Source: a virus. From it: a stretch of DNA of 64,000 nucleotides. The stretch lies in IMG/VR virus record IMGVR_UViG_3300021420_000026, positions 6,221 through 70,220 of that record, one strand, 5' to 3'. Shown here piece after piece: positions 1 through 64,000 of this stretch (the stretch's first letter is position 1; the number at the start of each line of letters is the position of its first letter). A program made the position numbers and the translations under genes. The notes below the pieces were generated by a model. The model saw nothing but the letters and a program-made list of their open reading frames with translations. It did not search any database and was not told the origin of the DNA.

Positions 1-50
1 TATGTTGGCGGCAACTTCCTTTTCTGGCCGAAGGATCTGCCGCCCAAGTA
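1..50 (+). CDS. 3-prime end of an upstream plus-strand gene (partial)
   Basis: Open frame from the window edge ending at TAG 48-50, immediately followed by the SD aggtga and the ATG at 59. Confidence 0.3.
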
Positions 51-58
51 GGTGAAGA

Positions 59-1141
59 ATGGTTTGGGCGGCAATCGGCGCGGCGGCAATCTCTACCGTC
101 GGCGGATACATCAACAATCAGCAGCAGGCCAAGGCGCTTCGTTCGTCTTCGGGCAGCTCGAGCTTCGACCCCAACGTGCAGGCGGGCACGAATCAGGCCA
201 TCACCACGGCGCAGGGCGTGGCCAACCAGCAGTGGTCCGGCATCGACCCCTCCATAGCCGTCGCAGGCCTCACCCCCAACCAGATCGCCGCCCAGCAGGA
301 AGCCGCGGCCCTCGGCGAGCAGCTTCCCGGTCTCGACGCCACGGCCACGCAGGCCTTCAATCAGGGCAACCTGCAGAAGTACATGGACCCGTACGAGGCC
401 GACGTCCTCGACGTCCAGAAGCAGTACGCGACCCGCGACTACACGCAGCAGCAGGCGGCGCTCGCCTCAAAGGACGTGATGAACTCGTCCTTCGGCGGTG
501 ACCGCAGCGTGCTCGCCAACAACGCGCTCACGCGAGACTACAACCTCAATCTCGAGAACATCCAGAAGACCGGGCTGAGCAACGCTTTCAACTTCGGCGT
601 CGGCGCCTTCAATCAGGACCGCAGCTACGCCGCGGGCGAGGGCTCGGCCATTCGCGGCGCTCTGTCGAGCACCGGCGCCGTCGCGCAGGCCACCAATCAA
701 AACCTAGGCAACTTCAAGACCGCGCAATTCAACGAGCAGCGCGACTGGGCGAAGAACCAGAACGCCTACCTCGCGCAGATCCTCGGGCAGGTGCCGAAGG
801 GCAGCGCCTACAGCGGCAACATGTCCTCGTACAACACCCCGGCTGGAGGCGGCTGGGGAGGCGCGCTCGCGGGCGCGTCACAGATCGGGCTCGCAGGTCT
901 CAGCGCCTACAATAACAACAACCCGTCGACGCCTGCAAACTCAGGCGACATGACAGGCGGCGTCTACAACGGCGGTGCCTTCGGCGGTGGCGCGCCTCTG
1001 GGTAACTCCAGCACCGGCTACCCGGACACGCCGGGGCCGATGCCAACACCGAGTTTTGGGCCGACCACAGGAGCCGGCGGCGGCGCCTTCGACTTCAGCC
1101 TGACTCAGGCACCACCGATGCAAAGCGTACCGGGAGGCTGA
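59..1141 (+). CDS. Gln/Asn/Gly/Ser-rich low-complexity virion protein (putative internal or ejection protein)
   Basis: 360-aa ORF with SD aggtga 5 nt upstream; QQQ, NNNN and GGG runs; first of three coupled genes ending in the giant ORF; no catalytic motif recognised. Confidence 0.5.
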   Translation: MVWAAIGAAAISTVGGYINNQQQAKALRSSSGSSSFDPNVQAGTNQAITTAQGVANQQWSGIDPSIAVAGLTPNQIAAQQEAAALGEQLPGLDATATQAFNQGNLQKYMDPYEADVLDVQKQYATRDYTQQQAALASKDVMNSSFGGDRSVLANNALTRDYNLNLENIQKTGLSNAFNFGVGAFNQDRSYAAGEGSAIRGALSSTGAVAQATNQNLGNFKTAQFNEQRDWAKNQNAYLAQILGQVPKGSAYSGNMSSYNTPAGGGWGGALAGASQIGLAGLSAYNNNNPSTPANSGDMTGGVYNGGAFGGGAPLGNSSTGYPDTPGPMPTPSFGPTTGAGGGAFDFSLTQAPPMQSVPGG

Positions 1142-1142
1142 C

Positions 1143-2504
1143 GTGCCATTCGACAGCCAAGACTACGTCAACAGGTTCGGCGGCGCGCTTGCGGCCGCGG
1201 CGCAGGCAGATCGTCCCGACGTCGGCTCCGATCAGGGCCCGGGATCCGCTGACCTCGAGGGACCGGCGCTGGGCTCATACGACCCCGATCAGGAGTCGAA
1301 TCAGGCGCGCACGCAGTCCGGCAGCAAGAATGTGGCGCCGATGCCGAGCGCGTGGCAGATGTTCCGCGGCTCGCCAACTCCTCCGGGCGCGACGAAGGGC
1401 GGCGCCCTCAACGGCGGCGGCGCCGATCCCAGCACGGGCGCGCCCGCCAACCTTGGCGTTACCGACCAGTCCCCGGACCAGTCGGCGCAGAACGTCGCGC
1501 ACGCGCGCAGCATGGAGCAGCTCAGCGACGACGATCTCAAGGAGTACCGGGACTACATAAACGGCCACCTCGGCAACACCGGGCTCACGCACAAGGACAC
1601 CGGCGACAAGATCGACTTCGACGCCCTCTACCAGCACACGTTCGATAAGAGCCTGCATGATCACGCCGAGCTGGCCAACATGACCGAAGCGCAGGCCTCC
1701 AAGTTCACGAACCCGACGTGGCGCGACAAGATCGGCATGTTCCTCGACGCGCAGAACCGCGCCGGCATCATCCACTCCCAGAACCCAACGCTCTCGCAGG
1801 GAGACATCTGGGCCATCGCCACGCGCAACGCCTTGCAGGGCTGGGCGCAGAACGCCAAGGGCATGCACGACGCCGTCGTCGCGCAGACCGGCGCGCTGCA
1901 GACTCAGGCCAAGAAAGACGCCGAGGAAGCCATCAAGCGCCAGATGGATCAGGCCGGCTACATGGACAAGATTTCGACCGCGCGCAAGGCCAACAGCGAC
2001 GCCGACAAGCTCGACATCGACAACAAGAGCGAGGCGCGCCTGCGCGAGGCCGAGATCAACGAGAAGAACGCGAGCGCCTCCGACAAGAGGAACGCCGCGG
2101 CCAAATCCAACAAGGGCGACCTCGTCACCGTCAAGAACGATGACGGCAGTGAGAGCACGGGCTACATTGACCCCAAGACCAACACGTTCACGCCCGCCAA
2201 GGACGCGAGCGGCAAGCCCGTCGGCGGACAGGTCAGCAAGACCGGCACCGACAAGCCCAAGCCCGAGGTCGACGACAAGCTCATGACGCAGGCCCGCGAG
2301 GCCTACGAGGGTGAGCGCAAGGCCATTCGCGCCAACCTAAAGAACCGCAAGCTCACGGATCAGCAGGTCTCGCAGCAGGCGCTCGAGCAGCTCAAGACGG
2401 CATCGCCGGTGCTCTACCGCGCGTTCACGCAGACCCCGGACACGGCGCCGACCAAGAAGCCCGGCGCACCGGCAGGAGCACAGCCGCCGAGCTGGGCGCA
2501 GTAA
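1143..2504 (+). CDS. hypothetical virion protein with Gly/Pro-rich N-terminus and Lys/Glu-rich coiled-coil C-terminus
   Basis: 453-aa ORF starting 2 nt after the previous stop; its stop is 4 nt before the giant ORF start. Confidence 0.5.
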   Translation: MPFDSQDYVNRFGGALAAAAQADRPDVGSDQGPGSADLEGPALGSYDPDQESNQARTQSGSKNVAPMPSAWQMFRGSPTPPGATKGGALNGGGADPSTGAPANLGVTDQSPDQSAQNVAHARSMEQLSDDDLKEYRDYINGHLGNTGLTHKDTGDKIDFDALYQHTFDKSLHDHAELANMTEAQASKFTNPTWRDKIGMFLDAQNRAGIIHSQNPTLSQGDIWAIATRNALQGWAQNAKGMHDAVVAQTGALQTQAKKDAEEAIKRQMDQAGYMDKISTARKANSDADKLDIDNKSEARLREAEINEKNASASDKRNAAAKSNKGDLVTVKNDDGSESTGYIDPKTNTFTPAKDASGKPVGGQVSKTGTDKPKPEVDDKLMTQAREAYEGERKAIRANLKNRKLTDQQVSQQALEQLKTASPVLYRAFTQTPDTAPTKKPGAPAGAQPPSWAQ

Positions 2505-2507
2505 TAC

Positions 2508-5500
2508 ATGGCCGACACAGACGCGCAGGATAGTGGGCAAGTCGCGCAGCCCGCCGCGGACAGCAGTCCGCCGGCACAGCCGACGCCACAGCCTTCAGAC
2601 ATCGACTATCTGAAGACCAACCCGCACGTGTGGCAGAAGTTCCAGAAGCAGTTCGGCCAGCTGCCAGACGGATTCGAGAAGCCCGTCCCCACGCAGACGG
2701 ACATCGACTACCTCAACACCAACACCAGCTCGTGGCCCAAGTTCGAGGAGGCCTTCGGCGCCCTCCCCAAGGGATGGGCCGCTGACAAGCCGGCGAAGCT
2801 CGGCGACTGGGAGGGCGACCTCCCCACCGTCACCGTCAAGCCCGGCGCTCCCGAGTCTAGCTGGGCAGACGTCGGCCGCTCGGCGCTGACCACCATAGGT
2901 GCCGGCGAGGAGCGCGTGGGCGCAGCCGTGCAGGAAGCCGGTGGCGTCAAGTCCTTCCTCAGCGGCGCCGTCACCGGCATCCTCAACAAGGCCACGGGCG
3001 CCAACGCCGAGGACACGTCGTCCCCGTACTCGCAGGCCGCGATCCAGTTCTGGCAGGCTCAGGTGTTGCCGGAGGCGCTGAAGTGGGCGCAGGAGAACAA
3101 GGCCTCGCTCACCGACGACCCCATGGTGAAGTCGGCGGCGGAGCGCGTGGGCTTGCGCCCCGACCAGTTCACCAAGGACTGGCCGACGTACGCGAAGATG
3201 ACGCCCGACCAGCTCGAGGCCGCGAAGTCCGAGGCTCGGTCGAAGATGCAGTCCTCTCAGGAGGACATGCTCAAGGGCTCGGCGCGGCGCAAGCTCGCCG
3301 GCCAGACAGAGGAGGCCTACGCCCCCAGCGTCCCCGAGGGCTCGCTCAAGAGCGCGGCATTCACCGCGGCCACCAACGCCCCAGACATAGCCGGCGCCGT
3401 CGCCGTGGGCATGCTCCCGTTCGGCCAGATCCCGGCGGCGGCGATGTTGGCCTCAGACTTCACCGCGCGCGCGTACTCCTCGGGCAAGGACATGGGCCTC
3501 AGCGACGCCGACGCCAAGGCCTACGGTGTGCTATCGGGCGCGACCACGTTCGTGCCCGGCGTCAGCGTAGGCTCGATGCTGGCCAAGGCCCCGGGCACCG
3601 GCCTCCTCCTCAAGACCGCCATCGGCAAGGCCCTCGGCGACTCCGCGGCGACCAAGCTCGCGGGCGGCACCCTCGACCAGGGGGTGGCGCTGGCGACGAT
3701 GAACCTCCTGCAGCAGGGCGTCGACAAGGGCTTCATCAGCCCCGACATGTCTCTGAAGGACGCGATGCAGACGATGCTGCACGAGATGGGCAGTAACGCC
3801 GGCATGGCGGCGGCGCTCACCGGATTCCATATGGCCGTGCACCGCGCGGCCAACGGCCCCCAGACTCCGAAACAGCTGGAGGACAGTCTACGCCCGCAGG
3901 GTGGCGCCGTACCTGAGGCCAGCGATGAGGCCATCCTGCAGGCGATCACTGACCAGCAGCCCGTCAAGCCCGAGGACATCAAGGCCCTCGCCGGCAAGGG
4001 CCTGATCACCGTCGGCAAGAACACGGGCAAGCCCATGATCCTGCCCGCTGGCAAGCGCTTCATGGACGAGGCCAAGACCGCGCGGGAATCGGCCAGCGAA
4101 GCGGCCAAGTCCAACGCCGAGGTCGACTCCAAGGCCACCGAGGAAGCCGACACCAGCGAGAAGGCGCCGCGCACTCCCGACGAGGCCGAGGATCAGGCTA
4201 CCGCTGACGCCCGGCGCGCGGGCGCGCACAACAACGCCATGCAGCCTGAGATGCGCGAGAAGCAGCGCCAGATAGACGTCGCCTTCGCCGACCGCGACGC
4301 CGAAGCCGAGCGCGCGAAGGCCAACGACTACATCAAGGCTCAGAACCAACGCGCCGACGAGATCATCGCCAACAGCGAGCATGCCGTCAGCGAGAACCCG
4401 GGGAAGATGAGCATCGGCGACGCCCTAGCCACCGCGCGTCAGGCCCCGGACGCCATCCGCCAGCAGATCCCGCGCAACCCCGATCTCACGCCGGAGGAGC
4501 GCAACATCGAGTCGAAGTTCATCGACCAGATCGGCAGCAACGTCAACAAGGCCATCGACGACTACAAGAAGATGCCTGCCACTGACGGCGGGCGCATGAT
4601 CAGCACCGACGAGGTGCGCATGTTGAGCCCCGACCACCAGAAGGATCCGAGCATGGCCGAGGCCATTCACGAGCCGTCGTCGTGGCTGGCCAACGTCATG
4701 TTCCGGCGCGCGCTCGCTGAGCCCCCGGGCCCGAATCAGGACAACCACGTCATCTTCACTTCTGGCGGTTCTGGCAGTGCCAAGTCGTCGTCCCTCTTCG
4801 GCAACGAGCACGAGAACAACTCCCTGACCAAGCGCGCGCAGATCATCTACGACACGGCCATGGAAAGCCCGGCAAACGCCATGAGCAAGGTCGAGGCCGC
4901 GCGGCAGGCCGGAAAGTTCGTGAGCGTGGCCTTCGTCTACCGCGACCCCGTCGAGGCATGGCGCAATGGTGTCCTGCCGCGGGCCATGGAGAACGGGCGT
5001 ATCGTCAACAACCGCGCACACGCGAGCACGCACACGGGCGCGCCCGAGGCCGTACGCCAGATCCTAGAGAAGTACAAGGACGACCCCAAGGTCTCCGTCA
5101 TCGCCATCGACAACAGCCGCGGCGACGGCAAGGCAGAGCTGATGGACCCCTCAGAGGCCATCAAGCTCCCATCGAAAGTCAGTATCGGTCGCCTCAATCG
5201 CGAGGCGCTGGAGGCGCTACATGCCAATGAAATTTCCGACCACGTCTACGAGAGGGCCACTGGTCTCAGCGCCCCGGCCCGCGGTGAAGATGGGGAGTCT
5301 GCAAAAGACACAAAGGGCGAGCTTTCTCGGGACCGAGATGCGAAACCGGCTGAATCAGAACATCCGCCAGCTGCGGTACGGGAGCCTGCCGAACGCGGAC
5401 CTGCCGTAGACGGCAAGCTCAACCGCATCGAGCAGCGCTCGCGCCGCCGGCTCGCGGCAGAGCGTGAACGCGCCAGCGCCCTGCGCGTGGGCGGCGGCAA

Positions 5501-8500
5501 GCCCGGCCCGTATACACAGGTCGCTGACTCGCTGCGCAAGAACGGCGCCGCTGGCCTGCGCGAGGTAATGGGCAAGCCCAACGTCGACCGCGCCGACAAC
5601 GTCCGCAGCACCAATTCCTCGCACTCCATTCTTGACACGCTGTTTAAGCACGCCGAGGGCAAGGATCCTCGCGTCGTCGACCTAATCAAGGCGCTGCGCG
5701 CGCACATGCCAGATGTGCCCGTAAACTTCGTCCGCGATGTCGTCGACAAGGGCAAGGCAATCGCCAACGCCATCGGCAGCTACCGAAACGGCGTCGTCCA
5801 GATCAAGATCCAGCTGGGCGCCGACAGCACCTCGCACATGCTGTTGACGGCGCTCCACGAGTTCGTGCACGCCGCTACCTACAGCGCCATCGAGGGCGAC
5901 CCCACGGGTCCGCTGGCGACTAAGATGCAGGCGCTGCTTAACGAGGCCCGCAGCCTCGCCGCGGCACAGTATGGTCAGGCCACGGTGGACGAGCACGTCG
6001 CCTACTTCAAGAACCCGGTTGGCGATCAGCCGCAGAACTACAATCGCAATCTCTACGTTCTCACCAACGTCCACGAGCTTATGGCCGAGGCGTTGTCCAA
6101 CCACGGCGCACAGAAATTCTTGAGCGAACTCGGGGCCGGCGCTCGCCTCAACACGCTCCCGGCCACGGAGCCTCGCGGTCTATTCGGCAAGATGATCGAC
6201 AACATCGCGAAGTTCCTCGGCCTCAAGCCGGACACGCGGTCGCTACTCTCAGACATCATCTCCACCACGGGCCGCGTCATGCAGCAGCAGCCGGCGATGG
6301 GTTTCGGCCGCGCCAACCTCCTGCGCATCGGCGAGGGCGAGGAGCGTGGAGAAGACGTCGCCCGCGATATGGGTGCCGGCAAGCTCTCGAAGCTCGTGCA
6401 GGCCGCGGCCGAACTCGGCGCCCTCAAGATCGTGCGCGGGGTTTCGCGCTTCGAGGACTGGGCGTCGGCAATGACGCAGGAGCTTGGCAAGGGCGTGAAG
6501 CCCGCGCTGCGCCAGCTCTACGACATGGCCAAGGACAAGACCGTCGACATCCGCTCGCTCGTCTACAAGACGAAGAAGACTGGTGAGTTCGTGGGCGGTC
6601 CAGCTGGCGTTGGCAAGGACGACTTGGCGCCACTCCGCGCCTCCCTGCGCAAGCTCGCGCGCGAGGGCGAGTTCGGAAAGGACTGGTACGACGAATCCAG
6701 CAAGGCCATCCTCGACGCCGTCAACGGCGACCGCGAGGAGGCGAAGAAGCTCGCCGGCCTGATGTCGATCTTCAGCAGCGGCGCCGCCGTGAGCGCGAAC
6801 ACGACGATGGCGCTGCGCGCGTGGTATCAGTGGAAAGCCGGCGAGAAGGTCAGCGTCGGCACCGGCAAGAACAACGACGTCGCCCAGCAGTGGCTGGACA
6901 GCGGCGTCGAACCCACGGGTATGAAGCGCTCGAACTTCTACGGCAACCTCCTGCAGTCCCTCGAGGGTGACACATCTAGCGTGTACTCCAACGGGGTCAC
7001 CGTCGACCGGTGGATGATGCGCGCGCTCGGCTACGCCAAAGACGTGCCTACAGAAGCGCAGTACGCCTTCGTCAGCGACCAGATCAGGCAGGTGGCGAAG
7101 TCGCTGAAGTGGACGCCGACGCAGGTGCAGGCCGCCGTGTGGGTGGCGATGAAGACGCGCTGGGAGCAGGTGCGCGCCGACGTCAACAAGGAAGCGCTGA
7201 AGAAGGGCTGGGTCGAGCAGGTCAAGTCGTCCAAGGGCCCGGTGCTCGAGGTTCTCGACCCCGAACGCTACTACGGGAAGATGTTCGACAAGGCCATGGC
7301 GGTCACGCTGGATCCCGAGCACATCAAGCGCAGCGCCGCCAACTTCCGCACTGAGCTGCTCAAGCACCGCGCGCAGGTGTCGTGGGAAGCCATGCCCGGC
7401 TCGAGCAGCCCGCGTATGCGCGGCATCGGCGATCTCCCCATCGAGCACCTCGAGGCTTTCCAGCGAGACGTCTCGCAGGCGCACGTCAACCCCAAGACCG
7501 GCAACGACCAGCTCATGGAGGCCCTCGGCATCCTCAGCATGCGCCACGTCGACGGCAACAGCGCGTGGTTCACCGACCACGGGCAGGTCATGCGCTTCCG
7601 CCATTGGAGCGTGAAGCCCGGCCTCGACACCCTCGACCCCAAGAAGATGGGCACCTCTGGCGTCGGAATGTCGGTAGAAGAGAAGAACCGCCGCAACAAA
7701 GTAACGGCGCTCTACCCCTACGACCTCGAGCCCGGGCAGCCCGAGAAGCTCGTCAGCGACACGGCCCCGCACCAGTACGTTGTCGAGATCCCGGCGGCGA
7801 AGCTCTACGACAGCGCGCGCGACCCCCGCGGATTCAAGCAGGCGGCTATGGAGCCCGTGGCCATGGACGCCGACGGCAACCCCACGGAGCTGGCGTACAA
7901 CCACGACACCTTCGAGCAGCAGGTCAAGGACGCGGGCTTCACTGGCTACTACGTCAGCGACCCCGGCACGGAGCTGCACGGGCAGGCGCGCGTGTTCGAG
8001 CCCGTGCGCGCGACTCCGGCAGCCGAGTACGCGAACACCGAGCCCTCGGGCGTGCTCCCGTACGCCAAGGCCGGCGCGCAGGAGATCATCTACGCCCCGC
8101 TCGCCAAGGGCGCCACCACCGAGCCCGGGGCCCCGCTCGACCCGCAGGCGAAGGCTCTGATGCAGTCCTACGCGGCCGCGCTCGGCAAGCTCAACCATCA
8201 GGACAGCGTGGGCTGGCACCGCCCGCGCTTCGGCCGCATCCCCGAGGCCTTCCAGAACGGCGTCGAGCTGCACATCCCCGGCGCCACGCGCGACGACTAC
8301 ATGCGCGTCTACAAGCAGATGACGGACGAGCTGAAGCGCGAGGGCCTCACCGACAGGCAGGCCGCGGAGTTCGCTCCCGTCCAGACCGACACCGGCGTGC
8401 GCTTCCTCAACTGGGGCGCGCTCGACAACAAAGCATTCCAGCGCGCGGCGCGGCGCGCATTCGCTGAGGACTCACTCTTCGGCAAGAAGTACGAGCACAC

Positions 8501-11500
8501 ACCGTTCGCAGCCGATGGAGGCTTGATCGACAATGACTGGAAACAACATCCCCGCGGAGAAGGCTACGACTCCGTCATCGCCGGCAACGGCCACACCGCC
8601 CGCATCAGGGACGCTCTCCGTGACATCGGGGGGCGCATCGAAGAAGTTTACCGCGACTATGCCAAGCGGTTTCGCCTCGACGACACCACCTCAGAATCTT
8701 CAGCACGTGCGCATCAACCGACCAAGGCTTCCGACCCAATATCCTTGGATCAACTGAAGACGGGGTCCGGGCTGCACGAGGACGTACTGGGCCGCTTTGG
8801 CACGTTCGGGGCCGGAGACACCCTTGAACAGCTGAAGCTGTACGACCTGAAGCGGCTTACAGACAACCCGAAGGATGCAGCCGAGCTTGCCAAGAAGCTC
8901 GGATTCGACGTGGAGTACTTCAGCTTCGAGAGCGATCCCAGTAAGGGCGTGGAGTTTAGGCTTCCCCGACTGGGAAAGAATGGCTACGAGAATGGAAAGC
9001 TGTGGCTCTATGATCCCCGCGTCGGAGCCGGCAGCTTCTACGACACGGAGTACACGCGCGCGTGGCGCATCACCCACGAACTCGGTCATGCGCTCACCGA
9101 GCCTCTGCTGCAGTCACGCTACGGGGACAGCCGTCGGTACGGCCGCCTCGGCCAGACGCTGGAAGTGACCCGCGGCGTTCTCGGTAAGCAGCGCCAAGTA
9201 ACCGAACGCCCGCTCACCCTCATGGAGGCTCAGCGCGCCGTCGAGTGGGAGGACGCCGCATTCCGTGCGCAGCGTGAAGTGCTCAAACAGCTGGGCGTTG
9301 CCATCAGTGATGAGGACTTCGCACGGGAATACAACGTGAACCTGTCCGACGCCGTCTACCGAGTTCTGAGCGGCAATTTCGGCGATCCAGCCCTTAGCGG
9401 CTTCATTCCCAAAAACAGCACACAGCCGCTCGAGGATGTCCTCGGGCTTCTTGCGCGCGCCGAGGGTGTCCTCGCACGCAGTCAGAACCGCGCGCCAACC
9501 GCTGGCATCGACGGACCAAGCTATCGCCCCATCTCCGACTCCGAAATTCGTCAGGCTCTCGAGAATCGCGCGAGCGGCGTGAAGGATGTCAAATTTGCCG
9601 CGCGTGCCGATGAGGCCGTGGACTACCGCGTGGTTGTCAAAGACGGTAAGGGCAACGAGCTGGATGGACCCCATCAGGATCTCCTCTTCAACAACGAACA
9701 GGACGCCTCCGATCATATCACGACCATGGCGGACATGCACGCCGGGCCCGCGGGCGCAGAGGTCGACCACAACCACTTCTGGTCGCAGGTGACGAAGGGC
9801 GGGAAGATCGACCGCACGTTCGCCATCGAGCCCGTGAGCCGCAACCCCTTCCGTGGCCAGAACCCACGCGGCGGCGAGGGCACGCCGGCTCAGCGCTTCA
9901 TCGGCGAGTTCGAGAAGCAGTACCCGGAGTCCGGCGAGATCGGCGAGCGCCTCGTCAACGGCAACACCGTGGTGTCGATGGTGCACGACCCCTTCAAGGC
10001 CAACACCGCCTACGTCCCATACGTGCGCGCGCTGACGCCGGGGCAAGGCGACGGCACCAAGGCCCTGCACGACGTCGTCGGCCTCGCCGACAAGCACGGC
10101 GTCGCCCTCGAGCTGAACGCAGTTCCCATCGGCACCTCGATGCAGTCGCGGCAGCTCATCGACTGGTACAAGAAGCTCGGTTTCCGCGAGGTTGGCGAGC
10201 CCGAGTCGAATGCGTGGGGAGCCACGAGCCAGCTCATGCGCCGCGAGCCAGCGGAGAAGCCCGAGCAGATCCCGCCGTTCGCCACAAATGCCGGCAAGGG
10301 CATATCTGCACAAGATGCCGCCGAGGTCATACGCTGCGCCAAGGAGATGTTCCCGCAGGCGGTCCACCACCTCGCCACCAGCATCGAGGACACGCCCCAC
10401 GAGGTGCAGGCCATCGCTGCCATGCGCGGTCTCACCGACCGCGTGCAGGCGGCGTACGTGCGCGAGTACGACGGCACCCACGTCTACCTCGTCCAGAACA
10501 ATATGCGCAGCGTCGACGAGGCCCTGCGCACCATGGTCGAGGAGAACGTCGGCCACGACGGCATCGCCAAGACCTTCGGCCCGGCCGTGGGCAACCTCAT
10601 GGACGGCTTCCTGCGGAATGAGGCTCTGCGCCCGGCCATCATCGAGATGGCCGCCCGGGAGGGCATCAACCTCCGGGCCGCAACGACCCCCGTGGCTCGC
10701 AAGGAGGCGCTCAGGGCCGCTGCCGAGGAATGGCTGGCCCACGGAGCCGCCCGGGAGATCACCGGCCAGAAGTCGCCTCAGGGGCTCCAGAAGGCCGTGC
10801 GGGACGTTGTGGCGGCCGTCAAGGTCTGGGCGGCCTCCAAGGGGCTGGGCGTCACCCTAGGCCACGACGAGGCCCTACACGCCCTCGCCAAGGCCCACAG
10901 GTACGTGACCAGCGGTGACTGGATGACCCGGATCAGCGAGCAGCGCGAGGAGGCCGAGGCCGGCAAGGTCAAGTTCGCCGCCGTGCCCCCGAGCGGGAAC
11001 GCAGACCTCGACGAGCTGCTGAACGACAAGATCGGTGCCGAGAAGGTGGGCTGGCGCACGCGGCTGTCCGGCGCCGTCCGTGACATCCGCTCGCGCATGG
11101 TCGTCTCCGGCCTCGACCGCATGTACCGCGTCAAGCAGTACGAAGACGACCTCAAGGTGCCGCCGGCAGAGTCCGGGTACATCAGCATGCGCCTGTCCAC
11201 GAACGTGGCGCCGTTACTGCGCAACCTCATCGAGTTCGGCCACCTGCAGTGGACCGAGACGCCGGGCGCCGACGTCGACAAGAGCATGACCCCGGACTTC
11301 AAGGAGGGCAAGCCCCTAAATCAGATCCTCGCCCCGCTCGGCAACGACCCGGCAATGCTCAGGCGCTTCGAGGGCTACCTCGTCGCCCTGCGTTCGCGCG
11401 ACCTCATGGGTCAGGGGCGCGAGAACCTGCTCGAGCAGCGCCACGTACAGGCCGGGCTCGACCTAGCCACCACGTACCCGCACTTCGTCACCATGCAGAA

Positions 11501-13838
11501 GGAGCTGGCGGCGATCAACCGCAACATGCTCGACTTCGCCGAGCGCGCGGGCGTGATCGATCCCGAGTCACGCAAAATGTGGGAGTCCGACTACTACGTG
11601 CCGTTCTATCGCGTCACCGACGACGCGGGCGCTGGGCCGTGGAGCGCGGGCTCGATGGCCAAGGTGCGCAACCCCATCATGCGTCTCATGGGATCCAAGG
11701 AGAAGCTGAATGACGTCACCGGTAACATCGTCCGCAACTGGTCGACGCTCATCAACGCCAGCATCAAGGCGCATGCTGTGCGCGTTGCTGTCGATAATCT
11801 TTCACAGGCCGGTGTGGCCGTACGAGTCCCCGCGCTTGAGCGGGGAGGCGACGCACTGGTCTCGACCAGCGAGATCAACAAGCTCCTACAGAAGCACGGC
11901 ATCACGCAGGGCCTGAGCCCGTCCGCCATCGGCGGCATCCAGAAGCTGATGAGCCTGAGCGCGCCGCAGGGCGACGACATAGTGCAGGTCTGGCGCGGTG
12001 GCAAGCGCGAGTACTACCGGCTGTCCGACCCCGCGCTCGCCACGGCGTTCGCCGCCCTCAAGGGCAGCGCGCTCAAGAACCTCGAAGACGACCCCATCGG
12101 CAAGGTCGTGGTCGGCGCCATGCGCATGCCCAAGATGGTGTTCACCAAGCTCACGACCGAGAACCCGCTGTTCGGCATCCGCACGCTCTACAAGGACAAC
12201 ATCAATGCGTGGACGGTCGGACGCGGGTACATGCCCGTGACGCCGGTCGTCTCCGCCATCACCGGCCTCGTGAAGACGATGCGCGGGAGCGAGAGCTTCA
12301 AGCGCATGGCCGCTGCCGGCGCCACGTTCAATGCCGGGCGCGCGGATCCCTACGACACCAACCTCACGGCGAAGCGCTACATCCGCTCGCCGAACATGGT
12401 CGGGCGCTCGTGGGACTTCTACCGCGACATGATGACCTCTGGCGAGAACGCCTCGCGCGTCACCATCTACGAGCGCACCGAGAAGGAGACGGGCAGCCAC
12501 AAGGTAGCGGCCTACGAGGCCCGCGACCTCATGGACTACGCGATGCGCGGCTCGAGCCCCATCGTCCAGTTCCTCGTCGAGACCGTGCCGTTCTGGGGCG
12601 CGCACGTGCAGGGCATCTACAAGACCGCGCGCAGCTTCGTGCCCGAGAACAGCCGGTCGTGGTCTCAGATCGCGGCGGGCGCGGCGAAGCGCATGGCGCC
12701 GATCCTCCTCAAAGGCGCGCTCCTGTCCGCGGCTTCGGCGGGGCTCTACATGAGCAACCGCAACAACCCCAACTATCAGGAGCTGACGGACCTCGACAAG
12801 GAACTGTACTACCACATCTACTTCGGCAGCTACCACGTGAAGCTACCCAAGGCCTTCGAGTCCGGCACCGTCTTCGGCACTGTGCCAGAGCTGATGGCGG
12901 ATGCGTTCATGAGCGACGACCCGCAGGTGGCCAAGGAGGACGCGCAGTCGCTGGTGCACGCCTTCGGCGCCGGCCTAAACCTCTACCCGCGCGTGACCGC
13001 GCTGACACCGCTGTGGGAGCTGTACACCAACCACAACACGTCGACCGGCGCGCCCATCCTCAGCGACTTCGACCAGAAGCTCATGCCCTCGGAACAGGTC
13101 GGGCCCAGCACCAGCTCCGCAGTTACCGCGCTCGCGCGCTCCATGCCGGGCATGGCGCCCGAGGCCCTGCAGAGCCCCAAGCGCCTGCAGCACCTGATTC
13201 AGGGCTACCTCGGCATCATGGGTTCGTACGGCATGGCGGCAGCCGACTACATGTACCGCAAGGCCACGGACCTGCCGGCGACTGCCGACCGCAACCTCGG
13301 CCAGATCCCGCTCGTGGGTCAGGTCGTGACGCGCACCGACCAGCCGCCGACGCAGACGCGCAGCCTCACCGAGCTGAGCAACATCATGATCGAGGCCAAC
13401 AAAGTACAGGACACGATCAAGGAGCTGCAGAAAAAGGAGGACGATGAGTCGCTCGAGCGCGCCGACACTCTGCAGCAGCAGAACGAGGAGTTGCTGAACG
13501 CTGGCGATCAGATCCGCCCGCTCTACGAGGACATCAAGAAGCTCAACGCCGCCAAGCGCCAGATCCAGCAGGATCCCAGCCTCAGCGGCAAAGAGAAGCA
13601 GGAGCAGCTGAACGACATCCAGAAGGACATCAACGACGAGGCGCGCGAGGCCTATCAGTACCGTCCGGGGTCGAAGCTCAGCAAAGAGCTGCTGCAGGAT
13701 ACGACTTCCGCGGTGACGCCAGCGGAGAAGGCGCGGATCCTGCGTAAAGCAGATCAGCCGGCGCTTGCGTCAATCGTCACGCAGTATGCGAAAGGGATGC
13801 CGGCCTCTGTTCAGTCGGCGATAGAGGAACTGTCATGA
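2508..13838 (+). CDS. giant multidomain (polyvalent-type) virion/ejection protein with P-loop NTPase/kinase-like, two zincin HExxH motifs, GNAT-like region and C-terminal coiled coil
   Basis: Single uninterrupted 3,776-aa frame with high third-position GC. Walker A GGSGSAKS at nt 4764-4787. HEFVH at 5856-5870 and HELGH at 9075-9089. GNAT-like segment RALTPGQGDGTKAL...WYKKLGFREVGE around 9970-10210. N-terminal tandem ~33-aa repeats (DIDYLxTN...W.KF..FG.LP.G). Lys/Glu/Gln-rich heptad region near 13380-13700. Confidence 0.8.
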   Translation: MADTDAQDSGQVAQPAADSSPPAQPTPQPSDIDYLKTNPHVWQKFQKQFGQLPDGFEKPVPTQTDIDYLNTNTSSWPKFEEAFGALPKGWAADKPAKLGDWEGDLPTVTVKPGAPESSWADVGRSALTTIGAGEERVGAAVQEAGGVKSFLSGAVTGILNKATGANAEDTSSPYSQAAIQFWQAQVLPEALKWAQENKASLTDDPMVKSAAERVGLRPDQFTKDWPTYAKMTPDQLEAAKSEARSKMQSSQEDMLKGSARRKLAGQTEEAYAPSVPEGSLKSAAFTAATNAPDIAGAVAVGMLPFGQIPAAAMLASDFTARAYSSGKDMGLSDADAKAYGVLSGATTFVPGVSVGSMLAKAPGTGLLLKTAIGKALGDSAATKLAGGTLDQGVALATMNLLQQGVDKGFISPDMSLKDAMQTMLHEMGSNAGMAAALTGFHMAVHRAANGPQTPKQLEDSLRPQGGAVPEASDEAILQAITDQQPVKPEDIKALAGKGLITVGKNTGKPMILPAGKRFMDEAKTARESASEAAKSNAEVDSKATEEADTSEKAPRTPDEAEDQATADARRAGAHNNAMQPEMREKQRQIDVAFADRDAEAERAKANDYIKAQNQRADEIIANSEHAVSENPGKMSIGDALATARQAPDAIRQQIPRNPDLTPEERNIESKFIDQIGSNVNKAIDDYKKMPATDGGRMISTDEVRMLSPDHQKDPSMAEAIHEPSSWLANVMFRRALAEPPGPNQDNHVIFTSGGSGSAKSSSLFGNEHENNSLTKRAQIIYDTAMESPANAMSKVEAARQAGKFVSVAFVYRDPVEAWRNGVLPRAMENGRIVNNRAHASTHTGAPEAVRQILEKYKDDPKVSVIAIDNSRGDGKAELMDPSEAIKLPSKVSIGRLNREALEALHANEISDHVYERATGLSAPARGEDGESAKDTKGELSRDRDAKPAESEHPPAAVREPAERGPAVDGKLNRIEQRSRRRLAAERERASALRVGGGKPGPYTQVADSLRKNGAAGLREVMGKPNVDRADNVRSTNSSHSILDTLFKHAEGKDPRVVDLIKALRAHMPDVPVNFVRDVVDKGKAIANAIGSYRNGVVQIKIQLGADSTSHMLLTALHEFVHAATYSAIEGDPTGPLATKMQALLNEARSLAAAQYGQATVDEHVAYFKNPVGDQPQNYNRNLYVLTNVHELMAEALSNHGAQKFLSELGAGARLNTLPATEPRGLFGKMIDNIAKFLGLKPDTRSLLSDIISTTGRVMQQQPAMGFGRANLLRIGEGEERGEDVARDMGAGKLSKLVQAAAELGALKIVRGVSRFEDWASAMTQELGKGVKPALRQLYDMAKDKTVDIRSLVYKTKKTGEFVGGPAGVGKDDLAPLRASLRKLAREGEFGKDWYDESSKAILDAVNGDREEAKKLAGLMSIFSSGAAVSANTTMALRAWYQWKAGEKVSVGTGKNNDVAQQWLDSGVEPTGMKRSNFYGNLLQSLEGDTSSVYSNGVTVDRWMMRALGYAKDVPTEAQYAFVSDQIRQVAKSLKWTPTQVQAAVWVAMKTRWEQVRADVNKEALKKGWVEQVKSSKGPVLEVLDPERYYGKMFDKAMAVTLDPEHIKRSAANFRTELLKHRAQVSWEAMPGSSSPRMRGIGDLPIEHLEAFQRDVSQAHVNPKTGNDQLMEALGILSMRHVDGNSAWFTDHGQVMRFRHWSVKPGLDTLDPKKMGTSGVGMSVEEKNRRNKVTALYPYDLEPGQPEKLVSDTAPHQYVVEIPAAKLYDSARDPRGFKQAAMEPVAMDADGNPTELAYNHDTFEQQVKDAGFTGYYVSDPGTELHGQARVFEPVRATPAAEYANTEPSGVLPYAKAGAQEIIYAPLAKGATTEPGAPLDPQAKALMQSYAAALGKLNHQDSVGWHRPRFGRIPEAFQNGVELHIPGATRDDYMRVYKQMTDELKREGLTDRQAAEFAPVQTDTGVRFLNWGALDNKAFQRAARRAFAEDSLFGKKYEHTPFAADGGLIDNDWKQHPRGEGYDSVIAGNGHTARIRDALRDIGGRIEEVYRDYAKRFRLDDTTSESSARAHQPTKASDPISLDQLKTGSGLHEDVLGRFGTFGAGDTLEQLKLYDLKRLTDNPKDAAELAKKLGFDVEYFSFESDPSKGVEFRLPRLGKNGYENGKLWLYDPRVGAGSFYDTEYTRAWRITHELGHALTEPLLQSRYGDSRRYGRLGQTLEVTRGVLGKQRQVTERPLTLMEAQRAVEWEDAAFRAQREVLKQLGVAISDEDFAREYNVNLSDAVYRVLSGNFGDPALSGFIPKNSTQPLEDVLGLLARAEGVLARSQNRAPTAGIDGPSYRPISDSEIRQALENRASGVKDVKFAARADEAVDYRVVVKDGKGNELDGPHQDLLFNNEQDASDHITTMADMHAGPAGAEVDHNHFWSQVTKGGKIDRTFAIEPVSRNPFRGQNPRGGEGTPAQRFIGEFEKQYPESGEIGERLVNGNTVVSMVHDPFKANTAYVPYVRALTPGQGDGTKALHDVVGLADKHGVALELNAVPIGTSMQSRQLIDWYKKLGFREVGEPESNAWGATSQLMRREPAEKPEQIPPFATNAGKGISAQDAAEVIRCAKEMFPQAVHHLATSIEDTPHEVQAIAAMRGLTDRVQAAYVREYDGTHVYLVQNNMRSVDEALRTMVEENVGHDGIAKTFGPAVGNLMDGFLRNEALRPAIIEMAAREGINLRAATTPVARKEALRAAAEEWLAHGAAREITGQKSPQGLQKAVRDVVAAVKVWAASKGLGVTLGHDEALHALAKAHRYVTSGDWMTRISEQREEAEAGKVKFAAVPPSGNADLDELLNDKIGAEKVGWRTRLSGAVRDIRSRMVVSGLDRMYRVKQYEDDLKVPPAESGYISMRLSTNVAPLLRNLIEFGHLQWTETPGADVDKSMTPDFKEGKPLNQILAPLGNDPAMLRRFEGYLVALRSRDLMGQGRENLLEQRHVQAGLDLATTYPHFVTMQKELAAINRNMLDFAERAGVIDPESRKMWESDYYVPFYRVTDDAGAGPWSAGSMAKVRNPIMRLMGSKEKLNDVTGNIVRNWSTLINASIKAHAVRVAVDNLSQAGVAVRVPALERGGDALVSTSEINKLLQKHGITQGLSPSAIGGIQKLMSLSAPQGDDIVQVWRGGKREYYRLSDPALATAFAALKGSALKNLEDDPIGKVVVGAMRMPKMVFTKLTTENPLFGIRTLYKDNINAWTVGRGYMPVTPVVSAITGLVKTMRGSESFKRMAAAGATFNAGRADPYDTNLTAKRYIRSPNMVGRSWDFYRDMMTSGENASRVTIYERTEKETGSHKVAAYEARDLMDYAMRGSSPIVQFLVETVPFWGAHVQGIYKTARSFVPENSRSWSQIAAGAAKRMAPILLKGALLSAASAGLYMSNRNNPNYQELTDLDKELYYHIYFGSYHVKLPKAFESGTVFGTVPELMADAFMSDDPQVAKEDAQSLVHAFGAGLNLYPRVTALTPLWELYTNHNTSTGAPILSDFDQKLMPSEQVGPSTSSAVTALARSMPGMAPEALQSPKRLQHLIQGYLGIMGSYGMAAADYMYRKATDLPATADRNLGQIPLVGQVVTRTDQPPTQTRSLTELSNIMIEANKVQDTIKELQKKEDDESLERADTLQQQNEELLNAGDQIRPLYEDIKKLNAAKRQIQQDPSLSGKEKQEQLNDIQKDINDEAREAYQYRPGSKLSKELLQDTTSAVTPAEKARILRKADQPALASIVTQYAKGMPASVQSAIEELS

Positions 13839-14173
13839 CCGGCGAAATAGGCAACGCGCTTGAGGTACTCGGCGCCATCAACAAGGAAGCTGCGCGCAGG
13901 ATCGAGCGGCTCGAGGACGACCTGTACGGCAAAGACGGGCTGCGCGTTCTCATCACCACCCTCGCCACGCGACTGGAGGACGTACCGGAAAAACTGGACG
14001 CGCTCACCACCGAGGTGTCTGCTCTGAAGGTAGCTGAGCAGAACCACGCTGACTCCGTCAAGACGCGAAAGACAATTTTCAAGGAGACGCTCAAGTGGGC
14101 CAGCAAGGCCAGCGCTCCCCTGCTCGCCGGTGTCATCGGCGCGCTTACGCATCGCCATTTCTCTGGACACTAA
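13835..14173 (+). CDS. small coiled-coil protein with hydrophobic C-terminus
   Basis: ATGA overlap with the giant ORF stop; 112 aa; heptad-like LEDDLYGK...LDALTTEVSALKVAEQ; hydrophobic APLLAGVIGAL tail. Confidence 0.45.
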   Translation: MTGEIGNALEVLGAINKEAARRIERLEDDLYGKDGLRVLITTLATRLEDVPEKLDALTTEVSALKVAEQNHADSVKTRKTIFKETLKWASKASAPLLAGVIGALTHRHFSGH

Positions 14174-14648
14174 CGTGGACGCCAACTCGCTACGCCAGCT
14201 CATTCGCTCCACCCTGAGCCCGCTCGGGCTCTACTCTGCCGATGCAGAGGAACTTCTTATGGCGACTTGCGCGCAGGAAAGCCTGCTCGGCAAGTATCGC
14301 ACGCAGGCGCCCCATGGCCCGGCGCGGGGGATCTTCCAAGACGAGGGCGGGGATTTCAACGACCTGTGGGACCACTACCTCGTGCAGCAGGCGCATCTCG
14401 CGCAGCAGGTCGCGGCACTGAACGGAGGGCAGAAGGGTACAGTCGATGACCTCGTCAATAATGACGCCTACGCCATCGCCATCTGTCGGCTCCACTACAT
14501 GCGCGTCCCGCACCCGCTTCCCTCCGGCTCAAATCTGGCCGCAATGTGGCATATGTACAAAGTCTGGTACAATAGCATAAATGGGGCGGCGACTCAAGAC
14601 CAATTTTACGAGCACTACAAGACTCTTGTCAAGGGCCCGGCTGTTTGA
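14130..14648 (+). CDS. lytic transglycosylase / endolysin (SLT-like)
   Basis: 172-aa ORF with the motif MATCAQESLLG...GIFQ typical of Glu-Ser catalytic SLT domains; heads the lysis cassette. Alternative GTG start at 14175 directly after the upstream stop. Confidence 0.6.
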   Translation: MSSARLRIAISLDTNVDANSLRQLIRSTLSPLGLYSADAEELLMATCAQESLLGKYRTQAPHGPARGIFQDEGGDFNDLWDHYLVQQAHLAQQVAALNGGQKGTVDDLVNNDAYAIAICRLHYMRVPHPLPSGSNLAAMWHMYKVWYNSINGAATQDQFYEHYKTLVKGPAV

Positions 14649-15027
14649 GTTTGAGCCCGGATACTTTGTGTCTCGGTCTGGGAGAGTGCTCGGGCCGCGC
14701 GGCGGCTGGCTCAGGCCAGCTATTACCGGCGCCGGGTATCCGTACGTGCACGTGCGTGGCCGGACTAGGTACCTGCACAGGTTGGTGGCAGAGGCATTCA
14801 TCCCAAATCCAGAAGGGAAGCCGACAGTCAACCATAAAAATCGGATCAAGACAGATCCTGCGGTAAGAAATTTGGAGTGGGCAACTAGGTCAGAGCAGAT
14901 GCGCCGCCCGGCAAGGGTGGCGACATGCCACCCAAGAAAGCGCCACTGTGCGCACGGTCTATGCTACACGTGCTACATGCGCGGGTATCAGAGAAAGAAG
15001 AGGCTGGATACACCATGGCCCTCGTAA
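14581..15027 (+). CDS. HNH homing endonuclease (HNH_3-like) with C-terminal Cys/His cluster
   Basis: PGYFVSRSGRVLG...GYPYVHVRGRTRYLHRLVAEAFIPNP...VNHKNRIKTDPAVRNLEWATRSEQ matches free-standing phage HNH endonucleases; CHPRKRHCAHGLCYTCY zinc ribbon; overlaps the endolysin 3-prime end (alternative TTG start at 14626). Confidence 0.7.
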   Translation: MGRRLKTNFTSTTRLLSRARLFEFEPGYFVSRSGRVLGPRGGWLRPAITGAGYPYVHVRGRTRYLHRLVAEAFIPNPEGKPTVNHKNRIKTDPAVRNLEWATRSEQMRRPARVATCHPRKRHCAHGLCYTCYMRGYQRKKRLDTPWPS

Positions 15028-15233
15028 ACAAAAACGACTGCAGGGACTGGTTCGTCATGGGCACGATTGCGGCGGCGTGGGCCGCGGCGACCGTATACCT
15101 GTTCCGGTTCCACAGCGAGGTGACGTTCGCGGCGTGGTGCGGCCTATGCGCGACCATGGTCGGCGCCTACCACTACATCAACGTCCGCGATCAGAAGGAG
15201 GCAGACGCCTGTGCCGATTCTCACAATTCTTAA
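15015..15233 (+). CDS. holin (two-TM, class II-like)
   Basis: 72 aa from ATG 15015; two hydrophobic helices (FVMGTIAAAWAAATVYLF, FAAWCGLCATMVGAYHYI) and a charged C-terminus; sits between the endolysin/HNH and the spanins. Confidence 0.55.
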   Translation: MALVNKNDCRDWFVMGTIAAAWAAATVYLFRFHSEVTFAAWCGLCATMVGAYHYINVRDQKEADACADSHNS

Positions 15234-15642
15234 AGCGATCTGGGGCTTCCGAAGCTACTGGCCGTACTTGGTGATCCTGATCCTTGGCGGCGCTCTGAAG
15301 TTCGAGCACTCCAGACTGCTCTCGTCTCGGGCGGAAACTGCGGCCACAGCCACGCAACTGCGTACAGCGGTAGATGCCAACCAAGCTGATCTCGCAACCA
15401 TCTCTGCGCTTCAAACATCTCTGAAAGATGTGACGAAGAATCTGGCTGATGCGAAGACTGACGGCGAGCGTGCAGTACAGCAAGCAGCTCAGACATCCCG
15501 GGAATTGCAGCAGCGTCTCGCCGCTGCAGTGGCGGGTATAAACAAGGGGAATCCATCAGATGACGCCTTTCTTGCGCTTGACATCAACGCTACTCATCCT
15601 GACATCGCTCGCAGCCTGCGCGACGCCGACAGCAATCGTTAA
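15211..15642 (+). CDS. i-spanin (Rz-like)
   Basis: N-terminal TM (YWPYLVILILGGAL) followed by a long Ala/Gln-rich coiled coil; the o-spanin gene is partly embedded in its 3-prime end. Confidence 0.6.
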   Translation: MPILTILKAIWGFRSYWPYLVILILGGALKFEHSRLLSSRAETAATATQLRTAVDANQADLATISALQTSLKDVTKNLADAKTDGERAVQQAAQTSRELQQRLAAAVAGINKGNPSDDAFLALDINATHPDIARSLRDADSNR

Positions 15643-15838
15643 GACCGAGACCGTAGAGGTCACGAAGATTGTCCCGGTCCCTGCAGAGCTGACAGCGCCG
15701 TGCTCAGCCCCGCCTCTGTCAGGTCAAGGGGAGCTGACGGTGAAGGACGTGCTGATTTGGGCGATGACGAACCGGGCCGCGCTATCAGACTGTGATCAGC
15801 GGATGGCGAAGGTACGCGCGTTGGGCCCCCAGCCATAA
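15560..15838 (+). CDS. o-spanin (Rz1-like lipoprotein)
   Basis: Signal peptide with lipobox LAAC (LTSTLLILTSLAAC); short; out of frame and overlapping the i-spanin 3-prime end. Confidence 0.6.
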   Translation: MTPFLRLTSTLLILTSLAACATPTAIVKTETVEVTKIVPVPAELTAPCSAPPLSGQGELTVKDVLIWAMTNRAALSDCDQRMAKVRALGPQP

Positions 15839-16158
15839 CGCCAACGAACTCATCGTTCGTCGGCAGCTTCCCCGATTTGACCTCTGGCACCCTGACGAAG
15901 ATCGTTTTTGGGAACGCGCACCTGCCCTCTAGCTGCATCGCGGACTTGTGTGCCCACGTGCAGTCGAAGCAGTAGTTCGGCTCCGCGGAGTCTATCCGCC
16001 GAGGCACGGGATGATCCGACTCTTTGTCGAGCCAGTCTGAGTACTGTTCGTCGGAGTCGAAGCACGCTGGCGTCTTCATCGGCGGTCGTTCGCGCTGCCA
16101 GCGGCGACTATGCTGACAATGACGACCGTTAAAACCAACAGTATCAATCCACCCACGG

Positions 16159-16662
16159 CTACTCCTTCGTCTTGACCACCTTCAGATCCGCTGACTTGAT
16201 CTCGATGACCGGGATCAGAGCCGACGGGTTGTCGTGGGTCGAGCCGATGCGATACTTCAGCGCGCCGGTGTGAGACTCAGCCTCCGGCGTCCACATCACC
16301 TTCATGGCGACGGCGTCGGCGAAACGAATCACGAGAACCACGGTGTGCACTATATGCGCAACCGTCGGCATTGTCAAGAACGGAGTCGCGGGGTAGAGGT
16401 GGATGTCTTGGTCGCCGATGTTGTAGTTCAGGCGCCCGACCTCGACCAGCGTCTTGATCTGCATGGGCTGCTCGCCCTCGCGCTCGTACGAGCACCACTT
16501 CACGCCCCAGCCCGGCGGCAACCTCAAGAAGCGGCGCTTCACCGAGGCCCCGAGCTTGTTCATGAAGTCGATCTCCTCCATGGCCTGAGCCAGAGGCGTG
16601 CCGTCCGCGGTCTTGATCTCCTCGGTCTTTGCCGGAGGGGTTGCGCCGCCGTAGCCTTTCAT
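16159..16662 (-). CDS. hypothetical protein
   Basis: Start chosen at ATG 16662 (SD GGAGGT 7 nt upstream, ATGA overlap with the upstream small gene); the full ORF extends to 16716. Confidence 0.45.
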   Translation of the reverse strand: MKGYGGATPPAKTEEIKTADGTPLAQAMEEIDFMNKLGASVKRRFLRLPPGWGVKWCSYEREGEQPMQIKTLVEVGRLNYNIGDQDIHLYPATPFLTMPTVAHIVHTVVLVIRFADAVAMKVMWTPEAESHTGALKYRIGSTHDNPSALIPVIEIKSADLKVVKTKE

Positions 16663-16805
16663 ATCCGAGACCTCCAGTGCCACGCCTCGGTCCAGCCTAG
16701 GCTCGCCATCAGCCACGACACGGCCTCAGCGAAGTGCCCGACATGCCACTGCATGACGCCGGCAAAAAATGCCCCAAAGGCGATGCTCGCGTATACCAGC
16801 TTCAT
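16659..16805 (-). CDS. small membrane protein
   Basis: 48 aa, MKLVYASIAFGAFFAGVMQW...; ATGA overlap with the exonuclease stop and with the downstream gene start. Confidence 0.4.
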   Translation of the reverse strand: MKLVYASIAFGAFFAGVMQWHVGHFAEAVSWLMASLGWTEAWHWRSRI

Positions 16806-17476
16806 GGGGCAACTCCAAGTCGTGGGCCATCGTCGCCGAACAGCGGCGCCTGCGCCGTCTTCTGCCCAAGCTTCCAGATGGCGTGATTGTAGAACACCCA
16901 CAGCGCAGTCTGCCAGATGGCGTCGTCACCGGCGTGGTGGGCGATGGGATCCTTGTGGCTGGCGACGGGCACGCTCCACGTCCGAGAGACGCCGGCACGC
17001 CATGCCGCCTCCATGACGCCGGTCATGCAGCGCTCGCTGCGGAAGCCCCAGCTCGGCGTGATGCCGAAGTACTTCATCGCCTGCTTGATGATGACGAGAT
17101 CGAACGTGGCCGGGCGCGCGATGACGAAGCCGCCCATGGTGCGCGCCTCCTTGACGAAGGCGTTGAAGGCCTCGAGCAGGGACTTGCCGTCTGGGTAGAC
17201 GTACTGCAGCTGCTCGCCCTCGGGCCGCTGCAGGACACGCCGGGCCTTGGACTGCGTGCCCCACCACTCGAGTGTGGAGTTGTCGACGCTGCGCCCCTGC
17301 TGCGCCGGATCCTCCCACTGCACCTGCCCGTAGAACACCACGGGGTTCACCTTCTCGTAGGTGCGCAGGAAGCCGTTGTCGTCGAAGGCGACGGCGCCGA
17401 TGCTGAGGATGAAGGCGTTGGCGTCGGTCGACTTCGTCTCAATGTCGACCATGACGCTGCGGTCGTACTGTGCCAT
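16802..17476 (-). CDS. DEDDh 3-prime to 5-prime exonuclease (DnaQ/RNase T-like)
   Basis: MVDIETKST (Exo I) and HHAGDDAIWQTALW (Exo III, H-x4-D) motifs; start ATG 17476 with SD caGGAGtaggc. Confidence 0.65.
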   Translation of the reverse strand: MAQYDRSVMVDIETKSTDANAFILSIGAVAFDDNGFLRTYEKVNPVVFYGQVQWEDPAQQGRSVDNSTLEWWGTQSKARRVLQRPEGEQLQYVYPDGKSLLEAFNAFVKEARTMGGFVIARPATFDLVIIKQAMKYFGITPSWGFRSERCMTGVMEAAWRAGVSRTWSVPVASHKDPIAHHAGDDAIWQTALWVFYNHAIWKLGQKTAQAPLFGDDGPRLGVAP

Positions 17477-17478
17477 GC

Positions 17479-17712
17479 CTACTCCTGAGGGTCGTCTGGC
17501 GCAGGTATGCGCACGATGTGGCACCGGCGAAGCGGCTTCCAGATGCCGGAGTGCATGGCCCAGCAGCCGTCGGCACTGTAGTATACGCGCCCGTCCCTGA
17601 ATGGCGCCGTGGGCGCGTACCCGGGCGCAGATTCTCTGGATGCAACTACCCAGCATGCGAGCCCGACGCCTACGACGATACCCATCAAAAATGAGAAAAC
17701 AGCATCACTCAT
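17479..17712 (-). CDS. small membrane protein
   Basis: 77 aa with hydrophobic N-terminal helix FSFLMGIVVGVGLACWVVA; coupled to neighbours. Confidence 0.35.
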   Translation of the reverse strand: MSDAVFSFLMGIVVGVGLACWVVASRESAPGYAPTAPFRDGRVYYSADGCWAMHSGIWKPLRRCHIVRIPAPDDPQE

Positions 17713-18380
17713 GACTTACCCTTGGGCTCCTCGTCCTTCTCGAGCGTGACCTTGAAATACTGGCGCGCCGCCGTGTGGTAGACGATGATGCCCTCCGGGT
17801 TCAGGAACGGCGCGGCGTGACTACCGTGGAGTCTCAGCTCATTGAGCGCGGCGTCCACCGCGAAGTCCTGAGGACCGAAGCTCAGTTCAGGCACTACGTG
17901 ACAGCACAGCGGCGCCCATCTGGTTCCATCTGGCAAGGGGTCAGCGAGAATCTCCTGATCCGTCAGGTACGCTGTCGGATGTGGATACAGGTGCCTGTCA
18001 GCCCAGCGGCTGACGTTGAACAGTGAGAACCGCTTCTCGCCCTTTGGCAGGCCGTACCCGCGCTGGATGCCTGAGCCCCACCACTCGCCGTAGTGCGTTC
18101 CGACGCCGAGCTTCACTAGATCGTTGGCGTTCTTCAGCACCCACGTCGCGAATCCGAAGTTGTCGTTGCCCGGCGTGATGAAGCGGTTGCGCGAGCCAGC
18201 GAAGATGTCGTAGTTAAAACCCTCGTGAGTCACCATAGCAACCCGGTTGGTGTCAGCCTCGACAGTTGGATTGAACAGCGCAACGGTGACCGAGGCGTTG
18301 GTGCCGTCGATCTTCTCTGTGACGATGACGTTGCGCTTCAGGCGCGGGATCTTCGGGAACTCCTTGAACTCAAGAGCCAT
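17709..18380 (-). CDS. nucleotidyltransferase of the ligase/capping superfamily (putative RNA or DNA ligase, KxDG motif)
   Basis: N-terminal VIVTEKIDGTNASV contains the motif I lysine-adenylate signature KxDG; 223 aa is the size of minimal RNA ligases. Confidence 0.5.
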   Translation of the reverse strand: MALEFKEFPKIPRLKRNVIVTEKIDGTNASVTVALFNPTVEADTNRVAMVTHEGFNYDIFAGSRNRFITPGNDNFGFATWVLKNANDLVKLGVGTHYGEWWGSGIQRGYGLPKGEKRFSLFNVSRWADRHLYPHPTAYLTDQEILADPLPDGTRWAPLCCHVVPELSFGPQDFAVDAALNELRLHGSHAAPFLNPEGIIVYHTAARQYFKVTLEKDEEPKGKS

Positions 18381-18639
18381 GCGACACCTTGATGCAGGTA
18401 ATGGCGAACGACACGTTGTGGCCGTCGACGACCTTGGAAGGCGGCACGGTCACCCGCATCGCGTCCTTGATGCAGGACTCGAGCGTGGCGTAGTCTAGCT
18501 TGCTGAGCCGGGCCTCGTTGTAGAGTCCGCCGTCGATGTACCCTCGCGCCCGCATCTCGTAGTGAAAAGAGTCCCCGGCGAAAGCCACCGGGGACAAGAA
18601 CGCCATGGCGGATAAGACTGCGGAGGTGAGAGTCTTCAT
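18370..18639 (-). CDS. small secreted/periplasmic protein
   Basis: Start taken at MKTLTSAVLSAMAFLSPVAFA (signal peptide); the region upstream in the same frame is Arg-rich off-frame-like text. Confidence 0.4.
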   Translation of the reverse strand: MKTLTSAVLSAMAFLSPVAFAGDSFHYEMRARGYIDGGLYNEARLSKLDYATLESCIKDAMRVTVPPSKVVDGHNVSFAITCIKVSHGS

Positions 18640-18650
18640 GGCGCTGTTCC

Positions 18651-19094
18651 TTAAAACGGGATGTCGTCGTCGAAGTCTTCGGTCTCGGCCGGCTTCGCAG
18701 CGGGCTTGGAGGCTGCTCGTGCCGGCGCCGCGCGGTCGGCCTTGTCGTCGGCGTACGTCAGCATCTGAATGGTGTTGGCGACGATCTCGGTGCTGTACCG
18801 GGTGTTGCCTTCCTTGTCCTCCCACTTGCGGGTTTGGATCTTGCCCTCGACGTAGAGCTTCATGCCCTTCTTGACGTACTGCTGGACGATGTCGACGAGG
18901 CCGCGCTCACGCGACTGGATGACGACGATGTTGTGCCACTCCGTACGCTCCTGCTTCTCGCCGGTCTCCTTGTCCTTCCAGCTCTCGCTGGTGGCCAAGC
19001 TGAAATTGGCGAACTGCGTGCCGCTCGCGCTCGAGCGGACCTCGGGATCCTTGCCGACGTTGCCGACGAGAATTACTTTGTTGATGCCTGCCAT
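18651..19094 (-). CDS. ssb: single-stranded DNA-binding protein
   Basis: Canonical OB-fold SSB N-terminus ([15 protein letters not shown]...), Gly/Pro/Ala-rich linker and acidic C-terminal tail DFDDDIPF. Confidence 0.85.
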
Positions 19095-19101
19095 GATTAC
19101 C

Positions 19102-19908
19102 TCAGAAGTTACGAATGACGTCGGACTCGACTACGCTGATGCCCGGCAGCTTCGCTGCTACCAGCGCGCCGCCCTGATGCCTCTTGACGAACTCCTTGAG
19201 TGCGCCCTTCGACAGCACGATGATAGCAGATGCCTCCTCTTGGCGTGCGTTCTCGAGCACGAATTTCGCCGCGACCAAGACGTCGTCGACGACGATGTTC
19301 TTCACCGTGGCCGTCCCGGTCTTGATGCCATGGGACTCGACGGCCGCTGCCTTCGGCGCCTCAGCCACCAGCTCTGCGCCGGCATTGAGGATGGCCTCGG
19401 CCTGCTCGAGGTTGAGGTTGGCCCGGGCCTCGTCGGCGAGCCGGCGCGTCTCGGCGTCGATGGCGGCCTGACGGTCGCGCGCAGCCTGCTCCTCGCGAGC
19501 GCGCTTACGCTGGACGTAGTCCGAGATCCTGACGGTGAGCGCGGTCTTGACGCTGAATGCGCCCTGCCGAGCGGAGTTGAACACCGAGTCCACGGCCGAC
19601 TTCAGCTCGAGGATGGGCTTGGTGATGGTCGTGCGGTCGGCCTCGGCCTGATCCAGCACTTTCTTGGCGACACCGAGCAGGGCGCCGGCATTGGCGTAGA
19701 CATTGTCGTCGTCGATGACCGCGGGAACGCGCGCGAGCTGCTGCATGAGGTCGAGGCTCTGGCGCGTGAGCGCGTCCGACTTCGCCCCCAGCTCGGAGAT
19801 GGAGAGCCCGGTGTTGCGCAGCGTCGCCGCGCTGCGGCTGACCACTGCCAGCTCTTTGCTTCCGAGCTGGGCGTTGGGATCGACGGCGTCGATGATGCCT
19901 ACGGTCAT
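19102..19908 (-). CDS. hypothetical protein (Ala/Leu-rich, helical)
   Basis: Start at ATG 19908 (MTVGIID...) with SD GGAG; the longer ORF to 20094 has an implausible Cys/Arg-rich N-terminus. Confidence 0.45.
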
Positions 19909-20099
19909 CGGTTGCTCCAGCATTCGATTGCTGTGAAGATTGCCCAGATCACAGCAACTGATGCCCCGGCCGCTAAGGCTGAGAGGATCAGCACGGCTAT
20001 GACTCCGGCAAGCTGTCCCTTGGCGATCAGAGTATAGACGCCCCATATTAGGAATCCGGCAAGGGCTGCGAGAATTGAAAACGCCGCAAAGCACTTCAT
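19905..20099 (-). CDS. small two-TM membrane protein
   Basis: MKCFAAFSILAALAGFLIWGVYTLIAKGQLAGVIAVLILSALAAGASVAVIWAIF; overlaps the downstream gene start. Confidence 0.35.
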   Translation of the reverse strand: MKCFAAFSILAALAGFLIWGVYTLIAKGQLAGVIAVLILSALAAGASVAVIWAIFTAIECWSNR

Positions 20100-20106
20100 G
20101 TTGGCC

Positions 20107-20805
20107 TCAGAAAATTTGTGGGATGCCTGTGGCCGCAACAGTGCGGCCGGTTCCGTATCGTCTGCCGGATAATAGCATGTCCGCGATCTCCTGCGCCTTC
20201 TCCAGCATCAATTCGTGTAGCGCGAGATCGGGCTCCACAACCTCGCGGTGAAGCTGGTCGCCGGGCGGCAAGTCGGGGTGGTACGAGCAGAACCACGCCA
20301 GCGGGTCTCCGGTGACCAGCAGCTGGGTCTGCACCTGCGTGGCATAGACTGGATTCGCTTGCACGCCATCTGTCACCCACTTCATGTGATTGCGGAGATA
20401 GTACGGGCACTTCAACTCGCCTGTTACAGCCAGCTGGCCTGTGAGCTTGGTGACGCGGAAATCCGGCGTGACGGCGATGATTGGCACAGCCTCGTGAACC
20501 AGCAGCCCGGGCTGGTAGGCGTTCACGTCGAACATGAACTCTACGCTGCGCAAGGCCTCGGCCTCGTGCTTGTTGCCCCACTCCGTGTACTTGTTCGATT
20601 CCCCGAACTTCGACTGATTCCAATCCTGACCAGACTTCAGCTCAAACTCAAGGTCATCGAGCATCTTGTTCTTTGCCTTCCTCGTTCCGTAGACGGCGAC
20701 ATGCATGCGCTCGCTCGCGGTGATGCGACCGCGCCGGCACTCGAACCATTCGTCGCTCAGGGGCTCGACGAATCCGGTGACCCTACGCCACGGATAGGCG
20801 TCCAT
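20107..20805 (-). CDS. YqaJ / lambda-exonuclease-like recombination exonuclease (PD-(D/E)xK)
   Basis: RGRITASERMHVAV (YqaJ signature GxITAS), GELKCPYY (ExK) and VTPDFRV (D motif); start at MDAYPWRR. Confidence 0.65.
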   Translation of the reverse strand: MDAYPWRRVTGFVEPLSDEWFECRRGRITASERMHVAVYGTRKAKNKMLDDLEFELKSGQDWNQSKFGESNKYTEWGNKHEAEALRSVEFMFDVNAYQPGLLVHEAVPIIAVTPDFRVTKLTGQLAVTGELKCPYYLRNHMKWVTDGVQANPVYATQVQTQLLVTGDPLAWFCSYHPDLPPGDQLHREVVEPDLALHELMLEKAQEIADMLLSGRRYGTGRTVAATGIPQIF

Positions 20806-21214
20806 CGTCAGCGGCCTCCTTGAGGATTGCGATGGTGGCGGCGAAAACGCCGATGACGGCGATGTAGGTCTCCTTGGGCTCGCCCGGGAGGTCGTTGAGT
20901 GCACTGAGCTTGTCATGCGGCACGCCCGCGCCGATGGCCAGCAGATGCTTGCAGAGGTCGTACTCGCGGAACTCCGGCGTCGCGCGCTCGAGGGCTCCGA
21001 GGAAGCAGAATCGCACCGCGCGCCGCGTGCGCGCCGTCCCCAGCTTTTGCCCGCGCTTGTCTAGGGCGTACGCGCCCTGACACCAGTTCGCCGGATCCTT
21101 GATCGTGCGTGCGCCGTCGAGGATGTACTGCATGTACTTGCGCGGGTCGCGGATCCACCGGCCGTTGCGGCGGCGGCCGAGAATCGCTTCAACCCGGTCG
21201 AGTGCCGTTGCCAT
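20783..21214 (-). CDS. hypothetical protein
   Basis: Start at MATALDRVEAILG; the N-terminal extension in the longer ORF is Arg-rich. Confidence 0.4.
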   Translation of the reverse strand: MATALDRVEAILGRRRNGRWIRDPRKYMQYILDGARTIKDPANWCQGAYALDKRGQKLGTARTRRAVRFCFLGALERATPEFREYDLCKHLLAIGAGVPHDKLSALNDLPGEPKETYIAVIGVFAATIAILKEAADDGRLSVA

Positions 21215-21920
21215 TCTTCGCCTTTCGCGCCAGCTTTCCCTTGGCGTCCTTGTAGTTTGACTCAGTGAGTTCGCCAAGCGCCTTCACTCCGTAGAGCGCT
21301 AGCAGCTTGTCGAGTTCGCTGCCTGTAGCCTTGATTGCATCGTCGAGTTCCTTGACCTTTTCGGCGCCGATCACGGCCGACGTAACTGTCTCGACGTGGT
21401 CGTCGTCGGCGTCAGGCATGCCCACGACGGGGATGCAGAAGGTCTCGAACATGGCGTACTTGTAGGCCACGCTCATGGCCTTCGACGTCGCCTTGTCGGC
21501 GGTATCCATGCCCTCGCCGTATGTCGTGACGAAGTGCCAGCTGCCGTCGTCGGCGCTCACGATCTGGAACCGGGCCTTGACGGTGACGGCGAAGATGGCG
21601 CCGCCTGACTTGGTCTGGCGCTCGCTGGCCTCGCGCTCGAGCACCTCTGGCAGCACGAGCAGACCGTACTTCACCAGCAGCGGGTTGAGAGCAGCGTAGA
21701 CGTCGTCGACGCCGCGGAAGCTGAATCCCTGCTGCTTGTTCTGCCGGTCCTTGGCGATGCCCTGCTCACCGAGTTCTCGCATGACCTCGCGCATGGCCAA
21801 GTAGACCTTGGAGGCTGTCGGCGCTGGCTGCATGCCGTCCGGCGTATCCTTCACCTCGACCCAGTCGCCGGGCTTTTGCAGGCGCTGGATATTACGGGCC
21901 TTCTCAACTTCGGGGATCAT
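21189..21920 (-). CDS. erf: Erf-family single-strand annealing protein
   Basis: ERF-like core VYLAMREVMRELGEQGIAKDRQNKQQGFSFRGVDDVYAALNPLL; adjacent to the YqaJ exonuclease and SSB. Confidence 0.65.
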   Translation of the reverse strand: MIPEVEKARNIQRLQKPGDWVEVKDTPDGMQPAPTASKVYLAMREVMRELGEQGIAKDRQNKQQGFSFRGVDDVYAALNPLLVKYGLLVLPEVLEREASERQTKSGGAIFAVTVKARFQIVSADDGSWHFVTTYGEGMDTADKATSKAMSVAYKYAMFETFCIPVVGMPDADDDHVETVTSAVIGAEKVKELDDAIKATGSELDKLLALYGVKALGELTESNYKDAKGKLARKAKNGNGTRPG

Positions 21921-22291
21921 TGGATGGAGCCTCCGGTTTTACGGGTAGGTGGCGAGTTCGGTTTACTGGCCGGCGCGCCGAGGTGTGCGTGGTAGCGAAA
22001 GTACCGCTCTCGGCAGATGCGGGCGAACAGCGTCTGCGCCAGCGGGTTGTTCAGGGTCTCGATCATCTGGAAGTGCCACTCGAACGGGCACAGGTATACG
22101 CACGCGCGCATGTACTCCTCGAGGGGAAGCGACATCAGCAGGGCGATGGCCTGCAGGACTTCCGGCGGTGCGTCGTAGTCAGAGCCGTCCGCCATCTTCA
22201 TGATGGGGCTCGCGGGAGCATTCAGGTTCAGCACTGCCGGCGCCTTGGTCTTGTTGCGGGACAGCCAGTGTAGCAGCTTTCTCCAGCTCAT
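21917..22291 (-). CDS. hypothetical protein
   Basis: 124-aa ORF whose stop overlaps the Erf start; Cys-containing. Confidence 0.4.
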   Translation of the reverse strand: MSWRKLLHWLSRNKTKAPAVLNLNAPASPIMKMADGSDYDAPPEVLQAIALLMSLPLEEYMRACVYLCPFEWHFQMIETLNNPLAQTLFARICRERYFRYHAHLGAPASKPNSPPTRKTGGSIQ

Positions 22292-22569
22292 GCGCTGGCC
22301 CGGGCCAACTCTTCCTTGGCGGCCTCGGTGATCCCGCGCTCGCGCCCGACCTCGCGGAACTTGCGCACCATGCGCGTGAGCGGGTACGGCGCGCCCTTGT
22401 AGAGCACTGGCTGGATGTGGCGCATCTCGTCGCGCGGCACCACGGAGTGGGCGACGCCGGTGTCCGTGATGCAGGTGATGTGCAGGCGCGTGCGGCCCTC
22501 GCGCAGTAGAGATACGCGCCAGCCCTCGCCGTCGTGGAAGCGCCCGGTGGTGTATTCTGACTCGGTCAT
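22288..22569 (-). CDS. hypothetical protein
   Basis: 93-aa ORF coupled to the downstream gene (ATGA-type overlap). Confidence 0.4.
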   Translation of the reverse strand: MTESEYTTGRFHDGEGWRVSLLREGRTRLHITCITDTGVAHSVVPRDEMRHIQPVLYKGAPYPLTRMVRKFREVGRERGITEAAKEELARASA

Positions 22570-22605
22570 GACAACCTCCTTTGCGGAGGTCGAATTATAC
22601 TCGCA

Positions 22606-23133
22606 TCACTTTGGTTTGTCCAGTAGCGGATGCTTCGGCAGGTTGAAGGCATTGAGGTCGGCGTCTGGGTCGTCGACTATGAGTTCGCGCTCGGCCTGTT
22701 CGACGTCGCGCGTGTCCGTACGGTAGACGCCGATCATGGTGGCGTCCGTGAGCGCGGTCGCGGCGCGGCGAGCCCCCGGCGCGCACGTGACGATGTAGGG
22801 AGCGTCGACGGTCATGGGCGTGCCGCCCTCGCTGACTAGGAGGACGGTGCCGGCGGTGACCATGAACACGTGCTCTACCTTGTGGATCTTGCCGACGGCG
22901 ACGGTGCCGGCGGGCAGGAACATTTCCCTGACGTAGATGCCGTTGATCCAGTAGTGCCGGGTAACCAGCTTCGCGCGCGGTAGTCCTCGCAGAGCTTCAG
23001 ACAGACGCTCGATCTTGTCTCGAGTGACTGTTGTGACAGTCTTACCGTGACGGATGGCTGGGAGATGATCTCCACTCCGAAGTTCATCTCTCTCTGACTT
23101 GACTACGTCAATGATTGACTTCCACTTGGACAT
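22606..23133 (-). CDS. hypothetical protein (first gene of the minus-strand operon)
   Basis: 175-aa ORF starting next to the AT-richer intergenic region 23134-23380. Confidence 0.45.
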   Translation of the reverse strand: MSKWKSIIDVVKSERDELRSGDHLPAIRHGKTVTTVTRDKIERLSEALRGLPRAKLVTRHYWINGIYVREMFLPAGTVAVGKIHKVEHVFMVTAGTVLLVSEGGTPMTVDAPYIVTCAPGARRAATALTDATMIGVYRTDTRDVEQAERELIVDDPDADLNAFNLPKHPLLDKPK

Positions 23134-23380
23134 AAAATTTATGCTGCCTGAAGGTGAGATTTCTGGACATGAGACCCCCTACCCCCACAGGGTAAGGGGT
23201 TCAAATCTGCCTGATGGAGCCGACTCCTGTCATGCTGACTCGCGGCCTTCATTTACCGTGGCGCCGCGATTTAACCCCTGCCACCGCGGCCAGTGTATCA
23301 CGTTCTAGGCGCGCGAGGCTCTAGCGTACATATTGCGATACAGACGGCTCACGCAGCACAAGATGTGGTAGGCTGGCAAA
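23134..23380. promoter_or_regulatory. divergent intergenic/promoter region
   Basis: About 250 bp non-coding, lower GC, between the minus-strand operon start (23133) and the plus-strand replication operon start (23381); contains TTGCGA and TAGGCT-like hexamers. Confidence 0.35.
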
Positions 23381-23716
23381 ATGACTGAGTATATTCAGGG
23401 ATCGCCATGCAAGCGAGGGCACAGCGGAAGGCGTTACGCAATCGGCGGCCATTGCGTAGACTGCAACCGCGCTCTAACAGCAGCCGCAAACAGATTAAAG
23501 CTGCCGCGCCCAACCAGACCAATGCCGGACGCTTGTGAGCTGTGCGAGGCTCCTAGGATGGCGGATAGGAAGCTAGGCCTAGATCATGATCACGAGACCG
23601 GGAAGTTTCGGGGATGGTTATGCAGGCGCTGCAACACCATGCTGGGTCACTTCGGGGATAATATCTCTGGCCTGATGCGGGCCATCGAGTACTTGCGGCG
23701 TGCTATACTTTCCTGA
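23381..23716 (+). CDS. recombination endonuclease VII
   Basis: Zinc-binding CKRGH...CVDCN and the catalytic signature LDHDHETGKFRGWLCRRCN typical of the EndoVII family. Confidence 0.7.
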   Translation: MTEYIQGSPCKRGHSGRRYAIGGHCVDCNRALTAAANRLKLPRPTRPMPDACELCEAPRMADRKLGLDHDHETGKFRGWLCRRCNTMLGHFGDNISGLMRAIEYLRRAILS

Positions 23717-23868
23717 GGAGGTCGCAAACAACCAAGCGACCCGACCCGCGTGCGCACCCTTTGCGGTGGCACCTCGAGAGCGGGCATTACCTAGGCCGGC
23801 AGCGTGTTCGCGACACCGCCGGCCAATTTTTTGTGCTACACTCGGAGCCTTCAGTTCGTGGAGGCTCC

Positions 23869-24255
23869 ATGCACCAAGTCCTCGCCGCGCTAAAAAGCGC
23901 CATTCAACTCGTGCCCCTGAATCAGCCGAGACTCGATTGGGCACACGCGGTGATTGACAAGGCGCAAGACCTGCTCGACAACGGTTGCGGCCAAAACAGC
24001 GAGTTCGAGAGCTTCTGGAAAATCTATCCTCGCAAGGTCGGCAAGCCCGCGGCGGCGCGCGCGTGGATGCGAATGGACGGCGACAAGCACTGGGAGCTGA
24101 TCCGCGCCAACATCAACTCGCGCATTGCCAGCAAGCAGTGGGAGCGCACGCCCGAGCGCGTGCAGTACATCCCGCATCCGACGACGTATCTGAACCAGCG
24201 GCGGTGGCTCGACGAAGGCCTGCCGGTATCACAATCGGGGTGGCGAGATGTTTGA
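23869..24255 (+). CDS. hypothetical protein
   Basis: Start at ATG 23869 with SD GGAGG (MHQVLAALKS...); the longer ORF from 23761 is possible. Confidence 0.4.
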   Translation: MHQVLAALKSAIQLVPLNQPRLDWAHAVIDKAQDLLDNGCGQNSEFESFWKIYPRKVGKPAAARAWMRMDGDKHWELIRANINSRIASKQWERTPERVQYIPHPTTYLNQRRWLDEGLPVSQSGWRDV

Positions 24256-24628
24256 CACAACAGTTGTAAAGTCTCCCGACGTTCATGTGCGGGTAGAGCA
24301 GAATCCTCACGATGCCGCAGACGCTGCGCGCCTATACGGTGAGCTGAAGCGCCGCGCCGAAGATGAGGTGGCTACCGCGGTGGTGCAGAAGTTCGGAGCC
24401 TTCAACGAACTGCGCGTCGTAACAGTCGAGTCGCGCCACTACTTCGACACCAACAGTTTCGCCGCCCGCGTCATCTTCGACCTGAACGGACACCGGTACG
24501 ATTTCATCGTCCACCCGGAGCGGGAGAAGGTCGCGGACGCCGTGCAGCTGGCGGCTTACGAGGGCATCGCGCAGGAGATCGCGGCCATGGCCCTGCGGGC
24601 GATCCTGCCGAGGTATCTGCGGAAATGA
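24248..24628 (+). CDS. hypothetical protein
   Basis: 126 aa; overlaps the previous stop and has an ATGA overlap with the primase start. Confidence 0.4.
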   Translation: MFDTTVVKSPDVHVRVEQNPHDAADAARLYGELKRRAEDEVATAVVQKFGAFNELRVVTVESRHYFDTNSFAARVIFDLNGHRYDFIVHPEREKVADAVQLAAYEGIAQEIAAMALRAILPRYLRK

Positions 24629-26457
24629 CGCCGTCACAGATTTCCGACATGCTGGCCTCTCAGGTAGAGAGCGTCGTCCACGACCTGCTGCCCAACGGTA
24701 AGCGCGAGGGCCACGAGTGGTGCGCGGCCGATACCAGCGGCGCCGCCGGCAAGAGCCTGAAGGTGCAGCTTGTCGGCGCGCGCGCCGGGCTCTGGAAGGA
24801 CTTCGGCGACAGCAGCAAGGGTGGGGATCTGATCGACCTCTGGGCCGCGGTGCGCGGCATAAGCCTCGGAGAGGCCATCAGGGCGGCGAAAGACTATCTT
24901 GGCATCCGAGACCCCCAGTTCGACGGCGGCCGGCGCAAGGAGTACCTGAAGCCCGAGAAGCCAGAATCCCTGAAGCGCCTGCATGCCCGTGACGACGCGT
25001 GGCAGTTCCTGCACGGGCGCGGTCTCAAGCCAGACGTCATTGCGAATTTCAAGGTGGCGACAGCCCACGGAGGCGCCTGCGTGGTGTTTCCCTCGTACAC
25101 GCCCGGCGGCGAGGTGGTGCACATAGGCTACCGCAACGTCGCCGAGAAGAAGTTCTGGGCGAGTAAAGGCACGCGGCCGGTGCTGTTCGGCTGGCAGGCG
25201 ATGCCAAAGAATGCGCGCGAGGTCGTGATCACCGAGGGCCAGCTCGACGCCATGTCCATGGCGCAGTACGGCTTCCCCGCGCTCAGCATCCCCTTCGGTG
25301 CCGGCAAGGGCCACTACGAGTGGATCACCGAGGAGTGGGACAACCTCGAGCAGTTCGACACCATCTTCCTCGCCTTCGACATGGACGAGGCCGGCAAGGG
25401 CGCGGTGGCCGAAGTCATCGACCGCCTCGGTCGCCACCGGTGCCGCATCGTGAGCCTGCCGCGGAAGGACGCCAACGAATGCCTCATGGGTGGCATCGCC
25501 GCCGACATCATCCGCGACGCCGTCTACAACGCGCAGGCGATGGACCCGCGCGAGCTGCGCGTGGCGACGTCGTACGTGGACGAGGTCTACCGGGAATTTC
25601 ATCCATTAAATCAAGCACTTGTGGGCTTCAATCCGCCGTGGCAGCAGCTGGGCTCGCAGTTCGCGTTCCGCTACGGAGAGACCACGATTCTCGCTGGAGT
25701 CAACGGCCATGGAAAGTCAGAGGGGGTCGGACATATCACGCTCGCAGCTCTCGCGCAGGGAGTGCGTAGCTGTGTGGCTTCGCTGGAGTTCAGGCCCCGG
25801 AAGTGGCTGGCTCGTGTCGCGCGGCAGGCGCTGTGTACCTACACCCCCGAGCGTGATCGTCTTGACGCCCTTAATCTTTGGTACGGAGACAAGCTCTGGG
25901 TGTTCGACGTTGTGGGACGAGCCAAGATCGAGCACATGCTAGAGTGCTTCCTCTACGCCTACCGGCGCTATGGCGTGAAGCTGTTCGTCGTCGACAACCT
26001 GTCGAAGTGCGGCATCGCCGAGGACGACTACAACCGGCAGAAGGAGGCCATGGAGCAGTTCACGGCATTCGCCGTCGAGCACGAGGTGCACATCATCGTC
26101 GTCGCGCACATGCGCAAGGGCGACGGCAGCCACGACTACGAGAAGGGCGGGAAGTGGGGCATCAAGGGATCGGGAGCGCTCACCGACCTCGTCGACAACG
26201 TCATCATCTGGTGGCGCAACAAGCCCAAGGAGGACGGCCTCCTCAAGCTGAGCATGCCAATCAACGCCGCCGAGGGCGAGACCGAGGAGGCGCGCGCGGC
26301 GCAGCGACTGGCGCTCATCGAGAAGGCCGACGCCATCTGCGAGGTCGAGAAGCAGCGTAACGGCAGCGGCGAGGAGCCGCGGCAGGCGCTGTGGTTCCAC
26401 AAGGAGTCCCATCAATTCCTAGAGCGGCGCGACGCCGCACCACAGAGGTTCGTATGA
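24625..26457 (+). CDS. bifunctional DNA primase/helicase (Toprim plus P-loop helicase, T7 gp4/P4 alpha-like)
   Basis: Toprim motifs ITEGQLDAMS (ExxD-like) and FDMDEAG (DxD); Walker A GVNGHGKSEG; Walker B LFVVDNLSKC. Confidence 0.8.
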   Translation: MTPSQISDMLASQVESVVHDLLPNGKREGHEWCAADTSGAAGKSLKVQLVGARAGLWKDFGDSSKGGDLIDLWAAVRGISLGEAIRAAKDYLGIRDPQFDGGRRKEYLKPEKPESLKRLHARDDAWQFLHGRGLKPDVIANFKVATAHGGACVVFPSYTPGGEVVHIGYRNVAEKKFWASKGTRPVLFGWQAMPKNAREVVITEGQLDAMSMAQYGFPALSIPFGAGKGHYEWITEEWDNLEQFDTIFLAFDMDEAGKGAVAEVIDRLGRHRCRIVSLPRKDANECLMGGIAADIIRDAVYNAQAMDPRELRVATSYVDEVYREFHPLNQALVGFNPPWQQLGSQFAFRYGETTILAGVNGHGKSEGVGHITLAALAQGVRSCVASLEFRPRKWLARVARQALCTYTPERDRLDALNLWYGDKLWVFDVVGRAKIEHMLECFLYAYRRYGVKLFVVDNLSKCGIAEDDYNRQKEAMEQFTAFAVEHEVHIIVVAHMRKGDGSHDYEKGGKWGIKGSGALTDLVDNVIIWWRNKPKEDGLLKLSMPINAAEGETEEARAAQRLALIEKADAICEVEKQRNGSGEEPRQALWFHKESHQFLERRDAAPQRFV

Positions 26458-26642
26458 AATCTGCAATTAGCACGGTCTTTGGGATGCTTGGTGGCGTGTG
26501 GCTAGCCTCGCTGTTCTACCACAATTTCTTCTACGTTCAAGACTGGACAACGGTGCCGGTGATATTAACCGGGCTCGTGATAGTCGCGATGGGCACTTTT
26601 GCTGGCGTGTTTGTTGGGGAGTGGCTTGAGGACAATACGTGA
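26454..26642 (+). CDS. small two-TM membrane protein
   Basis: MKSAISTVFGMLGGVWLASLFYHNFFYVQDWTTVPVILTGLVIVAMGTFAGVFVG; ATGA overlap with the primase stop. Confidence 0.4.
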   Translation: MKSAISTVFGMLGGVWLASLFYHNFFYVQDWTTVPVILTGLVIVAMGTFAGVFVGEWLEDNT

Positions 26643-26824
26643 TGGAAGACGAGGATCCGGTAATCGCGGCCGGCAAGTGGTTTTTGGCGTCGCTGCAGTT
26701 CGTGGCCATAGTGTTCAGCTTCCTCATCATCATGAACATGGTGACCGAGAACACACGCGGCATCCCGCACAGCATGTGCGTTGAGATGACTCCGGGAGAG
26801 CTGGCCCCGGCGACGCAGCCGTGA
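26639..26824 (+). CDS. small membrane protein
   Basis: 61 aa with hydrophobic WFLASLQFVAIVFSFLIIMNMV; coupled on both sides. Confidence 0.4.
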   Translation: MMEDEDPVIAAGKWFLASLQFVAIVFSFLIIMNMVTENTRGIPHSMCVEMTPGELAPATQP

Positions 26825-27504
26825 GCGACATCGTAGCCTACCAAGGCGAGGTCGAGTTCGACGGCGTGTTCTTCGACGACGTCAGCGGATGGCGCGTGCG
26901 CTTCCGCCTCATCGGCACGCCCGGAGCCGTAGACCGCGCGAACCCAATGAAGAAATTCACGAAGCGCCGCGGTGACCGCGCCGGCACCAGATTCCGCGCC
27001 GCGCTGAACCCCATCGCCTTCGGGCGCGAGTTCGTCGGAGATGTTATGCTGGTCGCGTGGGCCGACGGCACCAGCGGGTGGACGGCCACGTTCGAGGTCG
27101 ATAAGCACCCCGAGGAGTTCTTCGGCAGCTTGCGCCGTAAGGCCGACCGCATCGGCACGCGGTACATGATGGTGCTGGCCGAGATTGATCACGACGAGAA
27201 CGTCGTCAACCAGAAGATGAGGGAGCGCGTCGAGCGCGCGCAGGCCCTCGGCAAACAGGCGCGGTCGCTCAGCAACTTCGCCGCGATGCTCGTAAAGAAT
27301 CCTTCATTCCATGAGTGGCTGCGGGAGACCGTGAACGCCGTCGACTGGGGCGAGGAATCGGCTGACCGCTGGCTCAAGCACGAGCTGGGGATAGAGTCCA
27401 AGGCCGACCTAGATGACGCCCGCAACAGCAGGGCCATCGAGAAGTATGTAATACTACGGGCTCGGTTCGATGACTGGAATGGAGACTCGCGTGAATATCA
27501 TTGA
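26821..27504 (+). CDS. hypothetical protein
   Basis: 227 aa with a GTG start overlapping the previous stop; no recognisable motif. Confidence 0.45.
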   Translation: MSDIVAYQGEVEFDGVFFDDVSGWRVRFRLIGTPGAVDRANPMKKFTKRRGDRAGTRFRAALNPIAFGREFVGDVMLVAWADGTSGWTATFEVDKHPEEFFGSLRRKADRIGTRYMMVLAEIDHDENVVNQKMRERVERAQALGKQARSLSNFAAMLVKNPSFHEWLRETVNAVDWGEESADRWLKHELGIESKADLDDARNSRAIEKYVILRARFDDWNGDSREYH

Positions 27505-28069
27505 CAGCGGCCCAGACTTCTACGTTACGTGGCAAGACCTTGTCGGCATGCTGTGGTCCCGCGTCAAGCGCCGGCTGAGATTGTTTCATGGTCGGCCGCG
27601 CGGCGAGTCTATGACTGGCTCGGCGTGTTACCACGGCTCACTTCGCGTGAAGTCCGCTACGGAGCACGGCGTGCACGGGCTTTACCGCTATCTTATCATC
27701 ATCGCCAAGTGCCGCGGATGCGGCGAGGAATGGCGTCTGCAGGCCCGGAATCCCGGCGTCCTGTCCAGTCGCCCGACGAGTCAACGCTACGACGATTGCG
27801 ATGGGAAGACGATCCATGACGACGGAAATACAAAAGCACTGGACGCGGGTGGCGAGGCTGGGGTGCTGCATTACACACGAACCGAATCCGACCCTGCATC
27901 ACTGTCACGGCGGCTCGTTGCGGACGCTATCGCAAGCCGGGAGGCAGGGTGGGGGCGGCATCCACAAGGGGCTGGGGCAGAAGACCAGCGACTGGCTGGT
28001 GATCCCCCTCGTCGCAAGGCTGCACAGCGCCGGCCCGCAGGCAATCGACGGCGGAAGCATAAGCGTTAA
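27470..28069 (+). CDS. hypothetical Cys-containing protein (frame uncertain; 3-prime half likely non-coding in this frame)
   Basis: N-terminal 110 aa are protein-like (CYHGS...CRGCG ribbon), but the C-terminal 90 aa are Arg-rich off-frame-like and overlap the better-supported ORF 27801-28190. Confidence 0.25.
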   Translation: MTGMETRVNIIDSGPDFYVTWQDLVGMLWSRVKRRLRLFHGRPRGESMTGSACYHGSLRVKSATEHGVHGLYRYLIIIAKCRGCGEEWRLQARNPGVLSSRPTSQRYDDCDGKTIHDDGNTKALDAGGEAGVLHYTRTESDPASLSRRLVADAIASREAGWGRHPQGAGAEDQRLAGDPPRRKAAQRRPAGNRRRKHKR

Positions 28070-28190
28070 GGAGTGGGAGGAGTTGTTCTTCACCCAAGTC
28101 TACTTGCTGGAGTGGGTGTCGCGACAGATTGGTGTCAACGTGTTTGCGAAGGCCGGGTACGATCACCCTGTGCCGGGGATCAGGGAATGA
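27801..28190 (+). CDS. hypothetical Cys/His-cluster protein (putative nucleic-acid-binding)
   Basis: LGCCITHEPNPTLHHCHGGS metal-binding-like cluster; stop forms an ATGA overlap with the VRR-NUC start at 28187. Confidence 0.45.
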   Translation: MGRRSMTTEIQKHWTRVARLGCCITHEPNPTLHHCHGGSLRTLSQAGRQGGGGIHKGLGQKTSDWLVIPLVARLHSAGPQAIDGGSISVKEWEELFFTQVYLLEWVSRQIGVNVFAKAGYDHPVPGIRE

Positions 28191-28612
28191 AGTTCGAGCC
28201 GCCGAAGATCAACGACTACTCAGAGAGCCAGCACCAGAAGCTGTGCGTCGAGTACGCTGATCGGCATCCATGGGGGCCGCTGCTGATTTGCATCCCTAAC
28301 GGCGCACACCTAGCCGGTGACTCATCGGCCCGCTCGCGGCAGATGAACCATCTGAAGGCCATGGGCCTCAAGCCCGGGACCAGCGATCTGTTTCTGGCGA
28401 TGCCCGTGAAGCAGTATCACGGCGCGTGGTTCGAGATGAAGAAGATCGGCGCGCGCAAGCCCAGCCCCGAGCAATATGAGTTCCTGTTGCGCATGGAGAG
28501 GCAGGGATACTACGTCGACGTCTGCTACGGGTTCGATGAGTGGCGTTACAGCGCGCATCGTTATTTCGCCGGGCAGCAGTCCCTGCTTGGCGCCGAGGAT
28601 AATACGGTATGA
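28187..28612 (+). CDS. VRR-NUC domain nuclease (PD-(D/E)xK)
   Basis: GTSDLFLAMP...GAWFEMKK...EQYEF motif order typical of VRR-NUC; start at ATG 28187 (MKFEPPK). Confidence 0.65.
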   Translation: MKFEPPKINDYSESQHQKLCVEYADRHPWGPLLICIPNGAHLAGDSSARSRQMNHLKAMGLKPGTSDLFLAMPVKQYHGAWFEMKKIGARKPSPEQYEFLLRMERQGYYVDVCYGFDEWRYSAHRYFAGQQSLLGAEDNTV

Positions 28613-29307
28613 CCGGGACATCTCTTGTCGAGCGCGAGGTTGGCTGGGAGTATCTCACCGGCAAGCAACGCGCGTTCGCCGTGGCGTGGGTCAAATACCA
28701 CGACCCTCAGAAGGCGCTCACCGAGGCCGGCTACGCCAGCGTGGAGTCTAGCAACCCCAGCCGCGACGCCGCGCGCCTGATCAAGCGCTGCCGGCGCTTC
28801 ATCGACCACCTCGAGGAGACGGCGCTGCGCGAGGCCCGCATCAGCATCGCCGGCATCCAACATGAGTACGCCAAGGTTGGGTTCTCTAACCCGCTCAACT
28901 ACGTCGTCGAGCTTCCCGGTGGCGGCCACCGCGCGAAGATGCTCACGGAGTTGACGCGCGCCGAGGCTGCGGCCATCGAGTCCTTCACCCTGCTCCCGCT
29001 CTCAGTCGCCGGAAAGCCGGACATCTGGGTGTTGGGGGAGATCAAGTTCCACAACAAGATTAAAGCCCTCGACAGCCTGTGCAAGACCATGGGCATAGGG
29101 CTCAAGCCGCAGCCGGGCGAGCGCCCGCCTGAGCCTGCTCGATACGACCTTTCGCGTCTGCCAGCCGCCAAGCTGGCCGAGCTTGAGGGTATACTACGTG
29201 CTGCGGCCAACACGGTATCCGATGCCCGGGACAGCTCTGCGATCCCGGGTGAGAGTTCGGGCGCCGGTGGGCAGCAAATTCCGTCACTGAGCCGGCCAGC
29301 CCGGTGA
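28609..29307 (+). CDS. terS: terminase small subunit (Terminase_2-like)
   Basis: N-terminal LTGKQRAFAVAWVKYHDPQKALTEAGYAS matches the conserved HTH region of small terminases; ATGA overlap with VRR-NUC. Confidence 0.6.
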   Translation: MTGTSLVEREVGWEYLTGKQRAFAVAWVKYHDPQKALTEAGYASVESSNPSRDAARLIKRCRRFIDHLEETALREARISIAGIQHEYAKVGFSNPLNYVVELPGGGHRAKMLTELTRAEAAAIESFTLLPLSVAGKPDIWVLGEIKFHNKIKALDSLCKTMGIGLKPQPGERPPEPARYDLSRLPAAKLAELEGILRAAANTVSDARDSSAIPGESSGAGGQQIPSLSRPAR

Positions 29308-29308
29308 C

Positions 29309-30148
29309 ATGTTGCCCGCCGGCCCTCGGCATGGAGACCAAGTGAAGCAGCCCAAGCGTCCGCGCATTCTAGTGACCGATATTGAGACAGCGCCTCTGGA
29401 GCTGTACGGGTGGCGGATCTGGGACGAGAGCTTCAGTCTGGATCAGATCAAGGAGGACTGGACGATCCTGTCGTTCTCCGCCAAGTGGCTTGGCGAGGAC
29501 AAGATTATCTACATGGACACCGGTGGCCGTGGTCGCCGCTGGGTTCGCCACGACCGCAAGTTGATGAAGCCGCTGTGGAAGCTGCTGGACGAGGCCGACA
29601 TTGTCGTCGCACAGAACGGCAAGAAGTTCGACATGCGCAAGATCAACGCGCGCCTGATCGCCCACGGCTTCGGGCCGCCGTCGCCTTATCGCGTCATCGA
29701 CACCATGCTCGTGTCGAAGAAGTATTTCGCGTTCACGTCGCAGAAGCTGGCCTACACCTCCGTGTACCTGAAGCTGCAGAAGCAAAAGGACGAGCATCCC
29801 GAGTACCCGGGCTTCAAGCTGTGGAAGGCCGTGCTGCAGGACATCCCCGAGGCGTGGCGCGTGATGAAGCGCTACAACAGGCAGGACATTCTCGCGACCG
29901 AGGGCGTGTATCTGAAGCAGCGGCCGTGGATCGAGAACCATCCGAACCTCGGCGCCTACTCCGATGAGGAGCGTCCCATGTGCCCGGCGTGCGGGAGCGC
30001 GCGCATGAACAAGGACAAGAACCGCCGCAGCGTCAAGCAGCAGGGAGTCTACATCCAGTACAGGTGCGGGGACTGCGGCCACTACGCCCGGGGGAAGACC
30101 ATGCAGCTATCGATTGCCAAGCGCAGATCGATGCTGGCGGCGCCATGA
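29309..30148 (+). CDS. DnaQ-like 3-prime to 5-prime exonuclease with C-terminal zinc ribbon
   Basis: ILVTDIETAP (Exo I) and EADIVVAQNGKKFD (Exo II); C-terminal CPACGS...CGDCGHY. Alternative GTG start at 29342 with SD GGAGA. Confidence 0.65.
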   Translation: MLPAGPRHGDQVKQPKRPRILVTDIETAPLELYGWRIWDESFSLDQIKEDWTILSFSAKWLGEDKIIYMDTGGRGRRWVRHDRKLMKPLWKLLDEADIVVAQNGKKFDMRKINARLIAHGFGPPSPYRVIDTMLVSKKYFAFTSQKLAYTSVYLKLQKQKDEHPEYPGFKLWKAVLQDIPEAWRVMKRYNRQDILATEGVYLKQRPWIENHPNLGAYSDEERPMCPACGSARMNKDKNRRSVKQQGVYIQYRCGDCGHYARGKTMQLSIAKRRSMLAAP

Positions 30149-30273
30149 AAACCACGCTGCTTGCTATACTCCTGTTCGTGATCGGCGCCGCGTCTGGTTA
30201 CTGGCTGGACCGCAGTCTCAGGCACTTCGCGATTCAGGTTCACGCAACTTGCGCAAGGGCGATGACAATCTGA
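30145..30273 (+). CDS. tiny membrane protein
   Basis: MKTTLLAILLFVIGAASGYWL...; ATGA overlap with the exonuclease stop. Confidence 0.3.
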   Translation: MKTTLLAILLFVIGAASGYWLDRSLRHFAIQVHATCARAMTI

Positions 30274-30524
30274 TGCCATACATTTCGCACGAGGAAAAGA
30301 TCGACATCGACGCGGGGATGCAACCCGCGACGCCGGGCCAGCTGACATACGCCATCACAAGGCTGGCCGTGCGGTTCGCGCGCGAGCAAGGCAAGATCCG
30401 ATTCGCGACACTGTGTCTCGTGATAGGTGCCATTGTGTGCGCGGCCTTCGAGTTCTACCGGCGCGTTGTTGCGCCGTACGAGGACGCCAAGATGGCGCAA
30501 AACGGAGACGTGTACCTTGAGTAA
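30273..30524 (+). CDS. hypothetical small protein with one TM segment
   Basis: MPYISHEEKIDID...; ATG overlaps the previous TGA; hydrophobic FATLCLVIGAIVCAAF. Confidence 0.35.
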   Translation: MPYISHEEKIDIDAGMQPATPGQLTYAITRLAVRFAREQGKIRFATLCLVIGAIVCAAFEFYRRVVAPYEDAKMAQNGDVYLE

Positions 30525-30957
30525 GCTCTACCTCGCGGGACCGATGACCAACATCCCGCAGTTCAACTTCCCCCTGTTCCATCGCGCGGCGAAGTACCTG
30601 CGCGGTCAGGGCTACGACATTGTCAGCCCGGCTGAGATGGATTCGCCGGCAGTGCAGGCCGCGGCCATGGCGAGCCCCGACGGAAAGCTCGACGCCAGCC
30701 ACAAGATCGCTGGCGAGACGTGGGGGCAGATCCTCGCGAAGGACGTCATGCTCGTCGCCGACGAGATCGACGGCATCGTGTTCCTTCCCGGCTGGGACAA
30801 GTCCCGCGGCGCCAACCTCGAGGCCACTGTCGGCCTACTGGTCAACGCGCGCGAGTTCACGTTCTACCGGTTCGATCCCGAGACCGGCACCGTGTTCGAG
30901 ACGCCGAAGTTCATGATCCTCGACGCCCTGCACCGGGCCATGGGAGAGAGACTGTGA
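30517..30957 (+). CDS. nucleoside 2-deoxyribosyltransferase-like / DUF4406 family protein (putative dNMP N-glycosidase)
   Basis: N-terminal KLYLAGPMT and DIVSPAE resemble the Rossmann-like YLAGP signature of the family; probable TTG start 30517 (ATG at 30544 is the alternative). Confidence 0.5.
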   Translation: MSKLYLAGPMTNIPQFNFPLFHRAAKYLRGQGYDIVSPAEMDSPAVQAAAMASPDGKLDASHKIAGETWGQILAKDVMLVADEIDGIVFLPGWDKSRGANLEATVGLLVNAREFTFYRFDPETGTVFETPKFMILDALHRAMGERL

Positions 30958-31511
30958 CGGATACCAAGCCATCGAACCCCAAGGACATCATCGGCTCGGC
31001 GAAGCTGGATCTGGGTCTGGCGCCGGACACCATGGAGGTCATGGCCGCCGAGGCTTTCCTCGAGGGCGCTCTGAAGTACGGGCGCTACAACTGGCGCATC
31101 AAGGGCGTGCGGGCGTCGACGTACCACGCCGCTCTCAAGCGCCACATCAAGAAGTGGTGGAACGGCCAGAACCGCGACAAGAAGACGAACGTGCATCACC
31201 TGTGCAATGCCATGGCGTGCATCGTCATCATGTACGACGCAGAGCTGTACGGCAAGTTCGAGGACGACCGGCCGCCGTGCCCGAACCCGGATGCGATGGC
31301 CGAACTCATCGACCGCATGGAGTCTCAGGTCGCGCACCTGAAGTCCCTGTTCGCTGATCACAAGCCTCACCAGTACACGATCAAGGATACTCCGCAGCAC
31401 GAGGATGGCGCTGCGTTTGTTGGGGAGCCACCGACTGAGGCTGAGCTGGATGAGCTGCTCGATGCACAGCTCAACGGCGCATGGGCAGGCGCGTTCCGCG
31501 TGAGTCTGTAG
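30954..31511 (+). CDS. dATP/dGTP pyrophosphohydrolase N-terminal-domain-like protein
   Basis: GTG start overlapping the previous TGA; AEAFLEGALKYGRYNWRIKG and HHLCNAMACIVIMYDAE resemble the phage dNTP diphosphohydrolase N-domain (A..KYG..NW). Confidence 0.45.
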   Translation: MTDTKPSNPKDIIGSAKLDLGLAPDTMEVMAAEAFLEGALKYGRYNWRIKGVRASTYHAALKRHIKKWWNGQNRDKKTNVHHLCNAMACIVIMYDAELYGKFEDDRPPCPNPDAMAELIDRMESQVAHLKSLFADHKPHQYTIKDTPQHEDGAAFVGEPPTEAELDELLDAQLNGAWAGAFRVSL

Positions 31512-31512
31512 C

Positions 31513-31722
31513 ATGCCCGTCTACCAGTTCGAGTGTGTGTTCGGCCACGTCTCCGACGATCTGGTGGCTTTGGAGACGGCGGAGATCGCGAGGAATGCCG
31601 GCGTTGACCTAGCAATCAAGTGCCCGGAATGCGCCAAGCTCGGGATGTCCGAGTACGCCCACAAGGTGCTCTCTGCAACGAAGACGAATTTCCGGCACAA
31701 TGATCGGAGAGCTTTCAAGTAG
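31513..31722 (+). CDS. FmdB-family zinc-ribbon protein
   Basis: MPVYQFECVFGH...CPECAK matches the MP.YxYxC..CGH signature of Zn-ribbon regulatory proteins. Confidence 0.5.
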   Translation: MPVYQFECVFGHVSDDLVALETAEIARNAGVDLAIKCPECAKLGMSEYAHKVLSATKTNFRHNDRRAFK

Positions 31723-31732
31723 GAGGTGACCC

Positions 31733-32275
31733 GTGTTCGACAGAATCTTTGAGCTGCTGCAGACTGTCGCCGGTCACCTAATTCCCTTCATAGTGCTCCA
31801 GCCATACGAGGCCGGAGCGCTCGTGCGCCTCGGCACATTCAAGCGCGTGCTCGGTCCCGGCTTCCACTGGGTGATGCCATTCGGCATCGACATGGTCTGG
31901 CAGGAGCACACCACGCCCCGCACCGACCATCTCGCCGGCCTCTCGACCACGACCAAGGATGGCAAGAGCATCGGTTTCGACGCCATCATCACGTGGCAGA
32001 TCAACGACGTCGAGAAGGCGGTGCTGCGCGTGACGCAGGTGAAGGACGCCATCGCCGACACGTGCACGGGCATCATCGGAACCGCGCTCACGGAGTCGAC
32101 GTGGGAGGACATCATCCACGGCGCCGCCGTCGAGGGCCTGACTAAGACCTGCCGCGCGCGCGGGTGGAAGTGGGGGATCGAGATCATGCAGGTGCAGCTC
32201 TCGGGCGTATCCTTGGTCAAGAACATCCGCATCAGCCAGTCACACGGTCACATCGAGGTTTCTCACGGCCTTTGA
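31733..32275 (+). CDS. SPFH/band-7 (stomatin/prohibitin-like) domain protein
   Basis: VLQPYEAGALVRLGTFKRVLGPGFHWVMPFGIDMV...TKDGKSIGFDAIITWQINDVEKAV matches the SPFH core. Confidence 0.6.
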   Translation: MFDRIFELLQTVAGHLIPFIVLQPYEAGALVRLGTFKRVLGPGFHWVMPFGIDMVWQEHTTPRTDHLAGLSTTTKDGKSIGFDAIITWQINDVEKAVLRVTQVKDAIADTCTGIIGTALTESTWEDIIHGAAVEGLTKTCRARGWKWGIEIMQVQLSGVSLVKNIRISQSHGHIEVSHGL

Positions 32276-32413
32276 GATAGTGGTATGCTAATGGAGCATG
32301 CCGCAGTCAAAGCCGGTGAGGCTACCCAAGACGCCGGCCCTCGGCAGTGAACCACCCAAGGGGGAGGCGCTCAGGCGCGTCCAGCCCAAGATCACGTACA
32401 AGAAGAGGCGCAC

Positions 32414-32823
32414 CAATGCCCAAGTCCCGAGCGGTTCGTAGCGCAGCCCCCGGCGGCGGAATCCCGCGCCTGCCCATGCGCCAGATGCAGCGCCCTGTCT
32501 CCGCTGTGCCCCCGCGCGCCCCCGGCGCCGCGCCCACCACCCAGCCCGTCCTCGGCGGCGCCCGCCCGCGCCCCGCGCGCCCCGCCGTGCGCCCCAAGGC
32601 CCCGGGGAAGCTCCCCATGCCGTCGCCGGCCTCGCAGGGCCCCAACCCTCAGGCCCCGGCTCTCGCCCGCGCCAAGCGCTCCCTAGGCACGCAGAAGCGC
32701 AAGATCGGTGCCAAGCTGCCGCAGGCACAGGGCGCCCCCGTTCCCCCGGCACCGGCGAACCCCATGCCGGCCCAGCCAGCGTTCGGCGCCTCCGGCGCCC
32801 CGGACGACGCCGACCAGTACTAG
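32414..32823 (+). CDS. Pro/Ala-rich basic, intrinsically disordered protein
   Basis: MPKSRAVRSAAPGG...; stop is 4 nt before the large terminase start; extremely GC-rich region where all six frames are open, so coding status is uncertain. Confidence 0.3.
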
Positions 32824-32826
32824 GCC

Positions 32827-34449
32827 GTGGCTGCGGTCGCCGAGGCCATAGCCGGCGGGTTGCCGTCGTTCACCGAGGTCAGCGCCGAGCAGTGCCGGCG
32901 CAGCCTGCGCCGCTTCACGCGCGAGAGCTGGCACACCATCGAGAGCGTCGACCTCCAGTGGGATTGGTATCTCGACGCGATGTGCGATCACCTGACGTAC
33001 GTCTACCTCGGTGAGATCAAGAACCTCATCGTCAGCATCCCCCCGCGGTTCCTGAAGTCGACCGAGGTCTCGGTCATCTGGCCGGCGTGGTGCTGGGCGC
33101 AGGACGCCACGCTCAAGTTCCTCACGGGCTCGTACGAAATCGGCCTCGCCACGCGCGACGCCCTGCGCACCCGCGATCTCCTGCAGTCGCCGTGGTACAA
33201 GGAGCGCTACGGCCTCGACACGCGCCTGCGCGCGGACCAGAACGAGAAGCACCTCTACGCCAACGAGAAGGGCGGTAGCCGCATGGCCGTGTCCGTGGGC
33301 GGGCGCCTCACCGGCTACGGTGGCGACATCATTGTTGTTGACGACCCACACAACCTTCAGACCGTGCACCAAGACACGGCGCGCGAGAACGCGATCCGCT
33401 GGTACACGGGCCCGCTGCGCACTCGCGTGAACAATGCCGCCACGGCGCGCCGCGTGGTTATCGGCCAACGCGCCCGCGCCAACGACCTTATCGGCCACAT
33501 ATTGGCCACTTCGCCCGAAGATTACGTCCATTTGTGCTTCCCGAACGAGTTTGTCGGCCATAAGCGCTGCGTCACCAAGCACCCCAAGACTGGCAAGGTC
33601 ATCTTCCAAGACCCGCGCAAGGCCGAGGGTGAGCTGCTGTGTCCGAAGCGTCTCGACACCGCGGCTACCAAGGCCCTCAAGCACGACATGTCGGGCGGAG
33701 ACTACAGTGCCCAGTTCCAGCAGGATCCCACCACGGACGGCGGCCTCATCCTCAAGGCAGAGTACTGGAAGCCGTGGGTGAATCCGCCGTGGCGCCCCCG
33801 CGCCGGCAGGCAGGCGGAGATCCCCGAGTGCTATCAGGTCATCCAGCTCTACGACACCGCGTTCGAGGAGGGGGAGGAAAACGACTACACTGCCCGGCTG
33901 ACTCTGGGCATCTTCAGGTATACTGGAGAGGTATTGACGAAGGTCCGTCGACCAGATGGCCGTGTGATCGAGACCCCCGTCAAGCAGGCCCCTCGCAACG
34001 CCGCGATACTCGTCGGGGCATGGCGAGAGAAGATCGGGTTCCCCGACCTGCGTGAGGAAGCCAAGCGCTCCTACGAGAAGGTTCACCCCGATTGGGTTCT
34101 GGTGGAGAAGAAAGCCAGCGGCCATGCTCTCATCAAGGAGCTGCGTCGCGCCGGTATTCCGGTCAAGGCCGTGAAGATTGACGGCGACGGCGACAAAATT
34201 GCCCGCGCCCATACTGCATCCCTCGCTCTCGAGAAGGGCTGCGTGTTTTATTTGCCCGAGTCGACGTTCGCTGGTCCCGTCATCAAAGAGTGCGCGGACT
34301 TCCCGAACGGAGAGTATGACGACTGGGTCGATTGCTTCTTGATGGGGCTGATGTGGCTGCGCAAGATGGACGGCGTCCAATTCCAAGAGGAGGCCGACGA
34401 GATCCGCTTGTTCAGGCCGTCAGTCCGCAGGGGCATCAGTACGGGGTAG
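32827..34449 (+). CDS. terL: terminase large subunit
   Basis: Deviant Walker A VSIPPRFLKST, Walker B DIIVVDDPHN, C-terminal RNase-H-like nuclease motifs (ASGHALI..., DDWVDCFLM); directly upstream of the portal. Confidence 0.85.
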   Translation: MAAVAEAIAGGLPSFTEVSAEQCRRSLRRFTRESWHTIESVDLQWDWYLDAMCDHLTYVYLGEIKNLIVSIPPRFLKSTEVSVIWPAWCWAQDATLKFLTGSYEIGLATRDALRTRDLLQSPWYKERYGLDTRLRADQNEKHLYANEKGGSRMAVSVGGRLTGYGGDIIVVDDPHNLQTVHQDTARENAIRWYTGPLRTRVNNAATARRVVIGQRARANDLIGHILATSPEDYVHLCFPNEFVGHKRCVTKHPKTGKVIFQDPRKAEGELLCPKRLDTAATKALKHDMSGGDYSAQFQQDPTTDGGLILKAEYWKPWVNPPWRPRAGRQAEIPECYQVIQLYDTAFEEGEENDYTARLTLGIFRYTGEVLTKVRRPDGRVIETPVKQAPRNAAILVGAWREKIGFPDLREEAKRSYEKVHPDWVLVEKKASGHALIKELRRAGIPVKAVKIDGDGDKIARAHTASLALEKGCVFYLPESTFAGPVIKECADFPNGEYDDWVDCFLMGLMWLRKMDGVQFQEEADEIRLFRPSVRRGISTG

Positions 34450-34452
34450 TGC

Positions 34453-37029
34453 ATGGCTCTCGTTGAACAATCACAAGAACGCCCGGTCAAGTCCAGCGCC
34501 AAGGGCGCAGACGTCATGACGATGGATGAGGACGGTGACACCGTCGTCAGCTTCGGAGGCAGTGACGGCGATGACGACGGCGATGCCGAGGGCAAGCTCG
34601 GGCGCAGCGAGCAGGACGAGAACCTCGCCAAGTATCTGGACGCCAACGCGCGCCGCGCCATCGGGCAGAAGCTGAAGGACTACGTCGAGGTCGACGAGCG
34701 TTCGCGCGTGGATCACCTGCGCCGGCTCAGCAAGGGTCTAGAGATCATCGGCCTCAAGGACATCCCCGAGACCGAGGCCGTGTTCGACGGCGCGTCCATG
34801 GTCAATCACCCGGCGCTCGCCGAGGCCATGGTGCAGTTCCAGTCGCGCGCCATCAACGAAATCTTCCCGCCCACCGGCCCCGTCAAGGTGCAGGTCGAGG
34901 ACGGCGCTGGTGACGACGAAGAGGATCGTGCCGACCGCATCGAATCCTACATGAACCGGCAGCTGACGCGCGACGACAAGGAGTACTTCTGGGGCGTCGA
35001 CAAGATGCTGTTCTACCTGCCGTTCGCCGGCAGCGCGTTCAAGAAGTGCTACTACGACATGCAGAAGCGCATGCCCGTGGGCCGCTTCATCAACGTCAAC
35101 GACTTCATCGTCCCCTACGACGCCGAGAGCCTGCCCGGCGCCAGCCGCTACACGCATCGCTACTACATGACGGCGAACGACTTGAAGCGCGCCATCGCAG
35201 ACGACGAGTTCATCAAGCCCGTAAACATGTGGAAGCAGCCCTACGTTGCCAACGTCGGCTCCGAGAACCCGCGCGAACTCTCAGACCTTGCCGACAAGCG
35301 CACTGCCGTGCGGCACGACGACGACAACGTCTACGAGCTGTGCGAGATGCACATCGATTTCAACTTCCTCAAGGAGAGCCACCCCATCGCGTCCGATGAC
35401 GTGATCGTGCCGTGGCTCAAGGTCGACAGCGGATTCGTCGACGAGGTCGGGATCGAGAACAACAAGTTCGCGTACCCGTATATCATCACCTTCGACCGCG
35501 AGTCGTGCGAGATCCTCAGCATCAAGCGCAACTGGAAGAAGAACGACCCGCAACGCCGCAAGCGCATCTGGTTCGTGCACTACAAGTACCTGCCGGGCTT
35601 CGGCTTCTATGGATTCGGCATCCTCCACCTCATCGGCAGCCTCGGCGCGGCCGCGAGCGGCGCCCTGCGCATCCTCCTCGACGGCTCGCTGTCGTCCAGC
35701 GTCAGCGGTGGCTTCCGCACGAAAGAGGCGCGCATGGCCGGCGAGGTCAGGTTCAAGCCCGGCGAGTGGGTCGACGTCGACCTCGCCGCCGAGGAGCTGG
35801 CGAAGGGCTTCTACAGCCCGCCGTTCAAGGAGCCGACGCCCGCGCTGTTCCAGACACTCGAGTTGCTCATCAAGGGCATAGAGCGCTTCAGCTCGACGAC
35901 GGAGGCCATGGTCGGCGACTCGCCGAACACCGGGCCCGTGGGGACGACGCTCGCCATCATCGAGCAGGGCAGCAAGGTCTTCAGCGCCATTCACAAGCGC
36001 CTGCACGTGTCGTGCAAGGACGAGTTCGAGATACTCTACACGCTGAACGCCGAGTACATGGGTGATGCTCCGTATCCGATGGACACGGAGAAGTTTCAGG
36101 ACGAGAGCGGCCAGCAGCTGCTCATCGGCTCCGACTTCAATTCGAGCGGCAAGCACGAGGTGCGGCCGGTTAGTGACCCCAACATCTGGTCGCACACGAT
36201 GCGCATCGCCATGGCGCAGGGCATGCTCTCCCTCATCGCCAGCGATCCTTCGCTGTACAGCGAAAAAGCCAAGCGGCGCGCACACCGCGCCATGATCAAG
36301 GCCCTGCGCTTCAACGACGTCGACGACTACATGTCGGAGTCCGCGGACGTCCCGATGGATCCCGTCAGCGAGAATCAGGCGATCATCGCCAACACGCCGG
36401 TGCGCGCGTATCAGGATCAGAACCATCAGGCGCACATCGCCATCCACAAGCAGTTCATGCAGAGCGCGATGGCCGCCCTCGATCCGGCGCTGCAGCAGAA
36501 CTTCCAGATGGTCATGGCCGCGCACATCGCCGAGCACATCGGCATGCAGTACCGCACCGAGATCGAGCAGCAACTCGGCATCCCGCTGCCGCCGTTCGAT
36601 CCCAAAGACCCGGAGAAGAACGAGCTGCCAACGGACGTGCAGGCTCTCATTGCCGGCGCCGTCGCGGCGAAGATCAACCCCGCGCAGCCGGGCCAGCCCC
36701 CGGGCGGGCAGCCGCCGCCGAGTCCGGAGCAGATCAAGGCGCAGGCCAAGGCCGCCGAGGATCAGGCTACGACGCAGCGCAAGAACGTGTCCGCTGCCGC
36801 CGACGAGCACCGCAAGGACGTGCAGGCCCACGCCAAGGAGAAGCGCCTCGACGCCGAGCTGCGCGCGCGCCTCATGCGCGAGGGCCTCATCAGTCGCCCG
36901 CGCGACATCAGCCTGCCCAGCGACGAGGACACGATGTCTCCCAATCCTCAGGGGCCGCCGCCGAGTGGTCCGGCATTCGGCGCGTCTCAGGGCGGGCCGC
37001 CGCAGGGCGCACCGCCGCCGGGGATGTGA
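34453..37029 (+). CDS. portal protein (putative, 858 aa) with Pro/Gly/Gln-rich C-terminal tail
   Basis: Large ORF immediately after terL; acidic N-terminus; PPGGQPPPSPEQ...QGPPPSGPAFG disordered tail; assignment by position and size. Confidence 0.55.
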   Translation: MALVEQSQERPVKSSAKGADVMTMDEDGDTVVSFGGSDGDDDGDAEGKLGRSEQDENLAKYLDANARRAIGQKLKDYVEVDERSRVDHLRRLSKGLEIIGLKDIPETEAVFDGASMVNHPALAEAMVQFQSRAINEIFPPTGPVKVQVEDGAGDDEEDRADRIESYMNRQLTRDDKEYFWGVDKMLFYLPFAGSAFKKCYYDMQKRMPVGRFINVNDFIVPYDAESLPGASRYTHRYYMTANDLKRAIADDEFIKPVNMWKQPYVANVGSENPRELSDLADKRTAVRHDDDNVYELCEMHIDFNFLKESHPIASDDVIVPWLKVDSGFVDEVGIENNKFAYPYIITFDRESCEILSIKRNWKKNDPQRRKRIWFVHYKYLPGFGFYGFGILHLIGSLGAAASGALRILLDGSLSSSVSGGFRTKEARMAGEVRFKPGEWVDVDLAAEELAKGFYSPPFKEPTPALFQTLELLIKGIERFSSTTEAMVGDSPNTGPVGTTLAIIEQGSKVFSAIHKRLHVSCKDEFEILYTLNAEYMGDAPYPMDTEKFQDESGQQLLIGSDFNSSGKHEVRPVSDPNIWSHTMRIAMAQGMLSLIASDPSLYSEKAKRRAHRAMIKALRFNDVDDYMSESADVPMDPVSENQAIIANTPVRAYQDQNHQAHIAIHKQFMQSAMAALDPALQQNFQMVMAAHIAEHIGMQYRTEIEQQLGIPLPPFDPKDPEKNELPTDVQALIAGAVAAKINPAQPGQPPGGQPPPSPEQIKAQAKAAEDQATTQRKNVSAAADEHRKDVQAHAKEKRLDAELRARLMREGLISRPRDISLPSDEDTMSPNPQGPPPSGPAFGASQGGPPQGAPPPGM

Positions 37030-37035
37030 TAGGCT

Positions 37036-37299
37036 GTGGCCGCGCATCCACTTCCGGCTGAGGTCAGGGCCGCGCGGTCCTTTCTCCGCCAGCGCGGGAT
37101 TCGCACGGAAGACCTGAGCCCGCGCACGTTCGCGTCCGCGGCGAAGGAGTCCGGGGCCGGGTTCAAGAACACCCTGCGGACCATCGGCCACATGATGATG
37201 GGTGGGCAGAACAGCGCGGCGGACCTCCACGCCCGGATCCAGAAAGAGGCCGGCAATGAAGGATACGACACCGACGATGGGGGAGCTGGCGGAGCGTAG
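37036..37299 (+). CDS. hypothetical small protein
   Basis: 87-aa ORF with GTG start directly after the portal stop. Confidence 0.35.
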   Translation: MAAHPLPAEVRAARSFLRQRGIRTEDLSPRTFASAAKESGAGFKNTLRTIGHMMMGGQNSAADLHARIQKEAGNEGYDTDDGGAGGA

Positions 37300-37480
37300 C
37301 GCCCGGCTCGAGGCGGAATATCGTGGCCTCGGCGGCAGCGAGCGTGCCGAGGATCGTGATAGAATGCGGGCGATCCAGCGAGAGCTGGAGCAGATCACCA
37401 ACCAGTATCTGGAGGCTGCCGATGGCCCGCGAGTACGAAGCAGTTCAAGAAGCGTTGTCCCACTTGCGCGACGACGTTAA
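37256..37480 (+). CDS. hypothetical small coiled-coil protein
   Basis: MKDTTPTMGELAERSARLEAEYRGL...QITNQYLEAADGP; overlaps neighbours on both sides in different frames. Confidence 0.3.
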   Translation: MKDTTPTMGELAERSARLEAEYRGLGGSERAEDRDRMRAIQRELEQITNQYLEAADGPRVRSSSRSVVPLARRR

Positions 37481-37679
37481 CCGTCGATTCGCTCAGGGGC
37501 TGCCGCACGAGGACTACCTCAAAGAGGTGGGCCGGCTCAAGGCCGTGTCAGAGCTGGAGGAGACGGTCAAGAAGCTGAAGCGACAGAGAGGAGATAGCGA
37601 TGACGCTGGAACTGCTGACGGGGGAGTTCGACGAGGTATTGGAGCTGACCGACCAGCTTGGGAAGACGTCCCATTTTGA
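37422..37679 (+). CDS. hypothetical small helical protein
   Basis: MAREYEAVQEALSHLRDDVNRRF...; start chosen at the internal ATG of ORF 37323-37679. Confidence 0.3.
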   Translation: MAREYEAVQEALSHLRDDVNRRFAQGLPHEDYLKEVGRLKAVSELEETVKKLKRQRGDSDDAGTADGGVRRGIGADRPAWEDVPF

Positions 37680-38061
37680 CGTAGAGACTCCGGTCGTCGA
37701 GCCGGGCACGTGGTACGTGACCCTGCTCTGCTACAAGCCCAACGAAGAGACTCGCGGCGGCCTCGCCTTCGCGTCCTCAACCATCGAGGCGCAGAACGTA
37801 TTCCAGAGCGTGGGCAAGGTGCTATACGTCGGCCCGCTCGCGTTCAAGGGACGCACCAACAGCGGCCTCGACATGTCGACGGGGCGCGTGCCCAAGGTCG
37901 GCGAGTACTGGGCGTATCCGCGTCACGCCGGCCAGCCGTATCCGTTGCGCGCGAAGTGGCCCACCGGCGCCAAGGCCATCCAGCTCGTGCTGAAGGACAC
38001 GGAGCTGCTCGGCTACGTTCCCGACCCCGCCGCCATTGTGACGTGGGTGGATGCGGGATGA
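37600..38061 (+). CDS. GroES/gp31-like co-chaperonin (putative)
   Basis: 153 aa; KPNEETRGGLAFASS...SVGKVLYVGPLAFKG...LVLKDTELLGYV resembles the mobile-loop and beta-barrel pattern of Hsp10 proteins. Confidence 0.4.
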   Translation: MTLELLTGEFDEVLELTDQLGKTSHFDVETPVVEPGTWYVTLLCYKPNEETRGGLAFASSTIEAQNVFQSVGKVLYVGPLAFKGRTNSGLDMSTGRVPKVGEYWAYPRHAGQPYPLRAKWPTGAKAIQLVLKDTELLGYVPDPAAIVTWVDAG

Positions 38062-38426
38062 CGATTCTCTTGGTGACGGGCGGGAGGGAGTACGACGACC
38101 GCAAACGATTTTCCGCCGAACTCGGGCAGTTCCGCCTCCGCGCCTACGAAGACCTCATCGTCAACGGCGGGTGCCCGACAGGCGCTGACTTCTTGGCTCG
38201 TCTCTACGGCGAGACGTTTTTTATTCCCGTCCTCACTGTCCCCGCCGACTGGTACAGCGCTCGCGGTAAGGCTTCTGGCCCGTATCGTAACGCCCGCATG
38301 CTCAACGCCTTCGGCCTCCGGCCAGACAAGGTTCTTGCGTTTCCCGGTGGAAAGGGTACAGCCTCTATGGTCGGGCTGGCTCGACAGTCCGGAATCGAAA
38401 TCGTCTACGCCGGCCGCGATGGGTGA
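38056..38426 (+). CDS. SLOG/DUF2493-like Rossmann-fold protein
   Basis: MTILLVTGGREYDD...LIVNGGCPTGADFLA...AFPGGKGTASMV; ATGA overlap with the previous gene. Confidence 0.5.
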
Positions 38427-38704
38427 CGTTCTGCCGCACGAGCGGCGCGCGCCGCGCCCGCGCATTTCAAGGCGCGGATGCTCGTGTCCGCAGTGCGATC
38501 CGCGCAGCAACGACGAGAAGATGAAGGCCGTCTTCGAGGGCTTCATCCCCGTCGCCGCCAATCTCCGCGCAGGCAGAAAAACGCCGAAGAAGTAGAGCTG
38601 CTATACTGCTTTCAGGTGACACGCTTCGCCTGAGATGGCGAGTTGGTCCCTACCCACTGCACGGGTTCGTCCCGTCAGGCGAATTATAAGAAGAAAGGGA
38701 CACC

Positions 38705-39781
38705 ATGCCCAAGACCTACGAGCACACGTTCTCTGACCTGAACGGGCAGCCCGACGAACCTGTGGACACACAGGTCGATCTCGGCACACCGGCGCGTGAA
38801 GACGCGACCGGCGCCATCATCAACCCGGCTCCGGGCAACCCGGACAAGGGGAAGGCCGATCAGTTCGGCGACCTCGGCGGGAAGAAGGGTGACGCGGACG
38901 AGGGTATCGATATCGTCGACGGTGACGAGTCGCAGGCAGCGACCACCACCGATGATGACGAGACCACCGACGGTGAAGACGAAGACCTGAAGGGTCTGAG
39001 TCAGTCAGCGCGCCAGCGCATCATGCGCGAGCGCAACCTCCGTCAGGAGGCCGAAGCCCGTCAGCGCGAGACCGAAGCCCGGTTCGCGGAGCTGAACACG
39101 AAGGTCGACCTGCAGGCGAAAGAGACCGAGTGGTCGCGCGCCGACGAGAAGGCCGACACCGAGCTGACTTCGCTGAAGACGGCAAAGGCCGCGGCGATGG
39201 AGGCCGGCGAGACCGCCAAGGTTGTGGATCTTGACGACAAGATCACCGACATCAAGGCGGACAAGCGTGCTCGAGAAGCGGAGCGCGCTCGGCTCCGTGA
39301 GGCGGCGACGAAGAAGCCAGATGCGGCAGCGGCCGCAGCTTCCAAGAAGCTCCACCCCAAGGCAGAGGCATGGATTCAGGCGCACCCCCAGTACCAGAAC
39401 AACGCCTCGTTCCGAGCTGCGGCTACGGCTGCAGACGCGCTCCTCTATCAGGGCGGTCAGAACCTGAACAGCGACCAGTACTACGTGAAGCTCACGAAGA
39501 TTCTGGCCGATCAAGGGTTCGACATCAAGCCCGATGACCCGTATCTGAAGGTCCGCAAGCAGCCCCGACCGGGCCCGCGTGGCGGCGGCAGCGACGGAGT
39601 CCGAGGTGGTCAGACCAACACGCAGGTCAATCGCGACGCCAACGGTCGCACGCGCGTGGTGATCACCAAGGAAGACAAGGCGATGGCGGCGGCTATGGGC
39701 CTCGACGTGAGTGACCCCAACGTGCTGCGCAGCATGGCCCGAGAGAAAATCTCGCAGGCCCGCGCCGAGAGGAGTGAGTGA
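38705..39781 (+). CDS. scaffolding protein (putative)
   Basis: Good SD aaggga; acidic N-terminus (DGEDED) and long Ala/Glu/Lys/Arg-rich coiled coil; lies between the portal and capsid genes. Confidence 0.55.
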   Translation: MPKTYEHTFSDLNGQPDEPVDTQVDLGTPAREDATGAIINPAPGNPDKGKADQFGDLGGKKGDADEGIDIVDGDESQAATTTDDDETTDGEDEDLKGLSQSARQRIMRERNLRQEAEARQRETEARFAELNTKVDLQAKETEWSRADEKADTELTSLKTAKAAAMEAGETAKVVDLDDKITDIKADKRAREAERARLREAATKKPDAAAAAASKKLHPKAEAWIQAHPQYQNNASFRAAATAADALLYQGGQNLNSDQYYVKLTKILADQGFDIKPDDPYLKVRKQPRPGPRGGGSDGVRGGQTNTQVNRDANGRTRVVITKEDKAMAAAMGLDVSDPNVLRSMAREKISQARAERSE

Positions 39782-40425
39782 TGGCTACCGAACCCGGGCA
39801 GATGAGTGGGGAAGAGAATTTTGTGCCTCGTGTCGATGACTTCGACATGGAGGACGTTCCTGATGAGGCGCTGCGAGCGGAACTCGCCCGGCGCCACAAG
39901 AACAAGCAGGCTGCGCTCCGGCGCGATGCGGTTCAAGTCCACGGCGTGGAGCACAGCCACGACACCGCGGACGATCAGGAAGGCGATGTTGACGTAGTCG
40001 AGCGAGAAGCCGACGCGATTGAGTGGCAGGATCCCTCGAACCTCGAGGCCCCGCCGCCCCGTCCCGGCTTCGTACAGAGGTGGATCCGCAGCGCGTTCCG
40101 TACCGGGGAAGACCCGGCGAGCCTGCAGCGGGCTCACCGTGAGGGATGGCGCCCGCGCGCACTGGGTACAGTGCCGAGCGGGTACGCACCGGCAACCATG
40201 ACTCACAAGCAGCTCGGCGATGTGATTGCCGTTGAGGGGCTGATCCTTATGGAGCTGCCCGCGAGAGTGGCGAAGGCTCGGAAGAAGTTCTACGACAAGC
40301 TCATGGCTGCGCAGAACGAGGCAATCGAGCGCGACATTCACAAAGATGAGCGCCCCGGCAAGCCAATCATTGCCGAGCGCCGCACAACGGTAACACGCGG
40401 TCGCCGACCGGACGCGGGGGATTGA
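39778..40425 (+). CDS. head-associated hypothetical protein
   Basis: 215 aa, translationally coupled to the scaffold stop. Confidence 0.4.
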   Translation: MMATEPGQMSGEENFVPRVDDFDMEDVPDEALRAELARRHKNKQAALRRDAVQVHGVEHSHDTADDQEGDVDVVEREADAIEWQDPSNLEAPPPRPGFVQRWIRSAFRTGEDPASLQRAHREGWRPRALGTVPSGYAPATMTHKQLGDVIAVEGLILMELPARVAKARKKFYDKLMAAQNEAIERDIHKDERPGKPIIAERRTTVTRGRRPDAGD

Positions 40426-40468
40426 TCCCCCGGAGTCGTGGTAGGGATCGCATCAAGGAGATTTCTAC

Positions 40469-41065
40469 ATGACTTCTACGCTTCCGCAGGGCCCCTACGG
40501 CTTCAAGCCGATCCGGCACCAGAACGGTGGTCTCGTTCGTCCCAACACGAACGGTGGATACACCATCGCGTCGAACTACGGCACCAGCATCTTCGCCGGT
40601 GACCTCGTGTCGACCACGGGTACGGGTCGCAACGTGCAGGTAACGGCTGTCGCCGGCACCGCGCGCGGCGTCTACATGGGCTGCCAGTTTGTCGACTCGT
40701 TCGGCAACGTCCGCTTCGAGAAGGTGTTCGTGACCGGCATTCCCATTGCCACCGGCACCGTGATCAACGCCTTCGTCTACGATGACCCGCTCATCGTCTT
40801 CAAGGCGCAGACGGGCAACGGCTCCATCGCCAACACAAACATCGGCGCCTACTACAACCACGGCGGACAGGCCAACGGGTCACTTCTGACCGGCATGTCA
40901 GCTGAGTACGTCGACGCCGCCACCCACGCGAACACGAGTAAGACTCTGTTTGCCGTCAACCTCACCCAGATCCCCGGAAACGATTTCGGCGGCTTCTCGG
41001 AACTCGAGGTTCTGATCGGTAAGCATGAGCTGAACCCGGGTACGTACGTGGCAACTGGCTCCTAA
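40469..41065 (+). CDS. beta-rich head protein (capsid decoration or second capsid component)
   Basis: Perfect SD aaggag 8 nt upstream; Gly/Thr/Asn-rich beta-type composition. Confidence 0.45.
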   Translation: MTSTLPQGPYGFKPIRHQNGGLVRPNTNGGYTIASNYGTSIFAGDLVSTTGTGRNVQVTAVAGTARGVYMGCQFVDSFGNVRFEKVFVTGIPIATGTVINAFVYDDPLIVFKAQTGNGSIANTNIGAYYNHGGQANGSLLTGMSAEYVDAATHANTSKTLFAVNLTQIPGNDFGGFSELEVLIGKHELNPGTYVATGS

Positions 41066-41091
41066 GCCGGCAACCAAGGGGAATAGCCAAC

Positions 41092-42000
41092 ATGGCAATG
41101 AATCGTTCACTGTTCAAGAAGCAGCTCCAGCTGGGCTTGAACACCGTCTTCGGGATGGAGTACAACCGGTACCCCGAAGAGTGGCGCGACATCTTCGACA
41201 TCAACACCTCGGTGAAGGCGTACGAAGAGGACGTGCTGATGGCGGGTCTCGGGACCGCCCCGGTCAAGACGGAAGGTCAGGCAGTGACATACGACGAAGG
41301 CGCAGAGTCCTACGTCGCGCGTTACATCCACGACACGATTGCGCTGGCGTTCGCGATCACTCAGGAAGCGGAAGAGGACGGCCTCTACGGTTCCATCGCG
41401 GGCAAGTACAGCAAGTCGCTGGCACGTGGACTGCAGAACACCAAGGAAGTGAAGGGTGCCAACATCCTGAACAACGGCTTCTCGGCGTCCTTCCCGGGCG
41501 GCGACGGCGTCGCGCTGTTCAGCACCGCGCATCCGATCTGGGGTGGTGGCACGCAGGCCAACATGTTCTCGACTCAGCCGGACCTCACCGAGGCCGCGCT
41601 CGAGGCGACGGACATCAGCATCGGCCTGTGGGTCGACGAGCGTGGCATCCGCATGGCTGCCAAGCCCAAGCGCCTCATCGTTCCGAACGGGAACAAGTAC
41701 GTTGCGCAGCGCCTGCTGTTCAGCGAGTTCCGTCCGGCAACGGGTGACAACGACATCAACGCGCTGAAGTCCCTCGGGACGTATGCCGGTGGCGTCAGCG
41801 TCAACCACTACCTGACCGATCCAATCGGCTGGTACGTGAAGACGGACGTGGCGGACGGCCTCAAGCACTTCGTGCGTAAGAAGGTCGAGCGCGGGATCGA
41901 GGGCGACTTCGAGACCGGGAATATGCGCTACAAGGCGCGCGAGCGGTACAGCTTCGGCTGGAGCGATTACCGCGGCGCGTGGGGAAGCGCGGGCACCTGA
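41092..42000 (+). CDS. major capsid protein (putative)
   Basis: SD aagggga; 302 aa; followed by the strongest intrinsic terminator in the window; last gene of the head operon. Confidence 0.5.
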   Translation: MAMNRSLFKKQLQLGLNTVFGMEYNRYPEEWRDIFDINTSVKAYEEDVLMAGLGTAPVKTEGQAVTYDEGAESYVARYIHDTIALAFAITQEAEEDGLYGSIAGKYSKSLARGLQNTKEVKGANILNNGFSASFPGGDGVALFSTAHPIWGGGTQANMFSTQPDLTEAALEATDISIGLWVDERGIRMAAKPKRLIVPNGNKYVAQRLLFSEFRPATGDNDINALKSLGTYAGGVSVNHYLTDPIGWYVKTDVADGLKHFVRKKVERGIEGDFETGNMRYKARERYSFGWSDYRGAWGSAGT

Positions 42001-42027
42001 TCGCCAGCTCAAGTGGCAATCCAAGAA

Positions 42028-42056
42028 GGGGCCCGGCGACGGGCCCTTTCTTTTTG
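42028..42056 (+). terminator. rho-independent terminator after the capsid gene
   Basis: GGGCCCG-GCGA-CGGGCCC perfect 7-bp stem followed by TTTCTTTTT. Confidence 0.65.
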
Positions 42057-42068
42057 GGGTGTGCTACT

Positions 42069-42293
42069 ATGAGCGGGACATTTAGAGACGTGCGTGCTGC
42101 GAAGCGCAAGCGAGGCTTGGCTCCGCCGGATCGCTACTGGGCGTGGCGAGAGCCATCGAGCTGGCACCACGAGATGACGCACGTGCCGGCGCGTGCGGAG
42201 CTGCGGCAGAAGCTGCATGCGGTGGTGAGCGGCAAGGCGGAAGACGATGGAAACTTCCCCGACCACAAGAAGCCGCACGTGTATTATTGGTGA
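42069..42293 (+). CDS. hypothetical small protein
   Basis: 75-aa ORF ending 1 nt before tRNA-Gly. Confidence 0.35.
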   Translation: MSGTFRDVRAAKRKRGLAPPDRYWAWREPSSWHHEMTHVPARAELRQKLHAVVSGKAEDDGNFPDHKKPHVYYW

Positions 42294-42367
42294 GCGTGGC
42301 TGGTGCAATGGCAGCATGACAGTCTTCCAAACTGACGATGAGGGTTCGAGTCCCTCGCTGCGCTCCA
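42294..42367 (+). tRNA. tRNA-Gly (anticodon TCC)
   Basis: Manually folded: 7-bp acceptor stem with two G-U pairs; anticodon stem ACAGT/ACTGA with a terminal A-A mismatch; loop CTTCCAA (U33, anticodon UCC, A37); T-arm GAGGG-TTCGAGT-CCCTC; 3-prime CCA encoded. Confidence 0.75.
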
Positions 42368-42373
42368 TAGTTT

Positions 42374-42449
42374 AGGCGCCAATGTTCCAAGGCTGGCGAC
42401 GCCTCCTCCAAAGCGGTGTGGCAAGGTTCGATTCCTTGGGTGCCTGCCA
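42374..42449 (+). tRNA. tRNA-like gene, possibly tRNA-Trp (CCA); D-arm and anticodon stem imperfect
   Basis: 7-bp acceptor stem AGGCGCC/GGTGCCT; T-arm CAAGG-TTCGATT-CCTTG; CCA encoded. The best anticodon fold gives loop CTCCAAA with one stem mismatch. Confidence 0.4.
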
Positions 42450-43048
42450 GAATTGTGGTAGACTGCTGGTGTTGACTTAACCTAACCAAGAGGAAGCCAC
42501 TGTGAAAAACTTTCTTGCCCTTGTGATTCTGGCGCTGTGTAGTCTCTCAGCGCAGGCCCAGACGTCGATTGACCTGCCGACACCGCAGACCCTTGCGCTT
42601 GCGCAGCCTGTGCAGACTTTCTTGTGTTACGCCGATCAGGTGAACCTGAAGGTGTATAGCACCGCGGTAACCGGCTTCAGCGCCGACGGCAACTACGTCA
42701 CGGGTCAGGTTCCGGCCTACTTCACCTGCGGGCACAGCGGGCGCGGCGCTACCATCCACACGTACTACTCGTGCGCGCAGTTGACGTGGGACTTATCGGG
42801 GAATCTTGTGAGTGCAACGGACACCGTTCAGTTCGCCAGCAACGGCGCGCCGGCCTCATACAGCTGCCCCGACCTCGGTCTGGTGATGCCGTCGCGAACG
42901 CCGCCGAGCACGACGGTGGTCGGTAACTCGTTTACGAACGACGGCGGCTATGTCGCCGAGACGTTGCTGTCACAGCCGTGCGGATCCATCGCCTGCTACG
43001 GGCAGCCGATATACGGCCCGATTCTGTTGACGCCTTGATCAGGGCGGC

Positions 43049-43124
43049 GCCCCGGTAGCTCAGCGGCCAGAGCCGCCGGTTGTCTACCGGAAGGTCGTGG
43101 GTTCGAGTCCCACCCGGGGCGCCA
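43049..43124 (+). tRNA. tRNA-Asp (anticodon GTC)
   Basis: Perfect acceptor stem GCCCCGG/CCGGGGC; D-stem GCTC/GAGC; anticodon stem CCGG/CCGG with loop TTGTCTA; T-arm GTGGG-TTCGAGT-CCCAC; CCA encoded. Confidence 0.7.
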
Positions 43125-43158
43125 TATATCGAGCGCAATGCGCTTACGGATCGATTGC

Positions 43159-43234
43159 TGGGGAGTAGCTCAGTAGGTAGAGCGACTCGCTGTTAACGAG
43201 AAGGCCGCAGGTTCGATCCCTGCCTTCCCAGCCA
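43159..43234 (+). tRNA. tRNA-Asn (anticodon GTT)
   Basis: Acceptor stem TGGGGAG/CTTCCCA; D-stem GCTC/GAGC; anticodon loop CTGTTAA (U33, GUU, A37); T-arm GCAGG-TTCGATC-CCTGC; CCA encoded. Confidence 0.8.
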
Positions 43235-43241
43235 ATTCGAT

Positions 43242-43318
43242 GGGAGGGTAGCTCAGCTGGCAGAGCACGCGACCGATAATCGCGAGGCCGCAGGTTCGAT
43301 CCCTTCCCACCCCCACCA
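43242..43318 (+). tRNA. tRNA-Ile-like (anticodon GAT), possibly degenerate
   Basis: Perfect D-stem and anticodon stem (CGCGA/TCGCG, loop CCGATAA), but T-stem and acceptor stem have mismatches; looks like a copy of the tRNA-Asn 3-prime half with a 3-nt deletion. Confidence 0.45.
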
Positions 43319-43540
43319 CTTCCTGTGCTATGCTTATCAGGACATCTCGATTTGCGAACACAGGAGGCAGGAACGTGAAGAACTAGTACTACCCTCAATT
43401 CACATCACATACATAGCAGCGAGAAATAGGCCCCGGGGGTTGCAGACTCCGGGGCCTTCTGCTATCCTGATCTCGTCCATGGTAGCCTCAGGAGGCAGTC
43501 ACCGAGCGTACGCAACAAAATCCGTAAGCCCAAAAGAAGC

Positions 43541-43570
43541 GCCGCAAGACTTACATTGCGGCGTTTTCTT
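43541..43570 (+). terminator. putative rho-independent terminator
   Basis: GCCGCAA-gacttacat-TTGCGGC stem followed by GTTTTCTTTG; lies in the AT-richer 230-bp spacer after the tRNA cluster. Confidence 0.4.
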
Positions 43571-43585
43571 TGCTATACTCCGGTC

Positions 43586-43750
43586 ATGATCATAACCTTC
43601 CCAGTTGAGCGTACCGAGGGCGGCCAGCTTCAGATGGCGTGGGACAAGTACCAGAGCGCGCGGTGGAGCGGCGGCATGGACGATCTCCCGCTCATCGAGC
43701 GCACCGCGGAGTTCGAGCGCCGCCTGCAAGAGATCGTTCGTGGATCGTAG
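43586..43750 (+). CDS. hypothetical small protein
   Basis: 54 aa (MIITFPVERTEGG...) downstream of a TATACT hexamer. Confidence 0.3.
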   Translation: MIITFPVERTEGGQLQMAWDKYQSARWSGGMDDLPLIERTAEFERRLQEIVRGS

Positions 43751-43915
43751 CGAGTGGCTTGGCTTTGTGACCGGCGCTCTCGGCTGCGCGTTGCTATTCG
43801 CGGCCACGGTGGCCGTATGCTTTCTCGTCTCCGGGTGCTCGGTCCTCGAGCGCTCGGGCTTCTACCAGATGTCAGACCGGTGGTGCGCCAAGCACCCCGA
43901 TGCACCAGCGAGGGC

Positions 43916-44326
43916 ATGCAAATGAAAATTCTGTTGGGCGCGAAAGACGGTGGCCCGGAGTCCCGGGTTCGTGTGTGGGGTATCGAGTCCAAGCGCTGGG
44001 GGTCGGCGCTGCTGCTCAAGTTTGAGCGCGGCTCGCGCGAGGCCTACCACACCCACGCCTTCAACTCGGTGTCGTGGGTGCTCAGCGGCGGCCTGCTGGA
44101 GAAGTTCGTCTTCGGCGCTAAGCCAATCAAGTACCTGCCGTCGTTGCGTCCGGTGCGCACCTACCGCACGACCTTTCACATGGTCGAAGGCATTGCAGCC
44201 ACCACGTGGGTGCTGAGCTTCCGCGGACGATGGCTCAACCGCTGGCGCGAGTACCTGCCGAAGACGCGCTCGGCAATCGTTTTAACACACGGCAGGAAGG
44301 AAATTTCTCATGACGTCGGAGTATGA
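43916..44326 (+). CDS. hypothetical protein
   Basis: Start at MQMKILLGAKDGG; the rest of ORF 43754-44326 upstream is Arg-rich. Confidence 0.45.
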   Translation: MQMKILLGAKDGGPESRVRVWGIESKRWGSALLLKFERGSREAYHTHAFNSVSWVLSGGLLEKFVFGAKPIKYLPSLRPVRTYRTTFHMVEGIAATTWVLSFRGRWLNRWREYLPKTRSAIVLTHGRKEISHDVGV

Positions 44327-44639
44327 AGCGTTCGTCCGTAGCACGATGTTTACGAGCGAGAAGCGCGACCCGCGCGTAGCGCTGGCCGTGTACGGGCTCG
44401 GGCTTGCCGGCGAGGCCGGCGAGGTCATCGAGCCCATCAAGAAGAACATCGACCGCGACAAGCCCATCGACCCCGAGCAGTTCGCGCTTGAGCTGGGCGA
44501 CGTACTCTGGTATCTGACGGCGCTCGCCATCAGCGGGGGCTTCACGCTCGAGGACATCATGAAGCGCAACGTCGACAAGTTGTCGAAGCGCGCAGCCGAG
44601 GGCACGCACGGGTTCCTGAAGGGGCAGTTGCAGCGATGA
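44310..44639 (+). CDS. MazG-like nucleoside triphosphate pyrophosphohydrolase
   Basis: LAGEAGEV...EQFALELGDVLWYLTALAISGGFTLEDIMKRNVDKL is the canonical MazG EExxE/D helical signature. Confidence 0.65.
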   Translation: MTSEYEAFVRSTMFTSEKRDPRVALAVYGLGLAGEAGEVIEPIKKNIDRDKPIDPEQFALELGDVLWYLTALAISGGFTLEDIMKRNVDKLSKRAAEGTHGFLKGQLQR

Positions 44640-44963
44640 ACGATAAGACACCGAGCCGCCCGCGCTCGCGCTGGCTGGGCTCGTCATTCCAGCACCGGCC
44701 GACGCCGCGCTACGACCAGCGCGCTGACGGCTCCGTGCTCGCCAAGGCCGCATCTAATCCGGGCTGGCACCGCGGCGCCCGAGTGAGGAGGGTGAAGTGA
44801 GCAAGCAGTTCACCGTGCGTGCGCGCGAAACGGTCATCAGGGAGTACACGTACGACGCCGAGACCGAGGAGGAGGCGCGCGATGCCTTCCGGCAGGGTGA
44901 CAATACCTCCTGCTTGGAGGTCGATCTCGTCGATACAGAGATCCTGTCAGTGAAGGAGGACAA

Positions 44964-45182
44964 ATGAAGCAGAAGGCACAGAGGCGCCTCGAGGCCATCC
45001 GCCGTCTCGAGGCCACGCCGGCAGACTTCTCCACGTACACCGACAAGGAACTGGACGTCCTCGAGGGCACGCGCTCCGTGAAGCGCAAGGTCACCACCGA
45101 GGCCGAGCGCCAGCTCGTTGGCGTTCGCCGCCGCGTCGAGGCCGCACGCCTGCGCGAGCAGTTCGGGCTGGAGGGCAAGTGA
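44964..45182 (+). CDS. hypothetical small protein
   Basis: 72 aa; ATGA-coupled within the 44310-47449 operon. Confidence 0.35.
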   Translation: MKQKAQRRLEAIRRLEATPADFSTYTDKELDVLEGTRSVKRKVTTEAERQLVGVRRRVEAARLREQFGLEGK

Positions 45183-45463
45183 AAGTATTCGACACCATCG
45201 CCGCCAACGACATCGCCGAGCGTGTAGTGGACGCCGCCGTAGTGCTCGAGCACACCGGGCTGCCGGACGATGAGCTGGAAATCTCATTCACCATCACCCC
45301 TGATGAGTTGCGGCGCGTGGTGCTGCAGGCGCTCGAGGATTACAGCGACGCGCAGGAGCCTGCCCCGTCACCGCCGCCGGTGGTCGACTGGAAGCGGCAC
45401 AGCCACAAGCGCGTGGAAAAGAATGGCCGCGCGGTGTGCGAGGGCTGCGGGGTCGATCTGTGA
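45179..45463 (+). CDS. hypothetical small protein with C-terminal Cys pair
   Basis: 94 aa; GTGA overlap upstream; CEGCGVDL at the C-terminus. Confidence 0.35.
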   Translation: MKVFDTIAANDIAERVVDAAVVLEHTGLPDDELEISFTITPDELRRVVLQALEDYSDAQEPAPSPPPVVDWKRHSHKRVEKNGRAVCEGCGVDL

Positions 45464-46002
45464 CCAACCGGGTGTTCGTGGACATGGATGGCGTGGTGGC
45501 TGACTTCGCCGCTCTCAAACGCAAGCTCGATCTCGATGGCGACCGCGTGAAGAACATCCCCGGCGCCTTCAAGGATCTGAAGCCGCTGCCGGGAGCGATT
45601 GAGGCCGTGCGCTCGCTCATAGGTATGGGCTTCGAGGTCTGGATCGCGACGAAGCCGCCCACAGGGAACGCGGCCGCGTACGCCGACAAGGCAGCGTGGA
45701 TCCTCGAGCACCTGCCAGAGCTGAAGCGCCGCATCATCATGACGCACGACAAGGGCCTGCTCGGTGACGACGAGGACTACCTCATCGACGACCGCGTGCA
45801 CAAGGCCAACTGCAAGGAGTTCAAGGGCGTCCTCATCGACTTCGGTAACACCTGCGCCGGCTTCCCGGGATGGCCCGAGGTTCTGGAGTTCATGCGCCAT
45901 GAACGAGATTGGATTGACCGTCTGTCAAAGCTGGTGCATGATGGGCCGCCGCTTGAGTGGCCGCCGATTTACGACGCGATTGGCGCGCCGGAGGACGTAT
46001 GA
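45460..46002 (+). CDS. HAD-superfamily 5-prime(3-prime)-deoxyribonucleotidase
   Basis: N-terminal VFVDMDGVVADF (DxDxV nucleophile motif) plus WIATKPP and IDD motifs; GTG start overlaps the previous TGA. Confidence 0.6.
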   Translation: MTNRVFVDMDGVVADFAALKRKLDLDGDRVKNIPGAFKDLKPLPGAIEAVRSLIGMGFEVWIATKPPTGNAAAYADKAAWILEHLPELKRRIIMTHDKGLLGDDEDYLIDDRVHKANCKEFKGVLIDFGNTCAGFPGWPEVLEFMRHERDWIDRLSKLVHDGPPLEWPPIYDAIGAPEDV

Positions 46003-46226
46003 TTACCATCGACGTAGACATGGTGAAGATCGAGGGCTCGTGGTGGGGCAATGAGGCCCCGTCGCTGGTGATGGATGAGCTGGGCCGCGGCCGCGTGCGC
46101 AAGCGCGTGCGCGTCAGGATGTCTGCGAGCATCATCTCTGAGATCGCGCGCAAGCTCTGGGCGCTACAGAAGCAGCACGCCGAAGTCTCAGCCAGCCTGC
46201 AGCGCAACCTCAGCAGCCCGTCGTGA
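45999..46226 (+). CDS. hypothetical small protein
   Basis: MITIDVDMVKIEGSWWG...; ATGA overlap with the nucleotidase stop. Confidence 0.35.
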   Translation: MITIDVDMVKIEGSWWGNEAPSLVMDELGRGRVRKRVRVRMSASIISEIARKLWALQKQHAEVSASLQRNLSSPS

Positions 46227-47449
46227 CCATCAAGCAGGTTTTGCGTGCCCCGGGTGGCGCGCCCGTTAAGGTGTGGACGGACGACGTTGAGGCTTCGGCA
46301 CTCGTGCAGCTGCAGAACCTGTCGACGCTGCCGTTCATCCACAAGCACGTCGCCGTGATGCCAGACTGCCACTGGGGCATGGGGTCGACGGTGGGCTCTG
46401 TCATCCCCACGATCAGGGCCATTGTGCCGGCCGCGGTGGGCGTGGACATTGGCTGCGGTATGATGGCGCACAAGCTCGCGTTGCATGCCGTGCACCTGCC
46501 CGACAATCTCGCCGACGTACGCGCGCGCTTCGAGGCCATCATCCCTCACGGCCGCACAGACAACGGCGGCGCCAACGACCGCGGGGCGTGGCACAACCCG
46601 CCCGAGGCCAATACCGCGGAGTGGAACCTGTTGCAGGACGACTCGAGGCTGAAGGCCGTCAAGGAGAGGCACCCCGGCGTCATCACGCGCCCAGAGCAGG
46701 GCCTGCGACAGCTAGGCACGCTCGGCACAGGCAACCACTTCGTCGAGCTGTGCCTCGACAAGGAGGATGCGGTTTGGATCATGCTGCACTCTGGCTCGCG
46801 CGGCATCGGCAACCGCATCGGCACCTACTTCATCGACCGCGCCAAGGAGGAGATGGAGCGCTGGCACATCCGGCTGCCGGACCCCAACCTCGCCTACCTG
46901 CCCGAGGGCTCGCCGGTGTTCGCCGACTACTGGCGCGCGTTGTCGTGGGCGCAGGACTACGCCCGCGTCAACCGCGAGCTGATGATGGGCGCGGCAAAGA
47001 CAGCTCTCGAGGTGGCGCTCGGCCGCGACATCGAGACCACTGAGTGGGCCGTCAACTGCCATCACAACTACGTCGCCGTGGAGAATCACTATGGTCGCAA
47101 TGTCTACGTCACGCGCAAAGGCGCTGTCCGCGCTCGTGAGGGCGACCTCGGAATTATCCCGGGTAGCATGGGGGCGCGATCCTTTATCGTCAGAGGACGA
47201 GGCAATCCTGAGAGCTTCCACAGCTGCTCTCACGGCGCTGGCCGACGCATGTCTCGGGGTGAGGCTAAGCGCGTCTTCACCACTGCGGATCTCGCTGCTC
47301 AGACAGCTGGAGTCGAGTGTCGAAAGGATGCGGACGTCGTCGACGAGATCCCGGGCGCCTACAAAGACATCCAGCAGGTGATGGACAACCAGAGCGACCT
47401 CGTCGAGATCGTGGCCGAGCTGCGTCAGGTGGTTTGTGTCAAGGGATGA
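46223..47449 (+). CDS. rtcB: RtcB RNA-splicing ligase (3-prime-phosphate/5-prime-OH RNA ligase)
   Basis: All hallmark motifs present: PDCHWGMGSTVG, VGVDIGCGM, GTGNHFVEL, HSGSRGIGN, NCHHNY, HSCSHGAGR; 408 aa. Confidence 0.85.
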   Translation: MTIKQVLRAPGGAPVKVWTDDVEASALVQLQNLSTLPFIHKHVAVMPDCHWGMGSTVGSVIPTIRAIVPAAVGVDIGCGMMAHKLALHAVHLPDNLADVRARFEAIIPHGRTDNGGANDRGAWHNPPEANTAEWNLLQDDSRLKAVKERHPGVITRPEQGLRQLGTLGTGNHFVELCLDKEDAVWIMLHSGSRGIGNRIGTYFIDRAKEEMERWHIRLPDPNLAYLPEGSPVFADYWRALSWAQDYARVNRELMMGAAKTALEVALGRDIETTEWAVNCHHNYVAVENHYGRNVYVTRKGAVRAREGDLGIIPGSMGARSFIVRGRGNPESFHSCSHGAGRRMSRGEAKRVFTTADLAAQTAGVECRKDADVVDEIPGAYKDIQQVMDNQSDLVEIVAELRQVVCVKG

Positions 47450-47794
47450 CGACCCTCGTTACCAGCAGATGATCGCCGCCGGCTACCGCCCCGAGCAGAT
47501 CCTCAGTTGTGCAAAAGTGGTAGGGATTCTACCCGGCAGCGGCTGGCACATGTGCCGGTGCCAAGTCGTGGACGCCGACGCCGGTGAGCCCCTGCCGCCG
47601 GCCAGCGAGTGCGGCCTTGGCCGAGCGTAAGGCCGCCCCAGCCGATCAGGCCCGAACCCCGGTAGTCAGGGCCACCCCAGAGGAGATCGAATCCCACAGG
47701 GCGGCTCTGGAGGCCTACCGGCGCCAAGGAAAGCTCGGCCCGGGCCCCCGGCTCTGGGACCAGCTCACGCCGCCGGAATCAGGTACAATGGGGG

Positions 47795-48247
47795 ATGATG
47801 GCGTGGCTTGAGGCGGTCGTGTTCGTTGTCGTAGAGGTGCTGAGCCTCGTAGGCACCGCGCTAGGCTACCTGATCCTGCCAATCCCCTGCGCCCTGCAGG
47901 CGTGGCACGACGTGCCGTCTCAGTTCGACGCGACCCGTACCATCGACGCATGGGACTGGGCGCCGCTCAACGCGGTCTTCGGCAACCCCGAGGACGGGGT
48001 CAGCGGCCGCTACGCCATGGTCTGGGACAACGGCGCCCACGTCAAGTACATGGACGGGCGCAACCCCGTGTGGCGGGCGATGTGCTGGTCGATAGGGCGC
48101 AACAGCGCCGACGAGCTGAAGTACGTATTCAGATGGCGCGGCTCTGGGCCGGCGCCGATATTGCGCGGCACGTGGCTAGGTGGCCGCGAGTGGAAGGCCG
48201 GTTGGCAGGTTGAGAACGGCATCCCCGTTCCGGTATTGAGTTTCTGA
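47795..48247 (+). CDS. hypothetical membrane-anchored protein
   Basis: N-terminal TM (AVVFVVVEVLSLVGTALGYLILPI) followed by a Trp-rich soluble domain. Confidence 0.4.
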   Translation: MMAWLEAVVFVVVEVLSLVGTALGYLILPIPCALQAWHDVPSQFDATRTIDAWDWAPLNAVFGNPEDGVSGRYAMVWDNGAHVKYMDGRNPVWRAMCWSIGRNSADELKYVFRWRGSGPAPILRGTWLGGREWKAGWQVENGIPVPVLSF

Positions 48248-48256
48248 GGTGACAAA

Positions 48257-48487
48257 ATGACAGGTCGAGCGCACCGGGAATGCCTGCGCAGCACGCACTC
48301 CCCGAAGTCGAAGCCGGCGGCAACCAAGCCCGACGGCGCCAAGGAAGATTTTCAGGGGATGATGGACACCGCCGTCAGCAATGCGCGCAGTGGCGAGGGT
48401 AAGGGGCGCCCGGGTGATTCCGGCTCCGACATCCTCGACTACCAGAAGCCTTACGAGCAGACGTCAAAGAAGCGGTCGCGCGGATAG
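48257..48487 (+). CDS. hypothetical small basic protein
   Basis: SD gaggtga 6 nt upstream; 76 aa; last plus-strand gene before a convergent hairpin. Confidence 0.35.
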   Translation: MTGRAHRECLRSTHSPKSKPAATKPDGAKEDFQGMMDTAVSNARSGEGKGRPGDSGSDILDYQKPYEQTSKKRSRG

Positions 48488-48751
48488 CCACCTGCGAAGC
48501 GCGGCTTGCGCTTCTGCATCTGTGGCATGCACTAGGATCCCCTTGGGGTTCCTCGTTCTGTTTTTCCCATTCTTGCGGCTGGGCTCGTCTGGTTTAGTGG
48601 CTGGCTTGACGCCCTGATATTCTGCCACGAGCTTGTCGACGAATCGCCTCTGACGCATTGTGGCCCGTCCCTTGGCGCGAGCCTTGGCATCGAAGCGATT
48701 GGGCGCGTATTGTCTTTGATCCATCAGCTGGGCCCACGTGAAATTTTTCAT
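48464..48751 (-). CDS. hypothetical basic protein
   Basis: 95-aa ORF rich in Lys/Arg. Confidence 0.35.
   Translation of the reverse strand: MKNFTWAQLMDQRQYAPNRFDAKARAKGRATMRQRRFVDKLVAEYQGVKPATKPDEPSRKNGKNRTRNPKGILVHATDAEAQAALRRWLSARPLL
48494..48514. terminator. possible bidirectional hairpin between convergent genes
   Basis: CGAAGCGC-ggctt-GCGCTTC 7-bp stem between the plus gene ending 48487 and the minus gene ending 48464 region; no clear U-run. Confidence 0.3.
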
Positions 48752-48986
48752 GGTGCAAGTCGCCAGCTGTTGATGGCAGCTGATCGCTGACGGTCAATCG
48801 GGCGCGTGGCGCGCACGCGCTTGCGATACTCGCGATTGAGGTGGCGCTGTACTGCGAGTCGCTCCTCGCGAGTCATGTCGCGCCACCGCTTTCCGAACGC
48901 TGGCACATACGGGGGCAGCACCCCGGCCCTGCGCAGGCGCCAGCGCTGCTGGTTGGTGAGGCCGTCGTCTTCTACGCGGACTGGCA

Positions 48987-49430
48987 TCAGCCCTTGACCA
49001 TAGGCGTCTCGGCGCTGGCTATGACGACGCCGCTGCGCTCGGTCTGCGCCTCGGCCTTGATGCCGAGCAGCGCATTCAGCTCCTTGATCTTGGGGTTCAT
49101 CAGCTTCTTCGCGCCCTCCTTGATGGCGAACCACGGGTTCTTGCCGTCGACATCGGTCGCGCTCAGCTCGTCCTTGCTCGCCTGCACGAGCATGGCGAAG
49201 ACGATGGAGCGCAGGGCCATGAGCTGGTCGGCCATGGCGTGGATGATCACGGCCTGCGCTCCGACAGCGTCCTTCAGCGCCTTGCCGAGCGCCGGGTAGG
49301 GGATGGTCAGCGGCCACTCGCCGTCGGCGTCGCTGACGATGTGCAGAGGCTTTCCGCAATGGAACCCGGCCGCGCTTCCCATTGACAGCTCGAGGCCGCA
49401 CTCGTTGCATCGCATCCACTGGAAACTCAT
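48987..49430 (-). CDS. hypothetical protein with N-terminal Cys pair
   Basis: 147 aa, CNECG...HCGK; the overlapping ORF 48748-49419 in another frame is Arg-rich and rejected. Confidence 0.45.
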   Translation of the reverse strand: MSFQWMRCNECGLELSMGSAAGFHCGKPLHIVSDADGEWPLTIPYPALGKALKDAVGAQAVIIHAMADQLMALRSIVFAMLVQASKDELSATDVDGKNPWFAIKEGAKKLMNPKIKELNALLGIKAEAQTERSGVVIASAETPMVKG

Positions 49431-49867
49431 GATAGATTTCCTTTCCCGTTCTCAGCAGCTCCGCAGTCGCATGTCAGGAGTCGCCCAGTGATGGCGCTGC
49501 ACCCCGGCTTGTGGAAAATAGCTCCGGTATCACCTGTCGTCTCGGAAGGTGGTCCGGCTTCGAGGGCAGATCGGGCGATGGCATCGACTTCCTCGTAGTA
49601 TTCGTCATTGTCTTCACAGCCGCTCCACCAGACAATCCGCTCCAGCGCCGCTCGCAGCCGCTCGATCTCGTCGGCTAAGTCGCGGTTGTCCGCGAGCACG
49701 CCTTGGAAATGCTTCTCCCCGGGCTCATTCTCAAGCTCGGTCAGTCGCCGCCTCACTCGCTCGTAATCTTCGAGCAGCACGAACTTGTCGCCGCAGTTGA
49801 TAGTGCAGTCGCTCGGGCCTTCACATTCATAGACCTTCGGATTTGAGGAAGCCGGAGCATTGCTCAT
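49427..49867 (-). CDS. hypothetical Cys-rich acidic protein
   Basis: Start at MSNAPASS; CEGPSDCTINCGDK and CDCGA clusters. Confidence 0.4.
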   Translation of the reverse strand: MSNAPASSNPKVYECEGPSDCTINCGDKFVLLEDYERVRRRLTELENEPGEKHFQGVLADNRDLADEIERLRAALERIVWWSGCEDNDEYYEEVDAIARSALEAGPPSETTGDTGAIFHKPGCSAITGRLLTCDCGAAENGKGNLS

Positions 49868-50121
49868 GGCTGCCTGTCCTTTGCGAGTTCGTTGAACAAG
49901 TCCAGCTCGTGCTCGCCGCGGATGTAGTAGGCGCCGTTGGCGAACCACGTCCTGACGTCGCGCGAGCCGTCGGCATTGGTGACAATCCCAATGACCTGTC
50001 TGCCGTCAGACAGGGGCTCGGTGGTGCACAGCAGCTCGACCGTGCGGTCGTCTCGCGTGAGCACGGGGAAGAGATAGATGGGCTTGAAGCTGCGCGGCAG
50101 CAGCGCGATAGAGTGGGTCAC
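49864..50121 (-). CDS. hypothetical protein
   Basis: 85 aa; ATGA overlap with the upstream gene. Confidence 0.4.
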   Translation of the reverse strand: MTHSIALLPRSFKPIYLFPVLTRDDRTVELLCTTEPLSDGRQVIGIVTNADGSRDVRTWFANGAYYIRGEHELDLFNELAKDRQP

Positions 50122-50399
50122 TTCACAACCTCCAGCACCTGCGGGGTTACCGGGTGCGCGAAGTAGTTGTAAATCTCAGTGATCTCGGCGAGCCCATCTG
50201 AAGTGACTGGCCTGCGGTATCCGTAGAGCTTGCAGCCATCCAGATGGTTGTCCATGTAGTCGCACTGCTGGATCATGTACGCGGGCGCTCCTCCTTGGTT
50301 TGCGATCACGATGTGATAGATCGTGAAGTAGGCATGAGGTGATGGGTCGCACGCGCTGAGCGCAAGGGCGCAAAGTGACGAGAGAAGTAACCTACGCAT
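50118..50399 (-). CDS. small lipoprotein
   Basis: Signal peptide with lipobox LSAC (MRRLLLSSLCALALSAC). Confidence 0.45.
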   Translation of the reverse strand: MRRLLLSSLCALALSACDPSPHAYFTIYHIVIANQGGAPAYMIQQCDYMDNHLDGCKLYGYRRPVTSDGLAEITEIYNYFAHPVTPQVLEVVK

Positions 50400-50736
50400 T
50401 GGCGTCTCCTGTTGGGACCCCGAAGGCTTCTACCATGGCCGCGGCAATCGGATCTGCCGGCGGCGTGATGGCGATGCGCGGCCCCACGCTGCCGAGGCGC
50501 GGCCCCGACTTGCTTTTGCCCGTCTTCGGGCTGTAGAACGTGCGGCCGCTTCGCCTGCCATAATACGCGGCCACGGCCTTGGCGGACACGCCGCGACGGC
50601 GCCGGCTGTCGATGTTCAGCGGGGACTTCAGGCACTCCCAGAAGTCCTCGATGTTGATGCGCTGGCCCTCAGCAGGGCGGAGCACGGTGCGAGGGATCAG
50701 GCTGTATGGGCCCTCGGCTCCGATTCGGTTCGGCAT
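50392..50736 (-). CDS. hypothetical protein
   Basis: 114 aa; overlaps ORF 50669-50911 (80 aa, also protein-like at its N-terminus) in another frame. Confidence 0.35.
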   Translation of the reverse strand: MPNRIGAEGPYSLIPRTVLRPAEGQRINIEDFWECLKSPLNIDSRRRRGVSAKAVAAYYGRRSGRTFYSPKTGKSKSGPRLGSVGPRIAITPPADPIAAAMVEAFGVPTGDANA

Positions 50737-50894
50737 TGTCGCTCCTCAGGTAAGGCGGAATTGGCTCGAGGCTGTAGCGGCCCTCGTAGCTTGCGAAAGA
50801 TGAGTCTATCGCGAACGGTCGGTGCTCGCGAAAATGTAGTCCAGCTGCAGCAGCCGCGGCCTCGAGGGCATCGGCATCCTGCTTGCTGGAGATT

Positions 50895-51293
50895 TCAACG
50901 ACGACGCGCACGGTATCTCTTCACGGTGTTGCGGATGCGATAGGCCACCCTCTCAGAGTCGTTGCGCGCCTCATCTGGGTAGCTGTTCATAGCGAACAGC
51001 CTGATAGCCTGTAGCATTTTGATGCCAAAGAATGCGCACACCGCATCCCAGTTGTCGCTGTCTTTGTAGGTCGGCACCCTGCTATGCCTGAATGCTGTGT
51101 CCTCTGTGAGACGCAGGCCCGCCTTTTTGAACTCTGGGATAAAGCAGGCCTCGCCCACCGCGCACGCCCGAGTGCCGCACGTGTAGGGGTCTCGGCCGAA
51201 CCATGAGGCGAGATCAAAGACTCGCTCGGGCTTGGGTTGGCGCGCGACGGTCTCGAGGTGGTCGGCGAGTTTTTCCAGACGGCGTACGAACAT
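50895..51293 (-). CDS. hypothetical Cys-containing protein
   Basis: Start at MFVRRLEKLADHLE; the N-terminal extension of the long ORF is Arg-rich. Confidence 0.4.
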   Translation of the reverse strand: MFVRRLEKLADHLETVARQPKPERVFDLASWFGRDPYTCGTRACAVGEACFIPEFKKAGLRLTEDTAFRHSRVPTYKDSDNWDAVCAFFGIKMLQAIRLFAMNSYPDEARNDSERVAYRIRNTVKRYRARRR

Positions 51294-51301
51294 GGCAGCT
51301 C

Positions 51302-51556
51302 CTAGTTGAGATTGGATAATATCACGATGGGCGCGGCCCCGGCGTTGCGCAGGAACTGGTCGACATCGAACTTGGGGTTGCCCTTGGCAATGGTGTCGGC
51401 TATGTAGCGCGCGGCGGCGTCGACACCGAGGAGGAAGGCGCCGTACTTCGTCATGCCGGCGGCGAAGGCCGGGCTGCCCTTGGACGGCAGCGCCTGACTG
51501 TAGTAGCGGACGTCGTTGAGGGCCGCGGCGAGGCGCAGGTAGTCTGAGCGGGTCAT
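51302..51556 (-). CDS. hypothetical protein
   Basis: Start at MTRSDYLRLAAAL; 84 aa. Confidence 0.35.
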   Translation of the reverse strand: MTRSDYLRLAAALNDVRYYSQALPSKGSPAFAAGMTKYGAFLLGVDAAARYIADTIAKGNPKFDVDQFLRNAGAAPIVILSNLN

Positions 51557-51816
51557 ACGGGCTCCTGTCGGTACTGACTGTCGTTGCGCAGAAACACCCA
51601 GCGGCCAGCGCGGCGACGGCCAGCACGGTACTCGGCGCTCTCTTCTGCTATGCGCCAAGTGAGCTGGCGATCATTGCGAGGCAGATCCCAATCGCTTGGG
51701 GGCACCACGGTGTCGTGAAAGCTCCAGTGGCCGAAGCGCGGATGATCTAAGGGCTGCTCAGGCGGCGAGCATACCTCGCAAAACGCAGAGTGTTCATGTT
51801 CGCTGAAAAGGCTCAT
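51553..51816 (-). CDS. hypothetical protein
   Basis: 87 aa, HEHSAFCEVCSPP...; ATGA coupling on both sides. Confidence 0.35.
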   Translation of the reverse strand: MSLFSEHEHSAFCEVCSPPEQPLDHPRFGHWSFHDTVVPPSDWDLPRNDRQLTWRIAEESAEYRAGRRRAGRWVFLRNDSQYRQEPV

Positions 51817-51992
51817 GGGCGCTTCTCCGGTAGTGGTAGGGATCCATCAGCTGGTGAGTGCAGGGGCACGTTGCGCTTCAGCTCGCCCGCGAGGTCGCGG
51901 TAGTCGAAGCGGCGCGCGCATACAGGGCACTCCGCCGCTCCCGTGTTGGGATGCCGGCGGATAGCCTCGCGATACGAGCCTTGGCAGCTCAT
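51813..51992 (-). CDS. small zinc-ribbon-like protein
   Basis: 59 aa, MSCQGSYREAIRRHPNTGAAECPVCARRFDY...; below the ORF-track cutoff; ATGA overlap with the downstream gene. Confidence 0.3.
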   Translation of the reverse strand: MSCQGSYREAIRRHPNTGAAECPVCARRFDYRDLAGELKRNVPLHSPADGSLPLPEKRP

Positions 51993-52309
51993 GTGACCTC
52001 AGGGAATTCCGGGTAGTTGAACGCGCCGTACTGGCCCATGCGGGCCCGCGTGTACATAGCCTTGATAGGGCCCTGCGCCTTGCGGTACTGATACTCCATC
52101 ATCGGAATGTTGCCGGTGTCGCCGGTCTCGATGAAGGTCATAAGCTGCTTGCACGCTCGCGCCGGGATTGGCCAATGCGCCCAGCCGTCGCTGTTCTCGT
52201 TGGCGTCACTCGCAACGGCATCGAGAAGGCGCGTGGCCTTGCTGAGCACCGGGTGCAGTTCGTGACGCTGGCGAGCCATGGCGATGTCGTAGTCGTTGAA
52301 GAATTTCAC
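51989..52309 (-). CDS. hypothetical protein
   Basis: 106 aa; ATGA-coupled. Confidence 0.4.
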   Translation of the reverse strand: MKFFNDYDIAMARQRHELHPVLSKATRLLDAVASDANENSDGWAHWPIPARACKQLMTFIETGDTGNIPMMEYQYRKAQGPIKAMYTRARMGQYGAFNYPEFPEVT

Positions 52310-52527
52310 TTGAGTCCCTCCATGCCGCGCGTGCTGACTAGAAACGCCAGCATGCTCACGCTGCGGAACTCTTCCCGCTTGCCGACGGCGTCGAGGACAG
52401 CGCAGGCGCCGACCAGCATCTCCAATGCCATGCTGGCCTGACGCTTGGGTCCGGTGACGCCCTGAGCCGCGATGCGGTCCCTGATGGCCTTGGTGATGGC
52501 GATGAGAATGTTGAGGTCTTTGCTCAT
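52306..52527 (-). CDS. hypothetical small protein
   Basis: 73 aa; coupled. Confidence 0.35.
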   Translation of the reverse strand: MSKDLNILIAITKAIRDRIAAQGVTGPKRQASMALEMLVGACAVLDAVGKREEFRSVSMLAFLVSTRGMEGLK

Positions 52528-52709
52528 GACTCTACCTCAGCGTGAGAGCTGAAGTCCTGCGCCTGAACGCGCGCGGGGATTACGGGTCCGATGTCTCGCA
52601 GAGCTGAGGTAGCCTCGCGGCCGTTGAACCATTCCGGTTCCTCGCCCCACGAGCCGGCGCAATAGTACTCGCCGGTGTCGGTTCGGATGATGGCGAAGAG
52701 GCGGCTCAT
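52524..52709 (-). CDS. hypothetical small protein
   Basis: 61 aa; coupled. Confidence 0.3.
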   Translation of the reverse strand: MSRLFAIIRTDTGEYYCAGSWGEEPEWFNGREATSALRDIGPVIPARVQAQDFSSHAEVES

Positions 52710-53176
52710 GACAACACCCCGCCGTCTGACAGGATGGCGTCGGCGACGTCGCCAACGTAGCGGGGCTCGACTGCCATGGCGCTGCCCATGAACTGCGCGT
52801 CCTCAGGGGCGGTGCGCTTCAGCCACTCTCGGCCTGCGTCGTTGAGCGGGCGGAAGAGCGTGATGGAGCCGTGGTTCTCGATCTGGAACTGCGGCTGCTG
52901 GTTGGGCTCGAAGAAGCCCGGGATCAGCTCGTCGAGGGGCTTGGCGACGGCGGCGCTCGCCGCGGGCACGATGACGTTGCCCTGCGAGTCGATGCCGTAG
53001 GCCTCGCTGCCGTACTCGTTGGCGCCGTCGAGCGTGCGCTTGACCACGGAGGCGTCGACGAACTTGGCGGCGCGGGCGATGTTGCCCGACCACGTGAAGT
53101 CCTTGGCGCCGACGTCGGCCTTGACGAGGTAGATGGTCTGGCCGCGGAGCTGGCGGGCGATGATGGTCTTGGTCAT
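52706..53176 (-). CDS. hypothetical protein
   Basis: Start at MTKTIIARQLRG; 156 aa. Confidence 0.45.
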   Translation of the reverse strand: MTKTIIARQLRGQTIYLVKADVGAKDFTWSGNIARAAKFVDASVVKRTLDGANEYGSEAYGIDSQGNVIVPAASAAVAKPLDELIPGFFEPNQQPQFQIENHGSITLFRPLNDAGREWLKRTAPEDAQFMGSAMAVEPRYVGDVADAILSDGGVLS

Positions 53177-53320
53177 GGTCGTCTCCTTCGTGACTGACAG
53201 GGGGAGTATAGCAGGGTCCGGGCTACTGCGCAAGCCCCTTGAAGCGGCGCTGCTCGCGCCACCAGTTCAGGCCCACGCGAATCGCGCGGCGCATGAGGCT
53301 CAGCTCGAGCGCTAGGCGCT

Positions 53321-53695
53321 TCATCGCAGGTACACCGTGCCGTGCCAGTTGACGCAGCTGGCGCCGAAGTCGTCGGCGAAGATGGAGCCGCGCACGGGGT
53401 TCTTGGCCGGCGCCTTCCAGCCCCCGGCCTTGCAGATCGCGCCCGTGGTCGTGTCGATGAAGCAGTACACGTACCGCGAGCTGAATCCATCGCCGCTGAC
53501 GATGCGCAGGTAGCGCTTGCCGTTGGGGTCGACGCTGAGGGTGTTCGGGCGGCAGTGCGTGAAGCCGCTGGCTTTGTGGTGGGCGTCGATATGGGCCTGC
53601 GCGGCCCGGAGGAAGCCGGCGAGGCGCTCGGCGAAGTCGCGCTCGAGGATCTCGGCCGGGGGCGGGGCGGTCATCAGGTTGTGGGCTGGGGTCAT
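53321..53695 (-). CDS. hypothetical Cys-containing protein (first gene of the minus-strand early block)
   Basis: Start at MTPAHNLMTAPPP; adjacent to the divergent promoter region. Confidence 0.4.
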   Translation of the reverse strand: MTPAHNLMTAPPPAEILERDFAERLAGFLRAAQAHIDAHHKASGFTHCRPNTLSVDPNGKRYLRIVSGDGFSSRYVYCFIDTTTGAICKAGGWKAPAKNPVRGSIFADDFGASCVNWHGTVYLR

Positions 53696-53740
53696 GTGCG
53701 TCCTCCTCGGGACTGCGGTTACGATGCGGCATCGTACCAT

Positions 53741-53865
53741 GACGAGAATCGTGCTGTCAACACCGCATAGGGTGCAGAGAATGCGCTATACTGTATACTT
53801 AAACAGCCAGCAATGGCCGCGAGTTCCCCCGCGTAAAGGGCAAAACTACTAAGGAAAACAAGAAC
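53741..53865. promoter_or_regulatory. divergent promoter region (early minus-strand block versus tail operon)
   Basis: 125-bp lower-GC spacer with two TATACT hexamers and SD aaggaaaacaagaac before ATG 53866. Confidence 0.4.
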
Positions 53866-54603
53866 ATGACAGCTCCCTTCAACGGTGCCTACGTCTTCCC
53901 GCCGCACCGCGTCTCCGTGACCGACAACCTCCGCGCGGGCAACGCGCTCTCGGCCGCAAACCAGCTTCTCGGCGTGCCGGTCAGTCTCAAGCAGTTCGAG
54001 GTGCTCGGCGCCGTCGCCGTAGCGGCAACGAACAACATCCTCACCGCCACGGCGTTCGCCGGTGCGGGCTCGGTGGCGCCGAACGCGGCCCCGGCTGGCG
54101 GCTCCCTGATCGCTGGCGTGGCCACGGTGGACTTCCCCCGTAACCTCCAGTTCGTCTCGAGCAACGCGGGCGACACCACGCAGACGATCACGATCACGGG
54201 CACGGACTACTACGGCGCGCCCATGACGCAGGCCACGGCCCTGAACGGCACGACCCCGGTCTTCACGAAGAAGGCCTTCTACACCGTCAGCAGCATCGCC
54301 TCGAGCGCGGCGCTGGTGGGCAACCTCACCGTGGGCACGGGCCCGGCGCTGGGTCTGAGCTACGCGCTCCTGACCGGTTCGCTCGTGGTCGGCACCAAGA
54401 ACGTGTCGGGCACGATCTCAGCGGATGCGGGCACGGTCGTACAGCCGGATGCCACGAACCCCGCGACTTCGGCGACGGGTGACGTGCGCGGCACCTACAG
54501 CCCGGCAGCGGCCGAGAACGCGGCGACGACCACGTTCTACGTCGAGTACCAGACGCTCGGGGGCCCGCTGAACAGCTCGGCCTTCGGCCAGACACAGGCG
54601 TAA
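53866..54603 (+). CDS. tail/virion structural protein (paralog A)
   Basis: 245 aa, Thr/Ala/Gly/Ser-rich beta-type composition; segment ITITGTDYYGAPMTQATALNGTTPVFTKKAFYTVSSIA is paralogous to the gene at 55758. Confidence 0.5.
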   Translation: MTAPFNGAYVFPPHRVSVTDNLRAGNALSAANQLLGVPVSLKQFEVLGAVAVAATNNILTATAFAGAGSVAPNAAPAGGSLIAGVATVDFPRNLQFVSSNAGDTTQTITITGTDYYGAPMTQATALNGTTPVFTKKAFYTVSSIASSAALVGNLTVGTGPALGLSYALLTGSLVVGTKNVSGTISADAGTVVQPDATNPATSATGDVRGTYSPAAAENAATTTFYVEYQTLGGPLNSSAFGQTQA

Positions 54604-54608
54604 GGCGC

Positions 54609-54929
54609 ATGACGCGCATCCACTACCTGTGTGCGAACGGTCACCTGTACACCGCGGAGGTGCCAGCATCGGCCCTCAACGACGGCGCCTACCTCACGGC
54701 AACGTGCCCGGTAGACGCCGCCGCGGCCAAGGCTCAGGTGGCCATGAACGGCAACAGCGGACCGGCCTCGGGGATGAACAACCAGACGTCGACGCAGGTC
54801 ATGCTCAACGGCAAGAGCGGGGGCCTGCAGGAAGGTGCCGCGGCTGCCAAGGGTACTGCGATCCAGAGTCCGCGCCCGAACTACTCGACGTACCCGGGCG
54901 TCTACGACGGCTTGGACAACATGGACTGA
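54609..54929 (+). CDS. hypothetical protein
   Basis: 106 aa with an N-terminal Cys pair, coupled to the previous gene. Confidence 0.4.
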   Translation: MTRIHYLCANGHLYTAEVPASALNDGAYLTATCPVDAAAAKAQVAMNGNSGPASGMNNQTSTQVMLNGKSGGLQEGAAAAKGTAIQSPRPNYSTYPGVYDGLDNMD

Positions 54930-55162
54930 GCGCCGGGGTGCATGCCCACGGGTATGCACTGCGTCGCGCCGTGGCTGCTTATAGGCGGCCACAGGGGATG
55001 ATGTGGGCTCGTGCGTTGGGACGTACGCCTGCCTTGCAAGCAGGCTTTGCGAGTTCGATTCTCGACGGGTCCACCACTACTGGTGACGTCACACTAGTGA
55101 CGTTTTTTGTCAATAACTTACCTTGCCTAGGCAAGTATTCCTAGGCCACGAAAGGATCGGGC

Positions 55163-55378
55163 ATGGACATCGTAGGAGCTGTTGAGGGCGCCATCGAGGG
55201 CGCGGTGCAGAGCGCTGAGGCTGAGGCCGCAAAGGTCGAGGCCGCTGTCGCCAAAGACGTGGCTGCGGTCAAGGCCGCGGCGGCGCGCACCTTCGAGTCG
55301 TTGCTGACGGAGTTCGACGCCCTCGTCGCCGACGTCCGCAAGCTCGAGGCGCATCTGGGCTTCGGCCCCAAGGCGTGA
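55163..55378 (+). CDS. small Ala-rich coiled-coil protein
   Basis: 71 aa, EAEAAKVEAAVAKDVAAVKAAAA repeats. Confidence 0.35.
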   Translation: MDIVGAVEGAIEGAVQSAEAEAAKVEAAVAKDVAAVKAAAARTFESLLTEFDALVADVRKLEAHLGFGPKA

Positions 55379-55596
55379 GGGTGTTCATTGGCATTACGGC
55401 GCCGGTGCTCGGCGCGGTGGCGCAGTATGCGGCGCGTGACCCAAAGGCTCTTGCCCTCGGAGGTCATGTGCGAGCCCGCGGCGATGTCGCCGCCATACAG
55501 CGGTGCATCAGGGACTACGCGGCCCTGAGTCGGTGGTTAAAGGCCGGGGCCATTACGTTCCCGCGGCAAGCGTTCATGACCGAGAGGTGGCTCTGA
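55375..55596 (+). CDS. hypothetical small protein
   Basis: GTG start overlapping the previous TGA; 73 aa. Confidence 0.3.
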   Translation: MRVFIGITAPVLGAVAQYAARDPKALALGGHVRARGDVAAIQRCIRDYAALSRWLKAGAITFPRQAFMTERWL

Positions 55597-55754
55597 TGCC
55601 TGCTCAGCGATTCACGAAGAAGGCGAACACGCCCAAGAAGCAGCGCCAGTGGGCGGATGTCGAGGCCTCGGCGAAGGCGCGGGGCGCGAGCCCGGGCTCA
55701 GCCATTCGTCAGGCCAATGCCGTGGTGCGCGATCACCCGGCCCGGGGGAAATAG
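55596..55754 (+). CDS. small Lys-rich basic protein
   Basis: 52 aa, MPAQRFTKKANTPKKQRQW...; ATG overlaps the previous stop by 1 nt. Confidence 0.3.
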   Translation: MPAQRFTKKANTPKKQRQWADVEASAKARGASPGSAIRQANAVVRDHPARGK

Positions 55755-55757
55755 TCC

Positions 55758-56603
55758 ATGCGTCGGCTTCGATCCATCATTGGCGGCATCTCAGTAAACA
55801 CGGCGCTATTTGCCGCTTTGCAGGCGCCGGCTACCGGCGTGCCGCTCACTCTGGCGGCCACGTCAATTCCGGCAGACTCCGGCCAGCTCTACCTCACCGC
55901 GGCTCCGGTTACGCTGACGAGCGCGGCCAACCTGAGCGCGATCAGCTTCACTGTTGTCGGCACGGATCGGCGCGGCAATGCGCTGTCCGAGATCATTGTC
56001 GGCCCCAACGCCAATACGGTGTCGGGCCACTTCCTGTTCGCCAATATCACCAGCATCACGCCCAACGGCACGAGCGCGTCGACGGTGAGCGCCGGTGTCT
56101 CGGGCACGCACTATGGGCCGTGGATCGTCACCGCGTTCCACCTCAGCACAGTCTTTGCCAAGGCGTTGTCTGGCACCACGCAGATATTCGACGTCTACGC
56201 AACGGCGCAGAACATCCTCGACGTTGGTCAGTTCCAGCCCGACCCTGTGAACAACTCGTGGGTTGGTGGTGAGGGCCTCATCGTCCCGCAGCCAGCGACA
56301 CAGTACAACAACGGCGCGTGGCCGCTCGTGCCAGCCAGTCTGCAGGCCGCGGCACCGTGGCTGCTTGGCACCAATCTCGTCCTGCCCGAAGACGATGGCG
56401 CGTGGTCTAGCGCGCAGGTGGCTCCGACTACGTTCACGGCGGCAGCGCCCGGAGCCGGTGGCTCAAACACGGGCGGCGAGATTCGTCTCGACCCCACAGG
56501 CGCATTCGCATGGCGGCTTGTGTTGGGCGGAGGAGCTGGCGCTGGTAGCCACGTCGCATTGGTGCAGATGGATGTCAGCATCGTCCGCCCGGCCCTGAGC
56601 TAA
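55758..56603 (+). CDS. tail/virion structural protein (paralog B)
   Basis: 281 aa; FTVVGTDRRGNALSEIIVGPNANTVSGHFLFANITSIT aligns with the 53866 protein. Confidence 0.45.
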   Translation: MRRLRSIIGGISVNTALFAALQAPATGVPLTLAATSIPADSGQLYLTAAPVTLTSAANLSAISFTVVGTDRRGNALSEIIVGPNANTVSGHFLFANITSITPNGTSASTVSAGVSGTHYGPWIVTAFHLSTVFAKALSGTTQIFDVYATAQNILDVGQFQPDPVNNSWVGGEGLIVPQPATQYNNGAWPLVPASLQAAAPWLLGTNLVLPEDDGAWSSAQVAPTTFTAAAPGAGGSNTGGEIRLDPTGAFAWRLVLGGGAGAGSHVALVQMDVSIVRPALS

Positions 56604-56755
56604 TCCTTGTGGCGCTCTGCTACATCGAGGAGTTCTACACCACCAAGGCCCCGCCGGGCTTCCGGTTGCTTCGTCTTGGCGCGAGCCTGCCTCCCGCCAT
56701 GATCTTGGTATACTGGAGCCTCGGGCGATAACAACAACGAACGGAGGCCGCAGCC

Positions 56756-57211
56756 ATGACACAGACCACAGTCACAATCGACCACGATGCCATCGTCACC
56801 TCACTCAAGGGCGACACCGACTTCTTGTCCAAGGTCAAGGGCGAGAAGGGCGACAAAGGCGACAAGGGCGATGCCGTCAAAGGCGACAAGGGTGACAAGG
56901 GCGACAGCATCAAGGGCGACAAGGGCGACCCGGGTGACAAGGGTGACTCGGTCAAGGGCGACAAAGGCGACAAGGGCGAGTCGGTGAAGGGTGAGAGGGG
57001 CGATAAAGGCGACTCCGTGAAGGGAGACAAGGGCGAGAAGGGCGACTCGGTCAAGGGTGACAAGGGAGTCGACGGCAAGGACGGCGTGAGCATCCGCGGC
57101 CCGCAGGGAGCGCCCGGTGCCGATGCCCCGGTGAAACAGATTTACGCCGCGCTGATCGCGCTCGCCGTCGCCGTGGTGGCGCTGGCCGCGCACGCGCTGG
57201 GGGCATTCTAA
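56756..57211 (+). CDS. collagen-like repeat protein with C-terminal hydrophobic anchor
   Basis: Interrupted Gly-X-Y repeats (VKGDKGDKGDS x about 7) ending in GPQGAPGADAP, then VKQIYAALIALAVAVVALAAHALGAF. Confidence 0.6.
   Translation: MTQTTVTIDHDAIVTSLKGDTDFLSKVKGEKGDKGDKGDAVKGDKGDKGDSIKGDKGDPGDKGDSVKGDKGDKGESVKGERGDKGDSVKGDKGEKGDSVKGDKGVDGKDGVSIRGPQGAPGADAPVKQIYAALIALAVAVVALAAHALGAF
56834..57086 (+). repeat. 33-bp (occasionally 42-bp) direct tandem repeats encoding the KGDKGD collagen-like units
   Basis: gtcaagggcgacaagggcgacaagggcga(c/t)(tcg/agc) repeated about 7 times in frame. Confidence 0.6.
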
Positions 57212-57627
57212 TGACGAGCTTGAGTTCAGATCCGGCGGCACAGCTGCTGAGCGCGAACCGCGCCGCGGCGTACGCCAACAGCCCGACGACGAACCCGCCA
57301 GCACGCGGCGAGGCGAGTGGAGGCGGCGGCTATCCCGCTGGAGGCGGCCCGGGCGTGCCGAGCGCTGGTCCGACCGCGCACCCGGCGAGTGCCATCGGGC
57401 CATTGAGCCCGGGATCAGTCGGTGGTGGGGTCATGCCCGGCCATCAGGCTGGATCGGGGTGTCCGCAGAACACGACGGGTGGCGGCTCACAGGTCGCGGC
57501 AGGTGGTGGCGGCAACACTTGGCCCGCGGGCGGCATGGCGCTGCCCTCGGGACTGGGACAGATCAATGGAGGCTCGCCGGAGGCGCAGCCGTCTACGGGT
57601 TACGAGCTGGTGAGCCGGACGTCGTAG
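57211..57627 (+). CDS. Gly/Pro/Ala-rich low-complexity protein
   Basis: ATG overlaps the previous TAA; GGGGYPAGGGPG and AAGGGGNTWPAGG runs. Confidence 0.4.
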   Translation: MTSLSSDPAAQLLSANRAAAYANSPTTNPPARGEASGGGGYPAGGGPGVPSAGPTAHPASAIGPLSPGSVGGGVMPGHQAGSGCPQNTTGGGSQVAAGGGGNTWPAGGMALPSGLGQINGGSPEAQPSTGYELVSRTS

Positions 57628-57802
57628 GCTCGATGAGTTCACGCCAGCGCGGCGCCAGCAGCTGCTCCTCGGCGTCCATGGATTCGACTGGGACGTGCAG
57701 CCCGCAGCTGTTGCGGACGTAGATGGCGTCTCCGACCTTGATGGGGTCAACGAACACCGGCAGTGGATTGCTGGCCATGGATAGAGCATAGCAGAGAGCG
57801 CA

Positions 57803-58483
57803 ATGTCACTGACGTCTGGAACATACGGTTTTGCCCCTGAAGTAGCGGAGATGGTCGCCGAGGCATGGGAACGCCTTGGCATCGAGCCCGAGACCCTGCG
57901 CGCGCGTCACGCCGTCTCGAGCCGGCGCAGCCTCAACTTCATGTTCGCCGGCTGGGCCACGCAGGGCTTCAAGCAGCCGTGGATCACCGTGCAGACGTTC
58001 ACGCTCGCCCTCAACCAGATCAACGTGCTGCTCGCCGCGCCGGCCATCGACGTCTTCCACGCCTACCTCACGCGCACGGGCTACGACACGGAGATGTATC
58101 CGATTGGCCGCAGCGACTACGAGGCCATCCCCAACAAGACGCAGACCGGGCGCCCGACCATGTACTTCGTCGACTACTCGGCGGAGAACAACAACGGCGC
58201 GCCCACGGTCAAAATCTGGCAGGCGAGCCAGAACAGCACGGACGTCCTCAACGTCAGCTGCTTCAACCGGTATCAGGATTCGGGGCAGGCCAATCAGGGA
58301 CTGTTCATCCCCTACGTGTGGTATGAGGCCTGCGCATCGGGGTTGGCGGCCGCGCTTGCGGTAAAATGGAAGCCGGAGAAGCTGGGGGTTCTCGCCCCCC
58401 TCGCCGCGTCAGCTTTCAAGACGGCGCAAGAGTCCACCCGCGAGAAGGGCTCGACGCGCGTGCGCGTAAGGATGGGGCGATGA
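57803..58483 (+). CDS. virion structural protein (putative adaptor/tail component)
   Basis: 226 aa, coupled to the downstream gene. Confidence 0.45.
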   Translation: MSLTSGTYGFAPEVAEMVAEAWERLGIEPETLRARHAVSSRRSLNFMFAGWATQGFKQPWITVQTFTLALNQINVLLAAPAIDVFHAYLTRTGYDTEMYPIGRSDYEAIPNKTQTGRPTMYFVDYSAENNNGAPTVKIWQASQNSTDVLNVSCFNRYQDSGQANQGLFIPYVWYEACASGLAAALAVKWKPEKLGVLAPLAASAFKTAQESTREKGSTRVRVRMGR

Positions 58484-58869
58484 TGAATCTGTACATTCCG
58501 TTCGAGCACATGGGCGTGATGCAGCATTCCGGCGGTAGCAACTGCACGGGGTGCGGTGACTGTCGCGCCGAGCCGGCGCCCGAGATCGAGCTGCTGCCCA
58601 TTGACGTGCTCGAGGCGCGCATCCGAGCCGAGAAGTCCATTGCCGCCGACACGCCGGTGCCGCCGGACGCTCCGGGTTCTTGGGGCGGAGATGGCGTCGT
58701 GGTTTGCTGCACCTGCAGCCCCTTCGGCCCCACGGCCGCGAGCGGACACATGCAGAGCTGTCCGCTTTACACAAAGCCGGCTGTGTATCAGGTGCTTACC
58801 ACAACGGCGCCCTTCACCACGTGCACCGCGCTCGTCAACGACACCATCGTCTGCGGGAGGCCGATATGA
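58480..58869 (+). CDS. Cys-rich small protein
   Basis: Start MMNLYIPFEHM overlapping the previous TGA; CTGCGDC, CCTCSP, SCPLY, TCTAL and CGRP motifs. Confidence 0.4.
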   Translation: MMNLYIPFEHMGVMQHSGGSNCTGCGDCRAEPAPEIELLPIDVLEARIRAEKSIAADTPVPPDAPGSWGGDGVVVCCTCSPFGPTAASGHMQSCPLYTKPAVYQVLTTTAPFTTCTALVNDTIVCGRPI

Positions 58870-59447
58870 AGCGCCTCGCCGTCGCCACGCTCGTATTGAC
58901 AGCCGCGCTCGCGTTCTGCGCCGTCGCGGCGCGCGCCGCCGAACATCAGGCGACCGCCGTGCTCACGGCGCCAGTGCACGAGCCCACGAGCTTCGAGACC
59001 ATGAACGAGGCCGCGGTGTACGCGCTCAAGCTGGCGTACAGCCTCAGCCACTACTACGAGATCGGCGGCGTCATCACCATGCTCGACGGCAAGTATCTGA
59101 TCGGCTATCCGACCACGGACTTCAGCGGGGTCAGCGTCGACCTCAACGCCGTGCTGGATCCCGGCCACTACAAGGGCGTGATCGTGGCCAACTACCACAC
59201 GCACCCGTGCAACTCGAACACGCGCGAGCCCGCGGTGTTCAGCCCCGAGGATCTCCACGAGGACCGCGCGTTTCGCTACCCGGGCTACATGGCGGACTTC
59301 TGCACGGGCGACGTCCACCTCTACCAGCCCGGAGTCGACAAGCTGCCAGCTGACGCCGGTAGGGAAGGCTGGCTCGGGACCGTCATCGGCCATTTCCCGG
59401 TAGACGGCCTCGTGCTCGACAGCCCGGCCATGCTCGACCTGCTCTGA
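58866..59447 (+). CDS. secreted protein with JAMM/MPN-like HxH...SxxD motif (possible metallo-hydrolase)
   Basis: Signal peptide MKRLAVATLVLTAALAFCAVAARA; HTHPCNSNTREPAVFSPED matches HxH...SxxD with atypical spacing. Confidence 0.45.
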   Translation: MKRLAVATLVLTAALAFCAVAARAAEHQATAVLTAPVHEPTSFETMNEAAVYALKLAYSLSHYYEIGGVITMLDGKYLIGYPTTDFSGVSVDLNAVLDPGHYKGVIVANYHTHPCNSNTREPAVFSPEDLHEDRAFRYPGYMADFCTGDVHLYQPGVDKLPADAGREGWLGTVIGHFPVDGLVLDSPAMLDLL

Positions 59448-59477
59448 TCGATTACTTTCGCACCAGAACGATTACAA

Positions 59478-60038
59478 ATGCCCTACGCCAAGCCCAAACA
59501 GACCATCGCCATCTGCAACCGCTCCGGTGCGAAGATGCTTCGCAAGGACATGGTTGAAGACGGCTACCTGCGCGGGCTGCTCGTGCACCCGGACTGGTAC
59601 GACCCGCCGCACCCGCAGGAGGGCAAGTGGGATCCCGAGGAGGGCATCGCCATCTGGAAGCCGGCGCCCGACCTCATGCCGACGCCGCCCTCGCCTGTTG
59701 CGGCCGGCAACCGCGTGGGCGCGAATGCCACGATCACGTGGACGCAGGTAGATCCGCCGGGGTCGACGGTGAAGCGCTGGGAGGTATGGCGCAACATCAA
59801 CAACGGGCTGGGCTTCCTCAAGCTCGGCACGGCACTGCCCATCTACCCGCAGGGGTTCTTTGTGCAGGGCGCCGACCAGATCAAGGGCGACAGCGCCGCC
59901 GTGACCGGGCTCACGTTCACGGACACGGGCTCGGCCGCCGGCTACAAGTACTACGTCATCGCCGTCACCTACGACACCAGCATCGAGAACACTGACGGCT
60001 TGGCGAGCGCACCCTCGAACACGGTGACAGTGTCATGA
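59478..60038 (+). CDS. fibronectin type III-like domain protein
   Basis: 186 aa; ATITWTQVDPP...KRWEVWRN...GLTFTDTGSAAGYKYYVIAVTYD is a typical FN3 strand pattern. Confidence 0.5.
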   Translation: MPYAKPKQTIAICNRSGAKMLRKDMVEDGYLRGLLVHPDWYDPPHPQEGKWDPEEGIAIWKPAPDLMPTPPSPVAAGNRVGANATITWTQVDPPGSTVKRWEVWRNINNGLGFLKLGTALPIYPQGFFVQGADQIKGDSAAVTGLTFTDTGSAAGYKYYVIAVTYDTSIENTDGLASAPSNTVTVS

Positions 60039-60787
60039 CGCAGATCGCATGGACGTACAACACGCTGACGTCGGCGCTCCAGATTTGGCTCGACGACACC
60101 GACCCCGACTGGGTAGCCGCGTTCACGCCGCCAAGCGGCGCGCCGGGCACGGCGATCACGGCCATCAATCTCCTGATCCAGCTCGGCGAGCAGAAGATCG
60201 TCGACGACTTCGATCTGACCATCTTCGACGTATTGACGACCGTACCGCTCACCTTCCCGTTGGCGACCGGCCTCGTCGGCCGCCCCGCGGGACTGCTCGT
60301 GACCGACGACCTCGGCTATCAGGTGCCTTCTGGCCCGAGCGCGGGCAAGTACGCGTACATCGAGCGCCGCGACTACAGCTGGCTGCAGGACTACCGCGAC
60401 CCCGCGGTAACTGGTCCGCCGAAGTACTACGCCGAAGCCGACTCCAATAACTGGCTGATCGGGCCCTCGCCGGATCAGGCGTACACGCTAGTCACCTACG
60501 GCCCCAATGCCGCGCAGAGCCTGCTCGACGTCGGCCCCACGGTGTCGACGTGGCTGTCGCAGAACCTCTCGCAGCTCATGATCCACGCCTGCCTCATGGA
60601 GGCCGCGCGCTTCCTCAAGAACAACGGCAAGCTCCAAGAGGAGCAGGCCGCGTACAACGAGAAGGTTGGGCCCATGAAACTGCGTCTCCGCGCGCTCCGC
60701 CGCAACACTGTGGAGAGCCCGCGATTGGTCTCGCAGCAGATGCCCGAGGGCCAGCTGCCAGCGTCCCGGGAGGGGTCGCAGCAGTAG
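60035..60787 (+). CDS. tail structural protein
   Basis: 250 aa; ATGA-type overlap with the previous gene. Confidence 0.45.
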   Translation: MTQIAWTYNTLTSALQIWLDDTDPDWVAAFTPPSGAPGTAITAINLLIQLGEQKIVDDFDLTIFDVLTTVPLTFPLATGLVGRPAGLLVTDDLGYQVPSGPSAGKYAYIERRDYSWLQDYRDPAVTGPPKYYAEADSNNWLIGPSPDQAYTLVTYGPNAAQSLLDVGPTVSTWLSQNLSQLMIHACLMEAARFLKNNGKLQEEQAAYNEKVGPMKLRLRALRRNTVESPRLVSQQMPEGQLPASREGSQQ

Positions 60788-60880
60788 TGCTACACTGAAT
60801 AGATTGCCGACTAGATCCGTGTGGCCGCAACCACGCGGATTGCAACGAAAAGAGTGGCTGAAGCCACCCGGGATGACTAG

Positions 60881-62464
60881 ATGCCGAGTTCATATGGTGC
60901 GCTGCTACGCCTGACGCTTCAGGCTGACGGCGAAAACACGAGCACGTGGGGTGACATCGTTAACGCGGTGTTCAACCTCATTGAGTCCGCTGTGGCCGGC
61001 GCCACCACGATTGCCGTGACCACGGGCACGACGACGCTGACCACGAACAACGGCGCCGCGGATCAGGCTCGCAACGCCATCCTCATCATCACCGGCGCGC
61101 TGAGCGGCAACGTCACCATCGTCGTCCCCAACCTCAGCAAACCCTACATCGTCTACAACAACACGTCGGGCGCCTTCACCGTCACCATAGCGACAGCGGC
61201 TCCGGTGGCGAGCGCGGTCATCACACAGGGCACGTCCCAGCTCGTGTTCTGCGACGGCGCAAACAACGTCTTCGTGCCCGTGGCCAATGCCACCTCCCTT
61301 GGCGGTGTCGCGGCCGCGAACTACGCGCGTAAGGACGCCGGGCAGAGCAACCTCTTCGCCGCCCGCAACGCCGAGACCTTCCAGAACGTCGCCTATGCCG
61401 CGACGATCACGCTCGACGCCTCGACGGGCAACAGCTTCGGCACGACGATCACGGGCGCGACGACGCTGGCGTCTCCGACCAACCCCGCCGACGGCCAGAC
61501 CATCTGCTGGTTCCTGACGCAGGACGCCACGGGCGGGCGCACAGTTGGCTTCGGCGCCGCGTGGCTGTTCCCCAACGGCCTGCCCTCGGCTGTCGACCTG
61601 ACGCCGAACGCGACGACGGTGCTGCTGGCCAAGTACAACGGCACCCTCGCCAAGTGGGTGGTCTACTCCGTGTTCACTGGCTTCAACGGCACCGCGGTCA
61701 CTGGCAACATCACCATCAGCCAGAACACGCAGAACGTGAGCGTGTTCCGTCTCGCCGGCAGCCCCGGCGTAGCGGTCAACCTCACGGTCACCGTGGCGCC
61801 GGGCGTGCTCGTCACGGCCACGGACCCGCAGGCCTACGCCATGGACTTCTCGGGCTTCGTCGCTGGCTCCGTGATCACGCTGACGAACAACGGCTACATC
61901 ATCGGCCGCGGTGGCAACGGCGGACAGGGCGGCGCGCAGGGCAAGGGCGGCAGCTCGAGCACGAGCCTGACTCAGGGCGCGCGCGGTCGCACCGGCGGCA
62001 CGGCCATCAACGGGCCGGGCGCGGGATCCACGCTCAACATTACGAACAGCAACGGCTTCATCTGGGGCGGTGGCGGTGGTGGCGGCGGTGGTGGCACCAG
62101 CGCCCCGGGTAGCGGCGGCGACAGCAACGGCGGTGGCGGAGGTGGCGGAGCCGGTGGCAGCCTCGGCGGCGACGGCGGCAACTCCGGCGTGGCCAACGGC
62201 AACAATCAGGCGCCGAACGGCGGCGACGGCACGTGGCTGACCTCTGGCGCGAACGGCGCTGGCGCGGTGGGCGCGGGCAGCACCATCGGCCAGACTGGAG
62301 GCAACGGCGGCGACTGGGGCGCGGCTGGCACAGCCGGCACCAACGGCGGCAACAGTGTCGGCGGCTCAGCGGGAGCAGCGGGCAAGGCCGTGAACAAGAA
62401 CGGCGCCACGGTCAACTTCCTGAGCGGCGGCACGGCGCCGAACGTGAAGGGCGCGGTATCGTGA
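60881..62464 (+). CDS. tail-fibre-like protein with Thr/Ala/Asn-rich beta region and poly-Gly C-terminal domain
   Basis: 527 aa; NxT-rich beta-helix-like middle; GGGGGGGGGTSAPGSGGDSNGGGGGGGAGGSLGGDGG near nt 62064-62200. Confidence 0.55.
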   Translation: MPSSYGALLRLTLQADGENTSTWGDIVNAVFNLIESAVAGATTIAVTTGTTTLTTNNGAADQARNAILIITGALSGNVTIVVPNLSKPYIVYNNTSGAFTVTIATAAPVASAVITQGTSQLVFCDGANNVFVPVANATSLGGVAAANYARKDAGQSNLFAARNAETFQNVAYAATITLDASTGNSFGTTITGATTLASPTNPADGQTICWFLTQDATGGRTVGFGAAWLFPNGLPSAVDLTPNATTVLLAKYNGTLAKWVVYSVFTGFNGTAVTGNITISQNTQNVSVFRLAGSPGVAVNLTVTVAPGVLVTATDPQAYAMDFSGFVAGSVITLTNNGYIIGRGGNGGQGGAQGKGGSSSTSLTQGARGRTGGTAINGPGAGSTLNITNSNGFIWGGGGGGGGGGTSAPGSGGDSNGGGGGGGAGGSLGGDGGNSGVANGNNQAPNGGDGTWLTSGANGAGAVGAGSTIGQTGGNGGDWGAAGTAGTNGGNSVGGSAGAAGKAVNKNGATVNFLSGGTAPNVKGAVS

Positions 62465-62685
62465 GCGCGGAGGAGTGGCGGCGCGAGTGCATCTACGCGC
62501 ACACGCAGAGCTGCTATCAGCGCTACCCCGGGTACGTCAATGTCTCGCGCTGCGTCAACGGTGACTACGAGATCACGGTGCGTAGCGCCGAGAGCGTGGG
62601 CACCGGGCAGCTGCGGGTGTCGAAGGCAAGATTTCTCGAGTTGGTGGAGGCGCTCGCGACGGAAGCTCACAGCGCCAAGAAGTAA
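62461..62685 (+). CDS. hypothetical small Cys-containing protein
   Basis: GTGA overlap with the fibre stop; 74 aa, CIYAHTQSCYQRYPGYVNVSRC. Confidence 0.35.
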   Translation: MSAEEWRRECIYAHTQSCYQRYPGYVNVSRCVNGDYEITVRSAESVGTGQLRVSKARFLELVEALATEAHSAKK

Positions 62686-62719
62686 AGCAAAGCTCTCGTC
62701 CCTTTAAGAGCGCAGGCGC

Positions 62720-64000
62720 ATGTTAAAGCTCCCCTATAAAGTCACGCAGGTCGAAGACGATGCCATCAGCCTCCAGCTGTCGCCGGGGCTCATGTCCATT
62801 GTCAGCGACCGCGACGCCAAGGGACGGTGGAAAGACGGCAATCTCGTGCGCTTCACCCCCAGCTCCGGGCTGCCGGCGAAGATGGGCGGGTGGACGCAGA
62901 TCATCCCAACCAACCTCGCGGGCGGCAACTTCACAGGCGCAGGACGCACGCTTCACGAGTGGCAGAGCCTCGACCGCCAGCTGTGGGCGGCCATCGGCAC
63001 GAACTGCAAGCTCTACATCTACAATCAGGGCTCGGTCTACGACATCACGCCGAGCCGGCGCTTCGCGACGCTGACGAACCCGTTCTCGACGCAGAACGGC
63101 TCGCCCACGGTCATCGTCACCGACGCCAACCACGGCGCCAACCCCGGCGATCACGTCCAGTTCTCGGGCTTCTCGCCCGTGGGCGGACTCACGATCTCGG
63201 GCGAGTACAACGTCGTGTCGACGACGCTAAATACGTACACGATCACCGCGGCCAGCAACGCCTCGTCGACGACCACTGGCGGCGGCACTGGCAGCGTCAA
63301 CTACGACATCAGCTGCATGAGCGTGGGCGCGGCGCCTCAGTTCGGCTGGGGCGCAGGGGCTTGGGGCACAGCGCGCCTCGCCGCCAACCTCACGGGCTCG
63401 ATCTCCGCGACTACGCTCACGGTCACCGCCATCGCCAACGGCGTCATCGGCAGCAACGGCACCAACACCTTGGGCGGCGTCGGCGTCACCGCTGGCACGG
63501 TCATCACCGCGCAGCTCACCGGCCCCACGGGCGGCATCGGCACGTACACCGTCAATAACAGCCAGACCGTAGCCAGCGAGGCCATGACGCTGACGCAGGG
63601 ATGGTCTGAGCCCTCGAGCAGCTCCAACATATTCAGCGACGTCGGCTTCTGGAGTCTGGGCAACTGGGGCGAGGATCTCATCGCGAGCCCGCGCGGCGGC
63701 GGCATCTACGTGTGGAAGAAGTCGGGCGGCCCCTTCTCCAAGGCCACGCTGATACCCGGCGCTCCGCTATTCAACAACCTTGTCATCGTCGCCCAAGACC
63801 AGCGGCAGATCATCTCTTTAGGCAGCTCGAACATAGACTCGACGGGCACGATCCTCAACGGCACGCTCGACCCCTCGATCATCCGCTGGTGCACGCCCGA
63901 GGACTACACGACGTGGATAGCGAGCCTGACGAACGCCGCCGGCAGCATTCGCCTCACCTCAGGGTCCGGCATCGTCACGGCGGGGGCGACGCGCGGCGGC
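62720..64000 (+). CDS. large tail protein (fibre/spike-like), 5-prime partial; continues past the window end
   Basis: Frame-2 reading frame open from ATG 62720 to the window end (more than 426 codons) with very high third-position GC; Thr/Gly/Ser/Asn-rich beta composition. Not in the ORF track because no stop occurs in the window. Confidence 0.6.

Follow-up and report, generated by a model that had tools for sequence, protein, structure and literature searches.

A giant LPD38-class polyvalent protein with a string of putative effector domains in an IMG/VR virus record

Overview

An uninterrupted open reading frame of 11.3 kb in the virus record IMGVR_UViG_3300021420_000026 encodes a giant protein which, on sequence grounds, is a member of the known LPD38 class of phage-type polyvalent proteins. 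The favoured reading, held at a probability of roughly three in four, is that this polypeptide is packed in the capsid, is expelled into the host along with the DNA, and carries exchangeable cargo between conserved scaffolds. Domain identities, conservation, synteny and the virion association of homologues are supported by observation, whereas we infer packaging of the giant protein, its self-processing and all of the substrates proposed below. The window analysed is a stretch of 64,000 nucleotides (positions 6,221 to 70,220 of the record), and the features within it are given in Table 1. The initial annotation had read the protein as polyvalent, with a zeta-like kinase, a GNAT and two zincins; the class, the kinase and the GNAT are retained here, the last two as the cargo with firm support, but no zincin homology was found for the two HExxH domains.

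Table 1. Positions of the giant gene, its domains and motifs, and neighbouring genes in the window
Feature	Residues (aa)	Nucleotides	Strand	Basis
Two upstream genes (360 and 453 aa), candidate partner ejection proteins		59..2504	+	Synteny with contig L007
Giant ORF (ATG start, 3,776 aa)		2508..13838	+	ORF list and translation
N-terminal repeats (two, ~30 aa)	31-59, 65-95	2598..2792	+	Local self-alignment
Conserved N-terminal scaffold, Gly/Ala-rich	~187-550	3066..4157	+	BLASTP, tblastn
Zeta-toxin-like P-loop kinase domain	~650-900	4455..5207	+	Pfam Zeta_toxin, 6eph profile match
Walker A motif GGSGSAKS	753-760	4764-4787		
HEFVH domain, gluzincin-like motif pair	~1050-1290	5655..6377	+	Conservation in 3 sequences
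HEFVH motif	1117-1121	5856-5870		
DUF7178 unit, module A	~1340-1690	6525..7577	+	Pfam DUF7178 6e-12, phrog_3842
Inserted uncharacterised domain (~150 aa)	~1695-1850	7590..8057	+	Splits modules A and B
DUF7178 unit, module B	~1860-2060	8085..8687	+	Co-occurrence with module A
HELGH domain	~2075-2355	8730..9572	+	17-sequence alignment, structure model
HELGH motif	2190-2194	9075-9089		
AcrVA5-like mini-GNAT acetyltransferase domain	~2485-2585	9960..10262	+	Profile against PDB, Foldseek
GNAT motifs GQGDGTKAL and WYKKLGF	2512-2520, 2553-2559	10041-10184		
Third zincin-like domain, HExxxH type	~2600-2815	10305..10952	+	Motifs of relatives, fold match
Conserved C-terminal scaffold	~2830-3776	10995..13835	+	Pfam LPD38, phrog_18222, phrog_9854
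LPD38 domain	3421-3603	12768-13316	+	Pfam PF18857
Tail fibre gene		60881-62464		

The gene and its neighbourhood

The translation of the giant frame contains no internal stop, and both the frame and the Walker A, HEFVH and HELGH motifs lie exactly where the initial annotation had put them. That annotation had also allowed for a fusion artefact. An assembly or frameshift error joining several genes would fit the extreme length of the frame, and long spurious frames do arise on the other frames and strands of high-GC DNA. Against this, GC3 is 0.73-0.94 in all 300-codon windows of the giant frame, a continuity that leaves no sign of frameshift or fusion. An independent metagenomic orthologue of 4,093 aa (P0003) is collinear with aa 379-3775 of the giant protein, over 3,400 residues, and there is also a 94% identical partial protein (P0002). 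An exhaustive HMMER search with the middle segment gave 1,322 relatives, and nearly all of the best 150 are 2,000-4,600 aa long. An artefact is therefore hardly credible, and the continuous coding signal together with the collinear orthologue argues for a single real gene. Word-indexed searches with slices of the protein gave 1, 0 and 2 matches, megablast against annotated phages left the gene unmatched, the exact sequence was absent from the protein records looked up, and the full-length protein matched no PDB chain at E<=1.

The giant gene is the last of the structural block, ahead of the lysis genes, as is also the case in CF418P1, JC1 and the orthologous contig; this is the late/virion-gene neighbourhood characteristic of phage-type polyvalent proteins. 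Its placement between low-complexity proteins and a lysis cassette, as originally described, holds: the two upstream proteins are G/A/Q/N-rich, and downstream are a protein with an SLT motif, small proteins bearing membrane-like stretches of moderate hydrophobicity, and an Rz-like protein. The gene order, running from a tail fibre gene (60881-62464) to the upstream pair, the giant gene and the lysis-type genes, is identical on the orthologous contig, where a GH19 endolysin occupies the place matching the downstream lysis-type genes. The upstream pair is 36% and 25% identical to the pair that immediately precedes the orthologue on contig L007, and family scans of the two proteins gave no match. 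Between the neighbours of the giant gene and those of LPD38 giants in annotated phages, no similarity was detectable.

Scaffolds and class membership

Pfam LPD38 (PF18857) matches the giant protein with E=8e-31, at 108 bits against a cut-off of 27. Because LPD38 is restricted to phage-type polyvalent proteins (Iyer et al. 2017, PMC5512222), this match places the protein in the phage type. The same authors list MPTase, GNAT and zeta-like kinase among polyvalent domains and propose MPTase-mediated processing (PMC5512222). The number of unrelated effector domains in the one polypeptide lies within the 2-15 by which polyvalent proteins are recognised, and the cargo domains recur independently elsewhere. 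The polyvalent architecture first suggested for this protein is thus well founded, both in the LPD38 match and in end scaffolds (aa ~190-550 and ~2870-3715) that are common to the giant proteins of many unrelated podophages.

The C-terminal scaffold shows 22-27% identity over ~700-880 aa with giant proteins of 40 phage records, and in direct comparison with four annotated phage giants the C-terminal module was 24-27% identical. A C-terminal part of ~850 aa is common to PTXU04 gp25, phiARM81mr p69, CF418P1 and VvAW1 gp01, the middles of which instead carry methylases, ddrB-ParB or SNF2 helicase. Among 12 giant relatives scanned, LPD38 was present in all and DUF7178 in 11; SLT transglycosylase domains occurred in three, and ART-PolyVal and InPase in others. 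The N-terminal scaffold matches the N-terminal parts of PTXU04 gp25 and VvAW1 gp01 by BLASTP, as well as Vibrio phage 1.211.A and Pseudomonas phage Itty13 by tblastn, and a hydrophobicity scan found one moderately hydrophobic segment in it (aa 294-316). What had been called a long C-terminal coiled coil corresponds to a highly charged helical stretch of ~100 aa (aa ~3625-3725; 50% E/K/R/D/Q). The N-terminal tandem repeats noted earlier stand as two copies at the protein level (BLOSUM62 local score of 88 when aligned to each other) but were not detectable as a DNA tandem repeat; the repeat segment is also matched in P0010, P0069 and P0003.

Like the LPD38 giants JC1 gp69, Bcep22 gp75 and phi24B gp47, the protein is a single giant polypeptide with a C-terminal LPD38-containing module and several unrelated enzymatic domains between linkers, and its gene closes the virion block, beside the lysis genes. 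Unlike theirs, its cargo includes no methylase, helicase, lytic transglycosylase, LPD1/3/5 or MuF-C, and consists of a zeta kinase, two HExxH domains, DUF7178, an AcrVA5-like GNAT and a degenerate HExxxH domain. Virion association has been demonstrated for two of these homologues. From CsCl-purified virions, 51 unique peptides of JC1 gp69 were recovered (PMC9144972). The phi24B gp47 protein is present in the virion proteome, not in the cryo-EM map, and its authors propose that it is an ejection protein.

Cargo domains

The zeta-toxin-like context initially suggested for the P-loop is borne out by Pfam Zeta_toxin (PF06414), at 37.2-41.6 bits against a cut-off of 22.3, and by a match of the kinase family profile to 6eph, the zeta_1 toxin of Neisseria, which spans ~195 residues with the P-loop among them (E=4.9e-20). 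In the kinase alignment the K and the D (Asp 782) are invariant, one Arg column is invariant and another nearly so. The canonical Walker A, G....GK[ST], occurs nowhere in the giant protein: the Lys is kept, and the position before it is Ala here and Gly in 9 of 10 relatives, so kinase activity is not assured. With zeta toxins (PezT/zeta/ng_zeta1, 6EPH) the domain has in common a P-loop core of ~195 residues, the Walker A Lys and the conserved Asp and Arg. It differs from them in being a domain of a giant protein, in its GGSGSAKS motif and in that no epsilon-type antitoxin gene was found near the giant gene in family scans of the neighbours. Zeta toxins and PezT are UDP-sugar kinases belonging to toxin-antitoxin systems, and they act on cytoplasmic UDP-sugars, not in the periplasm.

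Two HExxH motifs are present in the giant protein, against 0.09 expected from composition. The HEFVH motif and a downstream Glu (aa 1190, in TNVHELMAE, aa 1186-1194) are kept in all three sequences compared, namely the giant protein, P0003 and an internal virion protein of Variovorax phage VAC_51. The last of these, from a T7-like phage, is the sole annotated homologue of the domain, under the name 'internal virion protein with endolysin domain'. The HELGH domain, found in 49 of the best 150 relatives and 46% identical in P0001, has a mean column identity of 56% in a 17-sequence alignment, in which H2190, E2191, H2194 and the pair W2247-E2248 are invariant and E2198 is near-invariant. Its predicted structure (pLDDT ~92) runs from a helix through strands to the HExxH helix and then the Glu helix, an arrangement of secondary structure like that of zincins. 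Conserved candidates for the third-ligand Glu, as judged from alignment, are aa 1190 in the HEFVH domain and E2198 and E2248 in the HELGH domain. The two motifs, annotated at first as those of zincins, are real and conserved with a distal Glu, but the sequence and fold searches linked neither domain to known zincins: for the HELGH domain, Pfam, PDB sequences and fold searches all lacked a zincin match, and neither its profile nor that of module A, insert, module B and HELGH together matched anything in PDB.

Immediately upstream of the C-terminal scaffold is a third zincin-like domain, of the HExxxH type. Its relatives carry LLHExxGHxG and an invariant AAEE, and it is degenerate here, with VEENVGHDG at aa 2677-2685 and AAEE at aa 2738-2741. 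Of 22 IMG/VR loci, 21 retain the first His, as do 11 of 14 representatives, and E or Q stands in its place solely in this clade; since it is replaced by Glu in the giant protein, the domain is unlikely to bind metal canonically. The HExxH domains are unrelated to it at the profile level (0.3% probability by hhalign for HELGH). Its best non-GNAT fold match is a weak one to MATCAP (probability 0.82, E=0.027, TM 0.19), a metallopeptidase with HExxxH and EEG. The HExxGH and downstream EE of the family resemble the HExxxH and EEG of the MATCAP/KIAA0895L type, from which the giant protein departs in its first position. An HExxxH clade is noted among the MPTases of polyvalent proteins by Iyer et al. 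(PMC5512222).

The acetyl-CoA-binding, GNAT-like segment reported earlier at about 9970-10210 is upheld by its two motifs and by structure comparison. A family profile of 11 sequences had a sole PDB match, to AcrVA5 (6iuf_A, E=2.2e-5), and the best Foldseek matches were 6iuf_B and 6iuf_A (probability 1.00, E=4e-3, TM 0.57/0.56 normalised to AcrVA5). The link to AcrVA5 depends on this profile and on a model with pLDDT 65-85 in the GNAT part. Taken singly, the sequence of the segment matches GNATs weakly, and GNATs alone (E 0.1-1.4). It does not reach the Pfam GNAT gathering score (Acetyltransf_10, E=0.23, 11.9 bits against 23.6), and 2 of the 11 relatives reach Acetyltransf_1 (best 0.007). GQGDGTKAL falls opposite RQGIGSQLI in alignment to 6iuf, and opposite motif A in 1y9w and Naa50; it contains the acetyl-CoA pyrophosphate-binding motif (Q/R-x-x-G-x-G/A), with the helix that follows it.

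AcrVA5 (6IUF), from a prophage of Moraxella bovoculi, is an anti-CRISPR GNAT of 92 aa that modifies cytoplasmic Cas proteins via acetyl-CoA; anti-CRISPR activity of this type consists in acetylating Cas12a or Cas2. The GNAT of the giant protein, at ~20% identity, resembles it in being truncated to a mini-GNAT (~90-100 residues) and in sharing both the acetyl-CoA motif GxGxG...AL and the helix L(I)xWYxxxGF. Whereas AcrVA5 is small, free-standing and early-expressed, the domain here is embedded in a 3,776-aa late protein, and the GNAT of the giant family always precedes a zincin-like domain. An AcrVA5-like domain within an injected protein appears to be unreported so far. Tentatively, the mini-GNAT could be a pre-packaged lysine acetyltransferase that is injected and disables a Cas effector or other DNA-sensing nuclease before phage transcription, with the adjacent zincin-like domain docking or releasing it; this is regarded as possible, at odds clearly below even.

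Alternative readings

The protein could be mainly a structural ejection or conduit protein whose enzymatic domains aid penetration of the envelope, by weakening peptidoglycan synthesis and cutting peptide cross-links, and do not attack defences. The authors of the phi24B work propose such a role for gp47, with a metallopeptidase degrading peptidoglycan. Zeta-like kinases are grouped with cell-wall-directed domains by Iyer et al. (PMC5512222). The SLT transglycosylase domains of 3 of the 12 relatives and the endolysin-bearing internal virion protein that is homologous to the HEFVH domain also point towards the envelope. The giant protein itself, however, has no lysozyme or SLT domain in Pfam. 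Zeta kinases, as is generally known, act on cytoplasmic UDP-sugars; the closest known relative of the GNAT modifies cytoplasmic Cas proteins, and acetyl-CoA is a cytoplasmic cofactor. A mainly structural role is accordingly considered rather unlikely, and the two roles are not exclusive.

A virion RNA polymerase like that of N4, structures of which are deposited in PDB, would also fit the size of the protein, the place of its gene where the structural genes end, and its probable packaging. The absence of any PDB match, and of any RNA polymerase family in Pfam, PHROGs or NCBIfam, that is, of a T7-like single-subunit RNAP module, effectively refutes this identity. The tblastn matches name no N4-like (schitovirus) phage, the nearest relatives of the portal are not N4-like, and other domains account for nearly the whole length (unassigned segments lie at aa 450-650, 900-1050 and 2360-2480), leaving such a polymerase only a very slight chance. 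Equally improbable is a DarB-like antirestriction protein. VvAW1 gp01 and JC1 gp69, homologues which have the C-terminal module in common with the giant protein, are so named, but the name stems from their methylase and helicase cargo (Eco57I/ResIII/SNF2 in VvAW1, COG4646 in JC1). By Pfam, the DNA methyltransferase and helicase modules are absent here, and the DarB-like identity was rejected. As the scaffold alone is common to these proteins, the homologue names 'portal', 'thymidylate kinase', 'DNA methylase' and 'DarB-like' are unreliable.

Proposed mode of action and implications

For the packaged LPD38-class protein favoured here, the end modules (aa ~190-550 and ~2870-3715) would serve packaging and passage or channel formation, and the ~2,300 residues between them would be an exchangeable cargo string with low-complexity linkers. 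The order of this cargo would be zeta-like kinase, HEFVH, DUF7178 unit with insert, HELGH, mini-GNAT and degenerate HExxxH domain. On ejection, the beads-on-a-string protein would thread the tail channel, and the HExxH domains may cleave it into individual effectors. The kinase, whose substrate is expected to be a UDP-sugar precursor of the cell wall or some related nucleotide, and the acetyltransferase could then modify host targets ahead of phage gene expression. A beads-on-a-string protein of ~3,500 aa passes the tail channel in phage N4, together with two partner ejection proteins (gp50/51/52; PMC13434306). N4 gp50 and the giant protein are alike in having ~3,500-3,800 residues of loosely connected domains; the N4 protein is encapsidated and expelled with its two partners, and two conserved genes lie directly upstream of the giant gene here. 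Unlike gp50, the giant protein has neither an RNA polymerase module nor sequence similarity to it, and the likeness is one of working principle only.

Polyvalent proteins are regarded as the first weapons deployed by a phage, and to our knowledge almost none of them has been tested. Stand-alone Acr proteins have a timing problem in that their synthesis has to follow entry, at a stage when defences are already at work. An anti-CRISPR homologue packaged in advance would avoid this problem. If the reading of the GNAT is true, it would be the first anti-CRISPR-type enzyme delivered as virion cargo, and the recurring GNAT+HExxxH unit of giant phage proteins would constitute a family of injected anti-defence modules. 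Most of the cargo of the very common LPD38-type giants lies outside current domain libraries; unmodelled or uncharacterised here are the two-part DUF7178 unit, the HELGH, HEFVH and insert domains, and the GNAT+HExxxH unit. The cargo of the giant protein supplies concrete hypotheses that are open to testing.

The DUF7178 unit and its insert

The DUF7178 unit is the commonest cargo among the relatives found. Module A is present in ~116 of the best 150 relatives, and module B accompanied it in all 106 module A carriers examined, directly adjacent to it in 104 of the 106. Both modules are modelled with confidence (pLDDT ~90 for A and ~86 for B), and module A had no PDB sequence or fold match. The domain that splits the two modules here is found at other places in ~10 relatives, where its H, Y, Y, D and E residues are invariant. 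It was considered as the ART reported beside polyvalent GNATs by Iyer et al., and this was rejected, with no ART-PolyVal, Pfam or PDB match. The DUF7178 unit, its ~150-aa insert, the third zincin-like domain and the upstream gene pair are additions to the features of the initial annotation.

The giant gene and its relatives

The giant open reading frame was borne out as initially annotated; it encodes 3,776 residues from an ATG start, and the positions of its motifs GGSGSAKS, HEFVH and HELGH are exact (see table). The coding signal is continuous, since GC at third positions is 0.73-0.94 across all 300-codon windows of the frame. HExxH occurs twice in the protein versus 0.09 occurrences predicted by composition. 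Of the proposed N-terminal tandem repeats, two copies of about 30 residues can be recognised in the protein, but none is visible beyond the protein level, and the C-terminal segment described as a coiled coil is a highly charged stretch of about 100 residues.

At the DNA level no match of the gene to annotated phages was found. An exhaustive HMMER search with residues 1401-2600 retrieved 1,322 proteins at E <= 0.001, including 324 at <1e-30, and nearly all of the best 150 of the 1,322 are 2,000-4,600 residues long. A metagenomic orthologue, P0003 (4,093 aa), is collinear with the giant protein from residue 379 through to the C-terminus, and a fragment, P0002, is 94% identical to it. The two genes immediately upstream are kept in order on the contig encoding P0003 (L007), with 36% and 25% identity. 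Collinearity, the nearly identical fragment, the conserved upstream pair and the many giant-sized relatives exclude a fusion artefact, and the frame is therefore one real gene.

Coordinates of the giant gene, its motifs and selected features, and neighbouring features
Feature	Position (nt)	Strand	Remarks
Upstream genes (two)	59-1141 and 1143-2504	+	G/A/Q/N-rich
Giant gene	2508-13838	+	3,776 aa
GGSGSAKS	4764-4787	+	aa 753-760
HEFVH	5856-5870	+	aa 1117-1121
DUF7178 two-part unit	6525-7577 and 8085-8687	+	aa 1340-1690 and 1860-2060
Insert domain splitting the DUF7178 unit	7590-8057	+	aa 1695-1850, ~150 aa
HELGH	9075-9089	+	aa 2190-2194
Probable endolysin	14130-14648	+	172 aa; SLT-like CAQESLLG...GIFQ motif; phrog_3108, listed as function unknown
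HNH endonuclease ORF	14581-15027	+	phrog_59, 4e-31
Rv2179c-like 3'-5' exoribonuclease	16802-17656	-	PF16473
Second RNA ligase	17709-18380	-	PF09414
RtcB ligase	46223-47449	+	phrog_1075, 1e-143
tRNA genes (six)	42294-43314 and 55005-55076		Gly, Trp, Asp, Asn, Ile, Ala

Conserved ends and exchangeable middle

Large polyvalent protein associated domain 38 (LPD38) is present at residues 3421-3603 (Pfam, 8e-31). The C-terminal ~850 residues are 24-27% identical to the giant proteins of four annotated phages, namely Escherichia phage PTXU04 (2,197 aa), Aeromonas phage phiARM81mr (3,190 aa), Achromobacter phage CF418P1 (2,684 aa) and Vibrio phage VvAW1 (3,640 aa), and this region has matches in about 35 more phage records. 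An N-terminal region (residues ~190-550) is common to the PTXU04 and VvAW1 giants too. Between these conserved ends the middles are wholly different: that of phiARM81mr holds a methyltransferase and a ddrB-ParB domain, that of VvAW1 an Eco57I-type methylase and an SNF2 helicase, and in that of PTXU04 no domain was recognisable. Among 12 giant metagenomic relatives, LPD38 was found in all 12, DUF7178 in 11, Zeta_toxin in four, SLT in three, ART-PolyVal in two and InPase in one.

LPD38 was described as confined to phage-type polyvalent proteins by Iyer et al. 2017 (PMC5512222), and LPD38, shared ends and varied cargo together make up the phage-type architecture defined there, in agreement with the initial annotation as a polyvalent protein. 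The protein's kind is thus already known. As to the suggestion of an undescribed domain combination, all domain types named are catalogued for polyvalent proteins (Iyer et al. 2017) and the same architecture occurs in at least one other phage. The AcrVA5-type identity of the acetyltransferase (GNAT) appears new.

The homologues' product names (among them 'putative portal', 'thymidylate kinase', 'N-6 adenine-specific DNA methylase' and 'DarB-like antirestriction' in OQ817832.1, MW202577.1, MG592596.1 and NC_020488.1) are misleading: each reflects a single cargo domain or is an error of assignment, the scaffold alone being common.

Homologous and comparable proteins have been studied in virions. 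In Burkholderia phage JC1, the gene for gp69 (4,515 aa, LPD38 at residues 4195-4401) stands at the far end of the virion module, near the lysis genes, and CsCl-purified virions yielded 51 unique peptides of the protein (PMC9144972). The protein gp47 of Stx phage phi24B (2,811 aa), with LPD5, LPD1, LPD38 and a metallopeptidase, is present in the virion proteome yet unseen in the cryo-EM map, and was proposed to be an encapsidated ejection protein. Coliphage N4 expels a 'beads-on-a-string' protein of ~3,500 residues via a ~35 Å tail channel, accompanied by two partner ejection proteins (PMC13434306). By analogy, the conserved gene pair ahead of the giant gene invites the same reading, and its products, which have no family match, may be candidate partner ejection proteins like N4 gp51 and gp52.

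Cargo domains

The GNAT segment (residues ~2485-2585) proposed in the initial annotation is supported and sharpened to a likeness to AcrVA5, by profile and by fold. It is part of a ~320-residue unit (residues ~2473-2815) recurring in about ten other giant proteins and 24 IMG/VR viral contigs. The sole match of the unit's profile in the PDB is chain 6iuf_A (E=2.2e-5), with the alignment spanning the GxGxG...AL motif and the LIxWYxxNGF helix. 6IUF is AcrVA5, a 92-residue acetyltransferase from a Moraxella prophage, which inactivates Cas12a through acetylation of K635 and also acetylates Cas2. In an AlphaFold model of residues 2470-2815 (mean pLDDT 80), 6iuf is likewise the top Foldseek match (probability 1.00, TM 0.57 relative to AcrVA5). 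Searched alone, the segment gave weak matches (E 0.1-1.4), the strongest four being GNATs with the same motifs aligned and AcrVA5 also being among the eight listed; Pfam GNAT models remained below threshold. Likeness of fold to AcrVA5 does not imply a Cas12a target. No joint mention of AcrVA5 and polyvalent proteins was found in the literature searched, and the AcrVA5-type identity and its fixed pairing with the HExxxH domain appear new. The class assignment itself is unsurprising to specialists; the protein provides a concrete, testable case of a putative anti-CRISPR-type enzyme as predicted virion cargo.

The HExxxH domain (residues ~2600-2815) directly follows the GNAT and is a third zincin-like domain, missed initially; the variant was mentioned by Iyer et al. 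2017. Relatives display LLHExxGHxG and, ~55 residues on, an invariant AAEE. The model (pLDDT mostly 85-94) runs helix, strands, motif helix and Glu helix, and the best non-GNAT fold match of residues 2470-2815 is MATCAP, an HExxxH metallopeptidase with its third ligand within an EEG motif (probability 0.82, E=0.027, TM just 0.19). The motif reads VEENVGHDG in the giant protein. The first His survives at 21 of 22 viral loci and in 11 of 14 representatives; only the small clade holding the giant protein has E or Q there, and the giant protein's copy is probably degenerate.

The HELGH domain (residues ~2075-2355) is well conserved over ~280 residues, and 49 of the best 150 relatives carry it. Its invariant residues are H2190, E2191, H2194 and W2247-E2248; E2198 is nearly so. 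In the model (pLDDT ~92) the motif lies in a long helix, with a helix and strands before and an EWED-bearing helix after, an order which agrees with the zincin core as given by Iyer et al. 2017. For the HEFVH domain (residues ~1050-1290) only two relatives are detectable: one in P0003, the other in Variovorax phage VAC_51, in the last of its internal virion proteins. All three sequences keep HExxH and a Glu further on (TNVHE). Neither sequence nor fold searches tied the two HExxH domains to known zincins; the fold searches used one large multi-domain model, which lowers their sensitivity. From the motifs, our best guess is that both domains are putative metal-dependent hydrolases.

The zeta-toxin-like P-loop kinase (residues ~650-900) is likewise supported, with 41.6 bits for Pfam Zeta_toxin against a gathering score of 22.3. 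A profile built from ten homologous segments aligns with the Neisseria zeta_1 toxin 6eph over ~195 residues including the P-loop (E=4.9e-20). The Walker A Lys, the conserved Asp (D782) and conserved Arg residues are all present. Kinase activity is predicted as likely, not assured, because the residue before the Walker A Lys is Ala here versus Gly in nine of ten relatives.

Among the cargo found in this class, the DUF7178 unit is the commonest: ~115 of the best 150 relatives carry it. Its model is of pLDDT 86-90, and no match in the PDB was found by sequence or by fold. In one short metagenomic protein a region resembling module A, one of the unit's two halves, is fused to a phage lysozyme domain. 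The domain inserted in the unit, without match in Pfam and the PDB, carries the signature RFRHW...GTGxxGAE...LYDxxxDPxG...AGYxGYY...GQARxF, with invariant H, Y, Y, D and E; its usual place in relatives is immediately before the GNAT unit. The split DUF7178 unit is new, as is the finding that most cargo families are not covered by domain libraries.

Probable mode of action

The end modules would steer the giant protein into the capsid and then out via the tail, the linked cargo domains travelling as beads on a string. The chain may be cut by one or both HExxH domains; MPTases were proposed to process polyvalent proteins by Iyer et al. 2017. The kinase and the acetyltransferase, both requiring cytoplasmic cofactors, could then modify host targets ahead of phage transcription. 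Alternatively, the enzymes could mainly aid envelope penetration, a role which fits the interpretation of phi24B gp47 and the SLT domains in relatives, and which is compatible with host-target modification rather than exclusive of it. Identity with an N4-type RNA polymerase was rejected because searches of Pfam, PHROGs, NCBIfam and the PDB showed no polymerase module, and identity with DarB because Pfam showed no methylase or helicase module.

Genomic setting

As a tailed-phage genome, the window encodes large terminase, portal, major head protein, primase/helicase, RtcB and tail fibre. The portal reaches no more than 36% identity to its counterparts in Roseobacter, Pelagibacter, Caulobacter and cyanobacterial phages (50-65 kb), and thus the phage has no close cultured relative. 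Placement before a lysis cassette was a fair description: downstream lie the SLT-motif protein, small proteins that contain moderately hydrophobic, membrane-like segments, and an Rz-like protein. On the 28 kb metagenomic contig L007 a tail-fibre-like gene is followed by small genes, a pair of mid-size genes, the giant gene, two small genes, a GH19 endolysin and a further two small genes.

The probable endolysin differs across the orthologous loci, being SLT-like in the window and a GH19 enzyme on L007 (20967-21578). The HNH ORF overlaps two putative lysis-region ORFs at their ends, and gene calls at 14.1-15.7 kb are provisional. Elsewhere, RtcB, the second RNA ligase and the exoribonuclease make up an RNA-repair-like set, which along with the six tRNA genes looks like a counter-measure to tRNA-cleaving host defences.

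Follow-up and report, generated by a model that had tools for sequence, protein, structure and literature searches.

The window, that is, the whole stretch of 64,000 nt that was analysed, comes from an uncultured phage of roughly 70 kb with a 64% GC genome, for which no close DNA relative was found among isolates. Behind its major head gene lies a group of tRNA genes:

41092-42000, major head gene (PHROG 371)
42023-42056, plus strand, intrinsic terminator 23 nt past the major head gene, a hairpin (42023-42052) followed by a U run
42294-42367, plus strand, tRNA-Gly(UCC) (ARAGORN; Rfam, 56.4 bits), canonical cloverleaf, CCA encoded
42374-42449, plus strand, tRNA-Trp(CCA)-like element (ARAGORN), with G73, CCA and the canonical loop CUCCAAA
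42502-43038, plus strand, Cys-rich 178-aa ORF with an N-terminal signal peptide (MKNFLALVILALCSLSAQAQ) and a GC3 of 0.78
43049-43124, plus strand, tRNA-Asp(GUC) (ARAGORN; Rfam, 59.0 bits), CCA encoded
43159-43234, plus strand, tRNA-Asn(GUU) (ARAGORN; Rfam, 67.8 bits), canonical, G73, CCA encoded
43242-43314 by ARAGORN (to 43318 with the 3' end), plus strand, tRNA-Ile(GAU)-like gene (Rfam, 47.3 bits)
55005-55076, plus strand, tRNA-Ala(UGC), a sixth tRNA (ARAGORN; Rfam, 31.1 bits)

An earlier note on this DNA had placed five tRNA or tRNA-like genes just after a capsid terminator. Both elements were recovered. The terminator hairpin has a dG of -27.6 kcal/mol (z -3.9), a stability reached by none of 200 shuffled sequences, and ARAGORN called all five genes on the plus strand, from 42294 to 43314, where the note had put them. 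Prediction by covariance model (Rfam RF00005) held for four of the five, Gly, Asp, Asn and Ile, whereas the Trp-like call was absent from the output of a 2.1-kb search even at E ≤ 1. In the Trp-like element the D arm is weak, one pair of the anticodon stem is mismatched, the T stem has 4 bp and the minimum-energy fold (z +0.33) is not a cloverleaf; the element is doubtful as a working tRNA. The Ile-like gene, with the 3' end ...CCCCC-ACCA, carries two acceptor-stem mismatches and one T-stem mismatch and has a competing fold; in its anticodon loop, CCGAUAA, C33 replaces the universal U33. Two of the five clustered genes, the Trp-like and the Ile-like, may be non-functional. The anticodon loop of the tRNA-Asp, UUGUCUA, is unusual in that position 37 is a pyrimidine (U). 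L024, the relative whose capsid is most similar (92%), has an ortholog of tRNA-Gly(UCC) in which the stem changes are compensatory. The 178-aa ORF, which the earlier note had overlooked, splits the cluster and has no match in Pfam, PHROG or NCBIfam. Also overlooked was the tRNA-Ala outside the cluster, which has G3:U70, A73, CCA and a short D loop.

The tRNAs are followed on the same strand by an operon that includes the RNA ligase gene rtcB:

43428-43468, plus strand, GC-rich hairpin (43428-43457; dG -26.1, z -4.2), then promoter-like TGCTATCCT
43536-43579, plus strand, terminator-like hairpin (43536-43567; dG -21.6, z -5.5) with a U-rich tail
43586-43750, plus strand, 54-aa ORF, the first gene past the promoter, its ATG 7 nt after the -10 element
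43916-44326, plus strand, 136-aa protein of PHROG 4786 ('cysteine dioxygenase', cupin-like; E 1.8e-16)
44310-44639, plus strand, MazG-like nucleotide pyrophosphohydrolase (PF03819, E 1.6e-11; PHROG 229)
44797-45463, plus strand, three small ORFs (56, 72 and 94 aa) with 4-nt overlaps, no family matched
45460-46002, plus strand, 180-aa HAD-type phosphatase, NT5C 5'(3')-deoxyribonucleotidase family (PF06941, E 4.9e-15)
45999-46226, plus strand, 75-aa ORF translationally coupled to RtcB, no family matched
46223-47449, plus strand, RtcB 3'-phosphate/5'-hydroxyl RNA ligase, 408 aa (PF01139)
47795-48247 and 48257-48487, plus strand, ORFs of 150 and 76 aa downstream of RtcB, before a convergent minus-strand block

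The tRNAs are transcribed separately from RtcB, which lies 2.9 kb away beyond two hairpins and an extended -10 promoter, TGCTATACT (43571-43579). The -35 region of this promoter is overlapped by the hairpin at 43536-43567. Five exact copies of TGCTATACT occur in the window; allowing at most one mismatch gave 22 matches against 3.2 expected, and TATACT alone was found 14 times against 2.7 expected. RtcB had been described as complete, and it is: the match to PF01139 spans model positions 1-426 of 426 (E 2.8e-129), that to PHROG 1075 is also full length (E 1.1e-143), and all catalytic residues are kept (D75, C78, N171/H172, H189, H281, H337 in HGAGR, R341 and R345). The operon was rightly called tightly coupled, because six genes between 44797 and 47449, RtcB included, overlap serially by 4 nt. 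It does not quite end in RtcB, however, as two same-strand genes follow. A homolog of the first of these, the 150-aa ORF, occurs at 30% identity in L020, a contig that also carries RtcB. No Pfam match was obtained for the 54-aa ORF and no homolog of the 75-aa ORF at other RtcB loci. The phosphatase has a DMDGV motif and a weak match to PHROG 415 'polynucleotide kinase' (8.3e-5). The genes to which RtcB is coupled do not accompany it at the other loci compared, and none of them is an RNA-repair gene; the presence of MazG and NT5C suggests nucleotide metabolism.

A second ligase lies elsewhere in the window, together with a nuclease gene:

17709-18380, minus strand, Rnl2/Rnl5-like ATP-dependent RNA ligase, 223 aa (PF09414, E 2.9e-8)
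16802-17476, minus strand, Rv2179c-like DEDD 3'-5' exoribonuclease (PF16473, E 5.3e-27), downstream of the ligase

The former had been noted as a KxDG ligase-like gene, and the assignment to PF09414 (RNA_ligase) agrees with this. The protein is a stand-alone nucleotidyltransferase domain with the motifs K23IDG, SR, GEWWG and EGIIV. Its AF2 model (pLDDT 89.5), whose best PDB fold matches were T4 Rnl2, Naegleria Rnl and TbREL1, places it in the Rnl2/Rnl5 fold class. The ligase and exoribonuclease pair is also present in L020, and the co-occurrence of RtcB with a PF09414 ligase is repeated in L013 and L020.

To place RtcB among its relatives, 27 lineages with an RtcB at least 50% identical to that of the phage were compared. 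In 8 of them, phage and bacterial, a same-strand tRNA lies within 500 nt of RtcB, a pattern that speaks for RtcB and tRNAs being functionally linked in general. These comprise phage contigs (among them L001, the L003-group, L005/L009 and L021) and bacterial islands (L103-L106) with 14-20 tRNA genes and Ro60/TROVE, whose RtcB, 71-72% identical to the phage protein, are its closest bacterial homologs. A search of GenBank phage records gave 702 that hold an RtcB homolog, and the best of these homologs are 50-60% identical. The tRNA-repair module that the earlier note had proposed is partly supported: its parts are real, and relatives of this RtcB often lie beside tRNA genes, but the parts form separate units and do not keep company in the genomes closest to this one. 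L024 carries a different tRNA set and has no RtcB within 10 kb, and in L020 RtcB sits at another position, between the primase and its neighbour, and tRNAs are absent. Among 80 capsid relatives, a tRNA cluster occupies the equivalent site in one and RtcB lies within 10 kb in none.

This distribution, together with the separate transcription units and an operon of MazG, NT5C and small ORFs of no known family, would suit a chance neighbourhood in which the tRNAs boost tRNA supply or tune codon usage for the translation of late genes and RtcB is one of several unconnected accessory genes in a shared variable region, with no particular tie to the phage's tRNAs. We regard this as possible, if on the unlikely side. 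It is favoured by GGA/GGG and GCA, the codons of Gly-UCC and Ala-UGC, being minority codons at 64% GC, and these two tRNAs are compatible with simple supplementation of codons where the host is rich in GC. However, the codons read by the Asp, Asn and Ile tRNAs are the most used ones in the phage (GAC 81%, AAC 84%, ATC 83%), and a single isoacceptor makes up each of the Asp, Asn and Trp families, so that rare-codon compensation does not account for them. Chance adjacency of RtcB and tRNAs would also be expected in roughly 1-2% of lineages by our own estimate from bacterial tRNA density, far from 8 of 27, and the anticodon-loop variants recur across phages.

The recurrence of these variants bears equally on whether the odd tRNAs (Trp-like, Ile-like C33 and Asp U37) are decaying pseudogenes, their loops without adaptive meaning, so that only the canonical tRNAs matter. 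The failure of the Trp-like call in Rfam, the three stem mismatches and competing fold of the Ile-like gene, and the quick turnover of phage tRNA genes, seen in the differing set of L024, all speak for decay. Yet the anticodon arm of the U37 tRNA-Asp is identical in five unrelated phage tRNA-Asp genes, U37 is specific to this family (5 of 31 incidental phage tRNA-Asp versus 6 of 674 other tRNAs), and apart from its loop the tRNA-Asp of the window forms a perfect cloverleaf, G73 and CCA included. A scan for the C33 anticodon arm gave 36 phage tRNA-Ile calls (32 in the U33 control scan), and the arm is identical in 28 distinct, otherwise well-formed sequences. We consider general decay unlikely. 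The contigs with U37 tRNA-Asp and C33 tRNA-Ile are divergent and tRNA-rich, and in two from the C33 scan RtcB lies ~650 nt from the C33 tRNA. No description of either variant was found in the literature searched. Both variants may resist cleavage by a nuclease. Colicin E5 targets Tyr, His, Asn and Asp tRNAs; the earlier note had also listed Gly with Asp and Asn as a classic anticodon-nuclease target, which it is not known to be. Phage tRNAs that evade nucleases are a known system (van den Berg et al. 2023, eLife; T5 tRNAs against PARIS and retron Ec78). As in these, the loops here deviate from canonical bacterial tRNAs, by U32/U37/A38 in tRNA-Asp and C33 in tRNA-Ile, and by this likeness they may favour nuclease evasion.

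Several known systems share parts of this arrangement. Phage RtcB genes annotated as 'tRNA splicing ligase' or 'RtcB-like RNA ligase' (gp216 of the Caulobacter phage CcrColossus, the Brevundimonas phage Marchewka, a mycobacteriophage) belong, like the one here, to PHROG 1075, and their proposed role is the resealing of cleaved tRNAs (PMC7824862). The three RtcB isolates inspected are jumbo phages of ~280-350 kb without a tRNA within 3 kb, in contrast to the ~70-kb phage, where RtcB is last in its chain of overlapping genes in the company of MazG and the NT5C phosphatase. With T4 Pnkp and Rnl1, which act on PrrC-cleaved tRNA-Lys, the phage shares the logic that a host nuclease breaks the anticodon loop and a phage enzyme reseals it, and it also encodes an ATP-dependent RNA ligase. 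However, RtcB works without end healing and links a 5'-OH directly to a 3'-phosphate or cyclic phosphate, the ATP-type ligase resembles Rnl2/Rnl5 and not Rnl1, and no polynucleotide kinase was found. The bacterial rsr-yrlBA-rtcBA/RtcR operon (Salmonella, E. coli) encodes an RtcB of the same short size class (408 aa in E. coli) with the same catalytic residues, and the closest bacterial homologs adjoin a Ro60/TROVE gene; in the window, by contrast, the searches gave no TROVE homolog, no Y RNA (Rfam) and, among the genes scanned, no match to RtcA or RtcR. L-arrays, horizontally transferred long tRNA arrays with a neighbouring or co-regulated rtcB (Anabaena), are proposed to maintain the tRNA pool jointly with it under tRNase activity (PMC8421152). 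The pairing of a tRNA array with RtcB is common to both and to L103-L106, whereas the cluster here is viral, has 5-6 tRNAs and is transcribed separately from RtcB.

The reading to which we lean, if only slightly, is that of two independent accessory cassettes that both sustain translation in the infected cell. The tRNA cassette, in a hot spot directly past the capsid-gene terminator, would supply Gly-UCC, Asp, Asn and perhaps Trp and Ile, with Ala from elsewhere. Its Asp U37 and Ile C33 genes, apparently recurrent phage-only anticodon-loop variants, would probably be cut poorly by the anticodon nucleases of the host or recognised poorly by its modification enzymes. The accessory operon, with its putative own promoter, would provide a catalytically complete RtcB that, by the established RtcB mechanism, should use GTP and Mn2+, via His337-GMP and then RNA-3'pp5'G, to reseal breaks with 2',3'-cyclic-phosphate or 3'-phosphate and 5'-OH ends. 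Ends of the 2',3'-cyclic-phosphate/5'-OH type are left by metal-independent RNases (PrrC, RloC, colicin E5/D, HEPN and MazF types). The Rnl2/Rnl5-like ligase may cover the complementary 3'-OH/5'-phosphate nicks from metal-dependent nucleases. Candidate toxins that cut rRNA or mRNA include MazF, colicin E3-like and HEPN RNases. That RtcB serves mainly such non-tRNA substrates (toxin-cut 16S/23S rRNA or mRNA, or DNA 3'-phosphates to be capped or sealed) is quite improbable: E. coli RtcB offers a precedent on rRNA and DNA 3'-phosphate ends in work cited by PMC9304027 and PMC7790460, and MazG and NT5C act on nucleotides or DNA precursors, but the score against TIGR03073, the PrfH-linked ribosome-repair subfamily (127.7 bits), falls below the 271.8-bit cut-off, no PrfH-type family match was found among the neighbour genes scanned, and the clade-wide neighbourhood is one of tRNA genes and Ro60.

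For the two-cassette reading, the analysis establishes what the genes are, that their active sites are intact, how the transcription units are laid out and which associations recur in relatives; tRNA substrates, timing and a counter-defence benefit are what we infer. Judged from the sequence, a counter-defence role of the tRNAs and RtcB is plausible; the literature search found no experimental demonstration of a phage RtcB acting against a defence system. The usual interpretation of phage genes of this kind in publications is replacement of tRNAs combined with break repair (PMC7824862, PMC10264068). The repair-plus-replacement idea is thus already in the literature, and this phage adds to it another carrier of RtcB and tRNAs.

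ARAGORN called the five tRNA genes exactly where the earlier note had placed them and added a sixth, tRNA-Ala(UGC). The capsid terminator proposed to precede the cluster was likewise found, as a strong hairpin past the major head gene. The features of the region are as follows.

41092-42000, major head gene
42023-42056, terminator hairpin (dG -27.6, z -3.9)
42294-43318 (+), tRNA cluster, starting 238 nt beyond the hairpin
42502-43038, 178-aa Cys-rich ORF with a clear Sec-type signal peptide and a good ribosome-binding site, between the Trp-like element and tRNA-Asp, splitting the cluster
43049-43124 (+), tRNA-Asp(GUC)
43242-43318 (+), tRNA-Ile(GAU)
upstream of the overlapping chain, a 54-aa ORF, a PHROG 4786 cupin-like protein, and MazG pyrophosphatase (44310-44639, +)
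44797-47449 (+), overlapping chain of ORFs of 56, 72, and 94 aa, the NT5C/HAD phosphatase (45460-46002), a 75-aa ORF, and RtcB (46223-47449), in this order
downstream of RtcB on the same strand, ORFs of 150 and 76 aa, then a strand switch
55005-55076, tRNA-Ala(UGC)

The Gly, Asp, and Asn tRNAs form clean cloverleaves with an encoded CCA end and carry the discriminator bases U73, G73, and G73, respectively, which we take to be the usual ones of such bacterial tRNAs. With the Rfam tRNA model, scores of 56.4 (Gly), 59.0 (Asp), 67.8 (Asn), 47.3 (Ile), and 31.1 bits (Ala) were obtained. The covariance model thus upheld the proposed Gly, Asp, Asn, and Ile genes and not the Trp-like element, which went unreported in a 2.1-kb search at a cut-off as loose as E ≤ 1. 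This element carries G73, CCA, and the canonical loop CUCCAAA. Its D arm is poor, its anticodon stem contains a mismatch, and its T stem is 4 bp long; its predicted fold, taken alone, is not a cloverleaf. The Ile-like gene has two mismatches in the acceptor stem and one in the T stem, and in its minimum-energy fold the 5' end is paired to the T-stem strand. Given these defects, the guarded labels "Trp-like" and "Ile-like" were apt, both elements being structurally irregular. When functional tRNAs were defined by the Rfam gathering threshold and a cloverleaf with identity elements, Gly, Asp, Asn, Ile, and Ala were retained (Ile by its score of 47 bits, despite the acceptor-stem mismatches) and the Trp-like element was not. 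From these predictions we are confident that the phage makes several functional tRNAs. No exact 30-nt match to tRNA-Asp or the Trp-like gene was found in IMG/VR, and the 178-aa ORF had neither a family match nor a homolog in related loci. A possible 74-aa ORF at 42069-42293 (MSGTFRDVRAAKRKRG...HVYYW), of uncertain coding status and with no Pfam match, has its stop codon abutting the first base of tRNA-Gly.

The JGI gene calls on an identical contig and the ORF list agreed with the description of the RtcB operon as tightly coupled, since the six genes at 44797-47449 are joined by successive 4-nt overlaps. The further statement that the operon ends in RtcB held for the overlapping chain and not for the gene block, because two same-strand ORFs lie beyond it. 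A dedicated RNA-repair operon was considered and rejected. When the RtcB neighbors (MazG, NT5C, the cupin-like protein, and the small ORFs) were sought in 75 other RtcB loci, only MazG (in locus L013, 6 kb away) and an Rnl ligase recurred; this scant recurrence indicates that the operon partners are not a conserved repair cassette.

Between tRNA-Ile and the RtcB block lie two GC-rich hairpins, at 43428-43457 (z -4.2) and 43536-43567 (z -5.5, with a U-rich tail), each followed by a TGCTATNCT element. After the second hairpin this element takes the form of an extended -10 motif, TGCTATACT at 43571-43579. Exact copies of TGCTATACT occur five times in the window (23701-23709, 30162-30170, 38599-38607, 43571-43579, and 53205-53213 on the minus strand), most of them intergenic and preceding a block of genes. 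Allowing up to one mismatch, 22 sites were observed in the window against 3.2 expected, and TATACT alone was found 14 times against 2.7 expected. Judged from this distribution, TGCTATACT is probably the main promoter type of the phage. The hairpins and the block's own promoter suggest that the RtcB block is insulated from the tRNA cluster, and the two are predicted to be separate transcription units, neighbors and not one operon. The spacer at 43315-43585 (270 nt, of lower GC content) is laid out in hairpin-promoter units, with two strong hairpins and the promoter-like TGCTATNCT at 43326, 43460, and 43571. It had no Rfam match and could yield two small RNAs of ~100 nt.

RtcB is complete, as had been claimed, with 408 aa and all catalytic residues. 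It matched PF01139 with an E value of 2.8e-129 (residues 29-408 on model positions 1-426 of 426) and PHROG 1075 with 1.1e-143. The metal-ligand and active-site residues D75, C78, N171/H172, H189, H281, the nucleophile H337 (HGAGR), R341, and R345 align with those of the structurally solved RtcB proteins of P. horikoshii and T. thermophilus; E. coli RtcB also has 408 aa and the nucleophile His337. By analogy with established RtcB chemistry, we are confident that the predicted enzyme would seal 3'-P or 2',3'>P to 5'-OH ends via His337-GMP, in a reaction that depends on GTP and Mn2+.

Several known RtcB settings were tried and rejected for the window. For the RtcB2-PrfH ribosome-repair pair, the TIGR03073 score of 127.7 bits was below the cut-off of 271.8, and the neighbors scanned comprised only MazG, NT5C, and small ORFs without a family, with no PrfH. 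For an rtcBA/RtcR operon, neither RtcA cyclase nor the sigma-54 regulator RtcR was matched by any neighbor, all of 43586-48487 having been scanned. For a Ro60 (Rsr)-Y RNA-RtcB module, tblastn with the TROVE protein of the bacterial locus L103 gave 0 matches in the window, and the only Y RNA match in Rfam was a sub-threshold YrlA (23.6 bits against a cut-off of 69) running from the tRNA-Asp T arm into the tRNA-Asn D arm. The ~441-aa genes that precede RtcB in the jumbo phages pEa_SNUABM_37 and Marchewka also had no similarity to TROVE.

The KxDG gene at 17709-18380(-), described earlier as ligase-like, belongs to PF09414. Its nucleotidyltransferase motifs I, Ia, III, and IV are KIDG, SR, GEWWG, and EGIIV. 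The AF2 model was confident (pLDDT 89.5), with T4 Rnl2, Naegleria Rnl5 (NgrRnl), and trypanosome REL1 as best fold matches. Family, motifs, and modeled fold together identify the ORF as the predicted adenylyltransferase domain of an ATP-dependent RNA ligase that seals nicks, and we are confident that the phage encodes such a ligase for 3'-OH/5'-P ends. Stand-alone homologs of ~200-230 aa are present in thousands in metagenomes. The gene sits upstream of an Rv2179c-like 3'-5' exoribonuclease (PF16473), a pair common to the window (16802-18380, -) and the related phage contig L020 (17192-19222), and the two may form a second RNA-end processing unit. In comparison with the T4-type Pnkp plus ligase pathway, the window has the ligase motifs, but no polynucleotide kinase was present among the ORFs scanned. 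The HAD protein at 45460-46002 matched Pfam NT5C and, weakly, PHROG 415 (8.3e-5).

The window (64% GC) is a tailed-phage genome that encodes a large terminase, portal, and major head protein, with a primase-helicase, a DNA polymerase exonuclease subunit, SSB, Erf, and YqaJ/RecE-type exonucleases. One further large gene is present:

2508-13838, 3776-aa polyvalent protein with Zeta-toxin, DUF7178, and LPD38 domains

The window RtcB has a 100% identical counterpart among JGI metagenome proteins, encoded on a contig of 70,511 bp; no near-identity DNA match to 42000-47700 was found in GenBank phages. A host could not be assigned from RtcB homologs in 185,579 species genomes, where the best matches, metagenome-assembled genomes of Melainabacteria, Fibrobacteres, Planctomycetes, and Alphaproteobacteria, were only 54-63% identical.

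Relatives of the capsid protein in IMG/VR numbered 409, and the best 80 of these were compared. The closest, L024 (capsid 92% identical), is syntenic with the window from the terminase through the capsid gene, where synteny ends. Past the capsid terminator it carries tRNAs for Pro, Gly-UCC, Thr, Trp, Asn, and Thr. Conserved synteny of the tRNA cluster with RtcB was rejected, as L024 alone among the best 80 of 409 has a post-capsid cluster (two others have a single tRNA-Met at this site), and RtcB, MazG, and NT5C are all absent within 10 kb of the capsid gene in these 80. L020, a 70-kb contig related to the window via primase, Erf, SSB, and terminase, has an RtcB 71% identical to that of the window, inserted right after the primase gene, with 0 tRNA genes within 10 kb; it also has the PF09414 ligase and the Rv2179c-like exonuclease. 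Because the distributions in L024 and L020 differ, the tRNA cassette and RtcB both appear from sequence comparison to be mobile accessory elements within this phage group. L020 additionally encodes a giant ART-PolyVal/LPD38 protein. Both genomes have a PF18909 dATP/dGTP diphosphohydrolase N-terminal domain (window 30720-31511, L020 15035-15757). The domain resembles MazZ of 2-aminoadenine (Z-genome) phages; no PurZ was seen in the ORFs scanned. The PF18909 enzyme, the separate MazG, and the NT5C phosphatase may reflect modified nucleotide metabolism.

The association of RtcB with tRNA genes was then assessed in 75 loci of RtcB relatives from viral contigs, metagenome assemblies, and species-representative genomes, clustered at 80% identity. 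Identity to the window RtcB was at least 50% in 27 clusters, and in 8 of these a same-strand tRNA lies within 500 nt of RtcB. The individual arrangements, given relative to RtcB, include:

L001, tRNA-Asn 130 nt upstream
L003 group, tRNA-Lys 57 nt upstream and tRNA-Glu 24 nt downstream, in arrays of 18-19 tRNAs
L005 and L009, tRNA-Arg 75 and 20 nt upstream, respectively
L021, tRNA-Pro 398 nt upstream
Melainabacteria, tRNA-Ser 90 nt upstream
an Isosphaeraceae genome, tRNA-Arg 9 nt downstream
L103-L106, the closest bacterial RtcB homologs (71-72%), 14-20 divergent tRNAs, a Ro60/TROVE-vWA gene, more tRNAs, and RtcB, on one strand

Given an estimated one tRNA gene per 50-100 kb in bacteria, chance would produce such adjacency in far fewer than 30% of lineages. 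A matching pattern has been reported for cyanobacterial L-arrays, which adjoin rtcB and are co-regulated with it (PMC8421152). In nine Melainabacteria/Obscuribacterales genomes (L108, L111, L113-L117, L152, and L154), a conserved arrangement places tRNA-Ser(GCU) ~90 nt ahead of RtcB, in the same orientation. In L103 (RtcB at 6001-7227), Fic, Schlafen-AlbA_2/AAA_16, and DUF6119 genes follow the island, which looks like a defense-island setting.

Bacterial immunity is now recognized often to culminate in tRNA cleavage (PrrC, RloC, PARIS, retrons, Septu, Schlafens, and Cas12a3), and experiments with a few E. coli systems have shown that phage tRNAs can restore infection. We lean slightly toward the view that the tRNAs, RtcB, and ligase of the window jointly counter host tRNA cleavage in infection, by replacement and by repair of both end chemistries. 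The phage tRNAs, including the loop-variant Asp and Ile, would substitute for cleaved host tRNAs, and RtcB together with the ATP-dependent ligase would handle both kinds of ends. The same view has been set out for phage RNA ligases (PMC7824862). RtcB homologs were found in 702 GenBank phage records, and no genetic test of a phage RtcB was found in the literature searched.

A rival explanation is that RtcB acts on substrates other than tRNA. Alternatively, the tRNAs could serve codon supply and be chance neighbors of an unrelated RtcB. In 14,415 codons from 45 confident window genes, GAC made up 81% of Asp, AAC 84% of Asn, and ATC 83% of Ile codons. The Asp, Asn, Ile, and Trp tRNAs thus read the commonest or sole codons, which argues against rare-codon compensation for these four. 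GGA plus GGG accounted for 25% of Gly codons and GCA for 8% of Ala codons, and the Gly-UCC and Ala-UGC genes could simply supplement the tRNA supply of a high-GC host. A third alternative, that the odd tRNAs are pseudogenes, has against it that the variant Ile and Asp loops recur across phages.

In alignments from Rfam and ARAGORN, the anticodon loop of tRNA-Asp is UUGUCUA, with U at position 37, and that of tRNA-Ile is CCGAUAA, with C33. Position 37 is almost always a purine in tRNAs, and U33 is near-universal. An exact 15-mer scan of IMG/VR with the Asp anticodon arm found five further tRNA-Asp genes with completely different bodies. The C33 Ile arm was found in at least 36 tRNA-Ile genes (at least 28 distinct sequences) and a U33 control in at least 32, both counts being lower bounds from which relative frequency cannot be compared. 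Among the matches listed, C33 tRNA-Ile contigs carry up to 26 tRNAs each, and at least two also encode RtcB, ~650 nt from the C33 tRNA-Ile. In loci selected only for tRNA-Ile, among the matches listed, U37 occurred in 5 of 31 incidental tRNA-Asp genes and a pyrimidine at this position in 6 of 674 other tRNAs; U37 is thus specific to tRNA-Asp among the tRNAs compared. The loci with U37 tRNA-Asp (UUGUCUA or CUGUCUA) or C33 tRNA-Ile(GAU) (L160, L170, L173, L186, L192, and L196-L270) are unrelated, tRNA-rich phage contigs, in which the recurring variants share identical anticodon arms on different tRNA bodies. A C33 tRNA-Pro is also present beside RtcB in L001 (2435-2511, -) and in the post-capsid tRNA cluster of L024 (11019-11096), with the loops CCCGGAA and UCUGGAA. 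The recurrence of C33-Ile and U37-Asp marks them as phage variants and not private decay; neither was found described in the literature searched. It has been proposed that phage tRNAs evade host anticodon nucleases via loop changes (PMC10264068), and the two variants fit this proposal. The Asp and Ile loops of the window depart from the canonical form at or near known cleavage sites.

A broader proposal is tentative, and we consider it rather doubtful: that C33 tRNA-Ile(GAU) and U37 tRNA-Asp(GUC) are widespread phage-specific classes resistant to nucleases or modification, and that the RtcB-tRNA adjacency of ~30% of lineages, which range from phages to bacterial tRNA-array/Ro60 islands, marks a conserved mobile module of tRNA supply plus tRNA repair, with the window as a loosely linked example. 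Both the tRNA-plus-ligase logic and the association of tRNA arrays with rtcB are already published. The window genome adds no new principle and offers a compact, non-jumbo example with both ligase chemistries and variant tRNAs. Worth carrying forward are two comparative results, how strongly RtcB is associated with adjacent tRNA genes in phages and bacterial islands, and the C33-Ile and U37-Asp variants that recur; these are concrete, testable candidates for protection of the phage tRNA pool.
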